This document shows positions 1 to 64,000 of a stretch of DNA of 64,000 nucleotides, piece by piece. Numbering within the stretch: position 1 is the first letter of the stretch; every line of letters starts with the position of its first letter. The notes under the pieces are model-generated. The model saw nothing but the letters and a program-made list of their open reading frames with translations. It was not told where the DNA came from and did not search any database. The DNA is from Longimicrobiales bacterium. Its GTDB lineage: Bacteria; Gemmatimonadota; Gemmatimonadetes; Longimicrobiales; Gaopeijiaceae. Where the stretch lies: positions 3,136,001 through 3,200,000 of the forward strand of contig OZ242008.1 of the NCBI GenBank assembly GCA_965204735.1, in the 5' to 3' direction. A program made the position numbers and the translations under genes.

Positions 1-470
1 CCCGACCAGTTGCCGAGCACTTCGCCCAAGTGACTGTTGACGGATTGGACTTGGTAGAGGAGGCCGGCGCCGACGAAGGGGCGAAACGCCTTGCCCTTGC
101 GGAAGTCGTAGAAGAGGCTCGCGATCACCGAAAGAGCCGCGATCTTTTCGCTCTCGCTGTAGCAGCAGCTCCGGGAAGCGAACGCCGACGAGTACGACGC
201 CTCGATCTGGCCCCGAAGGGTGCTGTAGATTCCGGGTTTTCCGAGGACGGCGGACAGGTTGTGTCCGACGTCGCCGGAGTGCGTGTCGGTGACGCCGCCG
301 GCGAAGCCGAAGTAGTAGGAGGGGACGACCGTCGGGGCGACGGGCTGCGCGTCGACGGACTGGGCGGAGGCGGGGGCGGCCGTCGTCGGCCCGAGGACGA
401 AGGCGAGCGCGAGGGCGAGGACGAGGCCGGCGGGTCGCGCGGCCGCGCTTTCCAGGCTGTTCCGGGTCAT
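1..470 (-). CDS. Outer-membrane beta-barrel (OmpA/opacity-like) protein, 3' end outside window
   Basis: Manual translation from ATG at 470: signal peptide (LVLALALAFVLG..APASA-Q), then YFGFAGG and SLFYDFRKGKAFRPFVGAG, typical of small beta-barrels. Not in the ORF track because it runs off the edge. Confidence 0.65.
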   Translation of the reverse strand, partial: MTRNSLESAAARPAGLVLALALAFVLGPTTAAPASAQSVDAQPVAPTVVPSYYFGFAGGVTDTHSGDVGHNLSAVLGKPGIYSTLRGQIEASYSSAFASRSCCYSESEKIAALSVIASLFYDFRKGKAFRPFVGAGLLYQVQSVNSHLGEVLGNWS

Positions 471-856
471 GGAACGAATCTCCGGTCTGCGAAAACGTAG
501 GGAGTATACACACTAATAATAATACGATGTCACGAGCTTGCCCCGGGGTTGCATGGGGCAGCAGCGAGCGAAACGCGATCCGAGGCGAAGGTGGCTTGCG
601 GCTGGTGCATCGCGGGCAGCGGGAGGGTTCCCGGCAACGCGGCATCCCCCCGTCGGCGCGGCATCCAATGGAACCCCGCGAGGCGTCCAAGGTTCCATCG
701 GAAGTTGCGGACGAGGTCCTCCCAGCGCTGCGAAGCCTTCCGCAGCACCCGCGGTTCGCCTCGACCGCCCCAGCCGCCTACCTTCTCCGACGTGCCACGG
801 CATGCACGAGGCCCGCCGTCCCGGAGCCTCGCGAGAGGCACGAAAGGACCCGTCAA

Positions 857-2809
857 ATGCACGCAACCGTTCAAGTCGCCCGCCCTACGGTCCAGCGGGC
901 CGCCCCTGGATTCCCGAGGGCCGACCCTGGATTCCCGAGGACCGTCGCGCTTCTGGTCCTGGCCTTGGCCTCGGCCGTCGCAACCCCGGCCCGGGCCCAG
1001 ACTGGGACGGTCGCCGGGCGCGTCCTCGACGCCGTCGGCGGCACGCCCCTTGCCGGAGCGCAGGTCGTGGTCGTGGGCGCCGGCATAAGCCAACTCGCTG
1101 GACAGAACGGCGAGTACCGGCTCTCCGGGGTTCCCGCCGGGCAGCACGTCCTGGAAGCGCGGGCGGCAGGGTTCGCCCACAATCGGCAGACCGTCGCCGT
1201 GCTCGCCGGACAGACCGTGAGGCTGGATTTCGCGCTCCAGCCCGCCGCCACGCTCGAGCAGATCCAGGTGCAGCCCCGAGCCGCCGACCAAGCCGTCGCC
1301 GGGATGCGGAGGCGCGCCTTCGCCAGCCAGCCTTTTAGGGACTTCAACACCGAGTCCTACGCGCACGTCCAGGAGAACGACTTCCGAACCGTCGCCGCGT
1401 CGCCCCTGTCCACCTTCTCCATCGACGTGGACCGAGCGTCCTACGCGAACGTGCGGCGCTTCATCCACTCCGGCGAGCGTCCGCCGATCGACGCCGTGCG
1501 GATCGAGGAGATGATCAACTACTTCCCCTACAAGTGGGGCGAGGTCGCGGGCGACCATCCGTTCTCGGTCGGCGCCGAGGTGTGGGAAGCGCCCTGGAAG
1601 CCCGAGCACCGGCTGGTTCGGATCGGGCTGCACGCGCGATCGGTGGAGACGGAGCACCTGCCGCCGGCCAACTTGGTCTTCCTCGTGGACGTGTCGGGAT
1701 CGATGGCCTACCCGGACAAGCTGCCGCTGCTCAAGAAGGCGTTCGCGCTCTTGGTGGAGCAGCTTCGGCCGACGGACCGGGTCGCAATCGTGGTGTACGC
1801 AGGGGCCGCCGGGTTGGCCCTGCCCTCCACGCCGGGCGACGAGCGGGCCGAGATCCTGGCCGCGCTGGAGCAGCTGGAGGCGGGCGGAAGCACGGCGGGC
1901 GGCGCCGGGATTCGGTTGGCTTACGAGACGGCGCGCGAGCACTTCGTCGACGGCGGCAACAACCGGGTCGTGCTGGCAACCGACGGCGACTTCAACGTGG
2001 GCGCCTCCAGCGACGCCGAGATGGTGCGCCTGATCGAGAAGGAGCGCGACGCCGGCGTCTTCCTGACCGTGCTGGGCTTCGGAACCGGCAACTTGAAGGA
2101 TTCGAAGATGGAGCAGATCGCCGACCACGGCAACGGCAACTTCCACTACGTCGACAACCTCCTGGAGGCGCGGAAAGTCTTGGTCGAGGAGATGGGCGGC
2201 ACCCTTCTCACGCTGGCCAAGGACGTGAAGCTGCAAGTCGAGTTCAATCCGAAGCGGGCCGCGGGATATCGGCTCGTCGGCTACGAGAACCGCCTGCTGG
2301 ACGCCGAGGACTTCGCCGACGACACAAAGGACGCCGGGGAGCTGGGCGCCGGACACACGGTGACCGCCTTGTACGAAGTGGTGCCTGCGGGTGCGCCCGT
2401 TCCCCGCGAGGGCGAAGTCGATTCGTTGCGCTACCAAGCGCGCCCGCTCGCGGAGCCCGACGGGGGCGACTTCGACGACGAGCTCATGTACGTGAAAGTG
2501 CGCTACAAGGATCCGAACGGAACCCGGAGCAAGTTGCTCGAACACGCCGTCGCCGACGAGCCGGGCTCGCCGTCCGCGGACTTTCGGTTTGCAACGGCGG
2601 TGGCGGGATTCGGGATGCTGCTCCGGGAGTCGCCCCACGCCGGGACATGGGAGCTCGACGACGCGATTGCTCTTGCGGAGCGCAGCCGGGGAGACGACCC
2701 CCGTGGCTACCGTGGCGAGTTCGTGCGACTCGTGGAGGCGGTGCGGGACCTGTCGCTGCTCGACCGGAAGGCGGAGGAGACCACGCGACGGCCGTGGCGG
2801 CGAGAGTAG
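857..2809 (+). CDS. vWA-domain protein (YfbK-like, DUF3520-type C-terminus) with N-terminal carboxypeptidase-regulatory-like domain
   Basis: STFSIDVDRASY, MIDAS DVSGS, LATDGDFNVG, GYRLVGYENR. ATG 857 follows GAAAGGA; signal peptide ends ARA-Q. Confidence 0.9.
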   Translation: MHATVQVARPTVQRAAPGFPRADPGFPRTVALLVLALASAVATPARAQTGTVAGRVLDAVGGTPLAGAQVVVVGAGISQLAGQNGEYRLSGVPAGQHVLEARAAGFAHNRQTVAVLAGQTVRLDFALQPAATLEQIQVQPRAADQAVAGMRRRAFASQPFRDFNTESYAHVQENDFRTVAASPLSTFSIDVDRASYANVRRFIHSGERPPIDAVRIEEMINYFPYKWGEVAGDHPFSVGAEVWEAPWKPEHRLVRIGLHARSVETEHLPPANLVFLVDVSGSMAYPDKLPLLKKAFALLVEQLRPTDRVAIVVYAGAAGLALPSTPGDERAEILAALEQLEAGGSTAGGAGIRLAYETAREHFVDGGNNRVVLATDGDFNVGASSDAEMVRLIEKERDAGVFLTVLGFGTGNLKDSKMEQIADHGNGNFHYVDNLLEARKVLVEEMGGTLLTLAKDVKLQVEFNPKRAAGYRLVGYENRLLDAEDFADDTKDAGELGAGHTVTALYEVVPAGAPVPREGEVDSLRYQARPLAEPDGGDFDDELMYVKVRYKDPNGTRSKLLEHAVADEPGSPSADFRFATAVAGFGMLLRESPHAGTWELDDAIALAERSRGDDPRGYRGEFVRLVEAVRDLSLLDRKAEETTRRPWRRE

Positions 2810-3002
2810 CAGGTCGGCGTCTGTGGACGACCAGACTGCCCTCCGCCACGTCGATCTCTTCCGGTCCCGGCCTGCGCGCTCCCCCGCCCCGCGCCGGATT
2901 TGCGCTCCCCGGTTCGAAGGTCAATCTTGTTGGGCCCCGGCGCGGGACGCGCACCCGCCCGTGCACGCCCCCTCTGCAGACTCCGCAGGAAGGAGCGCGA
3001 CG

Positions 3003-5057
3003 ATGGAACGCACCGGCATCGCTGCAAGAACCGTGATCGCCCCAGCTGCATTCGCCCTGGCGCTGGCCGGGATTGCGGTCGGTCCCGAGGCCGCGCCCGC
3101 CCAGGAAGACGTCCGGGTCGAAGTCGAGCCTGCTGCGCTGGCCCTGGAAGTCGGCGACAAGGCGCAGGTGGTCGCCCGCGTAGTGGACGCCGGCGGAGAG
3201 TTGGTGGACGTGCCCGTGCTCTTCGTCGCGAGTCCCCGGGGCGGGCTCGCCGTGGACCGCTCCACCGGCGAGGTGGAAGCGCTCAAGGGCGGGCAGTACC
3301 GAATCTTCGCCAGGGCCAGGACGCAGGGCGGGGGCAGGCCGTCGACCAGCGTGGCCGTCACCGTGGCGTTCCCTCCGCTGGACCGGATCGAGGTCTCGGA
3401 AGCCAGTGGACGCTTCTACGTGGGCGCAACCGTCCGCCACAAGGCCCGCGTGATCGACGAAGCCGAGGACGTGCGGGACGTGGAGGTGACTTGGAGCACC
3501 TCCGACGCCGCCGTCGCAACGGTGGACCGCTTCGGCTACTTCACCGCCCACCGAACCGGCGACGCGACCCTGACCGCTCAAGCCGAAGCGGTCTCGGCCG
3601 AGGTCCGGTACCAAATCGTCGAGAACCCTGTCGCCAAGGTCGAGATCGCCCATTGGAAGGGGCAGCGGCCGGCAGGCCGCGTCGCTGCCAGACCCGGCGA
3701 GGTGCACCGCACCGGCGACGTGCTCCACTTCGTCGGCACGCCCCGAGACGCCGAGGGCGCCGAAGTGGACGACATGCCCGTCGCCTATGCATTGGAGGCG
3801 AACCCGGACGCCGTGGCCACGGGGGACTTCCCGCCCGCCGAAGTGGACGGCCAGGGCCGCTTCGTCGCGTACAAGCCCGGCGTTTACACGGTGACCGCCA
3901 GCGTGCCCGGCCACTCCGCCCGCGAGACGGTGGAGGTGCTGGCGCGTCACGTCGCCGAGGAGGTGGAGCTGGTGGGTCAGGGCGCTGTGCGCAACGTATC
4001 CACGTCCGACCTGTGGGTGTGGGAAGGCGTGGACGGCCGCGACTACGCCGTCACTGGAACCCACAGCGGCCACGGGAGCATCTACTGGTGGGACGTGACC
4101 GATCCCGCGAGCCCCGTGCTGACCGACTCGCTGGTCGTGGACGCCCGCACCACCAACGACGTGAAGGTGTCGGAGGACGGCAAGCTTTGCGTGGTCTCCC
4201 GCGAGGGCGCGTCGAACCGACGCAACGGGATCGTGATCGTGGATTGCTCGGACCCGCGCAATGTCGAGATCGTCTCGACCTACGACGACGGGCTGACCGG
4301 CGGCGTGCACAACCTCTTTGTGTACGAAAACCACGTGTACGCGGTGAACAACGGCGTGCGCTTCGACGTCATCAACATCGAGGACCCGACCAATCCGCAC
4401 AGGGTCGGCCGCTTCCAGCTCGATGCGCCCGGTCCCCGCATTCACGACATCTGGATCGTGGACGGCGTCGCGTACACGTCCAACTGGGGCGACGGCGTGG
4501 CAGTGATCGACGTGGGCGGCGGGGGCAAGGGCGGCAGCCCGTCCAACCCCGTCGAGATGGCACGCTTTCGGGACATCGGCGGACGCACGCACGCCGCATT
4601 CCCCTACGTCAGCCCGACGGGCCGCTTCTACATCTTCATGGGCGACGAGATCGGGCGCCCGGGCTTCGACGGCCAGGAGAGGGGCCGCACGCCCGAGTTC
4701 ATGGCGGGCTACATCCATGTGGTGGACTTTACCGACCCGGAAAACCCGGAAGAGGTCGCTCGCTACGAGATCCCAGAGGCCGGCTCGCACAACATGTGGA
4801 TCGAGAACGACCGCCTCTACGCCGCCTTCTACAACGGCGGCCTTCGGGTCGTGGACATCTCCGGCGAGCTGAAGGGCAACCTGTACCATCAGGGCCGAGA
4901 GATCGCCGTGTACAAGTCGTACGATCCCGACGGCGTCGTGGCCAATGCGCCGTTCACCTGGGGACCGCAGATGCACAAGGGCAACCTCTTCTTCGCCGAA
5001 TACTTCTCCGGCCTGTGGGCGGTGAAGCTTCAGCCCAGGAGGACGCTGGTTCCTTGA
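3003..5057 (+). CDS. Secreted Ig-like domain plus LVIVD-repeat protein
   Basis: RBS AGGAAGGAG; signal peptide; Big_2-like VTWSTSDAAVATVD; repeated IVIVDCSDP, VINIEDP, VVDFTDP, LRVVDIS. Confidence 0.8.
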   Translation: MERTGIAARTVIAPAAFALALAGIAVGPEAAPAQEDVRVEVEPAALALEVGDKAQVVARVVDAGGELVDVPVLFVASPRGGLAVDRSTGEVEALKGGQYRIFARARTQGGGRPSTSVAVTVAFPPLDRIEVSEASGRFYVGATVRHKARVIDEAEDVRDVEVTWSTSDAAVATVDRFGYFTAHRTGDATLTAQAEAVSAEVRYQIVENPVAKVEIAHWKGQRPAGRVAARPGEVHRTGDVLHFVGTPRDAEGAEVDDMPVAYALEANPDAVATGDFPPAEVDGQGRFVAYKPGVYTVTASVPGHSARETVEVLARHVAEEVELVGQGAVRNVSTSDLWVWEGVDGRDYAVTGTHSGHGSIYWWDVTDPASPVLTDSLVVDARTTNDVKVSEDGKLCVVSREGASNRRNGIVIVDCSDPRNVEIVSTYDDGLTGGVHNLFVYENHVYAVNNGVRFDVINIEDPTNPHRVGRFQLDAPGPRIHDIWIVDGVAYTSNWGDGVAVIDVGGGGKGGSPSNPVEMARFRDIGGRTHAAFPYVSPTGRFYIFMGDEIGRPGFDGQERGRTPEFMAGYIHVVDFTDPENPEEVARYEIPEAGSHNMWIENDRLYAAFYNGGLRVVDISGELKGNLYHQGREIAVYKSYDPDGVVANAPFTWGPQMHKGNLFFAEYFSGLWAVKLQPRRTLVP

Positions 5058-5065
5058 GGCAAGGC

Positions 5066-6229
5066 ATGTCGTCTTTCTTCGGGCGAGGAGCGTCGTCTTT
5101 CCTTGGACGGCATCTGTCGGCGGCGGGCGCGTCGGCGTTTGCCGCAACCGCCGCGCTTGCGGCCACCACTCTTGGAGCCGCCCCACGCTCCGCAACTGCC
5201 CAGTCCTACTGGGTCTACGTCGCAGCCGAATCGGAGGACCAGGTCTCGCTCCTTCGCTACGACGCAGGGGGCGCCCTCGTGGTGGAGAAGACGATTCCGA
5301 CCGGATGGCTGCCGGCCGAGATCGAGGCGCCCCACGGCGTCTTCGTGGACCCTGCCGGCGACTACTGGTATCTGACGCTGGGACACGGATTCCCCAACGG
5401 CCAGCTGGTGAAGTACGAGACCGGCACCGACAGAGTGGTCGGCGTGGCGGAGCTGGGGCTGTTCCCTGCGACCGTTGCGGTGCCCCCCGACGGCGCCGTC
5501 GCGTTGGCGGTCAACGCCAACTTCCACGGCGACCACGTCCCCTCCACCGTGTCGATTGTGGACCTGGAAACGATGGAGCCGATCGCGGACGTGACCACAT
5601 GCACGATGCCCCATGGTTCCCGCTTCAGCTCCGACGGCTCCAAGCACTACTCCGCGTGCATGATGGACAACCAGCTCGTGGAGATCGACGGCGCGAGCCT
5701 CAGGGTCGTTCGGCGGCTCGACCTGGTGCGCAACGAGCTCGCCCCCGAGCCATCGGACGGGCACATGGCCATGGCGCCGCCCGACGGACACTGCTCTCCT
5801 ACCTGGGCCACGCCCCACCCCGACGGCCGTCGCGTCTTCGTGCCCTGCAACCGCGACGACGCAATACTGGAAGTGGACGTGGAGCGCTGGCGGGTCGTCC
5901 GCAGAATCGAAGCGCCGGGCGCGCCCTACAACCTGGACGTGACGCCCGACGGCGAGAAGCTTCTGGCAACGCTGAAGGGCAGCGCCCAGTTCGCCGTCTG
6001 GGAGCTGGCGACGGGCAAGCGCCTGCACCTGCTGGACTCGAAGATGCGCGTGACTCACGGCGTGGTCGCAACCCCCGACGGCCGCTACGCCATCGTGACC
6101 GTGGAAGGAATCGGCGGCGATCCGGGCACGGTCGAAGTGATCGACCTGGAGGCCGGCCGGCGCGTGGCGTCGGCGTCGATCGGCAAGCAGGCCGGCGGCA
6201 TCGCGCTGTGGAAGATGGAGGGTCCGTGA
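5066..6229 (+). CDS. YncE/YVTN-type beta-propeller protein
   Basis: C-terminal part of ORF 2900..6229; PHG, PDG and TVSIVDL/TVEVIDL repeats; Ala-rich signal peptide. Confidence 0.8.
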   Translation: MSSFFGRGASSFLGRHLSAAGASAFAATAALAATTLGAAPRSATAQSYWVYVAAESEDQVSLLRYDAGGALVVEKTIPTGWLPAEIEAPHGVFVDPAGDYWYLTLGHGFPNGQLVKYETGTDRVVGVAELGLFPATVAVPPDGAVALAVNANFHGDHVPSTVSIVDLETMEPIADVTTCTMPHGSRFSSDGSKHYSACMMDNQLVEIDGASLRVVRRLDLVRNELAPEPSDGHMAMAPPDGHCSPTWATPHPDGRRVFVPCNRDDAILEVDVERWRVVRRIEAPGAPYNLDVTPDGEKLLATLKGSAQFAVWELATGKRLHLLDSKMRVTHGVVATPDGRYAIVTVEGIGGDPGTVEVIDLEAGRRVASASIGKQAGGIALWKMEGP

Positions 6230-7200
6230 GACGCTTCGCAGCCTTGCCCACGCTTCTGGCCGTCGCGTCGGCGTGCCAGCCCGCGTATCCGCCGGAAGCC
6301 GCCAGCGACCAGGCGAACGAGCCCGGCTGGACGTGGAGCGACGAGCGCGTCTGGGAGACCGTGCACGCGGTCCGTGCCGGCAGGGACCTCCAGCCTGCGC
6401 AATGGCCGAATGGGGCGCGGGTGGCGGTGCTGCTCTCCTTCGACGTGGACAACGAGACCGTGACGGGACTTCGCTACGGGGACGCGACCGTGGGGTCCCT
6501 GTCCCAGGGCCAGTACGGCGCGCGGCGCGCGTTGCCTCGCGTGGTGGACCTGCTCGACCGGGAGGGTGTTCCAGCGTCGTTCTTCATTCCGGCGGTGAGC
6601 TTGGTCATCGACCCGTCCCAGATTGGGGTCATACAGGCTGCCGGACACCATGAGTTCGCGGTCCACGGGTGGATTCACGAACTCAACTCCAGCTTGGACG
6701 CCGACACCGAGCGCGCCCTGCTGCAGCGCGCCGTGGACTACATGACCGAGGCCACTGGCACGCGGCCGCTGGGCTACCGGGCTCCGTCGTGGAACTTCAG
6801 CCCGAACACCTTGTCGATCATCCGCGAGATGGGGTTCCTCTACGACTCCTCGCTGATGGCCGACGACCGGCCTTACGAGATCAACGCCGCCGGCGAGCCC
6901 ACTGGGATGGTTGAGTTGCCGGTCGAGTGGATTCTGGACGACGCGCCCCTCTTCAACCCCCGCGGCAACCGCTACGCCAACCCCCGGGACGTCCTGCAAG
7001 TGTGGATCGACGAGTTCGACGGGGCGCTCGCCGACGGCACCATGTTCCTGCTCACGATGCATCCCCACGTAATCGGCCACCGGTCCCGAATCGTGGTGCT
7101 GGAGGAGCTGGTTCGGTACATCAAGAGCCACGGCGCCGACGTATGGTTCGCCACGCACTTGGAAGCTGCGCAGTACGTGAAGGAAGAGGCGGGGCTGTAG
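6226..7200 (+). CDS. Polysaccharide deacetylase family protein (PuuE/PgdA-like), probable lipoprotein
   Basis: LSFDVD, HGWIHE, GYRAP, FLYDSS, LTMHP motifs; GTG overlaps upstream TGA; lipobox-like ASAC. Confidence 0.85.
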   Translation: MRRFAALPTLLAVASACQPAYPPEAASDQANEPGWTWSDERVWETVHAVRAGRDLQPAQWPNGARVAVLLSFDVDNETVTGLRYGDATVGSLSQGQYGARRALPRVVDLLDREGVPASFFIPAVSLVIDPSQIGVIQAAGHHEFAVHGWIHELNSSLDADTERALLQRAVDYMTEATGTRPLGYRAPSWNFSPNTLSIIREMGFLYDSSLMADDRPYEINAAGEPTGMVELPVEWILDDAPLFNPRGNRYANPRDVLQVWIDEFDGALADGTMFLLTMHPHVIGHRSRIVVLEELVRYIKSHGADVWFATHLEAAQYVKEEAGL

Positions 7201-7225
7201 CAGGCCCCTCGAGACCAGCCAGTCC

Positions 7226-9673
7226 ATGTCCGCCGTCGCGTGCTTGAGCCGATCGCAGCGTCAAAGGAAAGAACGGCTCCAAAGTCGGGAAAGCGCGCCG
7301 AGGGTCGAGTCGCCGTACGGTCGTGCGGGCCTGCCTGCCGTCGCGGCCCCGCTCACGGCGGTTCTGGTCTGCGTTCTTGCCTGTCCGGCCGCGGCCGCGC
7401 TTTCGTCGGGCCAGCAGGTGCGGACGGCGTTCTCCTCTTCCCCCTGTCACGGCGCTCCGTCTCTCCCAGGCGCCACCCTCTTCGCCAGCCGCGACCTTTA
7501 CTGCGTGTTCCTGACAGCACGACCGGGCTTGGAGCCGGCCGGCGGACGACTGGAGCTGCGCACGCCGCCCAGCCCGTTCGGCGTCGCCGTCAACGTTGCC
7601 GGCAATCACCTGTACGAGGGCGTGCTCACTTTGGAGGGACTCCCCGAACCGGAGACCCTCGGAGAGTACGAGCACTTCGTCGCCTGGCTGGCCACGCCGC
7701 TCTTCGACGTTGTGCACAACCTGGGGCCGGTGTCGAACGGCGCTCGAAGCATCGGCGAGATCAGTTTGAACAAGTTCATGATCCTCGTCACGGCTGAAGC
7801 GCGGACGGATGCGTCGGAGTGGGAAGGCAGACTCGTGCTGCGTGCGTCGTCGCCCAGCGCGCGGATGTCGCCGCCGGACATGCAGGAGTTCCTCATCGGC
7901 GCCACGGGGACGCAAGGCAACGGCGCCGGAGCGGCAGAAGGCGGCCCACACGCCGAGGAGCGCGCGGCCTCCACGGACATGGCAATGGCGGGTCACGGCC
8001 ACCGGGGCGACGGACCAGTCGGCCCCGACGGGTGGCCTCGTCCGCCAATGATGCCCGGTCTCACCATGTTCCCGGCCCTCATGGCCCTTGACGCGCCCAA
8101 TTCCGCCCCGTTCCTGCCGGCGACGGCAGGTCAGCCAAGTCGGAACAGCCAAGACGTGCGGGAGGGCGCCGCCGCGGCCCCTTTCGACCCGGCCACCCTT
8201 CCCCTCGCCCGTCCACGCGAGGTCGTTCCGCTCGAAGACGGCGACGCAACAGCCCTGGAGGCCGGCTTGGTTCGCCGTCGCATCCGGGGCCGCGATCACG
8301 TCATGTACGCATTCAACGGTCAGTACCCGGGACCGCTCCTTCACGTGCCGGAGGCCGCGACCGTCACCGTGGACTTCACGAACTCCGTGCCGTGGCCCAC
8401 CACGATCCACTGGCACGGCCTCCGCCTCGACAACGCCTCCGACGGCGTGCCCGGCGTCACCCAGGAGCCGGTCCAGCCAGGCGAGACGTTCCGCTACGAG
8501 GTCTTCTTCAAGGACCCGGGCGTCTATTGGTATCATCCGCATCATCGCGAGGACGTGCTGAAGGACCTGGGCCTCTACGGGAACATGCTAGTGGAGCCGA
8601 GCCATCCCAACTACTATGCGCCGGCGGACCGAGAAGAGGTCGTCATGCTCGACGACTTTCTGATGGCGGGCGACCAGATCATGCCATTTGGCGAAGAGCG
8701 CTCGACCCACGCGTTCATGGGGCGCTTCGGCAACCTCATGCTCGTCAACGGCGAGCCGGAGTACGAGATGTCGGCGACCGCCGGTGAAGTCGTGCGCCTC
8801 TACCTGACCAACGTGTCCAACACGCGCACGTTCAACTTGTCGTTCGCAAGTCCCGGCGTCCGCATGAAGGTGATCGGCGCCGACGTGAGCGCGTTCGAGC
8901 GGGAAGAGTGGGTGGAGAGCATCGTGCTGAGCCCCGCCGAACGGTATGTTGTGCATGTGCGCTTCGAGCGTCCCGGCGACTTCGTCATGGTCAATCGAGT
9001 GCAGGGGATCGACCACCTGGGCGGGGCATTCTTCTCCGAGACGGACACGCTGGGCGTCGTGCATGTCGCGGCGCCCGAGCCGGGCGTCGAGCCGTCCCAT
9101 GCAGCCATTGCCTTCGACAGCTTGCGGACGAACGTTCCTGCGGCTCGCGAGATCGCCCTCTTCCGCGAGTACTTCGACGACCCGGTGGACCACGAGCTCA
9201 CCTTCACGCTGGAGACGAGCAACGTCCCGTTCGTCGTGGACCGCCTGATGCGCTTCGACTCCGCCTACTTCCACCCCGTCGAGTGGAGCGGCACAATGCC
9301 GATGATGAACTGGAACTCGACGTCGGACCAAGTGCGCTGGATCGTGCGCGAGCCGTCCACGGGCCGGGAGAACATGGAGATCGGCTGGGAGTTTAGGGTG
9401 GGCGACGTGGTCAAGGTGCGGCTGCACAACGAGCGTCGCTCGTTTCACGCCATGCAGCACCCCTTCCACATCCACGGCCAACGCTTCCTGGTGCTGTCGC
9501 GCAACGGGGTCCCGAATGAAAACCTGGCCTGGAAGGACACTGTCCTCCTCCCCACGGGAACCACCACCGACATCCTCCTCGAGATCACCAACCCCGGCCG
9601 CTGGATGGCGCACTGCCACATCTCGGAGCACCTGGAATCGGGAATGCGCACGCTCTTCACGGTGCACCGCTAG
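7226..9673 (+). CDS. Multicopper oxidase with long N-terminal extension
   Basis: All four copper motifs present: HWH, WYHPH, HPFHIH, HCHISEHLESGM. Start uncertain. Confidence 0.9.
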   Translation: MSAVACLSRSQRQRKERLQSRESAPRVESPYGRAGLPAVAAPLTAVLVCVLACPAAAALSSGQQVRTAFSSSPCHGAPSLPGATLFASRDLYCVFLTARPGLEPAGGRLELRTPPSPFGVAVNVAGNHLYEGVLTLEGLPEPETLGEYEHFVAWLATPLFDVVHNLGPVSNGARSIGEISLNKFMILVTAEARTDASEWEGRLVLRASSPSARMSPPDMQEFLIGATGTQGNGAGAAEGGPHAEERAASTDMAMAGHGHRGDGPVGPDGWPRPPMMPGLTMFPALMALDAPNSAPFLPATAGQPSRNSQDVREGAAAAPFDPATLPLARPREVVPLEDGDATALEAGLVRRRIRGRDHVMYAFNGQYPGPLLHVPEAATVTVDFTNSVPWPTTIHWHGLRLDNASDGVPGVTQEPVQPGETFRYEVFFKDPGVYWYHPHHREDVLKDLGLYGNMLVEPSHPNYYAPADREEVVMLDDFLMAGDQIMPFGEERSTHAFMGRFGNLMLVNGEPEYEMSATAGEVVRLYLTNVSNTRTFNLSFASPGVRMKVIGADVSAFEREEWVESIVLSPAERYVVHVRFERPGDFVMVNRVQGIDHLGGAFFSETDTLGVVHVAAPEPGVEPSHAAIAFDSLRTNVPAAREIALFREYFDDPVDHELTFTLETSNVPFVVDRLMRFDSAYFHPVEWSGTMPMMNWNSTSDQVRWIVREPSTGRENMEIGWEFRVGDVVKVRLHNERRSFHAMQHPFHIHGQRFLVLSRNGVPNENLAWKDTVLLPTGTTTDILLEITNPGRWMAHCHISEHLESGMRTLFTVHR

Positions 9674-9684
9674 CGCTAGCTTGC

Positions 9685-11262
9685 ATGCGCTACTTCAACA
9701 CGTCTGGGCCGGTAGTGCGAGAGGACCACTACTGCATCCCGCCGCTGGACCGCATGAACCTCGCCGAGCTTCGGCAACTCGTGGATCGGAAGCGGTACTT
9801 CGTCCTTCATGCGCCCCGGCAGACCGGGAAGACTTCTGCGCTCCTGGCGCTCCAGAGTCTGCTCAACGCCGAGGGCCGGCATCGTTGCGTCTACGTCAAC
9901 GTCGAGGGCGCTCAAGCGATGCGCGAAGACGTGGCGCAAGCAACTCGCGTCATTTTGGGCCAGCTGGCTCGTCAGGCGAGAAGAGCGGGCGACGGCTACC
10001 TGGCCGCCAACTGGTCCAGCATCTGGAACGAATACGGACCCGGCGCCCTGGGCGAGGCGCTGGCGCGTTGGGCCGAGAGCAGCAAAAGGCCGCTGGTGCT
10101 GTTGATCGACGAGATCGACTCGCTCGTGGGCGATTCGCTCTTGTCCGTGCTGCGCCAGCTTCGCGCGGACTATCACGAGCGGCCCAGCGGATTCCCCCAG
10201 AGCGTGATTCTTTGCGGAGTCCGGGACGTGCGGGAGTACCGTATCCACTCCGGCTCCGCCAACACGTTGGTCTCGGGCGGCAGCGCCTTCAACATCAAGG
10301 CCGAGTCCCTGCGCCTGGGCGACTTCTCTCGCGACGACGTGCGCGCCCTGCTCGGACAGCACGTCGAAGAAACCGGCCAAGCTTTCACCGACAACGCACT
10401 GCAAGCGATCTGGACCCAGACGCAGGGCCAGCCGTGGCTCGTCAACGCCCTCGCTTACGAGACCTGCTTCCGTCGCGATCTGGCGGGGGCGCCACCCCGC
10501 ACCGTGTCCGAACAGGACGTCCTGGAGGCCCGAGAACAGCTGATCCTGCGCCGCGACACCCACCTGGACCAGCTTACCGACAAGCTCAAGGAAGGCCGAG
10601 TCTGGAGGGTGATCGAGCCGCTCCTCACCGGCGCCCGCGAGTCCAGCTACACCGCGCACGACGTGGAGTACGTCCGGGACCTGGGGCTGATCGCCCGAAA
10701 CCCGCCGATCCGCATGGCCAACCCCGTCTACGCAGAAGTGGTGCCCCGGGAGCTGACGTGGCTCGCGCAAGACGACCTTCCCCACGACCCGGCGTGGTAC
10801 GTGGACGCCTCCGGCGCCCTGCACCTGGGCAAGCTGCTCGAAGCGTTCCAGGAGTTCTACCGCGAGAACTCGGAGCACTGGATCGAGCGCTACGGCTTCA
10901 AGGAGGCGGGTCCGCAGCTGCTCCTGCAGGCGTTCTTGCAGCGGGTCGTCAACAGCGGGGGGCGCATCGAGCGGGAGTACGCGTTGGGCAACGGACGCAC
11001 GGACTTGCTTGTCGTGTGGCCGCAGGGCGAGCGCGTGCGCAGGTACGTGGTCGAATGCAAGGTTCGCCACGACCGCTGGGGCATGGAGCGCACCGTGGCC
11101 GAAGGGGTGGAGCAAACTGCGACGTACATGGACCGTTGCAAAGCCGAGGCCGGGCACTTGGTCGTCTTCGACTGCGACGAGGAGCGCCGCTGGGACGAGA
11201 AGGTCTTCCGCGACACTCGGACCGCCACGGCCGGCGTCGAGGTCGCGGTGTGGGGGACGTGA
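9685..11262 (+). CDS. P-loop AAA ATPase with C-terminal PD-(D/E)XK-like domain
   Basis: MRYFNTSGP start; Walker A APRQTGKT; Walker B LLIDEID; C-terminal EREY..GRTDLL..VVECK. Confidence 0.8.
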   Translation: MRYFNTSGPVVREDHYCIPPLDRMNLAELRQLVDRKRYFVLHAPRQTGKTSALLALQSLLNAEGRHRCVYVNVEGAQAMREDVAQATRVILGQLARQARRAGDGYLAANWSSIWNEYGPGALGEALARWAESSKRPLVLLIDEIDSLVGDSLLSVLRQLRADYHERPSGFPQSVILCGVRDVREYRIHSGSANTLVSGGSAFNIKAESLRLGDFSRDDVRALLGQHVEETGQAFTDNALQAIWTQTQGQPWLVNALAYETCFRRDLAGAPPRTVSEQDVLEAREQLILRRDTHLDQLTDKLKEGRVWRVIEPLLTGARESSYTAHDVEYVRDLGLIARNPPIRMANPVYAEVVPRELTWLAQDDLPHDPAWYVDASGALHLGKLLEAFQEFYRENSEHWIERYGFKEAGPQLLLQAFLQRVVNSGGRIEREYALGNGRTDLLVVWPQGERVRRYVVECKVRHDRWGMERTVAEGVEQTATYMDRCKAEAGHLVVFDCDEERRWDEKVFRDTRTATAGVEVAVWGT

Positions 11263-11318
11263 GCCGGCCGACCGCTCCATTTCGTCGGCTTTGTCGGCGT
11301 CCGGCGTTCGCGCCGCGC

Positions 11319-11684
11319 CTACTGCTCCGTCGCTTCCTCCAGCATCTGGCGCACCATCTCCACCCGTCGCCGGTTCACCCCGAAGTCGGACCAGCCCCAG
11401 CGCGATGAGGAACGGACATCGATCGCCCGGCCGTCGGCGCGCAGCCGGACGCGAAAATCATCCGGAAAACCCATGCGCGTGCGAACCACGGCGTGAAGCG
11501 CGTCGTCGGCGTCCAGCAAGATCGTTGTTCTGGGCAAGCTCGCCACGAGGGCCTTGAGCCGAGCGAACGCCGCGATCGGGTCCCCCTCGACGACATAGGG
11601 CTCGACGCGGTTGCCGGGCGGGGCGTCGTCGCGGCTGCACACGCAGTTGGGGCGGGCCGGACAGGGGGGCAACGCCCCGCTCAC
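11319..11684 (-). CDS. DUF1499 family protein
   Basis: LPPCPARPNCVCS, GFPDD, IDVRSSSRWGWSDFGVNRRRV; GTG overlaps the stop of the beta-subunit gene. Confidence 0.85.
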   Translation of the reverse strand: MSGALPPCPARPNCVCSRDDAPPGNRVEPYVVEGDPIAAFARLKALVASLPRTTILLDADDALHAVVRTRMGFPDDFRVRLRADGRAIDVRSSSRWGWSDFGVNRRRVEMVRQMLEEATEQ

Positions 11685-12808
11685 CTGAACGCCTTCTGGA
11701 TCCGGTCCAGCGCCTTTGCCCCTGGGCACAGCACCTCGAACGGACAGCTGACCAAGGGCTCGTCGACCGTCCCCTGTATGCCGTGGAAGTCCCTGGCTGA
11801 ACCGGAACCGGCGTCGGCCGCGCCAGGGCCGGCGTCCACGGAGCCGGAAGCGTTGCCGCCGATGTCGTCCGCCGCCTCCAGATACAGCAGCCCGGTCGCG
11901 ATCTCGCCCGCCTGCTGTCGCTCTCGGACGTAGGCGTACACGCGGTCGCGGTCCTGGGGGTCGTAGTCGTCCGGGACCTTCCGAAAGCGGACGCGGCTCC
12001 CGTCGTGCATGACCACGGTGCGCGCGTCCCCGGCATCGTAGCTGGTGGTGATCTCCTCGGCAGGCGGCACGAAGTCCGCTTCCACGACCGAGCTGCAGTG
12101 GTCGCGAGTGTACTCGTAGCTCTTGGTGGAGCCTCGGTGGTCGTTGAAGGTCACGCAGGGCGAGATCACGTCGACCAGCGCAAAGCCCCGGTGACGAAGG
12201 CCTGCCTTGACGATCGGCACCAGCTGCTCCTTGTCGCCCGAAAAGCTCCGCGCCACGAACCCGGCGCCCAGGCCCAGCGCCAGGAGCACCGGATCTATTG
12301 GGTGTTCGCGGTTGACCTGACCTCGCTTCGCCTTGGCGCCCATGTCGGCGGAAGCGGAGAACTGGCCCTTGGTGAGGCCGTAGACGCCGTTGTTCTCCAA
12401 GACGTACAACATGTCCACGTTGCGGCGGACGACGTGGGCGAACTGGCCGATGCCGATCGACAGGCTGTCGCCGTCGCCGGAGACGCCGACGCACATGAGG
12501 CGGCGGTTGGCGGCGTGGGCCCCCGTCGTGATCGACGGCATCCGCCCGTGGACGGCGTTGAAGCCGTGCGCCTCCTCCAAGAAGTAGGCCGGCGTCTTGC
12601 CGCTGCAACCGATTCCCGAGGTCTTGACGACCATGTGCGGCTCCACATCCATCTCCCAGAACGCCTGCACAATTGCCGCGGTGATCGAGTCGTGGCCGCA
12701 GCCGGCGCACAACGTGGACATGGATCCCTCGTAGTCCCGGCGCGTCAGGCCCAGTCGGTTCTTGGCGAGCCCGGGGTGACTGATCCGGGGCTTGGCGATG
12801 TGGGTCAA
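11681..12808 (-). CDS. 2-oxoacid:ferredoxin oxidoreductase beta subunit
   Basis: LCAGCGH, SGIGCS, VHGR, TPP motif GDGD..ENN, YGLTKGQ, SPCVTFN. Confidence 0.92.
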   Translation of the reverse strand: MTHIAKPRISHPGLAKNRLGLTRRDYEGSMSTLCAGCGHDSITAAIVQAFWEMDVEPHMVVKTSGIGCSGKTPAYFLEEAHGFNAVHGRMPSITTGAHAANRRLMCVGVSGDGDSLSIGIGQFAHVVRRNVDMLYVLENNGVYGLTKGQFSASADMGAKAKRGQVNREHPIDPVLLALGLGAGFVARSFSGDKEQLVPIVKAGLRHRGFALVDVISPCVTFNDHRGSTKSYEYTRDHCSSVVEADFVPPAEEITTSYDAGDARTVVMHDGSRVRFRKVPDDYDPQDRDRVYAYVRERQQAGEIATGLLYLEAADDIGGNASGSVDAGPGAADAGSGSARDFHGIQGTVDEPLVSCPFEVLCPGAKALDRIQKAFR

Positions 12809-14730
12809 CGGACGCCCTCATGCACGGCCTGCACGGCAGGCTCCGGGGCCGCGTCCCTCTCGCCGCGGTCGCCCAACCCCAAGCGGGGCGCCAAGCCGTC
12901 GATCACGTGGTGGCAGCTCATGGGCAGTCCGCCGTAGCAGAGGACCGACACGAGAGTCTCCTTGGCCACCTTCGTCTCGGAGATCAGCAGCTTGCGAAGC
13001 TGGCCGTCGCGGTTCTGTTCGACGACGAAGTTGGTCTCGTGTCGAGCCATGAACGCTTCCACTTCCGGATGAAAGGGAAACGCCCGCACGCGAAGGAAGT
13101 TCACCGCCACGCCCCGCGCGGTCAGCTCGTCCACCGCTTCCAGAACGGCGCCTCGACAGCTGCCGACCGTCACCAGCCCGATCTCGGCGCCCTCCCGCGC
13201 CTGCACCTCCGGGGCCGGCAAGTGGACCGCCGCCCCGTCGATCTTGCGGCGAAGGCGGTCCATGACGTCGGAGTACGGCGCCGAGTCCTCCGTGTACGCC
13301 CCGTAGCGGTCGTGGCCGGAGCCCCTTGTCACGTAGGCGCCCTTGGGGTGCACGCCCGGAAGGGTCCGACGGGGAACGCCGTCGCCGTCCACGTCCAGGT
13401 AGCGGTGAAAGGATCGCACCTCCTCCAGGTCGGCGGCCGACAGCACCTTGCCGCGGTCCGGCCGATAGGAGTCGTCCCACTCCAGCCTTGGCACGACCCA
13501 GTCGTTCATTCCTATGTCCAAGTCGGTGAGCACGAACGTGGGCGTCTGGAAGCGCTCCGCCAAGTCGAACGCCTTCACGGCGAAGTCGAAGCACTCCCGG
13601 GGATCGGCTGGAAAGAGCACCAGGTGCTTCGTGTCACCGTGGGAGGCGTAGGCGACGAAGAGCAGATCGCCCTGCTGGGTCCGCGTCGGCATCCCGGTGG
13701 ACGGCCCGACGCGCTGCACGTCGAAGAACACCGCCGGGATTTCGGCGTAGTACGCCAAGCCGACGAACTCGGTCATCAGGGAGAGCCCCGCCCCACTGGT
13801 CGAAGTGAACGCCCGCGCGCCCGCCCATCCTGCGCCCAGCACCATGCCCGCAGCCGCCAGCTCGTCTTCCGCCTGGATGATGGCGAAGCGGTTCTTGCCC
13901 GTGTCCGGGTCCTTGCGGTGGCGGTTGCAGAAGGCGGCGAAGGCGTCCACCAGCGAGGTGGACGGGGTGATGGGATACCACGCGGCCACGGTGGCGCCTG
14001 CGTACACGCAGCCCAGCGCCGCCGCCGTGTTGCCGTCGACGAGGATCGAGTCGCCGTTGGCCGACATGGGCTCCAGATGCACCGGCAGGGGGCAGTCGAA
14101 GTGCTCCTGCGCGTACTCCCAGCCCAGGTCGATGGCAAGAAAGTTGGCGTCGAGAAGCTTCTTCTTGGCGGAGAACGACTCCCGCAGAAGCTCCTTCACG
14201 AGCTCGAGGTCGATCTTGAGCAGCGCCGCCAACGCTCCCACGTAGCAGATGTTCTTCATGAGGATGCGGGTGCGCGCGCCCTCGAAGTTGTCCACCGCCA
14301 TGCGGGCCAGGGGCACGCCCAGAAAGGTCGCGTCGTCCCGCTCGACGCCCCTCGGCAACGGCCAACTGGAGTCGTGCAGGATCCAGCCTCCCGCCACCGT
14401 CTCGGCAACGTCCCGGGCGTAGCTTGCAGGGTTCATTGCCACGACCACGTCGAAGCGCGCCGTCCTGGCCGTGTGCCCCTGCGCGTTCGCCCGTATCTCG
14501 TACCAAGTCGGCAGGCCCTGGATGTTGGACGGGAAGAGGTTCTTCCCCGACACGGGGATCCCCATCCGGAAGATCGCCCGCCGCAGCAGGCCGTTGGCGC
14601 TGGCGGAGCCGGTCCCGTTGACGGTTCCGATCTTGAAGGCCAAGTCGTTGACGCGGGGGAGCACGGCCTCCCCGGGGGGCTCGTCGGCCCCTCCGGGCGG
14701 TTCGCCGTTCGAGCTCGGGCGAGTGGTCAT
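12805..14730 (-). CDS. 2-oxoacid:ferredoxin oxidoreductase alpha (gamma-alpha fused) subunit
   Basis: GTVNGTGSAS, YPITP, QAEDE, TSGAG, QRVGPSTGMPT. Confidence 0.92.
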   Translation of the reverse strand: MTTRPSSNGEPPGGADEPPGEAVLPRVNDLAFKIGTVNGTGSASANGLLRRAIFRMGIPVSGKNLFPSNIQGLPTWYEIRANAQGHTARTARFDVVVAMNPASYARDVAETVAGGWILHDSSWPLPRGVERDDATFLGVPLARMAVDNFEGARTRILMKNICYVGALAALLKIDLELVKELLRESFSAKKKLLDANFLAIDLGWEYAQEHFDCPLPVHLEPMSANGDSILVDGNTAAALGCVYAGATVAAWYPITPSTSLVDAFAAFCNRHRKDPDTGKNRFAIIQAEDELAAAGMVLGAGWAGARAFTSTSGAGLSLMTEFVGLAYYAEIPAVFFDVQRVGPSTGMPTRTQQGDLLFVAYASHGDTKHLVLFPADPRECFDFAVKAFDLAERFQTPTFVLTDLDIGMNDWVVPRLEWDDSYRPDRGKVLSAADLEEVRSFHRYLDVDGDGVPRRTLPGVHPKGAYVTRGSGHDRYGAYTEDSAPYSDVMDRLRRKIDGAAVHLPAPEVQAREGAEIGLVTVGSCRGAVLEAVDELTARGVAVNFLRVRAFPFHPEVEAFMARHETNFVVEQNRDGQLRKLLISETKVAKETLVSVLCYGGLPMSCHHVIDGLAPRLGLGDRGERDAAPEPAVQAVHEGVR

Positions 14731-16526
14731 GGCGCGACGGCGTGGAGCTCGCCTGCCTCGAGCCCGGCGTAGGGAATCAGCAGGTCCGACTTGCGCATGT
14801 CCCACGCCGCGGTCGGGCACCGCTCGGCGCACAAGCCGCAGTGGATGCACAAGTCCTCGTCCTTGACCATGATCCGGCCGGTCTGGGGCAGGTCCTCCGA
14901 CACGAAGAGCGGCTCTTCCGGGTTCAGCAGCGGCGCCGTCAAGCGCTGCACCAGCTCCTCTTCGGGACCGTTGCCGGTGATGGTGAGGCAGTCCAGCGGA
15001 CAGATGTCGATGCAAGCGTCGCACTCGATGCACAACCCGGCTTCGAAGTGGGTCTGCACGTCGCAGTTCAGGCACCGTTCCACTTCGGTCAGGGTCTGCT
15101 CGACGTCGAAGCCCTCCTCCACTTCGATGTCCAATCGTCGAAAGCGCTCCTTCAGGTCCACGTGACGCATCTTGACCCGCTGGGATTCGTCGTAGTCGTT
15201 GGAGTACGTCCACTCGTGAAGCCCCATCTTCCAGCTCGTCAAGTTGACGCCGTACGGCGGGCGCTCCTCCAGGGACCGGCCGTGGCAGTACGCGTGAATG
15301 GAGATCGCCGCCTGGTGCCCGTGCTCCACCGCCCAGATGATGTTCTCGGGACCCCACGCCGCGTCGCCGCCCGAAAACACGCCGGGCCGGGTCGTCATGA
15401 AGGTGTTCCGGTCGACGATCGGCATCTCCCACTTGTTGAACTCGATGCCGATGTCGCGTTCGATCCACGGAAACGCCGTGTCTTGTCCGATCGCCAGGAT
15501 CACTTCGTCGCACGCGACGACCTTGCTTCCCAGCTTCTCGCTCCGCAGCCGTCCGCCTTCGCCCTCGCGCCACCGCACCACGTCGAACTCCATTGCGACC
15601 AGCTTCCCGCCTTCCACGACGAAGCGGGCGGGAGAGTGGTTCTCGACGACCTGCACCTGCTCCTCGATGGCGTCCTCCAGCTCCCACGGCGACGCCTTGA
15701 AGTGGGGCTTGGTCTTGCGCGCCATCACCTTCACGTCGATCGCGCCCAGGCGCTGGGCGGTCCGGCAGCAGTCCATGGCCGTGTTGCCGACCCCGATCAC
15801 CAGCACGCGCTCGCCGCACTGCTCGACGTGGCCGAAGCGCACCGACTCCAGCCATTCGATCCCGATGTGGACTTGCTCCGGAGCGTCCCACCGGCCGGGA
15901 ATGTCCAGTTCCTTCCCCTTCGGAGCCCCAGACCCTACAAAGACAGCGTCGAAGTCGGCACTCACGATCTCCGCCAAGCTGTCCACTGGAGTGTCCAGCC
16001 GCACGTCCACGCCCATCTCCGTGATGTATTCGATCTCCTCCCACAGCACCTTGGCGGGCAGGCGAAACTCGGGGATGTTCGTCCACATCAAGCCGCCCGG
16101 CTTGGCCAGCTTCTCGAAGATCACGACCTCGTACCCCAAGGGCATGAGGTCGTTGGCCACGGTCAGCGACGCCGGCCCGGCGCCGATGCACGCGATGCGC
16201 TTTCCGTTCTTTTGCCGAGGGACCTTCGGCAGGAAGGGCCGAACGTCGTCGCGCAGGTCGGACGCGACGCGCTTGAGGCGACAGATCGCCACGGGCTCTC
16301 CGTCCAAACGCACGCGACGGCAGACGGGCTCGCACGGGCGGTCGCAGGTGCGTCCCAGTATGCCGGGAAAGACGTTCGACTTCCGGTTGAGCAGGTACGA
16401 CTCGGTGAACTGCCCGTTGGCGACGAGCCGGATGTATTCGGGAACGTCCGTGCCCGCCGGGCACCCCCACTGGCAGTCCACCACGCGGTGGTAGTGCCGA
16501 GGGTCCCGGGTGTTTGTGGGCTGCAT
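14727..16526 (-). CDS. GltD/SudA-like FAD-dependent oxidoreductase with C-terminal 2x[4Fe-4S] ferredoxin domain
   Basis: CQWGCP, GRTCDRPCEPVC, IGAGPA, GVGNTAMD, CIECDACIDICP, CIHCGLCAERCP. Confidence 0.9.
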   Translation of the reverse strand: MQPTNTRDPRHYHRVVDCQWGCPAGTDVPEYIRLVANGQFTESYLLNRKSNVFPGILGRTCDRPCEPVCRRVRLDGEPVAICRLKRVASDLRDDVRPFLPKVPRQKNGKRIACIGAGPASLTVANDLMPLGYEVVIFEKLAKPGGLMWTNIPEFRLPAKVLWEEIEYITEMGVDVRLDTPVDSLAEIVSADFDAVFVGSGAPKGKELDIPGRWDAPEQVHIGIEWLESVRFGHVEQCGERVLVIGVGNTAMDCCRTAQRLGAIDVKVMARKTKPHFKASPWELEDAIEEQVQVVENHSPARFVVEGGKLVAMEFDVVRWREGEGGRLRSEKLGSKVVACDEVILAIGQDTAFPWIERDIGIEFNKWEMPIVDRNTFMTTRPGVFSGGDAAWGPENIIWAVEHGHQAAISIHAYCHGRSLEERPPYGVNLTSWKMGLHEWTYSNDYDESQRVKMRHVDLKERFRRLDIEVEEGFDVEQTLTEVERCLNCDVQTHFEAGLCIECDACIDICPLDCLTITGNGPEEELVQRLTAPLLNPEEPLFVSEDLPQTGRIMVKDEDLCIHCGLCAERCPTAAWDMRKSDLLIPYAGLEAGELHAVAP

Positions 16527-16568
16527 CGCGGCGGCGGAGTTCATGGACGGCAAATCTACTCGCCTGCC

Positions 16569-16610
16569 CGTCCGTTGCGAAAGGGGAGGCGTCCGTTGCG
16601 AAAGGGGAGG
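16569..16610. repeat. Perfect 21-bp tandem duplication in divergent intergenic region
   Basis: CGTCCGTTGCGAAAGGGGAGG x2. Confidence 0.9.
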
Positions 16611-16704
16611 CGGCGGGCGAGTCGGGTTAGCTTTAGGACGCCTCCCGCCCGCAGGGAGACTCGAAGACGCACCATGCCCCTCCCCCGTACGATCGAGGTG
16701 ATCC

Positions 16705-19530
16705 ATGCCCGCCAACGCCGAAGTCGTGGTGAACGGTCGCTTGGGAGAAGCTCTCCGGAGCAAGCACCCCCTTTGGCGCGAGGGAATCGGCGTGGAACAG
16801 TCGAGGGTGCTGCGGGAGACGGCGCGCCGGCCCGACATCCTGGTTCGCCGCGCGGGAGCGCAGCCTGTGGTCGTGGAGACCGAGTTTCCTCCGGGCCGGG
16901 GCGTGGAGGGCGACGCGCGCGCCCGTCTCGGTCGGGCGTTGGCCGATTCCGAGGTCGTGGAGCAATCCATTGCCGTGCTGCTGCCCGAGGAGCTGAGGAC
17001 GATGCGGCACGGTCTTCGGGAGCATCTTGCCACGACGGAGTTTCGGTACGCCGCCTTCTCCGGCTCGCCGGCGGCGCCGCGCCGCTGGCCGAAGGAGGGT
17101 TGGCTCGCCGGCGGCATCGACGACTTGGCCGCGTGCATCGAGCACGCTTCGATCTCCGAGCGCAGCGTGGCCGAGGGCACCGAGATCCTGGAGCGGGGCG
17201 TGCGCGCGACTGCGCGGCAACTTCAGGACTTCGCAAAGTGCGAGAAGACGAACACGTTGGACAGGATCGCCGGCGTGCTTCATCAGGAAGTCGGCGAACA
17301 GACGACGCGCATGGCCATGGCGATCGTCGCCAACGCCATGACGTTTCATGCGGCGGTCGCCGGCACGCACGACATTCCCGACCTGAGCGACCTTCGCCAC
17401 ATGTACTCGACCGACGTGGTGGACAAGGGAAAGCTCCTCGGGTGCTGGGCGCGCATCCTTGCCGAGATCAACTACTGGCCGATCTTCAGCATCGCTTCCG
17501 ATCTGCTGGCGGCAGTGCCGCAACGCATGACCAACCACCTGCTGAAGGTGCTCGAGCCCGTTGCCACGAAGCTGGCGGCGATCGGCGGAGTCGGCGCCCA
17601 CGACTTGTCGGGCCAGATGTTCCAGCGCTTGATCGTGGACCGCAAGTTCCTGGCGACGTTCTACACCTTGCCGGCGTCGGCGGCTTTGCTGGCGGAGCTG
17701 GCGGTTCCGCGCCTGAACGTGGATTGGAGCGACCCGCAGGAGTTGTGCCGACTGAGGATCGCCGACCTGGCATGCGGGACGGGAACGCTTCTCAACGCCG
17801 CCTACCAATCCCTGCGCCGCCGACACCGTCACGAGGGAGGCGACGACGCGCTTCTTCATCCGTCGATGATGGAGACCGTGCTGGTTGCGGCGGACATCAT
17901 GCCCGCGGCGACTCACCTCGCGGCGTCGGTGCTCTCCGGCGCACACCCCTCGGTCCCCTTCTCGAACACGCGCATCTTGACGATGCCCTACGGCGAGCAG
18001 CCGACGGAGAGCGGACATCCGCTGTCGATCGGCTCGCTGGACCTGCTGGAGGACGAGACGGCGCGGTCCCGCGATCTTCCCCACGAGAGCGGGGACCTGC
18101 TGATCATGAACCCGCCCTTCACCCGGCCCACCAACCACGAATCCACTACGATTCCCGTGCCGTCCTTCGCAGGCTTCGACACCTCCAGGGACGAGCAGCA
18201 CGCCATGTCCGCCAAGCTGGCCCGCCTGCGCAAGCGGCTCGATGCTCCGGGAGGCGCCGGAAACGCGGGGTTGGCGTCGTACTTTGTCGACTTGGCCCAT
18301 GTGAAGACCAAGCCGGGCGGGGTCGTTGCGCTGGTGCTTCCGGCTGCGTTCGTTCAGGGCGAATCCTGGGCGGGCGCGCGGAGAGTGCTGGAGGCGTTCT
18401 ACGAGGACTTGCTGGTGGTGTCCGTCGCCGCGAGCGGGAGGACCGACCGGGCCTTTTCCGCCGACACCGGCATGGGCGAGGTGCTGGTGGTGGCTACGAA
18501 GAGGCGGCACGAGACCACCGTGGCCGCCGACGTGTTGTTCGTGAACCTGACCCGGCGGCCCCGCAGCCTGGCCGAGGGCGCGGCCGTGGCGTCGGCAGTC
18601 CGTCGGCTGCCCGCTGGGCGCAACGGCCGCATCACCCTGGGCGACGACGACGTAGGTACGTTCGTGCGCGCGCCTCTCGCGCAGGGCGGTTGCGCGGCCC
18701 TCCGCGAGCCGGCGTTGGCGGACGCCATGCTGATGCTGGCCACGGGGGAGCTGCGGCTGCCTCGCACTGCACGGCGCATACATCTCCCGGTGGCGCGCCT
18801 CGGCCGCCTCGGCAGGCGCGGCAAGCTCGACCGGGACATCTCGGGCAAGCAGCCCGACGGCACGCCGCGCGGTCCATTCGACGTCCACGTCGCCCGGGAA
18901 CGACCGATCTACCCGGTCCTGTGGTCGCACGACGCCGCTCGGGAGCGAAGCTTGGTGGTCGCCCCCAGGCAGCAGGGCGTCGTGCGAGAGGGGTGCGACG
19001 ATCACGCGGCCAAGCTGTGGAAGGCGACGGCCTCCCGACTTCACTTCAACCGAGACTTCGGGCTCAGGTCCCAGAGCTTGGCCGCCTGCTTGACGCCGGA
19101 GAAGAGCATCGGCGGCCGGGCGTGGCCCAACTTCGTGGTCGATCGGCCGGAGTGGGAGAAGCCCCTGGCGCTGTGGGCGAACAGCACGCTGGGGATCATG
19201 TGCTTCTGGTGGGTGGGGATGCGTCAGCAGCAAGGCCGGGCCATACTGACGATCAGCCGCCTGCCCCGCCTGCTGGTCCTCGATCCGCGGGCGTTGTCGG
19301 AAGACCAGATCGACCAAGCGGGCCAGGTGTTCGACCACTTCAAGGACGTGAAGATGCTCCCCGCCAACGAGGCCTACCGCGACGCCGCGCGCCAGGAGAT
19401 CGACCGGGCGCTGCTGGTGGACGTGCTGGGGTTGGCGGACGGCCTGCTCGAGCCGCTGGCGGCGCTGCGCGACGCTTGGTGCGCCGAGCCGACGGTCCAC
19501 GGCGGCAAGACGACGAGGCCGCCGTCGTGA
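16705..19530 (+). CDS. Single-chain type IIG-like restriction-modification enzyme (nuclease + N6-adenine methyltransferase + putative target-recognition region)
   Basis: N-terminal RPDILV..VVVETE; TFYT; SAM motif DLACGTGTLL; catalytic MNPPF. Confidence 0.8.
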   Translation: MPANAEVVVNGRLGEALRSKHPLWREGIGVEQSRVLRETARRPDILVRRAGAQPVVVETEFPPGRGVEGDARARLGRALADSEVVEQSIAVLLPEELRTMRHGLREHLATTEFRYAAFSGSPAAPRRWPKEGWLAGGIDDLAACIEHASISERSVAEGTEILERGVRATARQLQDFAKCEKTNTLDRIAGVLHQEVGEQTTRMAMAIVANAMTFHAAVAGTHDIPDLSDLRHMYSTDVVDKGKLLGCWARILAEINYWPIFSIASDLLAAVPQRMTNHLLKVLEPVATKLAAIGGVGAHDLSGQMFQRLIVDRKFLATFYTLPASAALLAELAVPRLNVDWSDPQELCRLRIADLACGTGTLLNAAYQSLRRRHRHEGGDDALLHPSMMETVLVAADIMPAATHLAASVLSGAHPSVPFSNTRILTMPYGEQPTESGHPLSIGSLDLLEDETARSRDLPHESGDLLIMNPPFTRPTNHESTTIPVPSFAGFDTSRDEQHAMSAKLARLRKRLDAPGGAGNAGLASYFVDLAHVKTKPGGVVALVLPAAFVQGESWAGARRVLEAFYEDLLVVSVAASGRTDRAFSADTGMGEVLVVATKRRHETTVAADVLFVNLTRRPRSLAEGAAVASAVRRLPAGRNGRITLGDDDVGTFVRAPLAQGGCAALREPALADAMLMLATGELRLPRTARRIHLPVARLGRLGRRGKLDRDISGKQPDGTPRGPFDVHVARERPIYPVLWSHDAARERSLVVAPRQQGVVREGCDDHAAKLWKATASRLHFNRDFGLRSQSLAACLTPEKSIGGRAWPNFVVDRPEWEKPLALWANSTLGIMCFWWVGMRQQQGRAILTISRLPRLLVLDPRALSEDQIDQAGQVFDHFKDVKMLPANEAYRDAARQEIDRALLVDVLGLADGLLEPLAALRDAWCAEPTVHGGKTTRPPS

Positions 19531-21026
19531 ACGGAGACGGCGCCTCCGAGAAGCTCCGCAACGGCGCGGACGCGAAGGTCGACTTCAGCTTCGACGACCT
19601 CGTCGTTCCGGACATGAGGCCGCGCAGCCTGATCCGCCACTTCGGGCCGGGGATGATCCTCATGATGACCGGGATCGGCACCAGCCACCTCGTCACCGCG
19701 CCGGTGGCGGGCGGGCGCTTCGAGTACGCCCTGCTCTGGTGCATTCTGGTCGCCTACGTCTTCAAGTACTACGGCTTCGAGATGGCGTTCCGCTTCACCA
19801 ACGCGACGGGCAAGAGCCTGATTGCGGCCTACGCCACCGCGCCCGGCAAGCTGCCGGTCTGGTACGTGCTGGTCACCACGATCGTCCAGTGCGCCGTGGG
19901 ACAGGCGGGCAGGCTGGTCGCCGCGGCCGCCGTGCTGTACTACTTGTTTTCGGCGACCCTGGGAGCGGCGGTTCCGCTCTGGGCGTGGGCGGCGCTGATC
20001 GGCGTGGCATCGGTGGTGGCGCTGCTGCGGGGCCAGTACGCCGCCCTGGAGACGGGCGCCAAGGTCGCGGGCGGGCTGCTCTTCGCGTCCGCCGTGATCG
20101 TCTACGTCGTTCGCCCGGCGCCGGCGGCGGAGATGGCCGCCTTCTTCGTGTTCGATGCGCCGGAAGGTTCGTGGATCGTGATCGCGGCGTTGCTGGGCTT
20201 GCTGCCGACGGGTCTGGACGTGTCGCTCCAGGCGTCGGAATGGGGCAAGGCCAAGCGCGCCGGAATGAGCAGGATCAGAGATCGATTGGAAGACGCGGGG
20301 CTCGCAACGCCGTTCGATCCCTTCGCGCCCAAGGCGTCGGACCTGACCGTCGACGTCTCGCGGCTGCCCGAACGCGCTGCGGAGTACAGCCGTCGCTGCT
20401 TCAGGATCGGCCTGTGGGACTTTCGGCTGGGCCACGTCGTGTCCATGGCGATTGCGACGATCTTCCTGGTGCTGGCGGCCGTGTGGCTGCACCCCAGCGC
20501 CGTCGAGGGCCGCCCCGTGATGGGCGAGATCGCCGGCATCTTCACCGGGAGCGTGGGGCCGTGGATGATGGTCGTGTTCATGATCGGCGCATTCGCGGCC
20601 ACCTTCTCCACCGCCTTCAACTACTTCGACGGCTGGCCCCGCATCGTCGGCGCGTGCGCCCGCAACCTCTTTCCCGCCACCGCTGCGCTCCGGGGAACGG
20701 CAAGGGACCGCATCGGCGCCGAGCATCGCCGCCGCTGGTTCTCCGAGTACAACATCTACCGGGCCACCATGATCTACTCGCTGGCGGCGGCGGTGGTCTT
20801 CGTGGCCCTGGTGCCGCGTCCGGTCTTTCTCGTGCTGATCGCTTCCGCCCTGGCCACCTTCGTCGCTCCCGTGATCTTCTTCCTGAACTTCCACTACTGC
20901 GTGAAGGTCATCCCCAAGGAGGACCGCTTCTTCTACCCGTCGCTCTTCGCCCGGACGTTCACGATGGTCAGCATCGCGGTGTTTTCGGCGTTGAGCGTGG
21001 TCAGCCTGATCGTGCTGCTGCGCTGA
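19527..21026 (+). CDS. Nramp-like/APC-superfamily membrane transporter
   Basis: GPGMILMMTGIGTSHLV..AGGRFEYALLW; many hydrophobic helices; FAATFST..DGWPR; GTGA overlap with the RM gene stop. Confidence 0.75.
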   Translation: MNGDGASEKLRNGADAKVDFSFDDLVVPDMRPRSLIRHFGPGMILMMTGIGTSHLVTAPVAGGRFEYALLWCILVAYVFKYYGFEMAFRFTNATGKSLIAAYATAPGKLPVWYVLVTTIVQCAVGQAGRLVAAAAVLYYLFSATLGAAVPLWAWAALIGVASVVALLRGQYAALETGAKVAGGLLFASAVIVYVVRPAPAAEMAAFFVFDAPEGSWIVIAALLGLLPTGLDVSLQASEWGKAKRAGMSRIRDRLEDAGLATPFDPFAPKASDLTVDVSRLPERAAEYSRRCFRIGLWDFRLGHVVSMAIATIFLVLAAVWLHPSAVEGRPVMGEIAGIFTGSVGPWMMVVFMIGAFAATFSTAFNYFDGWPRIVGACARNLFPATAALRGTARDRIGAEHRRRWFSEYNIYRATMIYSLAAAVVFVALVPRPVFLVLIASALATFVAPVIFFLNFHYCVKVIPKEDRFFYPSLFARTFTMVSIAVFSALSVVSLIVLLR

Positions 21027-22026
21027 CGCGTTCGCCGGCGCCTCCGGAGGCCGCCTCGTACAGCCCCGCCACCTCCGCCCGCTGACGCACCAAGGCCAGC
21101 ACCACGTCGATCGTCGGCGTCTCCACGCCCACCAGGCGGCCCATCTCCTGCACGGCGGCGACGACGGCATCGATCTCCATCGCGCGACCGCTCTCCAGGT
21201 CCTGGAGCATCGACGTGCGGTGGGCACCCACGGCGGCGGTTCCTTCGATCCGCTTCTCCAGGTCGATGCGGAAGCGCACGCCCAGCGCCTCGCCGATCTG
21301 CTTGGCTTCGGTCATCATCGACTTGGCGACGGTGCGGGTGCCCGCCTCGGTGGCGATTCGGTCCAGCGGCGCAAGCGTGAGCGCGCTGATCGGGTTGAAG
21401 GAGACGTTGCCCCACAGCTTCACCCAGATCTCGTCGCGGATCGAGCGCACCGGCGCGCGCAACCCGGCGGCGACCAGGGCGCGGCTCAGCGCCCTCACCC
21501 GGGGCGTCTTCTCCCCCGACGGCTCGCCCAGCGTGAAGCGGTTCCCGTAGGTGTGGCGGATCACGCCGGGCTCGACGATCTCGGTGGCGGCGTACACCAC
21601 GCAGCCGATTGCCCGCTCCGGTCCGATCCCCCTCCACTGCCGCCCCCCCGGATCCACGCTCTCCAGCGCGTGTCCCTCCAGCCGACCGCCGGCTTTGTGG
21701 AAGTACCACCAGGGCACTCCGTTCTGGGCCGTGACCACCGCCGTGTCGGGTCCCAGCAACGGCTGCATCGCGTCCACGACCTTCGGCGCCGAGTGAGCCT
21801 TGAGGGCGACGATCACGTAGTCCTGGGGGCCGGCCTCGGCCGGGTCGCCGGTGCAGAAGGGGCTGGCGCGGAGAGGGCCGTCCGCTGCGAGCACGGTGAC
21901 TCCCTTCCGCTGCATTGCCGCCAAGTGGGGACCTCGGGCGATCAGGGTCGTGTCCACTCCCGAGCGGGCCAAGTGGAGTCCCAGGTAGCCGCCCGTCGCG
22001 CCAGCCCCGTAGACCGCGACCTTCAC
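21001..22026 (-). CDS. Ketopantoate reductase family (PanE/ApbA; PanE2 oxalyl-CoA reductase-like)
   Basis: VYGAGATGG, ALKAH, AQNGVPWWY, WVKLWGN, TSMLQD..EID. Confidence 0.85.
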   Translation of the reverse strand: MKVAVYGAGATGGYLGLHLARSGVDTTLIARGPHLAAMQRKGVTVLAADGPLRASPFCTGDPAEAGPQDYVIVALKAHSAPKVVDAMQPLLGPDTAVVTAQNGVPWWYFHKAGGRLEGHALESVDPGGRQWRGIGPERAIGCVVYAATEIVEPGVIRHTYGNRFTLGEPSGEKTPRVRALSRALVAAGLRAPVRSIRDEIWVKLWGNVSFNPISALTLAPLDRIATEAGTRTVAKSMMTEAKQIGEALGVRFRIDLEKRIEGTAAVGAHRTSMLQDLESGRAMEIDAVVAAVQEMGRLVGVETPTIDVVLALVRQRAEVAGLYEAASGGAGERVSAAARSG

Positions 22027-23714
22027 CGAGCCGCGTCGCCGGGCGCGGCGCCCAGCCCCAGCAGCTCCGCCAAACCGATCCTGCGCAGCTTGCCCGTCGG
22101 TCCCTTGGGGATCTCGTCCAGGACGACGACCTTGCGCGGCACCTTGAAGCCGGCCAAGCGCGATGCGGCAAACGCCCGGACGTCGGCGGCAACCCGCTCG
22201 GCATCGGCCCGCTCGGCAACGGCGTCGGCCCGCTCGGCAACGGCCTCGGCTCGGCCGGCAGCGGCAGCGGCTCGCTCGGCAACGGCGTCGGCTCGGTCGG
22301 CAACGGCGGCAACCCGCTCGGTGGTCCCCGAGAGCGGCGCCCCCTCCCGCACCACGACCGCGGCGGCCACCTCTTCTCCCAGCTTGGCGTGGGGCATCGC
22401 GAAGGTGACCGCCTGCTGCACGGCCGGGTGGTCCATCAGCACCTCGTCCACTTCCTGCGGCGACACCTTCTCGCCGCCCCGGTTGATGATCTCCTTGAGG
22501 CGCCCGGTGATCGTGAAGTAGCCGTCCTCGTCCCGAAAGCCCAGGTCGCCGGTGCGGAACCAGCCGCGGGTGAACACCGCCGCGTTCGCCTTCGGGTTGT
22601 TCTCGTAGCCAAGGGTGACGTTCGGCCCCCGGATCACGACCTCGCCCTCGACGCCGGGCGGCAGGTGGGTCCCGTCCTCGTCCACGACCGAGACCTCGGG
22701 ACCCGCCGCGGGGCCCACGGTTCCCGCCTTGCGGAGAGCCGGCGGCAGGGGATTGCACGTCATCTGGTGGGCGGCTTCGGTCATGGCGTACGCCTCCACC
22801 ACGGGCGCGCCGAAGGTCTCCTCCAGCTCCGCCATGACCCTGGTGGGCAGCGACGCCGAAGAGGACCGGACGAAGCGCAGCTTGGTCCGCTTCACCGATT
22901 CCGGGTTGCGCGCGGCCCGCGCCAGGATCGCTTGGTGCATCGTCGGGACGGCGGAGTACCATGTGGGGACGCACTCGTCGAACCAGCCGAACACCTTCAG
23001 CGCGTTGAAGCCGGGCGTGCAGTGCACGCTTGCCCCCGCGCCCAGAGTCGAGAGCACGCAGGCCATGAGGCCGTGGATGTGGAAGAGGGGCATGACGTTC
23101 AGGCAGCGGTCGCTCGGCTCCAGCGCCAAGGTCTCGCGAATGTGGCGGGCCGTGGCGCACACGTTGCTGTGCAGGAGCGGGACGATCTTGGGGCGGGACG
23201 TGGTCCCGGACGTGTGCAGCACCAGGGCCGTGTCGTCGGGCGTCGCCATGCCCGGACGGGCGGCCGGGGCCCGACCGGCGACAGGCGGGGTCGCAAACTC
23301 GAAGACGCCGGCGGGCCGATCCGGGTCGGCGCTCACCTCCAGCACCGGGGCGCCGAGTTCGGCGGCGGCGGATCGGGCGGGCGACGGATCGCCTTCCGCG
23401 ACGATCAGCGCCTTCGCCCCCAGGTCCGACAGGTAGAAGGCGAACTCGGGCTTCGTGTAGCGCGGGTTGAGAGGCGCGGTGACGGCGCCCGCCGCGACGG
23501 AGACGAAGGCGCTCGCCATCTCGGGTCCGTTGGGCAGGACGATTGCAACGCGGTCGCCGCGTCCCACTCCCCGCTCGTTGAGCGCCGCCACCGTGCGCTC
23601 CACCTGTCCGCGAAGGACTTGGTAGGTGGCATCGGGACGGCCGGGCGCCGAAAGGGCGACTGCCGAGTCGGCGCCTGCGCGGAGGAGCTGCGGGATCGTG
23701 GCGGGTTCGGGCAT
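22023..23714 (-). CDS. AMP-dependent acyl-CoA synthetase, oxalate--CoA ligase-like
   Basis: LHTSGTTSRPKIVPL, MPLFHIHGL, WYSAVPTMHQ, RSSSASL, EAYAMTEAAHQM, INRGGEK, PKGPTGK. Confidence 0.85.
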   Translation of the reverse strand: MPEPATIPQLLRAGADSAVALSAPGRPDATYQVLRGQVERTVAALNERGVGRGDRVAIVLPNGPEMASAFVSVAAGAVTAPLNPRYTKPEFAFYLSDLGAKALIVAEGDPSPARSAAAELGAPVLEVSADPDRPAGVFEFATPPVAGRAPAARPGMATPDDTALVLHTSGTTSRPKIVPLLHSNVCATARHIRETLALEPSDRCLNVMPLFHIHGLMACVLSTLGAGASVHCTPGFNALKVFGWFDECVPTWYSAVPTMHQAILARAARNPESVKRTKLRFVRSSSASLPTRVMAELEETFGAPVVEAYAMTEAAHQMTCNPLPPALRKAGTVGPAAGPEVSVVDEDGTHLPPGVEGEVVIRGPNVTLGYENNPKANAAVFTRGWFRTGDLGFRDEDGYFTITGRLKEIINRGGEKVSPQEVDEVLMDHPAVQQAVTFAMPHAKLGEEVAAAVVVREGAPLSGTTERVAAVADRADAVAERAAAAAGRAEAVAERADAVAERADAERVAADVRAFAASRLAGFKVPRKVVVLDEIPKGPTGKLRRIGLAELLGLGAAPGDAAR

Positions 23715-23761
23715 GAGGACGAAGGTAGCGTCCGCCAGGGGGCCGTGCAGCCTCGTCCGGC

Positions 23762-25810
23762 CTACCTCGACCCCCCGAACGAGACCTTGCCCCCCACGTA
23801 CACGCCGCGCCCAGGCGCCGGGAAGCCCTGCGCTTCCTCGTACTCGGCGCCCAGCAGGTTCTCGGCGCGGATCGTCAGCACGAACGCCGGCCCGGGACCG
23901 CCTCCGCCGAACACCCGCACGTTGGCGGCTGCGTCCAGCACGGTGTAGGCGGGCAGCACGACGGCGACGGCGGGCCACGTCGCGAAGTCCCGGTCCGCCC
24001 GTTCCCCGATTCGACGCGCCGCCAGATCCACCGTCGCCCGGTCCCCTACGGGAAGAAAGACGCCGGCTGCGACGGTGTGCGTCGGGCGCCGAGGGAGGGG
24101 CTGCCCTTCGACGAACGCGGCCCCGTGTCCCTCGTCGAACCCGGCGTCCCGCACCTCCGTGTCCAGCCACGTGTACGACGCGTTCAGCCGCACCGGCCCC
24201 GCATCGACTTGCGCCTCCGCCTCCGCGCCCCGGCTCCGGGCCTCGGCCACGTTGTAGTAGTTGGGGCCGCCCGCGACCGGCGGCGAGAAGGTGTACTGGA
24301 TCAGGTTCCTGTAGCTCTGCCAGAAGCCGGTCAGGGACATCTCGACCCGACCTTTCCCGAACGACTGCTCCACGCCGCCCTCGACTCCCGTGGACCGCTC
24401 CGGCTCCAACTCCGGGTTGCCTATTGCAAAGCCCGACGCAAAGGACTCGAAGAAGGTGGGCTCCTTGATTCCAGTGCCGAGGGAGACCCGCAGCAGGGTC
24501 CCGGACGGCTGCAGACGCCAAGCTGCTCCCGCGCTCCACGTCGCCGCCGTCCCAAAGCGCTCGTTGTCCTCCAGCCGCGCCCCGGCGTTCCATGCCAGCT
24601 CCCGCCGACGCTGCGGTCCGACTCTCCTCGGCGTCCCTTCCTGCTGCCCCTGCCCCAGAACCGCTGCGAGCTGCACGTAGACGGCCCGGTTCGAGCGCTC
24701 GTTCTCCGAGGCGCCGTGGCTGGTCCCGTACTGCGAGAGCGACCGGCTGAAGTCCCGAACCGACTGTCGCTCCAGCTCCACGCCCGCCGTCAGCGTCGAT
24801 TCGCCGGCGAAGCGCCAAGTCCCCCTAGCGTCAGCCCTGGCCCGCCGCGCGTCGTTCAAGCTCTTGAAGCCGAAGAAGCCCAGCGTGTCGGCCGGTCCGT
24901 CGGACGCGTCGTCGGTTCCCCCGTCGGATTCGTGGACGGACAGTGCAAGGCGGGTCTCGAAGGCGTCGGTCCAGCGCCGCCCGGCGTCGAGCGCCACGGC
25001 CAGCGCGTCCCCGAAGGCGAAGGCGTTGCGGTCCACCAGCCGGCCCGAGCCGTCGGTCGGGTAGTGGAAGCGGTGGTCTTCGTAGCGAACCGACAGGCTC
25101 GCGTCGGTGCGGAGGTCAGGTTGGACATGGACTCGCCCGGTGGCCGTGGTCAGGCGATGGACGTTGTTGAAGGGGAGGATTCCGTCGGCGTCGTTGCGTC
25201 CCAGGGAGAAGGCGTAGGAGAGCAGCCCCGTGCCGCCGGAGACGCCGCCCTGCCACCTGCGGGCTCCAAAGCTGCCGGCCTGGAAGGACAGATCGGCGGT
25301 GGGCCGGCCCGCGCCCCGACGGGTCATGATGTGGATTACGCCGCTCACCGCGTCGGAGCCGTAGAGGGCGGACGCTGGTCCCCGGACGATCTCGATCCGC
25401 TCCACGTTGTCGGCGCCGACGGCCCCGAAGTCGAAGCGTCCGCCGGGCTCGTTGACGGGCACTCCATCCAGCAGGACCTGCACGTGGTCCGACTCGCCTC
25501 CGCGCAGGAAGACGGAAGTCGTGGCGCCGAAGGAGCCGTTGCGGACCACTGCAAGCCCGGCAACCTGCCGAAGCGCGTCGGCGACGTACTCGATTCCGGC
25601 CTGCTCCAGCGCCTCTCCGTCGACGACCGTGACGTGGGACGCCACCGTCCACTCGGGCGCCGGCCGTCGGTGCGCGGTGACCACGAGTCCCTCCAGCGGA
25701 ACCGGCTGGTCCTGGGCTTCGAGGGAGCCGGCCGCCGGAGTGGGCGACGGCACGGCCAGGAGGGCAGCCAATAAGGCGACCGGGAAAGGAACGTGGGCGA
25801 TGCGTCTCAT
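23762..25810 (-). CDS. btuB: TonB-dependent cobalamin receptor
   Basis: Plug motifs VFLRGG..VLLDGVP, ERIEIVRGPASALYGSDAVSGVI; GNPELEPE; ENLL..YEE..GFPAPGR; cobalamin riboswitch directly upstream. Confidence 0.85.
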   Translation of the reverse strand: MRRIAHVPFPVALLAALLAVPSPTPAAGSLEAQDQPVPLEGLVVTAHRRPAPEWTVASHVTVVDGEALEQAGIEYVADALRQVAGLAVVRNGSFGATTSVFLRGGESDHVQVLLDGVPVNEPGGRFDFGAVGADNVERIEIVRGPASALYGSDAVSGVIHIMTRRGAGRPTADLSFQAGSFGARRWQGGVSGGTGLLSYAFSLGRNDADGILPFNNVHRLTTATGRVHVQPDLRTDASLSVRYEDHRFHYPTDGSGRLVDRNAFAFGDALAVALDAGRRWTDAFETRLALSVHESDGGTDDASDGPADTLGFFGFKSLNDARRARADARGTWRFAGESTLTAGVELERQSVRDFSRSLSQYGTSHGASENERSNRAVYVQLAAVLGQGQQEGTPRRVGPQRRRELAWNAGARLEDNERFGTAATWSAGAAWRLQPSGTLLRVSLGTGIKEPTFFESFASGFAIGNPELEPERSTGVEGGVEQSFGKGRVEMSLTGFWQSYRNLIQYTFSPPVAGGPNYYNVAEARSRGAEAEAQVDAGPVRLNASYTWLDTEVRDAGFDEGHGAAFVEGQPLPRRPTHTVAAGVFLPVGDRATVDLAARRIGERADRDFATWPAVAVVLPAYTVLDAAANVRVFGGGGPGPAFVLTIRAENLLGAEYEEAQGFPAPGRGVYVGGKVSFGGSR

Positions 25811-25911
25811 GTCGCTCTCCTTCCCGAGGAAAGAAGAGGGAGACGCCGACGCCTCAAGCGCCGGTCGCGGGCACCCTCACCTCCCCTCGGAGGTGTCTGG
25901 TGGGCGCCGAA

Positions 25912-26090
25912 GGAGCACGTCTCCTGGCTTCGAGGTCGTTCCGCTCGCCTTCCCAGGACCCGTCGCGGAGTCCCAGTGGCATGTCGAACGGTCGGTATTC
26001 CGGGGTGTTGCCCGGACCTCTTCACAGTGGCGGGGCCGCGCCGGCTTCGCACCGGCTTCCGTGAGCCCCCTCGGCCTTGTCGGTTTGTGG
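25912..26090 (-). ncRNA. Cobalamin (B12) riboswitch
   Basis: Minus strand reads GGAAGCCGGTGCGAAGCCGGCGCGGCCCCGCCACTGT...GCCACTGGG...CTGGGAAGGC...AAGCCAGGAGAC (B12 box). Boundaries approximate. Confidence 0.92.
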
Positions 26091-26132
26091 GGGGAATGTG
26101 GCGGAGAGCACTCGCGGGTGCAAGACCCCGCC

Positions 26133-26207
26133 CAGCTGGGCATCGAGGTGATCCTGGCGAACTCGCCACAGGCGAAGGGCTGGGTCGAGCGGGCGTTTCG
26201 GGCGAAC
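26133..26207 (+). pseudogene. ISNCY/IS1202-like transposase scar
   Basis: Translates QLGIEVILANSPQAKGWVERAF, matching the LGI..I.A.SPQAKGRVER motif of these transposases. Confidence 0.6.
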
Positions 26208-26384
26208 AGGCCCATCCAGACATTCGGGAGTCCCATTCCGCCATTTGAGCGCTGGGCTCGCCCTGCGACAGTTCTTGGGACGCAACCCGTCAGCTCCCTC
26301 CACAGCCAGCCGGTGGACCTTGCCGCCACCGCTGCCGGCCGGGAGGCGCTCGTTCCCGAACCACGCTTCCTCCGAGCAACGTCC

Positions 26385-26971
26385 ATGGCAACCGACAACC
26401 CGCGAGGCCGCACTCCCGACCGCGAGTCGAGCGGTCCTCCCAACCCGGCGATCCGCCAGTCGAAAGACAAGAGCGCCAAGCTCTTCTACGGCGACAAGCG
26501 GATGGTCGCCGAGTTCCTGGCCAAGCACGTCTTCGGCAAGATCATCCCCGCCGACGTCGCCGCCCACATCGACCTCGACGGGCTCCAGCCGGGGCCGACC
26601 GAGCACGTCGACCCCAAGCTGCGCACCTTGCGCCACGCCGATCTCGTTTGGCGGGCGCCGTTTCGCGACTCTTGGCCGTGGACGGCACCGACGCGGCTCG
26701 AAGACCTGCTGGCGGACGAGGCGAAGGCGTCCCTGCCTTCGCGCTGGGCCACCAGTCGGTGCTGGTGTCGGAGTCGGGGGAAGCGGAGGAGCTGGAGCAT
26801 GTAACAACGGCGCGCGAGGCGGCACTGAAGTTGCGCTACGCGGCGGATGGCGCCGGAGGAGGTCGTGGCGCAACTGGAGCACTTGGACGACCTGGCGGGT
26901 CCGGTCGTCGAGACGTGGTGAGCGAAGGAGCGACGGGAGATACTCCGCAAGGGGCAGGAAGAGGGCCGCCA
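26385..26971 (+). pseudogene. Rpn/YhgA-like nuclease, lineage A, internally deleted and truncated
   Basis: Near-identical to 31913..33019 but lacks the FEFQS block, has a frameshift and a TGG>TGA stop, and has no C-terminus. Confidence 0.9.
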
Positions 26972-27205
26972 AGCACGATCTTGCCGAAGTTCAAGTTGGC
27001 TTCCATGCGCTCGTGGCAGTCTGCTGCTTGGTCCGCCGGGAAGACGCGACCGCCGTTTGGTTCCGCGCCAAGTACGGTCCATCCCGTGGGCGCCGCCACG
27101 GCCACGGTCTCGTGGACGACCACCTTCTCCGCATACCCCCCTCCGCCTGGAGACGACCCGCAGGACTTCCGGCCCTCCGAAATCGGAGATGACGACAGCG
27201 CGCAT
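26972..27205 (-). pseudogene. Quinone oxidoreductase relic (multiply deleted copy of 28474..29526)
   Basis: Keeps MRAVVISDFGGPEVLRV start, GGYAEKVVVHE and HERMEANLNFGKIVL pieces joined by deletions. Confidence 0.9.
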
Positions 27206-27454
27206 GGTGCGAACGATGGGGGCGTTGGGCGACGATCGCAGCGAGGGCAGCCAGCTGCTGGAGAACCGGAGTTCCTGCGGTCAGCGTGCACTGGAGCCTC
27301 CGCATTCGGGCGTGCAAGCGAAATAGGCCGATCCAGCTATCCAAACGCCCATTTCCCGGGTGCATACTGCTTCTGGACCGGCCATTCCCCGGCCCCGGAG
27401 CGCCCTCCCCCGGCCTCCGCGAACCCGCGAACCCCGCGCTCAAGGAGGCCCCCG

Positions 27455-28477
27455 TTGCCCGACTCCCCCATCCACAACCTCCGCTCCCCGCGCCGCAAGC
27501 ACGACGAAGTCTACAAGTTCTTCTTCTCCCAGACCCCCACCATCGCCGAAGTCCTCGAAGACTACGTCGCCCCCGACTGCGTCGACCAACTCGACCTCGC
27601 CACGCCGCGCAAGCTCACGCCCGAGCGCGTCGGCTCCCAGCTCGCCCGCCGACAGGCCGACATGCTCTGGCGCATCGACTTCCGCCACCAGCCCGGCTTC
27701 ATGGTCCTGCTCCTCGAATTCCAGTCCCGGATCGACCCATCCATGGGCGCCCGCATCCTGGGCTACGTGGCCGACACCTACGAGGACCTGATCCGCGAGA
27801 AGCAGCCCGGCGGCGACCCCCGCCTGCCCCCCGTCGTCGCCTGCGTCGTCTACAACGGCCGCCGCCGGTGGCACGCGCCCCTCGACATGGCCGAGCTGAT
27901 CTCGCCTACGCTGGCGCAGCTCCGGGACCGCTCGGTCCAGTTGCCCTACCAGGTGCTTGACATGCGGGCGCCGCCCAGGCGAAGCTTGCGGAAGCGGCGC
28001 ATCCTGACTTGGTTGCGGGAACTCGAGCGGGAAGGCGGCACGGTGGAGAAGGTCCGAGCCGTGCTGGGCGAGGTGTTGGAGGCGTACCCGGGTCCCGAGC
28101 ACGCTCGGGTCGCCGAGGCGTTCAAGCTGTGGACGGTGGGCGCGGCCCGAAGGTGGGGCGGCTCGAAAGAGGAACTGTCGAAGATCACCACTTTGTCGGA
28201 GGCGAGAGAGATGTACACGCTGATCGAAGAAGAGATGGCAAGGTTGCGGGACGAAGGCCGCCGGAGGGGCCGCCGGGAGGGCCGCCGGGAGGGCCGCCAG
28301 GAGGGATCCAGGACCCTCTTGGAGCACCTGGTGGCCAAGAAGTTCGGCGCGGCCGCGGCCGTGCAGCTGTCGGGCCTGATCGGTGGCCTGGACGGACGCG
28401 ACGAGCTGGACGCGGCGGCGGATGCCGTCATCGAGTGCGACTCGATCGCGGAGCTGCTGGCCCGACTCGCGAACTAG
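27455..28477 (+). CDS. Rpn/YhgA-like PD-(D/E)XK nuclease, lineage B, intact
   Basis: AAGGAGG then TTG at 27455; HDEVYK, RQADMLW, LLLEFQS, LPPVVACVVYNG..W, EGRREG repeats. Confidence 0.88.
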   Translation: MPDSPIHNLRSPRRKHDEVYKFFFSQTPTIAEVLEDYVAPDCVDQLDLATPRKLTPERVGSQLARRQADMLWRIDFRHQPGFMVLLLEFQSRIDPSMGARILGYVADTYEDLIREKQPGGDPRLPPVVACVVYNGRRRWHAPLDMAELISPTLAQLRDRSVQLPYQVLDMRAPPRRSLRKRRILTWLRELEREGGTVEKVRAVLGEVLEAYPGPEHARVAEAFKLWTVGAARRWGGSKEELSKITTLSEAREMYTLIEEEMARLRDEGRRRGRREGRREGRQEGSRTLLEHLVAKKFGAAAAVQLSGLIGGLDGRDELDAAADAVIECDSIAELLARLAN

Positions 28478-29526
28478 CGAGCCGCGGCACCTCGCGACGG
28501 CGACCGTCGGGACGGCGTTTGATTTCCTGCCCCGAGTGGGCGCTGGGGCGTCCCCCACTCCAGCACGATCTTGCCGAAGTTCAAGTTGGCTTCCATGCGC
28601 TCGTGGGAGTCTGCTGCTTGGTCCGCCGGGAAGACGCCGTCCACGACGGGCGCGAGCGAGCCGTCGGCGAAGCCGGGCAGGACGCACCGCTCGAAGTCGC
28701 GGGCGAGAGCGGCCTTCTCCGCCACCGGACGCGCCCGGAGCACCGTGCCCAGCAGCCGGGCCCGGCGAACCATGAGTGCCCGCAGGTCGATTCCGCCGCG
28801 AGCCCCTCCGGGCACCCCCACCACGACATGTCGGCCTCCGGTGGCGACCACCGCTTGGTTCCGCGCCAAGTACGGTCCTCCCACCAGGTCCAGGATCACG
28901 TCCGCGCCTCGCGCGTCCGTCGCCTCCTTGACGGCTTGGTGCCACTCGCCGTCCCCGTGCAACGCCAGGTCGAGCCCCATCTTGACCGCCTTGTCCAGCT
29001 TGGCCTGCGTGCGCGACGTGCCGATCACGCGAACTCCGGCCCGTCGCGCCAGCTGAAGCGCGGCGGTCCCGACGCCGCTGCCCACGGCGTGGATCAGCAA
29101 CGTCTCGCCCGGCGTCAGTCCCGCTTGGCGAAACACGGCGTCGTACGCGGTCATGTAGACCTCCGGGATCGCCCCGGCCCGCAGCGCGTCCATCCCCGTG
29201 GGCGCCGCCACGGCCACGGTCTCGTGGACGACCACCTTCTCCGCATACCCCCCTCCCGCCACGATCCCCATGACGTGCTGGCCGAGCCGCCACCGGGCCG
29301 CACCTGGGCCGAGCGCGTGAACCGTCCCGGCAAACTCCAGCCCCGGCACCTCCGACTCGCCGGGCGGAGCCGGGTAGAGCCCCCGTCGCTGGAGCAGGTC
29401 CGCCCGGTTGACTCCCGACGCCGCCACGCGCACCACGATCTCGCCGGCGCCCGGCACGGGATCGGGCCTGGAGGCGACCCGCAGGACTTCCGGCCCTCCG
29501 AAGTCGGAGATGACGACAGCGCGCAT
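28474..29526 (-). CDS. NAD(P)H:quinone oxidoreductase, PIG3 family
   Basis: GVNRADLLQRRGLYP, PGLE, HAVGSGVGTA, DVILDLVGG, GTVLRAR, NFGKIVL. Confidence 0.92.
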   Translation of the reverse strand: MRAVVISDFGGPEVLRVASRPDPVPGAGEIVVRVAASGVNRADLLQRRGLYPAPPGESEVPGLEFAGTVHALGPGAARWRLGQHVMGIVAGGGYAEKVVVHETVAVAAPTGMDALRAGAIPEVYMTAYDAVFRQAGLTPGETLLIHAVGSGVGTAALQLARRAGVRVIGTSRTQAKLDKAVKMGLDLALHGDGEWHQAVKEATDARGADVILDLVGGPYLARNQAVVATGGRHVVVGVPGGARGGIDLRALMVRRARLLGTVLRARPVAEKAALARDFERCVLPGFADGSLAPVVDGVFPADQAADSHERMEANLNFGKIVLEWGTPQRPLGAGNQTPSRRSPSRGAAAR

Positions 29527-29869
29527 GGTGCGAACGATGGGGCGAAAGGGAAGGGTCCGCCACCGAAGCGGCGGCGCGGGCTCCTTGGGGTCCGGAGGGG
29601 GCGGGCGACGATCGCAGCGAGGGCGGTCGGCTGCTGGGGAACCGGAGTTCCTGCGGGCGTGCACTGGAGCTTCCGCATTCAGGCGTGCATGGCAAGTTGG
29701 GCGACGACGAAGGGAAGTAGCAGCCCGTGGTCCGCTTCGAGGCCGAGCGGGGCCGGCCAGAAGCAAGCGAAATAGGCCGATCCAGCTATCCAAACGCCCA
29801 TTTCCCGGGTGCATACTGCTTCTGGATCGGCCATTCCCCGGCCCCGGAGCGCCCTCCCCCGGCCTCCGC

Positions 29870-30560
29870 CGCTACGTCGCCGACACCTACGAGGACCTGA
29901 TCCGAGAAGCAACCCGGCGGCCACCACCGCCTGCCCCCCGTCGTCGCCTGCGTCGTCCACAACGGCCCCACCGGTGGCACGCCCCCCTCGACATCGCCCA
30001 CCTGATCTCGCCTACGCTGCCCCAGCTCCAGGACCGCTCGGTCCGGCCGCCGTACCATGTGTTTGACATGCGGGCGCGGCCCAGGCGAAGCTTGCGGAAG
30101 CGGCGCATCCTGACCTGGTTGCGGGAACTCGAGCGGGAAGGCGGCACGGTGGAGAAGGTCTGGGCCGTGCTGGACGAGGTGTTGGAGGCGTACCCGGGTC
30201 CCGAGCACGCTCGGATCCCGGAGGCGTTCGCGCTGTGGACGGTGGGCGCGGCCCGAAGGTGGGGGGCTCGAAAGAAGAACTGTCGAAGATCACCACTTTG
30301 TCGGAGGCGAGAGAGATGTACACGCTGATCGAAGAAGAGGTGGCAAGGTTGCGGGACGAAGGCCGCCGGAGGGGCCGCCGGGAGGGCCATCGGGAGGGAT
30401 CCAGAACCGCCTGGTGGCCAAGAAGTTCGGCGCGGACGCGGCTGGGCAGTTGTCGGGCCTGATCGATGGCCTGGACGGACGCGACGAGCTGGACGCGGCG
30501 GCGGACGCCGTCATCGAGTGCGACACGGTCGCGGAGCTGCTGGCCCGACTCGCGAACTAG
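29870..30560 (+). pseudogene. Rpn lineage B second copy, 5'-deleted and frameshifted
   Basis: Matches about 27762..28477; RBS, start and EFQS are deleted; several frameshifts. Confidence 0.9.
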
Positions 30561-30605
30561 CGAGCCGCGGCACCTCGCGACGGCGGGGGTTGGGCTACCG
30601 CGCCG

Positions 30606-31515
30606 GTGCTCGGTCCAGTTGCCGTACCATGTGCTTGACATGCGGGCCGCGCCCAGGCGAAACTTGCGGAAGCGGCGCATCCTGACTTGGTTGCGGGAAC
30701 TCGAGATCACCACTTTGTCGGAGGCGAGAGAGATGTACACGCTGATCGAAGAAGAGATGGCAAGGTTGCGGGACGAAGGCCACCGGAGGGGCCGCCGGGA
30801 GGGATCCAGGACCCTCTTGGAGCGCCAAGTGGCCAAGAAGTTCAGCGCGGACGCGGCTGGCCAGCTGTCGGGCCTGACGCGGCTGGAAGACCTGCTGGCG
30901 GACGAGGCGAAGGCGTTCCTGCCCTTCGCGCTGGGCCACTAGTCGGTGCTGGTGTCGGAGGCGGGGGAAGCGAAGGAGCTGAAGCGCGGGGCGACAGCGT
31001 ACGGGGTGCCGCTTTGGACAGCGCGCGAGGCGTCGCTGAAGTTGCGCTACCCGGCAGATGGCGCCGAGTTTCGGGAGGCGGTTGCGGTGCTGAGGTCGCT
31101 GCTCCCTCCCGACAGCGTGGCAAGGGAGGCGTTGCTGGCGTGGGTACGCTGGTCGATGCTCGAGGAAGGAGCAAAGGAGGAGGTCGTGGCGCAACTGGAG
31201 CACCTGGACGACCTGGCAGGTCCGATCGTCGAGACTTGGTGGGCGAAGGAGCGGCGGGAGACGCTCCGCAGGGGGTATGAAGAGGGCCGGCGGGAAGGCC
31301 ATCGAGAGGGCCGTCAGGAAGGCCGTCGAGAGGGCCATCGGGAAGCGAGGTACCGGCTGGAGTGCCAAGTGGCCAAGAAGTTCGGCGTGGACGCGGCCGT
31401 GCAGCTGTTGGGCCTGATCGGTGGCCTGGACGGACGTGACGAGCTGGACGCGGCGGCGGACGCCGTCATCGAGTGCGACACGGTCGCGGAGTTGCGGACC
31501 CGACTCGCGAACTAG
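30606..31515 (+). pseudogene. Chimeric Rpn relic: lineage B 3' fragment fused in frame to lineage A 3' half
   Basis: ..MYTLIEEE..QLSGL joined to TRLEDLLADE at about 30876; CAG>TAG at 30940; the remainder is open to 31515. Confidence 0.85.
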
Positions 31516-31912
31516 CCAGCCGCGGCACCTCGCGACGGCGGGGGCTGGGCTCGCCGACTGCGCGAGCGGCGAGGAACTTCTGGTGCACGCGGCGAGGGGC
31601 GGAACGCCGGAGACGGGCCCGGCCCCCAGCCCACCGAGCCGTAGGCGGCCGCCGCGCCTTGGGCAGCGGCGCCCCTCGCTAACCTCGCGGCGGCCACTTC
31701 CCGCGATCTTGGCCAGTCTGCCCGCGGAAGCCGATCGCGTCCCATTCGGACATTCGGGAGTCCCATTCCGCCATTTGAGCACTGGGCTCGCAGTGCGACA
31801 GTTCTAGGGACGCGACCCGTCAGCTCCCTCCGCAGCCAGCCGTGGGCCTTGCCGCCACCGCTGCCGGCCGAGAGGCGCTCGTTCCCGAACCACGCTTCCT
31901 CCGAGCAACGTC

Positions 31913-33019
31913 ATGGCAACCGGCAACCATCGAGGCCGCACTCCCGACCGCGAGCCGAGCGGTCCTCCCAACCCGGCAATCCGCGAGCCGCACGACAAGA
32001 GCGCCAAGCTCTTCTACGGCGACAAGCGGATGGTCGCCGAGTTCCTGGCCAAGCACGTCTTCGGCAAGATCATCCCCGCCGACGTCGCCGCCGACATCGA
32101 CCTCGACGGGCTCCAGCCGGGGCCGACCGAGCACGTCGACCCCAAGCTGCGCACCTTGCGCCACGCCGACCTCGTTTGGCGGGCGCCGTTTCGCGACTCT
32201 TGGTTCTACATCGTCCTCCTCTTCGAATTCCAGTCGACGTCCGACTGGCGGATGGCGGTGCGGATCCTGCTCGAGACCGCGCTGGTCTACGACTACATGA
32301 GCAGGGGCAAAGAGGCGACCAAGGCGCACCAGCTGCCGCCGGTGCTGCCGATCGTCGTGCATGTGGGGACGGAGCCGTGGACGGCACCGACGCGGCTCGA
32401 AGACCTGCTGGCGGACGAGGCGAAGGCGTTCCTGCCCTTCGCGCTGGGCCACCAGTCGGTGCTGGTGTCGGAGTCGGAGGAAGCGGAGGAGCTGGAGCAT
32501 GTAACGACGGCGCGCGAGGCGGCGCTGAAGTTGCGCTACGCGGCGGATGGCGCCGAGTTTCAGGAGGCGGTTGCGGCGCTGAGATCGCTGCTCCCTCCCG
32601 ACAGCGTGGCAAGGGAGGGGTTGCTGGCGTGGGTACGCAGCTCGATGCTCGACGAAGGAGCAAAGGAGGAGGTCGTGGCACAACTGGAGCACCTGGACGA
32701 CCTGGCAGGTCCGGTCGTCGAGACCTGGTGGGCGAAGGAGCGGCAGGAGACGCTCCGCAAGGGGCATGAAGAAGGCCGCCGGGAGGGCCGTCAGGAAGGC
32801 CGTCAGGAAGGCCGCCAAGAAGGCCGCCAGGAAGGCCGTCAGGAGGGATCCAGGACCCTCTTGGAGCGCCTGGTGACCAAGAAGTTCGGCGCGGACGCGG
32901 CTGGGCAGTTGTCGGGCCTGATCGGTGGCCTGGACGGACGCGACGAGCTGGACGCGGCGGCGGATGCCGTCATCGAGTGCGACACGGTCGCGGAGCTGCT
33001 GGCCCGACTCGCGAACTAG
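31913..33019 (+). CDS. Rpn/YhgA-like PD-(D/E)XK nuclease, lineage A copy 1 (368 aa)
   Basis: PHDKSAK, RHADLVW, LLFEFQS, LPPVLPIVVH.G..PW, six R(R/Q)EG repeats. Confidence 0.9.
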   Translation: MATGNHRGRTPDREPSGPPNPAIREPHDKSAKLFYGDKRMVAEFLAKHVFGKIIPADVAADIDLDGLQPGPTEHVDPKLRTLRHADLVWRAPFRDSWFYIVLLFEFQSTSDWRMAVRILLETALVYDYMSRGKEATKAHQLPPVLPIVVHVGTEPWTAPTRLEDLLADEAKAFLPFALGHQSVLVSESEEAEELEHVTTAREAALKLRYAADGAEFQEAVAALRSLLPPDSVAREGLLAWVRSSMLDEGAKEEVVAQLEHLDDLAGPVVETWWAKERQETLRKGHEEGRREGRQEGRQEGRQEGRQEGRQEGSRTLLERLVTKKFGADAAGQLSGLIGGLDGRDELDAAADAVIECDTVAELLARLAN

Positions 33020-33568
33020 CGAGCCGCGGCACCTCGCGACGGCGGGGGGCGGGGCTCGCTGTGGTGCGCTTGGCGGAGCGGAAGTTCGGTCGGGAGACGG
33101 CGAAGGAGCTTGGCGTACTGCTGGAGACGGTCTCCGGTTCAGGGCGGCTCGCCGAGATCACCGATCTGATCATCGACGGCGCGCGCGGCGAGGTCTGGTG
33201 CACGCGGCGAGGGGCGGACGCCGGAGACGGGCCCGGCCCCCAGCCCACCGAGCCGTAGGCGGCCGCCGCGCCTTGGGCAGCGGCGCCCCTCGCTAACCTC
33301 GCGGCGGCCTAAGGCGGTAGAGCGCCTGTCACGCGACGTCGGGGCTGTCACTTCCCGCGATCTTGGGCCAGTCCGCCCGCGGAAGCCAAATCGCGTCCCA
33401 TCCGGACATCCGGAAGTCCCATTCCGCCATTTGAGCACTGGGCTCGCAGTGCGACAGTTCTTGGGAGACAACCCGTCAGCTCCCTCCGCAGCCAGCCGTG
33501 GACCTTGCCGCCACCGCTGCCGGCCGAGAGGCGCTCGTTCCCGACCACGCTTCCTCCGAGCAACGTCC

Positions 33569-34627
33569 ATGGCAACCGGCAACCATCGAGGCCGCACTCC
33601 CGACCGCGAGTCGAGCGGTCCTCCCAACCCGGCGATCCGCCAGCCGTACGACAAGAGCGCCAAGCTCTTCTACGGCGACAAGCGGATGGTCGCCGAGTTC
33701 CTGGCCAAGCACGTCTTCGGCAAGATCATCCCCGCCGACGTCGCCGCCGACATCGACCTCGACGGGCTCCAGCCGGGGCCGACCGAGCACGTCGACCCCA
33801 AGCTGCGCACCTTGCGCCACGCCGACCTCGTTTGGCGGGCGCCGTTTCGCGACTCTTGGTTCTACATCGTCCTCCTCTTCGAATTCCAGTCGACGTCCGA
33901 CTGGCGGATGGCGGTGCGGATCCTGCTCGAGACCGCGCTGGTCTACGACTACATGAGCAGGGGCAAAGAGGCGACCAAGGCGCACCAGCTGCCGCCGGTG
34001 CTGCCGATCGTCGTGCATGTGGGGACGGAGCCGTGGACGGCGCCGACGCGGCTCGAAGACCTGCTGGCGGACGAGGCGAAGGCGTTCCTGCCCTTCGCGC
34101 TGGGCCACCAGTCGGTGCTGGTGTCGGAGTCGGAGGAAGCGGAGGAGCTGGAGCATGTAACGACGGCGCGCGAGGCGGCGCTGAAGTTGCGCTACGCGGC
34201 GGATGGCGCCGAGTTTCAGGAGGCGGTTGCGGCACTGAGATCGCTGCTCCCTCCCGACAGCGTGGCAAGGGAGGGGTTGCTGGCGTGGGTACGCAGCACG
34301 ATGCTCGACGAAGGAGCAAAGGAGGAAGTCGTGGCACAACTGGAGCACCTGGACGACTTGGCGGGTCCGGTCGTCGAGACGTGGTGGGCGAAGGAGCGAC
34401 GGGAGATACTCCGCAAGGGGCAGGAAGAAGGCCGCCAAGAGGGCCGACAGGAGGGATCCAGGACCCTCTTGGAGCGCCAAGTGGCCAAGAAGTTCGGCGC
34501 GGACGCGGCTGGGCAGTTGTCGGGCCTGATCGGTGGCCTGGACGGACGCGACGAGCTGGACGCGGCGGCGGACGCCGTCATCGAGTGCGACACGGTCGCG
34601 GAGCTGCTGGCCCGACTCGCGAACTAG
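33569..34627 (+). CDS. Rpn/YhgA-like nuclease, lineage A copy 2 (352 aa)
   Basis: Near-identical to copy 1; two RQEG repeats. Confidence 0.9.
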   Translation: MATGNHRGRTPDRESSGPPNPAIRQPYDKSAKLFYGDKRMVAEFLAKHVFGKIIPADVAADIDLDGLQPGPTEHVDPKLRTLRHADLVWRAPFRDSWFYIVLLFEFQSTSDWRMAVRILLETALVYDYMSRGKEATKAHQLPPVLPIVVHVGTEPWTAPTRLEDLLADEAKAFLPFALGHQSVLVSESEEAEELEHVTTAREAALKLRYAADGAEFQEAVAALRSLLPPDSVAREGLLAWVRSTMLDEGAKEEVVAQLEHLDDLAGPVVETWWAKERREILRKGQEEGRQEGRQEGSRTLLERQVAKKFGADAAGQLSGLIGGLDGRDELDAAADAVIECDTVAELLARLAN

Positions 34628-35134
34628 CGAGCCGCGGCACCTCGCGACGGCGGGGGGCGGGGCTCGCTGTGGTGCGCTTGGCGGAGCGGAAGTTCGGTCG
34701 GGAGACGGCGAAGGAGCTTGGCGTACTGCTGGAGACGGTCTCCGGTTCAGGGCGGCTCGCCGAGATCACCGATCTGATCATCGACGGCGCGTGCGGCGAG
34801 GTCTGGTGCACGCGGCGAGGGGCGGACGCCGGAGACGGGCCCGGCCCCCAGCCCACCGAGCCGTAGGCGGCCGCCGCGCCTTGGGCAGCGGCGCCCCTCG
34901 CTAACCTCGCGGCGGCCACTTCCCGCGATCTTGGCCAGTCTGCCCGCGGAAGCCGATCGCGTCCCATTCGGACATTCGGGAGTCCCATTCCGCCATTTGA
35001 GCACTGGGCTCGCAGTGCGACAGTTCTTGGGAGACAACCCGTCAGCTCCCTCCGCAGCCAGCCGTGGACCTTGCCGCCACCGCTGCCGGCCGAGAGGCGC
35101 TCGTTCCCGACCACGCTTCCTCCGAGCAACGTCC

Positions 35135-36181
35135 ATGGCAACCGGCAACCATCGAGGCCGCACTCCCGACCGCGAGTCGAGCGGTCCTCCCAACCCGGCG
35201 ATCCGCCAGCCGTACGACAAGAGCGCCAAGCTCTTCTACGGCGACAAGCGGATGGTCGCCGAGTTCCTGGCCAAGCACGTCTTCGGCAAGATCATCCCCG
35301 CCGACGTCGCCGCCGACATCGACCTCGACGGGCTCCAGCCGGGGCCGACCGAGCACGTCGACCCCAAGCTGCGCACCTTGCGCCACGCCGACCTCGTTTG
35401 GCGGGCGCCGTTTCGCGACTCTTGGTTCTACATCGTCCTCCTCTTCGAATTCCAGTCGACGTCCGACTGGCGGATGGCGGTGCGGATCCTGCTCGAGACC
35501 GCGCTGGTCTACGACTACATGAGCAGGGGCAAAGAGGCGACCAAGGCGCACCAGCTGCCGCCGGTGCTGCCGATCGTCGTGCATGTGGGGACGGAGCCGT
35601 GGACGGCGCCGACGCGGCTCGAAGACCTGCTGGCGGACGAGGCGAAGGCGTTCCTGCCCTTCGCGCTGGGCCACCAGTCGGTGCTGGTGTCGGAGTCGGA
35701 GGAAGCGGAGGAGCTGGAGCATGTAACGACGGCGCGCGAGGCGGCGCTGAAGTTGCGCTACGCGGCGGATGGCGCCGAGTTTCAGGAGGCGGTTGCGGCA
35801 CTGAGATCGCTGCTCCCTCCCGACAGCGTGGCAAGGGAGGGGTTGCTGGCGTGGGTACGCAGCACGATGCTCGACGAAGGAGCAAAGGAGGAAGTCGTGG
35901 CACAACTGGAGCACCTGGACGACTTGGCGGGTCCGGTCGTCGAGACGTGGTGGGCGAAGGAGCGACGGGAGATACTCCGCAAGGGGCAGGAAGAAGGCCG
36001 CCAAGAGGGATCCAGGACCCTCTTGGAGCGCCAAGTGGCCAAGAAGTTCGGCGCGGACGCGGCTGGGCAGTTGTCGGGCCTGATCGGTGGCCTGGACGGA
36101 CGCGACGAGCTGGACGCGGCGGCGGACGCCGTCATCGAGTGCGACACGGTCGCGGAGCTGCTGGCCCGACTCGCGAACTAG
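35135..36181 (+). CDS. Rpn/YhgA-like nuclease, lineage A copy 3 (348 aa)
   Basis: Appears identical to copy 2 except for one RQEG repeat. Confidence 0.9.
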   Translation: MATGNHRGRTPDRESSGPPNPAIRQPYDKSAKLFYGDKRMVAEFLAKHVFGKIIPADVAADIDLDGLQPGPTEHVDPKLRTLRHADLVWRAPFRDSWFYIVLLFEFQSTSDWRMAVRILLETALVYDYMSRGKEATKAHQLPPVLPIVVHVGTEPWTAPTRLEDLLADEAKAFLPFALGHQSVLVSESEEAEELEHVTTAREAALKLRYAADGAEFQEAVAALRSLLPPDSVAREGLLAWVRSTMLDEGAKEEVVAQLEHLDDLAGPVVETWWAKERREILRKGQEEGRQEGSRTLLERQVAKKFGADAAGQLSGLIGGLDGRDELDAAADAVIECDTVAELLARLAN

Positions 36182-36297
36182 CGAGCCGCGGCACCTCGCG
36201 ACGGCGGGGGGCGGGTTCGCCTGCTAAGAGGTGGGCCCGCTCGTCGCGCTGTTCGGCTACCATATCCTGCACGTTGCGCCCGTTGCTGGAACGAGCC

Positions 36298-36581
36298 ACC
36301 TCCCGACAGCGTGGCAAGGGAAGGGTTGCTGGCGTGGGTACGCAGCTCGATGCTCGACGAAGGAGCAAGGAGGAGGTCGTGGCGCAACTGGAGTACCTGG
36401 ACGATCTGGCGAGTCCGGTCGTCGAGACCTGGTGGGCGAGGGAGCGGCAGGAAACGCTCCGGCTGGGCGGTTGTCGGGCCTGATCGGCGGCCTGGACGGA
36501 CGCGACGAACTGGACGCGGCGGCGGACGCCGTCATCGAGTGCGACTCGGTCGCGGAACTGCTGGCCCGACTCGCGAACTAG
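36298..36581 (+). pseudogene. Rpn lineage A 3' fragment, deleted and frameshifted
   Basis: PDSVAREGLLAWVRS..VETWW..LSGLIGGLDGRDELDAAADAVIECDSVAELLARLAN split over frames. Confidence 0.85.
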
Positions 36582-36768
36582 CGAGCCGCGGCACCTCGCG
36601 ACGAGCCACCACGTCGGGCTGGAAGCCCCGCAGCGGCTGTTGGTACGCGCGTCATGCGCGCGACGGCCCGAGTACGCCCGACATGGTCATGTGGACGGTG
36701 GAGCAACGCGCGCGTCGTGGGCGCGCCCGGGACAGTTGCCGGGTGGCCAGCGCGACACGGTGACGGTG

Positions 36769-37015
36769 CTCCCACCAGGTCCAGGATCACGTCCGCGCCT
36801 CGTGCGCCCGTCGCCTCCTTGACGGCTTGGTGCCGCGTGATCGGCACGTCGCGCACGCAGGCCAAGCTGAACAAGGCGGTCAAGATGGGCCCCGACCTGG
36901 CGTTGCAGGGGGACGGCGAGCGAACTCCGGCCCGTCGCGCCAGCTGAAGCCCGGCGGTCCCGACGCCGCTGCCCACGGCGTAGATCAGCAATGTCTCGCC
37001 CGGCGTCAGCCCGGC
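36769..37015 (-). pseudogene. Quinone oxidoreductase relic (middle part) with an internal 86-bp inversion
   Basis: Matches about 28879..29125; 36835..36920 is the reverse complement of about 28945..29030. Confidence 0.85.
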
Positions 37016-37439
37016 TTCCACGAACGACGGGCTCGCCGCAGGCGAGGGACGGGTCGAGCGCAGCTTCGGCACGGCACCTCGAACCGACGCTAGCTAGCCG
37101 GGACAACTACCGTGGTACGACACCAGTAGACGCGCTGCCAGTAGCCACAGCCACCAGTGTCAGCGGCCATCGAAAATTGCACACTCTTGGCCGTCGAAAA
37201 TTGCACACTCTTGGGGACCCGAACGTAGGGAGCGGAGCGACCGGAGTCGGGTCCCCAAGAGTGCGTGGCCGGGCGGGCTCCAACCCCGGCGCGTGGTGAC
37301 GGGACGGACCCAGTCGCGCGGTCTCGGTCGGTCATGCCGACGGCGCCGGGGGCCGGAGTTCCTGCGGCGTGCAGGGCCAGCATGATCGTCCACGCCGCGA
37401 CGGCGTTCATGGTGGCGAGGCCCTGGCCCCATCTCTTGG

Positions 37440-38252
37440 TCACGATCCCCTCCCTCCGTCTCCGGAACCGTCGTCCGACGGCTGACCCTCCAGCGCCTTG
37501 GCCAGCTCGGCCGCATGGTGTCGCGTCCGCCAGCTGTTGCCTCGGATGTTGACGATGTGGCACCGGTGCAGCAGTCGGTCCAGCAGCGCCGCCGCCATCA
37601 CCTCGTCGCCCAGGATCCGTCCCCACTCCTCGAACCCCTTGTTCGACGTGACCACCGTCGAGGCGTGCTCGTAGCGCCGGGCGATCAGCTGGAAGAACAG
37701 CGTCGCCCCGCTCCGGCTCACCGGCAAGTAGCCGATCTCGTCGACCACCAGCAGCGACGGGTGCGTCAGCGTCTTGAGCCGCTGCTTGAGGCGGCCGGCC
37801 GCCTGAGCTTCCTCCAGCGACTCCACCAGGTCGGAGAGTGTGCCGTAGTAGATCCGCCGACCGCCCTGCGCCGCCGCGACGGCCAAGCTGATCGCCAGGT
37901 GCGTCTTGCCCACGCCCGGCGGGCCCAGGAACACGACGTTCTCCTTGCGCGCCACGAACCCCAGTTCGTGCAGCGACGCGATCTGCTTCCGCTTCACCGA
38001 CGGCTGGAACGCGAAGTCGTACTCCTCGAGCGTCTTGACCGACGGCAGACGGCTCGACCGCATCGCCGTGGCCAGCCGACGGCTGTTGCGCAACGCGATC
38101 TGCGCCGCCAGCAGCTCCTCGATCGCTTCGGCCGCCGTCGCAGCGCCGCCGTCCACGCGGGCCAGCACGTCGGCAAGAGCTTCGAGCGCGCCCGGCATCT
38201 TCAAGTCCGCCAGCATCTCCGCGATCCGGTCTCTGCGCGACACCGGCTTCAC
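37440..38252 (-). CDS. istB: IS21 helper ATPase IstB
   Basis: KTLEEYDFAFQP, GPPGVGKTHLA, LLVVDEIGY, TSNKGFEEWG, LDRLLH..I.GNSWR. Confidence 0.92.
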   Translation of the reverse strand: MKPVSRRDRIAEMLADLKMPGALEALADVLARVDGGAATAAEAIEELLAAQIALRNSRRLATAMRSSRLPSVKTLEEYDFAFQPSVKRKQIASLHELGFVARKENVVFLGPPGVGKTHLAISLAVAAAQGGRRIYYGTLSDLVESLEEAQAAGRLKQRLKTLTHPSLLVVDEIGYLPVSRSGATLFFQLIARRYEHASTVVTSNKGFEEWGRILGDEVMAAALLDRLLHRCHIVNIRGNSWRTRHHAAELAKALEGQPSDDGSGDGGRGS

Positions 38253-38777
38253 GACGCCGCCTCCGCGATCTTGGCGTACTCGGCCAGCGACCGCCGCTCC
38301 ACCGCCACGACGGGACCGCCCGACTCCGGCGCCGCCTGCCGAGCCGCGACCGGGACGACCGAGCGGTAGGGCCGCTGCGCCAACGGCAGGAGCCGGCCCC
38401 GCTCGTCCTCGAAGCGGACCACGGGACGCTGCTTCAACGTGCCCGTGAACGCGAACGTTGGCCACCGTGTCCAGCCAGCGGCGTGCACGAGCGTTCAGAT
38501 CGTCGTCGGAGACGAACTCCCGACCGTAGAAGAAGCTGCTGCGGACGTAGCTGATCGGCCGCTCGACCTTCCCCTTCGTCTTCGCCCGACCCGCCCTGCA
38601 CGCCCAGATGCGGAAGCCCCAGTGCGCGCTGAACCGCAGGAACTCCCGGTTCTCCAGCAGCCGACCGCCCTCGGCGCGTCGGTCGCTCACGCCGACGCGG
38701 CGGGCGATCTCCGCCTTCGGCACCCCCTGGTCGAGGTAATGTCGCAGCAACACTCGCTTCTCCCTCCTGGGCCGCAC
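38249..38777 (-). pseudogene. istA: IS21 transposase IstA with large internal deletion and frameshift
   Basis: HTH KAEIARRVGVS joined directly to FLRFSAHWGF..KTKGKVER..ANVRVHG; the C-terminal VERRSLAEY lies in another frame. Confidence 0.85.
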
Positions 38778-38783
38778 CTAGGT

Positions 38784-38994
38784 CGAGCGCGTGAACCGTC
38801 CCAGCACGCTCCAGCCCCCGGCACCTCCGACTCGCCGGGCGGAGGCGGTACAGCCCCCGTCGCAGGTCCGCCTAGTTGACTCCCGACGCCGTCACGCGCA
38901 TCACGATCTCGCCGGAGCCCAGCACGGGGTCGGGCCTGGAGGCGACCCGCAGAACTTCCGGCCCTCCGAAGTCGGAGATGACGACAGCGCGCAT
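38784..38994 (-). pseudogene. Quinone oxidoreductase relic (5' part)
   Basis: MRAVVISDFGGPEVLRVASRPDPV..SGVN then stop; matches about 29310..29526. Confidence 0.85.
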
Positions 38995-39107
38995 GGTGCG
39001 AACGATGGGGCGAAGGGAAGGGTCCGCCACCGGAGCGCCACGTGCGCCGGCGCATCCCGGCGACGGTGCAAGGCCTTGGCACCTGGTCGGCGTCATGCCG
39101 CCCAGAA

Positions 39108-39151
39108 AGAACTTCGCCCCCGCCCGGAGAACCGGGCGGGGGCGAAGTTCT
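39108..39151 (-). terminator. Intrinsic terminator of the lipoprotein gene
   Basis: Perfect 20-bp arms AGAACTTCGCCCCCGCCCGG / CCGGGCGGGGGCGAAGTTCT with a 4-nt loop, 47 bp past the stop, T-rich end on the minus strand. Confidence 0.8.
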
Positions 39152-39198
39152 ACTTTCACGACCCGGAAGACCGGGTCGCAAAAGCGGTCGTGCCTGTG

Positions 39199-42100
39199 CT
39201 AGTTGCGAGTGAGCACTATCGTCTCGAAAGAGTCGGCGTCGCCCCTGCCTTTCACCAACCGGATGCCGTTGATCCGATTGATATCCCCAGTAGTGGCGAG
39301 TCCTACAGTGTTTGTCCGATTAATCGCTACCCCAGCCAGATCGACAAACACTTGGTACCAACCCTCCTCGAGTCCTTCGAAGCGGTACTCGCCGGCGGCG
39401 GTGGTTGTCGCGGTCTTCCGCTCAAAGGTGTTGTCGTAGCCGGAGTCGCAGGTGTCGATGGGGAAGGTAGCGTTGGCCTGCGCAAGAGAAACCAAGCCAC
39501 ACTTTTGCAGGAACACCCTTTGGTTAGCGACGTTCGAGTGAGTGTTGTCTTGGAGACTGTCGCGCTCTGTGATCTTGCCCGTGAGGACACCGTCCGTGAA
39601 CACCACAACGAAATCCGCATCCGTCTGTGGAAGGCCCACGTCTCCGGTGGGGTTGCTGCCATATCTCCAGTGAGGCAGCGAGCCAGCACTACCGTCACCA
39701 CTCGTTATCAACCTTCCGGTCGGAAGCGCTGTCGTTCTCAAGGCCGGAGTGCGGTGAACGGGTCTGGTGTTCTTTGCGACCAACTTGTAGCTGGTCGTAC
39801 TAGTTCCCTCAACGGCGTAGTGGCCTTCTGGAAGGCCCGTGAAGGAGAACCTGCCCGTAGCATCTGACTTGGCAGTCGCCACCCTCGTCCCCACGGTGTC
39901 TGTGGCACTCTTCAGCCTCAGAAGCGTCAACGTGGCGCCCTGAACAGTCTCGCGGGGATGAACCGTACCATCGCCCCCATTCCCAGAGACCACCGAATCG
40001 GCGTTCTGGTCGTTAGCCACTGTCCCTGATATCATCGCCTTCTGATAGGTGACCGTAGCATCTACCGAGTCGACGCTACCAGCTGCCACGTCAGTATGCA
40101 GGACCGTCACCGTGTCGGAAACTCCCCTTGAGAACCGACCGTTCCATGCGGAGTTCGACTTGATGGTGACTTCGTACGTGCCACCCTCAAGGCCCGTGAA
40201 CACGTATGCACCAGTCGTGCAGCTGTCGTCGAGCCGCTCGTTGCCGTCTACGTCGCCACAAGCCGCGCGATTGTTGACCTTCGCGTCCTTGCTCTTCCCG
40301 TCGCCAAAAGTAAGCATAGGCCTGAGAGTGAGCACAACGGAATCGCGACCAAAATTCGTCAAGGGGCCGCCGAGGTCACCGTAATTCGCAGTCGAAACTG
40401 TACCCCTCACCTGTCCGTTGGTGTATCCGTAAGCAAAGGTCGAGCAGGCGTCACGGCTGGCGCTGCCGGCCAGGGGACAGATCGACACGGATGGACCCGT
40501 CCCACCAGCAGTACCAAAAGCACCGCTCGAGTGAGCGCCCCGGCTTGCTTGTTCCCTGGTAGTCCCCAGGAAGGTGTCTACCTCGTTGGCCCCGTATATC
40601 TTCTTGTTCGAGTCCGACGTAGTCACCTTCACGAGTAAGTCTAGAGCCGTCGGCAAGTTGGTGAAGATCACTAGGCCAGCGTCGGTAGTGCCGTCAGCCT
40701 TCGGGCTCGCGGCACCCGTCCTGGTCGCGATCCCCGGATAATTCCAGTTCTGCGGAGTACCGTGCCTGTCCCTAGTCTGCAACTGGAGCGTGATGTCTCC
40801 CACCACGTTCGCATGCGGCCGCACGTCGCCATCAACGATGTTCCGGTCGTAGCCCACCACTTGAGTACGCTCGTGGTGAACGCCGAGGATCAGCGTCTGG
40901 GTCGTCCACTTGACCCGCATCACGCCGAGATCCGCGGTGTCGCTCGGCAACGTTACGCCGTCGTACTCGTAGACCAAGAACGGTATATCCGTCGTGGACG
41001 TCGCCCCACCCACCTTCTTCGTGCTTTCCATCGAAGCGATGGCGGAGGGCTCCGGGGTTCCCATGAACCTCTCTCCCATCGCCCTCGCCTGGGTGCCGGA
41101 CAAGCGGATGTAGTACGTCACCGGCAGACCACCGGCGGGGATGTCCGAGAACGTGGACTTGCCCGCCTTGTTGGAAACCTTCGCGCTCTGGAAGCCGTCG
41201 TTCGCCAAGCTCGTTCGAACCTCGGACGCCCAGCCTTCCAGGAAGTCGTCTCCGCCGATGTCGGTTTCGACGTTCTTGACCCAGAACTGGAAGGTAGCCC
41301 GTTGGTTGATGACCTGGACGGCTTCGGCGGCCGCGGTCTCCAACCTTCTGGGCGAGTAGGAGACCTCCAAGATCTCGTTGGCAGACACTGACAAGTCGTC
41401 GTGCGGGAGCTGGGCCACCTTGGCGAACACAACGTGGTCTATTCTGCCGCCTGGTCCGGTGTCGGACGCACGCGGGAACATGACCTTCGCCATCCCAGTC
41501 GAGTCGGTCACGGCCATCTTGCCGAGCTGTTGCCTTTCGGCCTCCGCCGCCTGGTATGTGGGGTAGAAGTCGATCCCGACGCCCGGGAGCATCGCGCCAG
41601 TCTTGGCATCCTTGCCGTCTTCGCCATTGCCCATCATAGCCTGCATCGTGATGGTCTGCGTGACGATCCTGAAGGGCAGGTTCTGGACTACGGTCGCACC
41701 AGGCTCGAGAGCTACGAGAGAGGTTGTGCCGGTGTACATGACGCGCGAGTCCACATCGGCGGAATCCAAATGCTCACCAGCTACGAGAACCTGATAGCTA
41801 CCGGCCTTCAGGTTTTCGAATGTGTACATACCATCGGCGTTGGTCAGCGCGGTTTTCACTTCGTTCACGCCCGGTCCAGAAAGCGTGACCTGCAAGCCAC
41901 GGAGCGCGTAGGTGTCCTCGTCGCCCGCGTCCAGCTGGCCGTTTTGGGGGTTCGCGTCAAAGAATGCGTGTCCCGTAACGGTGGCGGTCGCCACGTGCGC
42001 GCCCGCGAAGTTCGAGATCGCCGCTTGGTCGTCGGCCAGCACGACCGTCTTCGACGCCGTGTCGAAGATGTACGCGGCCGCATCCCACCCGGAGATCGTC

Positions 42101-43110
42101 ACGTTGTAGGTGCCGGCCGCCAAGCCCGAGAAGCCGTACTGTCCCTGGGCGTCCGTCGTGTCCGTCCCCTCCGCGGCGCCCGACAGGGCAACCACGACGC
42201 CGCCGATGCCGATGCCTTCCACGGCGACTTGGCCGCTGATCCCGGCAGTCCGGAGGCGGGTGCCGTCGAAGGGCACGTTGGCCGTCTGGCCCAGGGCCAC
42301 GGTCACCGACTGGGAGGTCGTTGCGAACTCGTAGTCGTCCGCGCTGAACCCCGAGATGCCGACCTGGTAGACGCCGGCGCGAAGCTCGGCGAATACGTAC
42401 TGGCCCGCGGCGTCGGTGGTGGCCGTCCGGGCCGGTCCAACGCCCGAAAGGTTGACCGTCACGCCTGCCAGCCCCACGCCCTCAATCGCCACGCGGCCCT
42501 GGATTCCGGCGGTCCGCACGTACGTGCCGTCGAAGCTGATCCCCTCGGTCTCGCCCACGTCCAACGTCACGGTGCGGGACGTGTTCGAGAAGCCCACGTC
42601 GGCGGCGAAGCCGGAGAGCTCGACCTCGTAGTTGCCGGCGCGCAACTGCGTAAAGGCGTACTGGCCGTTGGCGTCGGTCTGGGTCGAGGCGTCCGACATG
42701 CCGGAAAGGCGGACCGTGACGCCGCTGAGGCCGGCGCGCTCCACCGTCACCGAACCGATGATGCTCGCGGTCCGGATGTAGGTGCCGGTGAAGTTCAGCG
42801 TCGCCGTCTGCCCGGCGGACGTGATCGTCGCGGGCTGGGACGTCGACGTGAAGCTGGCGTCGGCCGGGAAGTTGCTGATCGTGACCGTGTACGTCCCACC
42901 GTCGACGTTGGCGAACGAGAACCGTCCGCCGCTCGCCGTGGTGGTCGACGGCCCGGTGCTCAGCGTGACCGTGACGCCGTCGATTCCCTGTCCTTCGATG
43001 GACACCTGCCCATCGATCGTGCCCGTGGGAACCGGTGGGGTCCCCTCGTCGCACGCAGCCAGGGGCACGAGCAGCATCGCAGCCAGCGCCAGAAGCTTGT
43101 GTCTGTTCAT
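39199..43110 (-). CDS. Large surface lipoprotein (about 1303 aa) with tandem carboxypeptidase-regulatory/CnaB/SdrD-B-like beta-sandwich domains
   Basis: Lipobox PLAA-C; four ~88-aa repeats (I.G.V.IEG.G..GVTV.LSG..TDA.GQY.F..L.AG.Y.V.ISG); SdrD-B-like GHAFFDAN..NGQLDAGDE. Confidence 0.85.
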   Translation of the reverse strand: MNRHKLLALAAMLLVPLAACDEGTPPVPTGTIDGQVSIEGQGIDGVTVTLSTGPSTTTASGGRFSFANVDGGTYTVTISNFPADASFTSTSQPATITSAGQTATLNFTGTYIRTASIIGSVTVERAGLSGVTVRLSGMSDASTQTDANGQYAFTQLRAGNYEVELSGFAADVGFSNTSRTVTLDVGETEGISFDGTYVRTAGIQGRVAIEGVGLAGVTVNLSGVGPARTATTDAAGQYVFAELRAGVYQVGISGFSADDYEFATTSQSVTVALGQTANVPFDGTRLRTAGISGQVAVEGIGIGGVVVALSGAAEGTDTTDAQGQYGFSGLAAGTYNVTISGWDAAAYIFDTASKTVVLADDQAAISNFAGAHVATATVTGHAFFDANPQNGQLDAGDEDTYALRGLQVTLSGPGVNEVKTALTNADGMYTFENLKAGSYQVLVAGEHLDSADVDSRVMYTGTTSLVALEPGATVVQNLPFRIVTQTITMQAMMGNGEDGKDAKTGAMLPGVGIDFYPTYQAAEAERQQLGKMAVTDSTGMAKVMFPRASDTGPGGRIDHVVFAKVAQLPHDDLSVSANEILEVSYSPRRLETAAAEAVQVINQRATFQFWVKNVETDIGGDDFLEGWASEVRTSLANDGFQSAKVSNKAGKSTFSDIPAGGLPVTYYIRLSGTQARAMGERFMGTPEPSAIASMESTKKVGGATSTTDIPFLVYEYDGVTLPSDTADLGVMRVKWTTQTLILGVHHERTQVVGYDRNIVDGDVRPHANVVGDITLQLQTRDRHGTPQNWNYPGIATRTGAASPKADGTTDAGLVIFTNLPTALDLLVKVTTSDSNKKIYGANEVDTFLGTTREQASRGAHSSGAFGTAGGTGPSVSICPLAGSASRDACSTFAYGYTNGQVRGTVSTANYGDLGGPLTNFGRDSVVLTLRPMLTFGDGKSKDAKVNNRAACGDVDGNERLDDSCTTGAYVFTGLEGGTYEVTIKSNSAWNGRFSRGVSDTVTVLHTDVAAGSVDSVDATVTYQKAMISGTVANDQNADSVVSGNGGDGTVHPRETVQGATLTLLRLKSATDTVGTRVATAKSDATGRFSFTGLPEGHYAVEGTSTTSYKLVAKNTRPVHRTPALRTTALPTGRLITSGDGSAGSLPHWRYGSNPTGDVGLPQTDADFVVVFTDGVLTGKITERDSLQDNTHSNVANQRVFLQKCGLVSLAQANATFPIDTCDSGYDNTFERKTATTTAAGEYRFEGLEEGWYQVFVDLAGVAINRTNTVGLATTGDINRINGIRLVKGRGDADSFETIVLTRN

Positions 43111-43297
43111 TTCCATTCCTGTGATGGATGGGTTCTGTTCTCGCCCGGAGCCCTTCCGGCCTCGCGCCGCGAAGGTCGGGCAAGCGGGTAATCTATGGTG
43201 ATCGCCTCCAGAGCGCCAGCCGGTGGGCCGGCGCTTCCGTGGGAGACGGTTGTCGGGGGTTTTCAAGGACCCGGCTCGCCGGGAGCCTGGAAGATGA

Positions 43298-43313
43298 AGC
43301 AAGAGTGGTGCCA
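43298..43313 (-). promoter_or_regulatory. Sigma54 (-24/-12) promoter
   Basis: TGGCAC-CACTC-TTGCT on the minus strand, exact consensus spacing, about 190 bp upstream of the lipoprotein ATG. Confidence 0.75.
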
Positions 43314-43413
43314 TTCTTCTGGATTCTGCGTATTCCTTTGTTCTTCAAGGGTTTTGCGGATGCGGGCGAGCACGGTTCGACCAGCCTTCGGGGACGGAAA
43401 ACCGACTCGAGGG

Positions 43414-44427
43414 TCAGCTTTCGGCCCCCACGAGGGACTCGGCCAGATCCACCAGCTCCCTGGAGCCCAGGAAGAGGGGCGTCCGGTCGTGGAGGCCATG
43501 GGGGACGATCTCCAGGACGTCCTGCTCGCCGTCCGACGCTCGGCCGCCGGCGGCCTCGCAGACCAGGGCCAGGGGAGCGGCTTCGTAGAGGATGCGGAGC
43601 TTGCCCCTTGGAGAGCGGGCGTCCGGCGGGTACATGAAGAGTCCCCCTTGGAGCAGCGTCCGGTGGAAGTCGGACACCAGCGAGCCGATGTAGCGGGAGC
43701 GGTACCCTCGCCCTCCGCCTCCTTCCATGTCCCGGAAGTGGTCCACCAGCCGCTGCTGGGGGCGGGACCAGCGAGCGTAGTACGCCTCGTTGACCGAGTA
43801 GATGCGGGCCGGCGGGTCCGGGATGCGGACGTTGGGGTGGCTCAGCAGGAACTCGCCGATCGACGGGTCCAGCGTGAAGCCGTGCACGCCGCTGTCCAGG
43901 CCCGTGGTGTAGACCAGCATCGTGGACGAGCCGTAGATCACGTAGCCCGCGGCCAGTTGGCGGCGACCGGGCTGGAGGCAGTCCGCCAGCGCGCCGCCTT
44001 CGCCTGCCGTGACCTTCTGATGCACCGAGAAGATCGTCCCTATGGAGACGTTCACGTCGATGTTGGAGGAGCCGTCCAGCGGGTCGAAGAGGAGGACGTA
44101 GTGGCCCTTGTCGAACTTGTCGGGGATGGGGATGATCTCGTCGCACTCCTCCGAGACCATGCAGCACAGGTGGCCGGCGTGGTCCATCGCCTTGACGATC
44201 ACCTCTTGGGCGAAGTCGTCGAGGCGGCGGACCTCTTCGCCCTGGACGTTGGTGGCCCCGGTCTTGCCCAGGATGTCCACCAAGCCGGCCTGGTTGACTT
44301 CCCGGGAGATGATCTTGGCCGCCAGGGCGATGTCGTACAGCAGGGCCGAGAAGCGCCCGGACGCGCCCGGGTGCTCCCGCTCCTGGTCGATGATGTGGCG
44401 GTCGATCGTGACGACCTTGCTTCGCAT
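43414..44427 (-). CDS. fbp: Fructose-1,6-bisphosphatase class 1
   Basis: NVQGE, VSEE, FDPLDGSSNIDVN.SIGTIF, RYIGSLVSDFHR, KLRILYE. Confidence 0.95.
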   Translation of the reverse strand: MRSKVVTIDRHIIDQEREHPGASGRFSALLYDIALAAKIISREVNQAGLVDILGKTGATNVQGEEVRRLDDFAQEVIVKAMDHAGHLCCMVSEECDEIIPIPDKFDKGHYVLLFDPLDGSSNIDVNVSIGTIFSVHQKVTAGEGGALADCLQPGRRQLAAGYVIYGSSTMLVYTTGLDSGVHGFTLDPSIGEFLLSHPNVRIPDPPARIYSVNEAYYARWSRPQQRLVDHFRDMEGGGGRGYRSRYIGSLVSDFHRTLLQGGLFMYPPDARSPRGKLRILYEAAPLALVCEAAGGRASDGEQDVLEIVPHGLHDRTPLFLGSRELVDLAESLVGAES

Positions 44428-44576
44428 CGGCGGCCCTGGCCGGGCGTCCGGCAGCCCTTTGGAGGCGGCCTGCCTCGCTGTCCGTGGGGAGGCGGGTCCG
44501 AGCCAGCCGTTCTTGTTCGCCCGCCGAGGTTCGTCCAATGTTCGAGTATCGCCCTACTCCCAGCCCGAGGCAACTC

Positions 44577-45902
44577 ATGAGGACGAAGACGGGACCGGCT
44601 CGTGGTCGGACGCGCGGGCTCGGCGACGGGACGCCTCCGGCTTCGGCGGGACGCCGGCGTGGCTGGGCGCTGGCCTTCTTCTCCGTGCCGGCGGCGCTGC
44701 TGGCCCTGGAAGTCGCCTTGATTCCCTTCCCGGTCGTCGACGCCTTCTACTCGGCGCCCGCCACCAGCGACCATCCGATCTTCCGGCTCCAGCCGGGTCT
44801 TTTCCTCTGGTCGCGGGGGTGGAACTTCGAGGTGGTGACCCGAGTTCGCGTCAACAACTACGGGTTCGTCAGCGATCAAGACTACCACGCGGAGGCGGCG
44901 ACCCCCTTGGCGGCGGTGATCGGAGACAGCTTCGTCGAGGCCCTGATGGTGCCCTGGAGAGAAACGTGCGCGGGTCGGCTGGCCGACCACGCTTCTCCGC
45001 GCCTTCGGGTCTACTCCTTCGGCGCTTCGGGCGCTCCGTTGAGCCAGTACTTGGCGTACGCGCAGTACGTCCGGGACGAGTTTCGTCCGCGCGGAATGGT
45101 GTTCGTGGTCGTCGGGAACGACTTCCACGAGAGCATGCTCAAGCACTCGTGGGGGTATCCGTTCGCCTACTTCGACGACGGCGGCGCGGGCCCGGGAAGT
45201 GGGGCGGACGCGTCGGCGGGTCGCCCCGCCGGCCTTGTGGAGAACGCAGGCGCGTCCGACCTGGTGGCAGGCGCGCCCGACCTAGTGACGGTGCCGCACC
45301 CCGAGCCGATCTGGTGGCGGAGCGTCGGGAAGAGGTCGAACCTGCTTCGATACCTGACCCATAACGTCGGCTTGGAGGTCGCTTGGCGGGTGCGGACGCG
45401 GGAAGGGCCGCAGGGCTTGCCGCCCGTCACGATGCTGGAGTTGGCCCGACCGGTCCGGGAGCGCCCCGACGTGCTGGCGGACTCCAGGCGCGCGACCGAC
45501 CGCTTCTTCGATCTGTTGCCGGAGATGTCGGGCTTGGCGCCGTCGCAGATCGCCTTCGTCGTGGACGGTCCTCGGTTCGCCCTCTACGACGAAGGAGGGC
45601 TCGAGCGCGTCCGAGACAGCCACAGGGTGGTCAACCGGCAGTACTTCATGGCGGCCGCGGAGGCAGGCGGGTACGAAGTCCTGGACATGCTCCCCGTGTT
45701 CGCGGATCACTGGAGGGCGAACGGAGCCCGCTTCGACTGGCCGGGCGACGGCCACTGGAACGCCCTCGGCCATCGCCTGTGCTTCGAGTCCGTCGCCAAG
45801 TCGGCCCTGATCGGTGCGCTGGTGGACGAGGCCGGCGGCCGGCGGCCAGCTCGGCCGGCGGCCAGCTCGCGGTTCGGATATGCGCCACGGCCTCCCGGCT
45901 GA
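44577..45902 (+). CDS. SGNH/GDSL-like membrane-anchored protein
   Basis: N-terminal hydrophobic helix; VIGDSFVE, GND, DGHWN. Confidence 0.65.
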   Translation: MRTKTGPARGRTRGLGDGTPPASAGRRRGWALAFFSVPAALLALEVALIPFPVVDAFYSAPATSDHPIFRLQPGLFLWSRGWNFEVVTRVRVNNYGFVSDQDYHAEAATPLAAVIGDSFVEALMVPWRETCAGRLADHASPRLRVYSFGASGAPLSQYLAYAQYVRDEFRPRGMVFVVVGNDFHESMLKHSWGYPFAYFDDGGAGPGSGADASAGRPAGLVENAGASDLVAGAPDLVTVPHPEPIWWRSVGKRSNLLRYLTHNVGLEVAWRVRTREGPQGLPPVTMLELARPVRERPDVLADSRRATDRFFDLLPEMSGLAPSQIAFVVDGPRFALYDEGGLERVRDSHRVVNRQYFMAAAEAGGYEVLDMLPVFADHWRANGARFDWPGDGHWNALGHRLCFESVAKSALIGALVDEAGGRRPARPAASSRFGYAPRPPG

Positions 45903-46261
45903 CGTGCTGCACTCCGACCGCGACGCCCTGGCTGACCGGAGGCTCTACGACGTAGCGGCCGTAGTACTCGAACCGAAAGCGTTCGCTGGAATCGTCGGGC
46001 AGGTCAATTCCACGTCGCCACGTTCCGGGTTCTGGAGGACGCTTCTCCTCCTCTGGCGCGAGATACGGTTTGATGCGCTTCAGGATGCGGTCGCAACGCT
46101 CCTGCGCCCCTGAAATCCGATCCGTTTCCGGTGCGTCACTCATGCTCGACATCCTGCTGCTTGGGCAAGGGCATAAAGAATGCTCCTTCTTCGGTTTCAA
46201 TGGCCTTGGCTGCTTGGTGGGAAACAAACTCGCTGGAACGAAGATACAGCTCATAGATCGT

Positions 46262-46345
46262 GGCCCGCACGCCCCTGTTCGAGCCCCCGTTCGAGCCCCC
46301 GCTCGAGTCCCTGCTGGAGAGCCGTGACCCAGCTCAGCAGAGGAA
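46262..46345 (-). pseudogene. Small Rpn relic (GLERG repeats)
   Basis: LLSWVTALQQGLERGLERGLEQGRA, similar to 46760..46805. Confidence 0.6.
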
Positions 46346-46565
46346 GACCGCTGCGGGCGGGTGGCGGTCTTCGAGGAGCCGCACCGACTGCATTCCGAAC
46401 TGCCGGCAAGCACGCGGCGGACGGCCCGCCGGGTCAGCGGTTCGCTGCTTGGCCGCCACTAGCCCACCACCGGGTTGGGCGAGCGTTGGGGTCAGCCCAG
46501 CGGTGCGGCCCCGGTCGCCCTTGGCCAGTGCTTGGGAAGCGACGGCTTGGCGTCGACTCCGTCCG

Positions 46566-47290
46566 CTACGACCGCTCCGCTTCGCTGTTGCCGGCCACGG
46601 CCAGGAACTCGTCGGCGGTGTCGCACTCCACGACCGCGTCCCCGACCCGCGCCAGCTGCTCGGCGCTCATGGAGCGCACCCGCGCCTCCAGCCGGCGCGC
46701 CGTCTGGGCCCCGAACCGCCGCGAAGCCAGACGCAGCAGCAAGACCGCTCGGCCCTCCGCACGCCCCTGCTCGAGCCCCCGTTCGAGTCCCTGCTCGAGC
46801 CCCCGCTGCCGGTGGCCCTCCGCCCACTCCGCATAGGTCTGGCCCATCTCTTTCTCCTCCTTCGGTTGGATGATCTGCTCCACGATGTCCTCACGTGCCT
46901 CTTCCGGCACCCCCACCACACGCAGCCGCTCGTCCGTCCAGTCCAGCGCCGCGACCCAGCCCAGCACGCTCTCCCTGGGAAGCAACCCTTGCGCCAGCGC
47001 CGACCGCAAGTCAAGCAGCCCGTAGCCGTGAGTGGTCGCCAAGCCGGCGACCGCCTGCGCCACGACCGGCGACGGCTCCTCCCTGCCGGCCAGCCCGGCC
47101 AGCGACGTCTCGGCCGTCCATGGCCTCGTGCCGGTGTAGACGACGAACGAGAGCACGAGGGGCATGGCGCCGTCGGGGTCGCGCTGGCGCTCGAGCGTGT
47201 GCAGCACCGTGTAGGCGGCCTCGGTGTAGCGCAGCGTCCTGAGGACCATGCCCGGATCGACGGAGGACTGGAACTCGAAGAGGAAGACGG
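46566..47290 (-). pseudogene. Rpn/YhgA-like nuclease lineage C, N-terminus missing, C-terminal ORF intact
   Basis: FLFEFQS, VVYTGTRPW, GLEQG repeats, RRFG..VGDAVVECDTADEFL; no upstream HD/AD block. Confidence 0.8.
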
Positions 47291-47412
47291 CGGATCGACC
47301 GTTCCCCCGAAGCTGGCCGGGACGGTCTCCGGCCCTGGTCCTCAGTGTCTCACCGAGGATGCGCCATTTCCATGGCTGGATGGGACAGATTTTTTTTTCG
47401 TCTCTCGCGGGC

Positions 47413-49239
47413 TCAACGATCCTCTGCTTGGCCCCCCCTTCCGCGATCCCCCTTGCGGTGCGATTCCGCAACCATCAACGCCGTCCGTCCCTTCGTCGTC
47501 AGCCGGTATCGTTGGGACGGGCTGGTCGGCTTCCCCGGCAGCGTCATCTCCAGCAGCCCGTGGGAGACGAGGCGCCTGATCCGTCGCCCAAAGCTTCCGC
47601 TTCGCCCCGAGTAGCGGCCAGCTGCCAGCAAGATGCTCCTGGGCGCGGGTTCCGCTGCAGCTGCCCGCAGGATGCGGACATCTCGGTTCGAGAGAGTCGG
47701 TCCGGCTGCTGAGTCCTGCGCCCGCCCCCGCCCAACGGACTGCTTCGCCCTGGTCTTCACTAGGCTTGGCCCCTGCTTGGCCCCCCTTTCGCCGCTTGGC
47801 TTCCGCTCGGCCCCCGCTTGGCTCCCGCTTGGCCCCCGCTTGGTCCCCTGCCTGGCCCTCCGCTTGAGCTCTGCTTGGCCCCCGCTTGGTCCCTCGCCTA
47901 GCCTCTGCTCGGCCGCTCGGCCCCCGCTTGGCCCCCGCTTGGCCCCCCTTTCGTCGCTTGGCCCCTGCTTGGCCCCTGCTTGGTCATTCGCTTGGCCCCC
48001 GCTTGGTCCCCCTTCCTCTGCTTGGCCCCTCCGTCGGCGGCGAATGGTCGTGACGAACCCTTCCGCTACGGCGAACTCCGGCTCGGGCAGCCCAGCCTCG
48101 CTGCATCGGCGAATCATGTCCAGGGTCCCGGTGCCCATCCTTTCGACGTACGCCACGAGATACATCGCATGGGCCAACAACGGATTGGTCGGCACCGAGC
48201 TGTGAGGAACCCGCAACTTGTCGAGCGTCAGCCGCGTCGGAAGGGTCCCCGGATTCCGGACCTCCATGCGGTCCTTGAACAGCATGACTTGCACGCTCCC
48301 GTTGCTTGCGTAGTCGCGATGAGCGACCGCGTTGACGATCGCCTCGACGATCACTTCCTTGGGGATCTCGTACGAGACGGGCGCTTGAATGCTCTCGGCC
48401 CTGGTGCCGACGGACAGGTCGATCCTGTCCAGCACGAAGTCGGCGGCCCGATCCACCATGTCGAAGACCGTGCCCTGATACACCTGATACGACGGAATCG
48501 GCTTGGCGACCCAAGTCCCGTGGAAATGCGCGCACCTGACTTCCGCGGTCGGCAGGTGTCGCTGCACCGACTTCCCGAACAAGAGCACGGCCGCGTTGGT
48601 GGGCCGTCCGTTGCTGAGCAGGTTGAGATGTTCCAAGAACGATTCCGGCGGCGCGTCCTCTGTCATGGCAAACCTCCTGACCCGTCGCGCCGTGCGAATG
48701 AACTGAACCATCCGCTCGTGGTCGAGAGCCCCGATTGTCGCCCCTTCGCAAGGAGCCGCGTCGAACCGACCGCGGTAGACCGCGTTGCGATCCTCCAGAA
48801 AATCCAGCAACGAGGCGTACAACGCCATCTGCAGCTCCATAGTGGAGTCGAACCGTCGTCGGACGAGATCGGTCTGCGCCCTGCGAATCAACGCCTGCAT
48901 CTTTGGATGGCGTCCCGCATCACCCCTTCCCTTCACGAACACCAGCCGCTTCACGCCCAGCTCCGACGCCCGATCAAACTCCCTCTCGGTGGGCGAAACA
49001 CCTTCCTCGTCCTCGCTTCCGTAGCCCCAACCGAACAATCCGACGTAGACGTCCGCCTTGTCGACCTCTCGCATGTAGACGCTGTCCGCGCTCCGGTCGC
49101 ACGCAGGAACATCTTCGAACAGAAACAGCTCGAAGAAGCGCCTCATCAGGGGATCGTCGCGAAAATAGTCCCTCAGTGCTTGGCACTCGGCGGCGAATTC
49201 GCTCTGGACGCTGCTGACGAAGACGCGAAAGCGAGTCAT
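47413..49239 (-). CDS. DUF4062 domain + RecG-C/HATPase_c_4-like domain + repeat linker + C-terminal winged HTH
   Basis: FRVFVSSVQSEF, YVGLFG..YG, SPTEREF; EAIVNAVAHRDY, NPG, ERMGTG; MTLPGKPTSPSQRYRLT. Confidence 0.8.
   Translation of the reverse strand: MTRFRVFVSSVQSEFAAECQALRDYFRDDPLMRRFFELFLFEDVPACDRSADSVYMREVDKADVYVGLFGWGYGSEDEEGVSPTEREFDRASELGVKRLVFVKGRGDAGRHPKMQALIRRAQTDLVRRRFDSTMELQMALYASLLDFLEDRNAVYRGRFDAAPCEGATIGALDHERMVQFIRTARRVRRFAMTEDAPPESFLEHLNLLSNGRPTNAAVLLFGKSVQRHLPTAEVRCAHFHGTWVAKPIPSYQVYQGTVFDMVDRAADFVLDRIDLSVGTRAESIQAPVSYEIPKEVIVEAIVNAVAHRDYASNGSVQVMLFKDRMEVRNPGTLPTRLTLDKLRVPHSSVPTNPLLAHAMYLVAYVERMGTGTLDMIRRCSEAGLPEPEFAVAEGFVTTIRRRRRGQAEEGGPSGGQANDQAGAKQGPSDERGAKRGPSGGRAAEQRLGEGPSGGQAELKRRARQGTKRGPSGSQAGAERKPSGERGAKQGPSLVKTRAKQSVGRGRAQDSAAGPTLSNRDVRILRAAAAEPAPRSILLAAGRYSGRSGSFGRRIRRLVSHGLLEMTLPGKPTSPSQRYRLTTKGRTALMVAESHRKGDRGRGGQAEDR
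47762..48030 (-). repeat. Degenerate in-frame repeats (GAKQGPS/GGPSGGQA)
   Basis: Many copies of GCTTGGCCCCC on the plus strand. Confidence 0.85.
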
Positions 49240-49273
49240 CGCATCCTCGACTGAAATCCCCCCTGCCTCCCGC

Positions 49274-50734
49274 TCACCGCACCCGGTGCGAGAAGTTGCC
49301 GTGGACGCTCAGCCGTTCGACGGCTCCGTCGGCGCCTCTGTGGAAGACGTATTCTTCCCCCAGGTCGCCGTCGTCGCGGACGCGGCGGAAGACGTCGCCG
49401 TCGTCGTGGCGGAGCTTGCGCAGGGCGTCCAGCGGGTCGCCGGTGGGCAGGCTCACCGCCGCCAAGCCGTCTTCCCAGCGCAGCACGACCGTCTCGCCCC
49501 AGTCGGACTCGTACAGCCCTTCGTAGCCTGCCAGCGAGGCCGACGGCGCCATTGCGCCGCCCGGGTCGTCCCGAATCGCCTTCAGCGCGGCGCCGAAGAT
49601 GCTCGCCATGCGCGCCCACACCTGATCCGGGCTGGTTCCCTGGGCGTTGATCATGACGACGCCGGCCAGCTTCTCGTCGGGGATCATCTGGAAGGTGGAG
49701 CGGAACCCCGGACAGGAGCCGCCGTGGCCGACGGTGCGCTCGCCGTCGCGCTGGGAGACGGAGAAGCCCAGGCCCCACATCGTCTCGAAGTCGGGGTCCA
49801 CCCAATGGACGCGGTGCATCTCCCTCAGCGTGTTGGCGTCCAGGACTTCGGCGCCGCCTTCCTCCAGCAGGCGGAACTGCCACGAAGCGAAGCGGGCCAG
49901 GTCCTCCACCGACGAGGCGAAGCCAGCCGCCGGGGCGATTCCGCGGGCCCGGAAGAACGGCGCCTCGGGCCTCTCGCCCAATCGGTTCAGCCGGGCGTAG
50001 CCAGTGGCGAATCGGCCTCCCTCGTGCTCGGCCGGGATGTCCGTGAAGGTGTCGTCCATCCCCAGCGGGTCCAGGACGCGGCTCCGCACGTAGGCGTCGT
50101 ACGCCGTGCCCGAAGCCTGCTCCACCAGCTGCCCCGCCAGCGCCATCCCCAGGTTCGAGTACTGGAAGTACTGGTGCGCCGGGTAGAGCGTCTCCTGCTC
50201 GTCGAGCCCGTCGATCACTTCGTCCCGGGTCGGGAAGGGGTACTCCGGGCCGGTCCAGTAGGGGTGGGCGGACTCCCGAGGCAGGCCGGAGGAATGGGTC
50301 AGGACACCTTCGACGGTGACGGGACCGCCGGCGTGGGACTGTTCGACTTCGTACCACGGCAGGTGGTCGGACACCGGGTCGCGCAGGCGCAACTTGTCCT
50401 CGTCGCGCTGCTGCATGACGCCAATCGACGTGAAGAGCTTCGAGATCGAGCAGATCGAGTAGAGGGTGGAGGGGGTCGCCGGAACTTCTTCATCCCGGTG
50501 GGCGAAGCCATAGCCCTTCGCCCAAACCAGCTCCTGGTCGTGGACGAGTCCCACCGACACGCCGGGGATCTTCTCGTAGGCCATCTTGGCGTCGAGCCAA
50601 GCCTCGAAGAGGGCCTCGGCCTGCTGGAAGCGAGGGTCGCCGGTGGGGTTTCCGTCGGCGGTCTGCGCGCACGCGGCGGATGGAACCAGCAAGAGGGCGA
50701 CGAGGGCGACGGCAGGATCGAGGGGACGGCGCAT
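49274..50734 (-). CDS. Serine hydrolase, beta-lactamase class C-like
   Basis: SISK, LTHSSGL, YSN, HGG motifs; signal peptide. Alternative TTG start at 50755. Confidence 0.9.
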   Translation of the reverse strand: MRRPLDPAVALVALLLVPSAACAQTADGNPTGDPRFQQAEALFEAWLDAKMAYEKIPGVSVGLVHDQELVWAKGYGFAHRDEEVPATPSTLYSICSISKLFTSIGVMQQRDEDKLRLRDPVSDHLPWYEVEQSHAGGPVTVEGVLTHSSGLPRESAHPYWTGPEYPFPTRDEVIDGLDEQETLYPAHQYFQYSNLGMALAGQLVEQASGTAYDAYVRSRVLDPLGMDDTFTDIPAEHEGGRFATGYARLNRLGERPEAPFFRARGIAPAAGFASSVEDLARFASWQFRLLEEGGAEVLDANTLREMHRVHWVDPDFETMWGLGFSVSQRDGERTVGHGGSCPGFRSTFQMIPDEKLAGVVMINAQGTSPDQVWARMASIFGAALKAIRDDPGGAMAPSASLAGYEGLYESDWGETVVLRWEDGLAAVSLPTGDPLDALRKLRHDDGDVFRRVRDDGDLGEEYVFHRGADGAVERLSVHGNFSHRVR

Positions 50735-50921
50735 CGGGCGGCGCTCCTGGCTCAAGGGTCACGTGGGGGGCAGCAACAAAGCCGTGGACGGCGGACCGGT
50801 AAGACTAACCCGCCCAGGCGTCCGGCGCGAGGGGAACGGCATCTGGCGCAGGGGGAACTGCCGGACCCACATTGCTCGTCCCGGTTCGCCATTGACCCGC
50901 CCAACGCCGGAGAACTCCTTC

Positions 50922-52664
50922 ATGCGCCCCGACGCCGCCACGCGCTTCAACGTCCAGTCCGCCAGCGCCTGCGCCACCCGCGCCTCCGCCACCTCCGTTG
51001 CGCCCCACGCCCTGCCGCGCACGCGCATCGTGATCTTGGGAAGCGTCGCCGTCGCGCTGGCCTTCGCGTCTCCCGCTCCACCCGTCGCGCAAGCCCAGGA
51101 CCTCGACGGCATCAAGAACGAGGCGCTGGGCTTGGTCGAGGCCCGGTCGAAGCAGGTCCAGGAGATCGTGGACATGCTCTTCTCCTTCGGGGAGCTGGGC
51201 ATGCAGGAGTTCGAAACGCAGCGCTACTTGACGAGCATCTTGGCGGACGCAGGCTTCGAGGTCGAGCTCGGAGTCGCGGGGATGCCGAGCGCATGGACTG
51301 CGCGGTGGTCCAACGGGGACGGCGCTCCCGTGATCGCCCTGGGCTCCGACGTGGACGGGATTCCCCAGTCGAACCAGAAGCCGGGAGTGGGGTACCGCGA
51401 GCCGATCGTCTCCATGGCGCCCGGCCACGGCGAAGGGCACAACTCGGGACAGGCCGTCAACATCGTCGCCGCGCTGGCGGTCAAGGAGCTCATGGAGCGC
51501 GACGGCATCTCGGGCACGCTGCTGATCTGGCCGGGCATCGCCGAGGAACAGCTGGGGTCCAAGGCCTACTTCGTACGCGAAGGCGTGTTCGAAGGCGTCG
51601 ACGTGAATCTGTTCACGCACGTGAGCAACAACTTCGGCGTGTCGTGGGGACAGGGCGGAGGCAACGCCCTCATGTCCGTGCAGTACCGCTTCGCCGGCGA
51701 GACCGCTCACTCCGCGGGCGCGCCGTGGCGGGGACGCTCCGCCCTCGACGCGGTCATGCTCATGGCCCAAGCCGTGGAGTACAAGCGCGAGCACCTTCGG
51801 CCGGCTTACCGCATCCACTACATCATCGTGGACGGCGGCGACCAGCCCAACGTGGTGCCGCAAACGGCGACGATCTGGTTCTTCTTCCGCGAGCGCGACT
51901 ACGATGGCGTCATGGCCATCTACAACGCCGCGAACAAGATGGCCGAGGGTGCGGCGCTCATGACGGACACGCAGGTCGACACGATAATGACGATCGGCTC
52001 GGCGTGGAGCCGCCACTTCAACAAGCCGGTGGCGGAGGTCACCTACGCCAACATGGAGCGGGTCGGCCTGCCCGACTGGGACGACGCGGACATTGCGCTG
52101 GCCAAGGGCATTCAGCGCGAGCTGGGCAGCGAAGAGGAAGGGCTGGCCACGGAGATCCGCGAGCTTCAGGGTCCGGTCGACTTGAGCCGCTCTCTTGGCG
52201 GCGGCTCCGACGACATCGGCGACATCTCGTGGAACATGCCCACGGTCACGTTGCGCTTTCCGTCGAACGTCAGCGGCACGCCGGGGCACCACTGGGCCAA
52301 CGGGATCACCATGGCCACGCCGATTGCCCACAAGGGCGCGGTTGCGGGCGCCAAAGTGCAGGCGCTGACGGTGCTGGACTTGTTGATCAAGGACGAGTTG
52401 ATCGAGGATGCATGGGAGTACTTCAACGACGTGCAGACTGCGGAGACGACGTACACTCCCTTCATTACTCCCGAGGACCAGCCCGCGATCTGGCTCAACG
52501 CCGACATCATGCGACGATGGAAGCCCGAGCTGGAGAAGCACTACTACGACCCGTCCCGCTTCGACTCGTACCTGGAGCAGTTGGGGATCGAGTACCCGAC
52601 GGTGCGGAGCACCCCGGTGAGTCAGGACGGCACCGGGAACGGAGGCGGGGAGCGGGAGGAGTAG
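50922..52664 (+). CDS. M20 amidohydrolase (AbgB-like), secreted
   Basis: ELGMQE, GHGEGHN, AEE, AHSAGAPW.GRSALDA, GGDQPNVVP, GGSDD.GD.SW. Confidence 0.88.
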   Translation: MRPDAATRFNVQSASACATRASATSVAPHALPRTRIVILGSVAVALAFASPAPPVAQAQDLDGIKNEALGLVEARSKQVQEIVDMLFSFGELGMQEFETQRYLTSILADAGFEVELGVAGMPSAWTARWSNGDGAPVIALGSDVDGIPQSNQKPGVGYREPIVSMAPGHGEGHNSGQAVNIVAALAVKELMERDGISGTLLIWPGIAEEQLGSKAYFVREGVFEGVDVNLFTHVSNNFGVSWGQGGGNALMSVQYRFAGETAHSAGAPWRGRSALDAVMLMAQAVEYKREHLRPAYRIHYIIVDGGDQPNVVPQTATIWFFFRERDYDGVMAIYNAANKMAEGAALMTDTQVDTIMTIGSAWSRHFNKPVAEVTYANMERVGLPDWDDADIALAKGIQRELGSEEEGLATEIRELQGPVDLSRSLGGGSDDIGDISWNMPTVTLRFPSNVSGTPGHHWANGITMATPIAHKGAVAGAKVQALTVLDLLIKDELIEDAWEYFNDVQTAETTYTPFITPEDQPAIWLNADIMRRWKPELEKHYYDPSRFDSYLEQLGIEYPTVRSTPVSQDGTGNGGGEREE

Positions 52665-52810
52665 GAGCGACGGAGGGGAGCCGGCGACGCTGGTTCCGGT
52701 GAGCTTCTCGGTCCAGCGGGTCCCGGAGCGGGAGTAGGGAGCGGCGGAGGGGAGCCAGCGACGGCGGAGGGGAGCCAGCGACGGCGCGGGGGAGCTGGTG
52801 ACGGCGCGGG
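52648..52810. repeat. Imperfect ~20-bp G-rich tandem repeats downstream of the amidohydrolase
   Basis: GACGGCGGAGGGGAGCCAGC-like units. Confidence 0.7.
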
Positions 52811-53080
52811 GAGGCGTTGCGCCGGGCATGGGAGTGGGACGGCGGCGAAGCCGGCGGTTGGGGGAAGGCGTTGAAGCGACTGGGCTGACGACAGCTCCGG
52901 GGTCCGGAGGATCGTACTTGAGCGGCTCTGCAGGCTCGCCCGAGCGATTGTCCACGGGCTGAACGCGGGCTAGCTTCCGGTCTCGCGGAGCCAAGGAGGA
53001 GCGTGGCCTGAAGGGGCCAGCGTCCTCGCCACTACTTGCTACAAGGGCCGTTCAACGGCGGCCGAGAAAGGGTCAGGGAA

Positions 53081-53930
53081 ATGGAATGGATTCCAGTCGG
53101 TACTTTCATCGCAGCCGTCGCAGCCGCAGTGTCGTGTTTGTTCTCCGCACGTACCTTCTTCCTACACAGGGGGGAGGTGCGGAAGGCGGACTTCGACCGC
53201 CGCTTCAGCGAGGCCGAGGAAGCGCGCAAGGCTCTCGCCGCCGAGGCTGAGGAAGCGCGCAAGGCCCTCGCCGCCAAGGCCGAGGAAGAACGCAAGGCCC
53301 TCGCCGCCGAGATGAAGGAAGGCCTCGCCAAGGCCGAGGACGAGCGCAAGGCCCTCGCCGCCAAGGCCGAGGAAGAGCGCAAGGCCCTCGCCGCCGAGAT
53401 GAAGGAGGGCCTCGCCAAGGCCGAGGACGAGCGCAAGGCCCTCGCCGCCAAGGCCGAGGACGAACGCAAGGCCCTCGCCGCCGAGATGAAGGAGGGCCTC
53501 GCCAAGGCCGAGGACGAACGCAAGACCCTCGCCGCCGAGACGAAGGAGGGCTTCGCCAAGGCCGAGGACGAACGCAAGACCCTCGCCGCCGAGACGAAGG
53601 AAGGCCTCGCCAAGGCCGAGGACGAACGCAAGGCCCTCGCCGCCGAGACGAAGGAAGGCCTCGCCAAGGCCGAGGACGAACGCAAGGCCCTCGCCGCCGA
53701 GACGAAGGAGGGCCTCGCCAAGGCCGAGGAGTTTTCGACCTTGCCGGGTGTGGGCTTCGAGAATCCGAGGAAGGGCACAAGGAGGGCTTCGCCAAGGCCG
53801 AGGAAGGGCGCAAGGCCTTCGCCGCCGAGATGAAGGATCACGAGGCTGGGGATCAGGACCCTGCCGGCGGACCGACTCTGCCGGCTGGACCGACCTCGCC
53901 GTGGAGATCCTCCGGTTGAGGAGCGCGTAG
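53081..53930 (+). CDS. Membrane-anchored coiled-coil repeat protein, 3' end probably frameshifted
   Basis: N-terminal TM helix; 33/54-bp repeats AE(E/D)ERKALAA(K/EMKEGLAK); ORF stops at 53833 but repeat-like and terminal sequence continue in other frames to 53930. Confidence 0.65.
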
Positions 53931-53990
53931 GCAAGGCAGCGCTCGTGCTCCCGCTGCCGCCTTCGCGCACAGCCTAAACACGGATGGGCG

Positions 53991-55076
53991 CTACCTTCGC
54001 TCGTACCTCCGCAGCCGCCTGGGGCCGACCTCGGCGCCGTAGATGTTTCCATGACGGTCCACCGCCACGCCTTCCGCCCCGCTGGTGCCGGAGCGATCGG
54101 GGTCGGGCTCCGGGTCTGGGATGAACGCCGTCACCCAGCCGTCCACCACGCTGCCGATGTAGATGCCCCGCCGGTAGCCTCGGTTCCGACGCGCGTTGGA
54201 CTCGGAGTCCGCGGCGTACAGCACGTCGGCGTCGTCGATGAACAGCCCGCTGGGGCGGCCGAACTGGGTCCACGTCTCCAGGTGGGCGCCTTCCTGGTCG
54301 AAGATCTGTATGCGGGAGTTGCCCCGGTCGGCCACGAAGAGCCGACCCTGCGAATCCATGGCCAGGGCATGGGGGTCCCGGAACTGGCCCACGCCGCTCC
54401 CGGTCTCGCCCCACGCCATGACGAAGGACCCGTCGGGTGCCAGCTTCACGATCCGGTTGTTCCCGCCGGCGTCGTGGCCGTCCGCGATGAAGATGTGGCC
54501 GTCGGGCGCGACCAGCACGTCGGAAGGCTTGTTGAAGATCTGGTCGCCCTCTCCAGCGATGCCGTGCTGTCCCAGCGTCATCAGGAGGTCGCCTTCGGGA
54601 CTGTACTTCAGGACGACGTGGCCGACACCTTCCGGTACCGGCGCGTAGCCCACCGCGTCGGCGATCCAGACGTTGCCGTCCCGGTCCACGAAGATCCCGT
54701 GGGGCCACACGATCTGCCCGGCGCCGAAGCTGCGCACCAAGTTGCCGTCCTGGTCGAAGAGCATGACCGGGTCCAAGTCGCTGCCCACGCAGAGGTTGGC
54801 GGCGCAGCGGTCCGCCACCCAGATGTTCCCGGCGCCGTCGGGGTAGACGGCGCTCGTGGCGCCCCACTCCCGGTCCAGCTTTGCCCAGCCGTCCACGGCG
54901 ACGTAGGGGCTGGGAAGAGTCCCCTGCGCCTTGGTCGGCCCAGCCGAAGCCCCGGCCCCCACCGTCGCGGCGACCAGCACGGCGGACGCGGACGGCGCGA
55001 ACGCGAGCTTGCGGCCGCTGCGAGCAGTTCGGGAGCGGCCCGGCTTCCTAGGGTGTCTGGGCTCCGTGCGAAGCAT
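53991..55076 (-). CDS. NHL-repeat protein (peptidyl-alpha-hydroxyglycine lyase-like)
   Basis: PHGIFVDRDGNVWIAD, FNKPSDV, FRDPHALAMDSQGRLFVADRGNSRIQIFD. Confidence 0.88.
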   Translation of the reverse strand: MLRTEPRHPRKPGRSRTARSGRKLAFAPSASAVLVAATVGAGASAGPTKAQGTLPSPYVAVDGWAKLDREWGATSAVYPDGAGNIWVADRCAANLCVGSDLDPVMLFDQDGNLVRSFGAGQIVWPHGIFVDRDGNVWIADAVGYAPVPEGVGHVVLKYSPEGDLLMTLGQHGIAGEGDQIFNKPSDVLVAPDGHIFIADGHDAGGNNRIVKLAPDGSFVMAWGETGSGVGQFRDPHALAMDSQGRLFVADRGNSRIQIFDQEGAHLETWTQFGRPSGLFIDDADVLYAADSESNARRNRGYRRGIYIGSVVDGWVTAFIPDPEPDPDRSGTSGAEGVAVDRHGNIYGAEVGPRRLRRYERR

Positions 55077-56469
55077 CGTCGTTTCCTCCGGTCGAGTGGA
55101 TTGGTGCTGCCGGTTCGGCGGTATCCGTATCCTGCCTTGCAGAACGCCGTTCCGCCAGTCTCGTTCCCAGCCGCCGGTGGACTCCGGCCAGCGCCCACGC
55201 CGCCGAGGCCACGATCAGCGCAAGCATGATCCATCGAAGGACCGCCGCCCAGAACGTCGCATCCCAGCCGGGGGGACGGAAGTCGTACGCCGTCAGCCGT
55301 CCCCAGCGCTCGGCGGTCCAGTGCCAAGCCACGTGGGCCGCCACGGCCGACGCCAGGATTCCCGCGACCCGCGGGCGCGGCGCCTTCGCTAGGAGCAGCG
55401 CCAGCCCAGGCACCATCACCGCCAGGGCGGCCAGCTGGCCCAGCTCCACGCCGACGTTGAACGCCAGCAGGGAGGCGTACAGGTGCGAGCCCGCGAACTG
55501 GAGCGACTCCCGCAGCGCAAACGAGAACCCGAAGCCGTGGACCAAGCCGAAGCCGAAGGCCCATGCCCAGCGCCGGTCCAGCTTCTTGGCCAGGATGTTT
55601 TCGAGCGCCATGTAGAGGATCGACGCGGCGATCAACGTCTCCACCAGGGACGGGAACCAGAAGGCCCTCGGCGCCACCCCCAGCGCCGACGCCGCCAAAG
55701 TGATCGAGTGGGCGACCGTGAACGCGGTGACGACCGCCACGAGAGGCCGGACGCGCCGCAGCGGAACCACGAGGCAGAAGAGGAAGAGGAGGTGGTCGGC
55801 GCCGTCCAGGATGTGGGCGAAGCCGAGGGACACGAACCGCGCGAAGGCTTGGTGCCAGCGCGGATCCAGGCGCACGCGGCCTGGGTTGCCGTCGTACTGG
55901 TACGCCCGCTCGGCGCCGCTGGAAGTCACGTACCGCAGGACGGTGGTGGTGCGGACGCCCAGGTGAGCCCACGCCGGATCGATCGAGAAGCGCGACTGCT
56001 CCGATGCGACGGGCGTGCGGAGGACCACGTCCAGCACGGCTTGCTCCAGCATCAGGTCGGTGGCGGGGGGAAGGCCGGGGCCGCTCACGTGGGCCAGGGC
56101 CATGTCGTAGTCCCGGAACGACGGGTCCGACGGGAGGGAGACGCGGACGCCGGCCACGACCGGGTCCGGGAGACGGGCCGATCCTTCGTACAGGGAGACG
56201 TAGCCGCCCAGCCAGAGGGCGGCCTGTTCGGCGAGGAGAGGACGGGCGGCTTCGATGTCCAGGTAGCCGGGACCCCGCACCGGGAACTCCGCGTCCCGCA
56301 TCGACGCGAGGGGAACCCGCACGATCAGCCAGAGGGCGCCGTTCTCGGCCTTCGCGAAGGCGCGCACCACCACGTCCGACGGCACTTCGTGAGCGGCGGG
56401 CCGAGCAGGAAGGGCGAGCAGCACGGCCGCAACCAGCGGGACGGCGCGGCAAATCCGTCGCCCTCCCAT
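55048..56469 (-). CDS. HupE/UreJ-family membrane protein with N-terminal extracytoplasmic domain
   Basis: AAHE signal; LGFAHILDGADHLLF, FTVAHSITL, FGLVHGFGF, FNVGVELGQ. Confidence 0.88.
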   Translation of the reverse strand: MGGRRICRAVPLVAAVLLALPARPAAHEVPSDVVVRAFAKAENGALWLIVRVPLASMRDAEFPVRGPGYLDIEAARPLLAEQAALWLGGYVSLYEGSARLPDPVVAGVRVSLPSDPSFRDYDMALAHVSGPGLPPATDLMLEQAVLDVVLRTPVASEQSRFSIDPAWAHLGVRTTTVLRYVTSSGAERAYQYDGNPGRVRLDPRWHQAFARFVSLGFAHILDGADHLLFLFCLVVPLRRVRPLVAVVTAFTVAHSITLAASALGVAPRAFWFPSLVETLIAASILYMALENILAKKLDRRWAWAFGFGLVHGFGFSFALRESLQFAGSHLYASLLAFNVGVELGQLAALAVMVPGLALLLAKAPRPRVAGILASAVAAHVAWHWTAERWGRLTAYDFRPPGWDATFWAAVLRWIMLALIVASAAWALAGVHRRLGTRLAERRSARQDTDTAEPAAPIHSTGGNDDASHGAQTP

Positions 56470-56539
56470 GGCAGGCCGCTCGCTCCCGTCGTACTTTGCC
56501 ACTGCTCCCGAGCCTCTTTGTTTCAACACGGAGTTCCCC

Positions 56540-57718
56540 ATGAAGCGCAACGTGACCATCGGCGTCGTTCTGGTCGCGGCCTTGGCGGCCGTCTACGTCG
56601 GCCAGGCCCGCCTCCAGGACGTCGCGGCAGCCGCCCCCGACGCCCCGATCTTCGAGGTGGACCCCTTCTGGCCCCAGCCCCTTCCCAACCACTGGGTGCT
56701 GGGTTCGGTGGTGGGCGTCGGCGTGGACTCGCGGGACCACGTCTTCGTCATCCACCGGAAGGCGCCCCTCAACGAGCGCACGGAGATCGGCGCAGCCACC
56801 GATCCGCCCACGGGCGAGTGTTGCCTGCCGGCTCCCTACGTACTGGAGTTCGACCCCGAGGGCAACTTGGTCAACAGCTGGGGCGGGCCGGGCGAGGGGT
56901 ACGACTGGCCCGCGTCCAACCACGGAATCACCGTGGACCCCATGGACAACATCTGGATCGGCGGCAACGGGCCGGGGGACTCCCAGATCCTCAAGTTCAG
57001 CCGCAGCGGCGAGTTCCTCATGCAGATCGGCGAGGCCGGCCTGCCGACGAACAGCAACAGCCGCGAGCACTTCGGCCGGGTCGCCAAGATCTCCTTCGAC
57101 GCCTCTGCCAACGAGGCGTACCTGGCCGACGGCTACGCGAACAGGCGGGTGGCGGTGCTGGACATCGCCACCGGCGAGTTCAAGCGCTATTGGGGCGCCT
57201 ACGGCAACGAACCCAGCGACGAGGACCTGGGGCGCTACGATCCGGCCGCCCCTCCCGCCCAGCAGTTCCGCAACCCCGTGCACTGCGCCGATCCGTCCAC
57301 CGACGGTCACGTGTACGTCTGCGACCGGCAGAACAACCGCATTCAAGTCTTCCGGGTCGACGGCACCTTCGTCGCCGAGAAGGTGATCGCTCCCATGACG
57401 CTTGGAGACGGATCCACATGGGACATCGCCTTCTCCAGGGACCCGGAGCAGAAGTACATGTACGTGGCCGACGGCAAGAACATGAAGGTGTACGTGATGG
57501 ATCGGGAGTCGCTGGAGGTCTTGACGACGTTCGGCGACGGAGGGCGCCAGCCCGGCCTCTTCTTCGCCGTGCACAGCATCGCCACCGACTCCCAAGGCAA
57601 CATCTACACCACCGAGACCTACGAAGGGAAGCGCGTCCAGAAGTTCGTCTACAGGGGCGTGGGACCCGTCTCCGCAATGGACCAGGGCGCCCCCTGGCCG
57701 GGACGCGCCGGCAGCTGA
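56540..57718 (+). CDS. NHL-repeat secreted protein
   Basis: FEVDPFWP, HGITVD, ADGY.NRRV, VYVCDRQNNRIQVF, HSIATDSQGNIY. Confidence 0.85.
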   Translation: MKRNVTIGVVLVAALAAVYVGQARLQDVAAAAPDAPIFEVDPFWPQPLPNHWVLGSVVGVGVDSRDHVFVIHRKAPLNERTEIGAATDPPTGECCLPAPYVLEFDPEGNLVNSWGGPGEGYDWPASNHGITVDPMDNIWIGGNGPGDSQILKFSRSGEFLMQIGEAGLPTNSNSREHFGRVAKISFDASANEAYLADGYANRRVAVLDIATGEFKRYWGAYGNEPSDEDLGRYDPAAPPAQQFRNPVHCADPSTDGHVYVCDRQNNRIQVFRVDGTFVAEKVIAPMTLGDGSTWDIAFSRDPEQKYMYVADGKNMKVYVMDRESLEVLTTFGDGGRQPGLFFAVHSIATDSQGNIYTTETYEGKRVQKFVYRGVGPVSAMDQGAPWPGRAGS

Positions 57719-57810
57719 GCCCGCCCCGCGCCGTCCCGGCGCCGACCCTCGTGCGGGAGGCGCCGACCGCCCGAGCACCCGTCCCGTCGCACGGAAAGGA
57801 CCTGCCGATC

Positions 57811-58491
57811 ATGAAGAGCACGCGACTCGCCGCCTTCTCCTCTCCCTTGGGCGTCTTCGCCCTGACCGTGGCGGCGCTCGCCGCCGCGACCGCTTCCGCA
57901 ACCGCCCAGAGCGCGCGGATGAACTTCTTCATCACCAGCGAGGGACCCGGCGACGGGGCCAACCTGGGAGGCCTCGAGGGCGCGGACGCCCACTGCGAGG
58001 CGCTGGCCTACGCCCAGGGCGCCGGCGGACTGGGGTGGAGGGCCTACCTGAGCACGATCGACGAAGACGGCTCCGCCGCCGTCCACGCCCGCAACCGGAT
58101 CGGCGACGGACCTTGGCACAACTACGCCGGCGTGCTGATCGCCGACGATGTGGACGAACTCCACTCCGACGCGGCCAACCTGGCCAAGGAGACGATCCTC
58201 ACCGAGAAGGGAGAGCCCGTGAACGGCCGGGGCGACGACCCGAACATGCACGACATCCTCACGGGGTCGAAGATGGACGGCACGGCGTTCACCGCGGAGG
58301 ACTACGACAACTGCGACAACTGGACCAGCAACGGCGAAGGGAGCGCCCGGGTCGGCCACCACGACCGGATCGGCGGCGGCCAGCACCCGACCTCGTGGAA
58401 CTCGGCCCACTCCTCCCGCGGCTGCAGCCAGCAGAACCTGCAGGGAACGGGCGGCAACGGCCTCTTCTACTGCTTCGCGCCCGCAGCATGA
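57811..58491 (+). CDS. Secreted lectin-like (endostatin/C-type-lectin-like fold) protein
   Basis: RBS GAAAGGA; FFITS..GANLGGLEGADAHC, WRAYLS, HDILTGS, C.NWTS, LFYCFA. Confidence 0.7.
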   Translation: MKSTRLAAFSSPLGVFALTVAALAAATASATAQSARMNFFITSEGPGDGANLGGLEGADAHCEALAYAQGAGGLGWRAYLSTIDEDGSAAVHARNRIGDGPWHNYAGVLIADDVDELHSDAANLAKETILTEKGEPVNGRGDDPNMHDILTGSKMDGTAFTAEDYDNCDNWTSNGEGSARVGHHDRIGGGQHPTSWNSAHSSRGCSQQNLQGTGGNGLFYCFAPAA

Positions 58492-59426
58492 GGGCGGTCC
58501 CTAGGCCGTGGGCGGGGCGCCGGACGAAGACGGGCAACCGGGCCAAGACGGGCAGCCGGACGAGGGCCGGTGACCGAGCCGCCGTCCTGAAGCGCCGGCC
58601 GTCGGGAGTCGCCGCGGGCGCCCTCGCCCTCTTCGCCGTCGGGTGCGCCGACGGGGAGCCGGCAGAGACGTCCGCGGGCGCCTTCCAGGCGGACGACGAC
58701 CCCCTCGTCTTCATCGAGGAGATGACCTGGACCGAGGTCCGAGCCGCCATCGACGGCGGCGCCACCACCGTCGTCCTTCCCACCGCAGGGACCGAGCAGA
58801 ACGGTCCCCACATGGTGACGGGAAAGCACCGCTACATCGTCGAGGAAGCGTCGAAGCGGATCGCCCGGGAGCTGGGAAACGCCCTGGTGGCGCCGACCGT
58901 CGCATACGTGCCCGAAGGGGACGTGGACCCGCCTTCCGGCCATATGCGCTACGCGGGAACGATCACCCTGCCCAACGAGCACTTCATGAAGCTGCTGGAG
59001 TACGCGGCCCGAAGCTTCCGGGCTCACGGCTTCACCGACATCGTCTTCATCGGCGACAGCGGCGGCAACCAGCGCGGGATGGAGACGGTCGCGGACGCCC
59101 TGAACCAGGAGTGGCAGCAGCAGGGCGCCCGGGTCCACTTCGTCGGCGACTACTACGCCGCCAACGGATTCCGGGAGTGGCTGACGGAGCAGGGTGAAAC
59201 GGAGGAGACGATTGGAAGGCATGCAGGGATCTCGGACACGTCGATCCTCCTGTACGTGGAGCCCCGGCACGTTCGCCTGGACCAGCTTGCGCCCGGCGGG
59301 GGGTTCGAGGGAAGCGGCGTCTCGGGCGACCCGACGCGGGCGTCCGCGGAGTTGGGCCGCGTGGGCATGGAAATGCGCGTGGCGGCGGCGGTCCGCCAGA
59401 TCCGGTCGATGGTCGGGGAGCGGTAG
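58488..59426 (+). CDS. Creatininase family protein, possible lipoprotein
   Basis: EEMTW, GTEQNGPH, DSGGN, HAG..DTS, GVSGDP; lipobox-like AVGC. Confidence 0.85.
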   Translation: MRAVPRPWAGRRTKTGNRAKTGSRTRAGDRAAVLKRRPSGVAAGALALFAVGCADGEPAETSAGAFQADDDPLVFIEEMTWTEVRAAIDGGATTVVLPTAGTEQNGPHMVTGKHRYIVEEASKRIARELGNALVAPTVAYVPEGDVDPPSGHMRYAGTITLPNEHFMKLLEYAARSFRAHGFTDIVFIGDSGGNQRGMETVADALNQEWQQQGARVHFVGDYYAANGFREWLTEQGETEETIGRHAGISDTSILLYVEPRHVRLDQLAPGGGFEGSGVSGDPTRASAELGRVGMEMRVAAAVRQIRSMVGER

Positions 59427-59570
59427 GGGCGAGGACCCTTTGCCCGGCCTGCCGGCGGCGGAGAGCGGAGAGCGCCGCCCTCCACGCCCGCGCCGTTCCC
59501 GAAGTGCGGGGCGCCGGCCGGCACGCTACATTGAAGCTGTCGTCGCACGCTTCTCCCACAGGACGCCCCC

Positions 59571-60713
59571 GTGAACCCCAGCCAGACCTGCGAAGACGAC
59601 GTCGCTCCCGCCGACCGCACGGCTCACGTGGCCTTCGAGAGCGTGGGCAAGAGCTACGACGGCGGCCGCACCATGGTCGTCAGCGACTTGAACCTGGAAG
59701 TGGCCAGGGGCGAGTTCCTGACCATGCTTGGCCCGTCCGGCTCCGGGAAGACGACCTGCCTCATGATGCTGGCGGGCTTCGAGACCCTCACGTCGGGCAC
59801 GATCCGCATCGGAGGCGACTCGGTGCACGATCTGCCGCCCCGGAAGCGGGGGATCGGGATGGTCTTCCAGAACTACGCGCTCTTCCCGCACATGACGGTG
59901 GGCCGCAACCTCGCGTTCCCGCTGGAAGTGAGAGGCCTGGACAAGGAGCGGCAGCGGGAGCGGGTCGAGCGGGTGCTGCGTCTGGTTCGACTGGAGGGGA
60001 TGGAGGGCCGGCAACCCGGTCAGCTCTCGGGCGGCCAGCAGCAGCGGGTCGCCATCGCCAGGGCCCTGGTCTTCGAACCGGACCTAGTGCTCATGGACGA
60101 GCCCCTGGGCGCCTTGGACCGCCGCCTGCGCGAGGAGATGCAGTACGAAATCCGCCGCATCCACCAGAGCCTGGGCGTGACGATGGTCTACGTGACCCAC
60201 GACCAGCAGGAAGCCATGGTGATGTCGGACCGGATCGCGGTGCTGCGGGGAGGCGACGTGGAGCAGATCGACGGCCCCGAGGCCCTGTACGAAGAGCCCA
60301 GGCGGTCCTTCGTGGCCCGGTTCATCGGCGAGAACAACCGGCTGCACGGCCGGGTCGCGGAGATCGACGGCGACATTTGCCACGTCGAAGTGGCCGGTCG
60401 CGTGGTGAAGGCGCTGCGGGTGGCGCCTTGCGGTCCGGGAGACGCCACCACCCTGTCGATCCGGCCCGAGCGGGTGGCCGTGCAGCCGACTCCGGGCCAG
60501 TACACCAACGAGCTGGACGCCGACATCCTGGACATGACCTTCCTGGGCGACCACCTGCGCCTTCGGCTCGACGTGTGCGGCAACACCGGCTTCATCGCCA
60601 AGATCCCCAACGTGGTGGGTCACGGCGCGGTGCTGGAGGGCGACCGGGTGCGGATCGGATGGACGCCGACGGACTGCCGCGCCCTGAACGCCGACGACGA
60701 GGCGGACGCGTGA
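59571..60713 (+). CDS. Polyamine-type ABC transporter ATP-binding subunit (PotA-like)
   Basis: [36 protein letters not shown]. Confidence 0.92.
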
Positions 60714-61882
60714 GTGCAGCCCGGGCGCGTCGGCGCGGAGCCGCGCAGGGCGGGCGCGGAGCCGCGCAAGGACGGGGACGGGGCCAGTCGGCGGCCCAGC
60801 GTCGTGCCTTCCTCGCCGGGGTCCTTGCCGTCGTGCCGTTCGTTGCGACGGTGCGTTCCGCCGCGCAGGAGCCAATCACCGTGGTGTCGTGGGGCGGCTC
60901 CTACGCCCGGGCATGCGTGCTGGGCTATCACGAGAGCTTCGTGGCGGAAACGGGCATCCCGATCAACTTGGAGGACTACAACGGCGGCTTGGCGCAGATC
61001 CGGGCGCAGGTCGAAGTCGGCGCCGTGCACTGGGACGTGGTGGACATGGACATCGACGAGGCAGTGCAGGGCTGCGACGAGGGACTGCTGGAGCCGCTGG
61101 ACCCGGACATCTTCGCGCCCGGCCCCGACGGCGCGCCGGCCACCGACGACTTCCGGCCGGGCACGTGGACCGAGTGCGGCGTGGGCACGTCTTCGGGCTC
61201 GTCGATCTACGCTTTCAGCGCCGAGACCTTCCCCGACGAGAGGCCGTCCACCATCGACGACTTCTTCGACTTGGAAAAGTTCCCGGGCCGCCGGAGCATG
61301 CGGCGAGTCCCCAACGACAACATGGAGTTCGCCCTGATGGCCGACGGCGTGGCGGTGGAAGACCTCTACGCCGTCCTCGAGACGCCGCAGGGCCGCGACC
61401 GGGCGTTCCGCAAGCTGGACGAGATCAAGGAACACGTGATCTGGTGGGAGGCGGGCGCCCAGCCGCCCCAAATGCTCGCCGACGGCGAAGTGGTCATGTC
61501 CACCGCATGGAACGGCCGAATCTTCAACGCCCAGGTGCTGGAGGGCCAGCCCCTGGAGATCGTGTGGGACGGCCAGATCAAGGGAGTCAACCAGCTGGTC
61601 GTGGTGGCGGGGACGCCGCGGCTCGAGAGTGCGCTGCGCTTCATCTCCTTCGCCACCCGTCCCGAATCCATGGCCGGGATCGCGGGCTACATCGCCTACA
61701 GCCCCGCGCGGCGGTCGGCCCAGGCCATGGTGTCGGTCCACCGCGAGACCGGCGTCGAGATGGCGTCCCACATGCCCACGAACGACCGTCCCGGACGGAG
61801 CCTGGAGAGGAACCACGAGTGGTGGAGCAACCACAAGGACGAGTTCAACGAGCGCTTCAGCGCATGGCTGGCCCGCCGGTGA
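60710..61882 (+). CDS. ABC substrate-binding protein (PotD/PotF-like) 1
   Basis: VVSWGGSY, WDVVD, DFFDLEKFPGRR, ALMADGV, WNGR; GTG overlaps the upstream stop. Confidence 0.88.
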   Translation: MSAARARRRGAAQGGRGAAQGRGRGQSAAQRRAFLAGVLAVVPFVATVRSAAQEPITVVSWGGSYARACVLGYHESFVAETGIPINLEDYNGGLAQIRAQVEVGAVHWDVVDMDIDEAVQGCDEGLLEPLDPDIFAPGPDGAPATDDFRPGTWTECGVGTSSGSSIYAFSAETFPDERPSTIDDFFDLEKFPGRRSMRRVPNDNMEFALMADGVAVEDLYAVLETPQGRDRAFRKLDEIKEHVIWWEAGAQPPQMLADGEVVMSTAWNGRIFNAQVLEGQPLEIVWDGQIKGVNQLVVVAGTPRLESALRFISFATRPESMAGIAGYIAYSPARRSAQAMVSVHRETGVEMASHMPTNDRPGRSLERNHEWWSNHKDEFNERFSAWLARR

Positions 61883-62982
61883 GGGTCCGCGTCCTCTCGG
61901 CCGCCTCGCTGGTTCTCGCGACGAGCGGCCTGGCCGCGTTCGTCGCTCCCTGCAACGCATCGGCGGCGGCTCAGCTCACCGTGGTCACCTGGGGCGGGTC
62001 CTACGGACGCGCTTCCGCCAAGGCGTGGTTCGAGCCGTTCGCCGCCGAGACCGGCATCGAGATCAACGTGGAGGACTACAGCGGCGGGCTGGCGCAGATC
62101 CGAGCGCAGGCCGACATCGGAAACGTGTACTGGGACGTCGTGGACATCGACTTGGCGGACGCGGTGCGGGGTTGCGACGACGGCCTGCTGGAGCCCGTCG
62201 ACGTTGCCGGGCTGGCGCCCGCCGAGGATGGGACGCCCGCCGAAGAGGACTTCGCGCCCGAAACGCTCACGGAGTGCGGCGTCGGCACCAACTTCTACTC
62301 GACGATCTACGCCTACGACTCCACCCGGTTCTCCGCCCAGATGCCGTCGACCATGGCCGACTTCTTCGACTTGGAGAAGTTTCCGGGCCGGCGGGGAATG
62401 AAGCGGTGGCCCAAGGACAACCTGGAACGGGCGCTCATCGCCGACGGAGTGCCCCTGGACCAGGTGTACGCCGCCCTGAGCACTCGCGAAGGCGTGCGAC
62501 GCGCCTTCCGCAAGCTGGACACGATCAAGGAGCACATCGTCTGGTGGGAGACCAGCGCCCAGGCGCCCCAGCTCCTGGCCGACGGGGAAGCAGTCATGAC
62601 CTCGGCCTACAACGGCCGCATCTTCAATGCGCAAGTGCTGGAGGACCAGCCGTTCCGGATCGTCTGGGACGGCCAGATACTGGACGTGGGCCAGTTCGTC
62701 GTAGTCGCCGGCACGCCGAACCTGGAGGCGGCCCGAAGGTTCGTCGCCTTCGCTTCGTCGCCCGTGCACATGGTCGGCATCGCCAAGTACATCTCGTACG
62801 GGCCGACTCGCGTGTCGGCCATGCCTCTGGTGGACACGCACCTGGAAACGGGGGTCGACATGAGGCCCCACATGCCCACCAACCCGGACAACTTGGCCCG
62901 GGGGCTCAAGAGCGACTGGCTGTGGTGGAGCGACAACGGCGACGAGATGAACGAGATCTTCGCGGCGTGGCTGGCCCGTTGA
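61879..62982 (+). CDS. ABC substrate-binding protein (PotD/PotF-like) 2
   Basis: Paralog of the preceding gene: VVTWGGSY, DFFDLEKFPGRR, YNGR. Confidence 0.88.
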   Translation: MRVRVLSAASLVLATSGLAAFVAPCNASAAAQLTVVTWGGSYGRASAKAWFEPFAAETGIEINVEDYSGGLAQIRAQADIGNVYWDVVDIDLADAVRGCDDGLLEPVDVAGLAPAEDGTPAEEDFAPETLTECGVGTNFYSTIYAYDSTRFSAQMPSTMADFFDLEKFPGRRGMKRWPKDNLERALIADGVPLDQVYAALSTREGVRRAFRKLDTIKEHIVWWETSAQAPQLLADGEAVMTSAYNGRIFNAQVLEDQPFRIVWDGQILDVGQFVVVAGTPNLEAARRFVAFASSPVHMVGIAKYISYGPTRVSAMPLVDTHLETGVDMRPHMPTNPDNLARGLKSDWLWWSDNGDEMNEIFAAWLAR

Positions 62983-63034
62983 GCAACTTGCTCGACGAGC
63001 GGGCGGCGAGCGGTCGAGCGGGCGGAAGGCGTTG

Positions 63035-64000
63035 ATGAGAGGAGTGCCGAAGCTTCGCGCCGGGCTGCTCGTGCTGCCGTTGCTGGCGTTCATCGTGATC
63101 ACCTTCATTGCGCCGTTGGCGACGATGCTGCTGCGCAGCGTCCACGATCCCGTGGTGGCCGACGCGCTGCCCGAGACGATGCAGGCGCTCCAGGGCTGGG
63201 ACGGCGAGGGACTCCCCGACGAAGCCGCCTACGAAGCCGTGGCTCGGGAGCTTGTGCAGGCGAACGAAGCCCGCTCTCTGGGCCAGATCGCCAGCCGGGT
63301 GAACCGCATCCGCTCGGGCTTGCGGAGCGTAGTCACGCGCACGGCCCGACGGATGCCCGAAGACGCGGCGCCGCCTTGGCGCGAGACGCTGACGGGCGTG
63401 CACGAGGCCTGGGGCGAAACCGAGACGTGGCACGCCATCCGCAGCGCCGGAGACCGGTACACGTCGCGCCACTACCTGAACGCCCTGGACCTGCAGCGCC
63501 TGCCCGACGGGTCCGTCGCCCGTCAGCCCGAGGAGCGGCGCATCTACGTGGCCCTGCTGTGGCGCACCCTGTGGATCAGCTTGGGGATCACCTTCCTGTG
63601 CCTCTTGCTGGGCTATCCGGTCGCCCACCTCATCGCCCACGCGCCTGCGCACAGGCAGCACCTCCTGCTGGCGCTGGTTCTCGTTCCCTTCTGGACGTCG
63701 CTGCTGGTGCGCACCACGTCGTGGATCGTCCTCCTCCAGACCCAGGGCGTGATCAACGACGTCCTGGTCGCCTTCGGGCTGATCGGCGACGACGGTCGGC
63801 TGGCCATGGTGTACAACATGACGGGCACCTTCGTCGCCATGACCCATGTCCTGCTGCCGTTCATGGTCCTTCCCCTCTACTCGGTGATGCGCTCCATCCC
63901 GCGACTGCACATGAGCGCCGCCGCGTCGCTTGGCGCAGGCCCGTTCCAGGCCTTTCGCAAGGTCTACTGGCCTCAAACGCTGCCCGGCGTGGGGGCCGGG
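63035..64000 (+). CDS. ABC permease (PotB-like), runs off window
   Basis: Manual translation: LLVLPLLAFIVITFIAP.., LLGYPVA, VPFWTSLLVRT, HVLLPFMVLPLY, AASLGA. Confidence 0.88.
   Translation, partial: MRGVPKLRAGLLVLPLLAFIVITFIAPLATMLLRSVHDPVVADALPETMQALQGWDGEGLPDEAAYEAVARELVQANEARSLGQIASRVNRIRSGLRSVVTRTARRMPEDAAPPWRETLTGVHEAWGETETWHAIRSAGDRYTSRHYLNALDLQRLPDGSVARQPEERRIYVALLWRTLWISLGITFLCLLLGYPVAHLIAHAPAHRQHLLLALVLVPFWTSLLVRTTSWIVLLQTQGVINDVLVAFGLIGDDGRLAMVYNMTGTFVAMTHVLLPFMVLPLYSVMRSIPRLHMSAAASLGAGPFQAFRKVYWPQTLPGVGAG

Follow-up and report, generated by a model that had tools for sequence, protein, structure and literature searches.

A rearranged array of rpn nuclease genes in Longimicrobiales and a competence-type promoter box found before most rpn genes of the genus

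We analysed a window of 64,000 nt from a Longimicrobiales bacterium, in which the stretch from 26.2 to 36.6 kb is an array of rpn genes, four of them intact and five of them relics (R0, R1, R2-R3 fused, R4), all co-oriented. A sequence-only reading had reported four intact genes, at least four relics and one 3′ end at seven positions. These counts were confirmed, with the relics raised to five, and all seven positions proved exact: the common 3′ end, CTCGCGAACTAG, stops at 28477, 30560, 31515, 33019, 34627, 36181 and 36581. Elsewhere in the genome it has just two extra copies, at a sister locus ~1 Mb off. The features are as follows.

26209..26254, +, degenerate tandem competence-type box before R0 (15.3 bits, competence-only matrix)
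26385..26970, +, R0, lineage-A relic with deletions of 171 bp and 110 bp
26972..27316, -, multiply deleted scraps of qor and IS21
27326..27368, +, strong competence-type box (44.7 bits) and predicted -10 (CATACT) before B1
27455..28477, +, B1, intact lineage-B Rpn gene, 340 aa, TTG start (PF04754 E 6.7e-22)
28211..28477, +, B1 predicted internal antitoxin RpnS, 88 aa, GGAGG then ATG (analogy with Zhong 2023)
28474..29526, -, quinone oxidoreductase-like gene (qor), intact (Pfam ADH_N/ADH_zinc_N)
29775..30560, +, R1, lineage-B relic with frameshifts, box intact (44.7 bits)
30608..31515, +, R2-R3, B fragment joined to A fragment
31186-31515, +, predicted orphan antitoxin in R2-R3, intact, 109 aa
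31739..31784, +, degenerate tandem box before A1 (10.9 bits, under threshold)
31913..33019, +, A1, intact chimeric Rpn: A nuclease, six extra 4-residue units, B tail
32675-33019, +, A1 predicted RpnS
33049..33262, +, stranded remnant of the original (X-type) lineage-A tail (75% nt identity to G000 228709-228925)
33395..33440, +, degenerate tandem box before A2 (20.0 bits)
33569..34627, +, A2, intact chimeric Rpn, two extra units
34331-34627, +, A2 predicted RpnS
34657..34870, +, second stranded X-type tail
34961..35006, +, degenerate tandem box before A3 (10.9 bits, under threshold)
35135..36181, +, A3, intact chimeric Rpn, one extra unit
35897-36181, +, A3 predicted RpnS
36299..36581, +, R4, relic (3′ part) of an A/B chimera, with an 82-bp deletion that disrupts the antitoxin frame
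46566..47410, -, lineage-C rpn relic outside the array (strong box at 47386, 44.2 bits)

The sequence-only reading had overlooked the intact qor gene (28474-29526, minus strand), the stranded former tails and the promoter box. Its division of the intact genes into one of lineage B and three of lineage A holds for B1 and for the nuclease parts of A1-A3, but not for the tails of A1-A3, which are of lineage B. On sequence comparison each of these three genes joins a lineage-A nuclease to a lineage-B tail, with the former tail stranded downstream (the first remnant translates as VVRLAERKFG...), and these chimeras are new. Tail capture is backed by tree discordance; lineages A and B have 31.5% identity in the N-terminal part, and the tail was exchanged all the same. 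A2 and A3 are one 12-bp repeat unit apart, with 0 mismatches in 1047 nt. Among the relics, R0 has lost its EFQ catalytic motif with the 171-bp deletion and carries a stop within the predicted antitoxin frame, while A-unit homology begins at its box (alignment start 26211); in R1 a 340-bp deletion took the start and the catalytic region. The qor/IS21 scraps recur at the sister rpnB locus (G000, 2.17 Mb).

Transposase_31 (PF04754), one of the families the sequence-only reading had named for a profile search, is matched by all four intact genes at 68-78.5 bits against a cut-off of 21 (E 1e-18 to 7e-22); matches to another, DUF4351, fall under the curated cut-off, as do those to TIGR01784 under its own. 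Counterparts of D11, D63, E82, Q84 and R94, the catalytic residues of E. coli RpnA according to the available part of Kingston 2017, are aligned in A1, A2 and B1, and A3 equals A2 across them. An internal start consisting of GGAGG and GTG or ATG, a sequence signal only, is present in 4/4 intact genes and kept in 21/21 other lineage-A genes (ATG in 18, GTG in three). It lies ~20 codons ahead of the repeat in A genes, at or past the long end of the 8-20 codons reported for Rpn genes (Zhong 2023). The predicted structure of A2 (mean pLDDT 85.9) has a long helix, 267-309, across the repeat and then three short helices. Foldseek gave nothing at E <= 0.001, its top rows being mostly nucleases, and a PDB sequence search gave no relevant match. 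By analogy, each intact nuclease gene is predicted to hold an internal antitoxin; RpnL-RpnS binding in the array is likewise predicted, from homology.

Mis-assembly of the array, a danger recognized in the sequence-only reading, is unlikely. An artefact could be suspected where A2 and A3 are identical save 12 bp and none of the contigs listed spans the whole array. Against this, array-specific junctions, including those of relics and chimeras, are present with 0-8 differences in contigs of runs from other studies (P2, P3 and P5), and G003 and G002 also have tandem rpn copies. In run X1, which may be the source sample, contig depth on the A core is 520-539 versus 185-190 for single-copy contigs adjoining the array, a ratio of ~2.8, with ~1.9 on the spacer. 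The recurring junctions and the X1 depth speak against an artefact, and we regard it as a very improbable explanation of the array. Zero cover of the long spacer and stranded tail in X3, X8 and X9 is uninformative (X8 depth is low and uneven), and the read joint across the long spacer derives from the shorter R3-type spacer.

The array varies between strains, as the read joints show; an X9 contig bypasses R0 (joint 26129-27029). These joints, the tree discordance and the single-repeat difference between A2 and A3 support the proposal that the locus changes by duplication, deletion and 3′ module exchange. Judged by gene context, the intact qor is relocated into the array from an ancestral site: its context in 3/3 congeners corresponds to G000 ~743 kb, where an rpnB scrap persists. 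A search for synteny, suggested earlier, found no counterpart of the array, no congener having rpn next to qor or btuB. Deletion junctions show 0-4 bp of microhomology, with a mean of 1.9 over 17 rows versus 0.8 by chance; by hand count, the mean is 1.4 over the 13 rows left after removing three locus-shared rows and one in-repeat row. Ku was found in 5/5 genomes, one of them without rpn, so the deletions are not assignable to Rpn. Lineage-C genes have repeat counts of 1, 3, 4, 4, 5, 6, 7, 9, 9 and 14; over-dispersion was considered and dropped, the 8 distinct values being no excess over the ~7.3 expected from uniform draws (hand calculation).

The sequence-only reading had treated the locus as unique, which it is not. 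There are 11-40 rpn matches in each of four congeneric genomes, so that the array is one locus among many, and the 37 other relatives searched gave no rpn match. In this genome rpn copies are mainly scattered singletons. The five dispersed copies tested sit between conserved host genes; their sites are empty in G003 (5/5) and in G001 (3/3 scorable), and comparison with the empty sites at these five loci revealed no inverted repeats, target duplication or insertion sequence ends. Two of the five sites are also occupied by rpn in G002, so the high identity among copies may stem from gene conversion between insertions that are old, and not from a recent spread. The 11 lineage-C units have ragged ends, yet the box is kept in all 11. 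Several 3′ ends lie directly next to a CTAG at which a convergent gene stops; CTAG was rejected as an insertion target, the empty sites being without duplication. Four distant relatives in viral contigs (24-35%) are uninformative.

An insertion sequence of ISNCY type was also considered. The ISNCY/ISPlu15 annotation given to YhgA-like genes (NF007418) resembles the present family in dispersed copies and in a profile match that is weak and far under cut-off (E 1e-7 to 4e-3). The terminal inverted repeats, target duplications and fixed ends of such elements are not seen in the 11 lineage-C units and five loci, and this candidate was rejected.

Promoters were scored with a matrix trained on 18 competence-gene promoters only, at a threshold of 14 bits, and genes downstream of the box were identified by Pfam/NCBIfam or translation. 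The box lies at promoter distance before recA, ssb, comM, comEA-pilT, pilB, a pilin operon and the dprA operon. In G000, 22 of the 26 rpn starts score >14 bits and nothing in a shuffled genome exceeds 18, a cross-test that is not fully independent, since the training sites were found with a pattern first taken from rpn promoters. In congeners the box stands at 56/72 rpn starts tested (8/8, 20/25 and 28/39) and at 0/73 on the opposite strand; the background is 21/1977 ORFs, ~1% of genes. A -10-like hexamer lies at offset 12 in 31 of 39 genome box matches. Within the array B1, R1, A2 and R0 exceed the threshold and A1 and A3 fall below it, so that A1-A3, its most amplified genes, have a weak (A1, A3) or modest (A2) box. 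A sigma-70 scan gave 0 sites, and E. coli rpnA has a single TCGCA half-site upstream in a CRP-S check. Both recA and comM are preceded by the box in 4/4 genomes of the genus. By eye, a weak box precedes comM in ~10/21 other genomes without rpn, and the box therefore looks older than the rpn expansion.

The SOS (LexA) regulon was rejected as the source of the box: recA and ssb do have it, but best scores at lexA, uvrA, recN and ruvB are -2 to -13 bits. It would also be possible, though improbable, that the array is an antiphage accordion with no link to competence and that the box is a general stress or housekeeping promoter shared by chance. Genes unrelated to competence carry the box (asparaginase-obgE, trpS, feoB, small-peptide clusters), comEC in G000 has none in 1.3 kb upstream of its domain, and the box is degenerate before A1 and A3. 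No comEC was found in G001 (92% complete), where the box is still on 8/8 rpn genes. Yet recA, ssb, comM, comEA-pilT, pilB and the pilin operon are among its strongest carriers outside rpn, carriers are only ~1% of genes, and lexA, two uvrA genes, recN, ruvB and rpoB lack a box upstream (starts approximate). The box seems to be a competence-type regulatory site of Longimicrobiales that had not been described. Since rpn shares it with genes of DNA uptake and recombination, most rpn genes of the genus are probably induced while DNA is taken up.

We tentatively read the array as the expanding and contracting part of a selfish toxin-antitoxin family that is predicted to be induced with natural competence. 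A competence activator would bind the box, as the motif suggests, and the nuclease would be made as DNA enters, with the internal antitoxin presumably neutralising it. If an rpn copy were swapped for a neighbour's empty allele, the matching antitoxin would be lost just after toxin synthesis, and the rpn gene would thereby resist curing by transformation. Nicks and incoming kin DNA might promote recombination that is anchored in one rpn copy and completed without long homology, which could yield fresh insertions and tandem copies as well as ragged relics, exchanged tails and the relocated qor. An altered repeat number or tail could then give a copy its own antitoxin specificity. A fuller version, which we find doubtful, would make rpn cassettes transposase-free selfish elements that use the host competence promoter. 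Their DNase, made at the very time of DNA entry, would let them settle at new sites out of acquired kin DNA and would kill cured cells, and repeat or tail changes would found new incompatibility groups, with all of these steps at the array.

The main rival to the selfish reading is defence timed to competence, in which nucleases made together with type IV pili and DNA uptake would destroy or abort phages and foreign DNA, and phage pressure would diversify the array. The box evidence applies to it identically, an rpn relic in the window follows a DUF4062/Fic-like gene, and pili serve as phage receptors. Moreover, antiphage activity of E. coli RpnP2 has been shown experimentally, blocking some T-even phages, and rpn is enriched in the neighbourhood of defence genes (Zhong 2023, PMC10400941). 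On the other hand, PADLOC did not match the nuclease, the neighbours of the array are a btuB-like gene and a surface protein, with no defence island, the dispersed copies tested lie among conserved host genes, and ten near-identical nucleases would hardly widen the range if targets are set by the nuclease domain. We consider this rival rather unlikely. Quite improbable is a domesticated role, in which Rpn nicks would help the host to integrate poorly homologous DNA and the antitoxin would limit damage. E. coli Rpn raises RecA-independent recombination (available part of Kingston 2017), and rpn is predicted to be co-regulated with comM, dprA and recA; nevertheless, 11-40 copies exceed host need, copies are often destroyed, sites vary among congeners, and the 37 other relatives have no rpn match, most of those tested having comM.

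Much of the array's behaviour has precedent, and the earlier description of an undescribed system cannot stand: Zhong 2023 (10.1101/2023.05.02.539157) reports rpn tandem arrays, internal and orphan antitoxins, N/C fusion and variation of a 4-residue repeat with repeat-number specificity. The genes here resemble E. coli RpnL/RpnS in these orphan antitoxins, tandem arrays and N/C fusion, in the PF04754 nuclease with its catalytic residues, in the internal start before a 4-residue repeat helix and in the absence of insertion sequence ends. They differ in the tail swap between lineages 31.5% identical in the N-terminal part and in the competence-type box that most carry; toxicity and defence here are putative. 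Multiple rpn copies appear to be tandem-duplication products in Koonin 2023 (PMC10400984), whereas here they are mostly dispersed singletons. The CRP-S/Sxy RelE/ParE-like operon is also a toxin under a competence promoter with an internal second signal favouring the antitoxin, and is likewise subject to frequent toxin-removing deletions and possibly selfish; it is a single-copy pair of genes, whereas rpn here is a gene within a gene, encodes a predicted DNase, occurs in 11-40 copies and has a different, undescribed box. Resident selfish DNA has been proposed to be in conflict with DNA uptake in the case of mobile elements that oppose curing by transformation (PMC12378983; Croucher 2016, PMC4774983, available parts). 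Known cases in the available text of the former include secreted DNases and competence repressors on prophages and plasmids, unlike rpn, and 'Rpn' never occurs in that text. A literature search, with subscription papers and the E. coli Sxy-regulon table outside its scope, found no paper tying Rpn to competence.

Besides the A/B chimeras, the dispersed rpn family free of insertion sequence ends and the shared competence-type box are new. According to Zhong 2023 and Koonin 2023, Rpn activation, dozens of copies per genome and transposase-free movement are open questions. The box on most rpn genes of the genus offers a testable answer to the first, namely induction at DNA uptake, which would unite the older result of RecA-independent recombination by Rpn with the newer toxin-antitoxin result. 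The array is a ready specificity set, with A2 and A3 one repeat apart and A and B sharing a tail and not a nuclease. If the transposase-free selfish reading is true, this single locus would show landing, defence against curing and the rise of new incompatibility groups.

The rpn (Rpn/YhgA nuclease) array lies in the source genome G000, a single contig of 4.14 Mb and 69% G+C that contains the window, and run X3, a sponge metagenome, carries the stretch with few differences. The sequence-only reading had counted four intact rpn genes and seven copies of a common 3′ end. Both counts hold: the ends lie where it had placed them (28477, 30560, 31515, 33019, 34627, 36181 and 36581), and in a profile search all four intact genes match Transposase_31 above the Pfam cut-off.

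Intact rpn genes of the array (window positions; all co-oriented)
27455-28477, B1, intact rpn
31913-33019, A1, intact rpn
33569-34627, A2, intact rpn
35135-36181, A3, intact rpn

By alignment, these genes retain the residues that E. coli RpnA was shown to require (Kingston 2017). Five relics (R0-R4) have deletions of 82-340 bp, and an intact quinone oxidoreductase-like gene (qor) lies within the array on the opposite strand, with scraps of qor and of IS21 around. One qor scrap holds an 87-bp inversion (36834-36920), and among these scraps is an IS21-type element (37151-38696) with an internal deletion and istB intact, a second copy of which, at 98%, is found near 3.625 Mb of G000. The left flank is a btuB-like TonB-dependent receptor gene (23762-25810, minus strand) with a cobalamin riboswitch upstream (25917-26062, minus strand); the right is a gene for a repetitive SdrD_B/CarboxypepD surface protein of 1371 aa (39199-43314, minus strand). 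Short scraps of a DDE transposase, which we take to be IS1202/ISNCY-like, lie at both edges (26134-26201 and 37026-37075), and elsewhere G000 has 12 near-identical 1.86-kb elements, with long target duplications.

The suggestion that this is an undescribed system is not upheld. Since Zhong 2023 already describes a small antitoxin translated from within rpn, specificity determined by how many 4-residue repeats are present, orphan antitoxin genes as well as N/C fusions, arrays arising through tandem duplication, and one Rpn member that blocks phages, the array is of a known kind. An internal start is predicted here too, with GGAGG and GTG or ATG in all four intact genes and relic R3. When M, V or L was accepted at the homologous codon of 21 other lineage-A genes, it proved to be ATG in 18 and GTG in 3, each with GGAGG. 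The predicted A2 model has a single long helix spanning the repeat, then a three-helix tail (mean pLDDT 85.9). At another locus (L020, G000 2825030-2828918) an intact rpnB-type gene is followed by three 5′-truncated tandem copies, tail part only and varying in repeat number, which are probable orphan antitoxins.

Duplication and deletion, as first proposed, are supported by near-identical genes, relic deletions and strain-variable joints. A2 and A3 show no mismatches in 1047 nt and are one 12-bp unit apart, while A1 differs from A2 by 23 mismatches and four more repeat units. Contig depth, a rough guide, is 520-539 over the A core, 364 over the spacer and 185-190 in the adjoining single-copy contigs of run X1, which may be the source sample; A core versus single-copy depth is 38.9 versus 39.6 in X3 and 38.4 versus 33.8 in run X9. 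Judged by these ratios, one strain probably has three A copies and two others a single copy each. Firmer evidence of strain differences comes from read joints: an X9 contig omits R0 (26129 joined to 27029), and another contig joins an A helix to the tail at a different start.

In all three congeners (G001-G003) qor follows a block whose G000 counterpart ends at about 743 kb, where G000 has an rpnB scrap in place of qor, so qor was relocated along with rpn sequence. Three deletions are common to the array scraps and a sister locus at G000 2.17 Mb. At the ancestral qor site there is also a four-copy tandem array of AAA-ATPase genes (L219, G000 743478-749865), a family with a member in the window (9685-11262); this is a second accordion-like locus, and the promoter box discussed below was not found there.

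Exchange of 3′ modules, also proposed at first, is supported by discordant trees and stranded tails. A2 and B1 are 31.5% identical across 213 N-terminal positions and 89.5% across the 57-residue tail. Trees were built from 45 of the 47 full-length genes in the four genomes (2 lack the anchor motif); by their nuclease part A1-A3 belong to the A clade (18 rows, with support of 100/99), by their tail to the B clade (12 rows, 100/99). Of the 53 top database hits, the B tail is present only in the nearest two (92% and 82%), and the X tail, original to lineage A, is found in 42 by pattern and 8 more by eye, with 1 hit truncated. An X-tail remnant stands directly past the stop of A1 and of A2; therefore a segment of B type, beginning at the repeat and reaching ~27 bp beyond the stop, was put ahead of the old tail. 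An X3 contig of 138 bp runs without a difference from the A helix through the repeat into the B tail. We regard mis-assembly of the array as highly improbable.

PF04754 matches number 27 in G000 and 11, 27 and 40 in G001, G002 and G003, with zero in the 37 other genomes searched. Multiple rpn copies were taken as tandem duplicates by Koonin 2023, whereas most copies here are not tandem. G000 has ten full-length lineage-C genes, 93.5-97.9% identical, dispersed and with ragged ends. At the five of these sites compared, G003 is empty at all five and G001 at all three scorable; G002 has two empty sites, two with an rpn gene and one where synteny is broken. Its two genes share 78.5% identity, and they are 66-67% identical to the same-site G000 gene, which is no more than their identity to other G000 copies; this implies either repeated insertion at one gap or, within each genome, gene conversion. 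Neither inverted repeats nor target duplications were evident at the five sites. An rpn gene also lies just 3′ of lexA in G000 (L229, 1438875-1441297) and G002 (L241), a site empty in G003. A lineage-C relic in the window is directly preceded by a gene (47413-49239, minus strand) for a DUF4062, HATPase_c_4 and Fic-like C-terminal protein that bears a GGGGCCAAGC tandem repeat close to its end.

In every lineage, rpn genes have a box of ~25 bp (consensus near GTCCCATCCAGCCATGGAAACGCCC, often 3′ of an A-tract) at ~50-350 nt upstream. A strict pattern has 17, 12, 20 and 19 hits in the four congeneric genomes, one hit in 1 of the 37 others, and none when read backwards. Non-rpn hits lie upstream of recA, ssb, comM and pilB, of a prepilin gene with a secretin gene 6 kb further on the same strand, of comEA-pilT, after which comes a frame identified as pilC-like by its translation, and of asparaginase-obgE-dprA. 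A matrix trained on 18 competence-type promoters and zero rpn promoters, at sites located by a pattern originally taken from rpn promoters, scores 22 of 26 G000 rpn 5′ ends above 14 bits, against an estimated 4 in one shuffled genome, which had none above 18. In the congeners the matrix finds the box before 8 of 8, 20 of 25 and 28 of 39 rpn genes (of 11, 27 and 40 matches), with 0 of 73 when the other strand is scored. In the background, 21 of 1977 ORFs have it, regulon members counted in.

A -10-like hexamer stands at offset 12 behind 31 of 39 strong hits. We infer that the box is an activator site overlapping the -35 region. It is not an SOS box, since it is absent before lexA, two uvrA genes, recN, ruvB and rpoB. 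By eye, about 10 of 21 further genomes show a weak form ahead of comM, always below 13 bits. Within the array the box scores 44.7 bits at B1 and R1, a modest 20.0 at A2 and 15.3 at R0, and 10.9 at both A1 and A3, where it is duplicated, decayed and below threshold. No box is near comEC, itself not found in G001, and boxes also precede trpS, feoB and clusters that encode either a small peptide containing cysteine or a C39 peptidase together with an ABC transporter (L205:60-2470 and L214; G000 1869372 and 907687), possibly competence-linked bacteriocin loci. A box bearing no relation to competence is nevertheless doubtful. Strong boxes upstream of unannotated coiled-coil and membrane proteins (L215:4845-5519, minus strand, L058 and L057; G000 2383466, 1736797 and 3406208) mark candidate new regulon members.

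The same motif data fit a competence-timed defence, which is possible if rather unlikely. That rpn genes are domesticated recombination helpers seems quite improbable. The likeliest reading, put forward tentatively, is that rpn genes form a selfish family of toxin-antitoxin genes switched on along with competence; we infer each of its steps. Toxin would be produced as DNA enters the cell and kept in check by the internal antitoxin, and a cell losing an rpn copy to an empty allele would suffer harm; nicks together with incoming kin DNA would give rise to new copies and tandem units as well as to relics and tail swaps, and altered repeat number or tail would split specificities. Over-dispersion was not found in the repeat counts. 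The nearest precedent, H. influenzae toxTA, is a single operon under competence regulation. In the literature searched, no Rpn-competence link was found; the tables of Sinha 2009, a paper that Bertels 2017 cites for induction of the transposase-like yafM, might include rpn genes. Relative to known Rpn arrays, what is chiefly new is the predicted regulatory link through the box and the dispersed spread.
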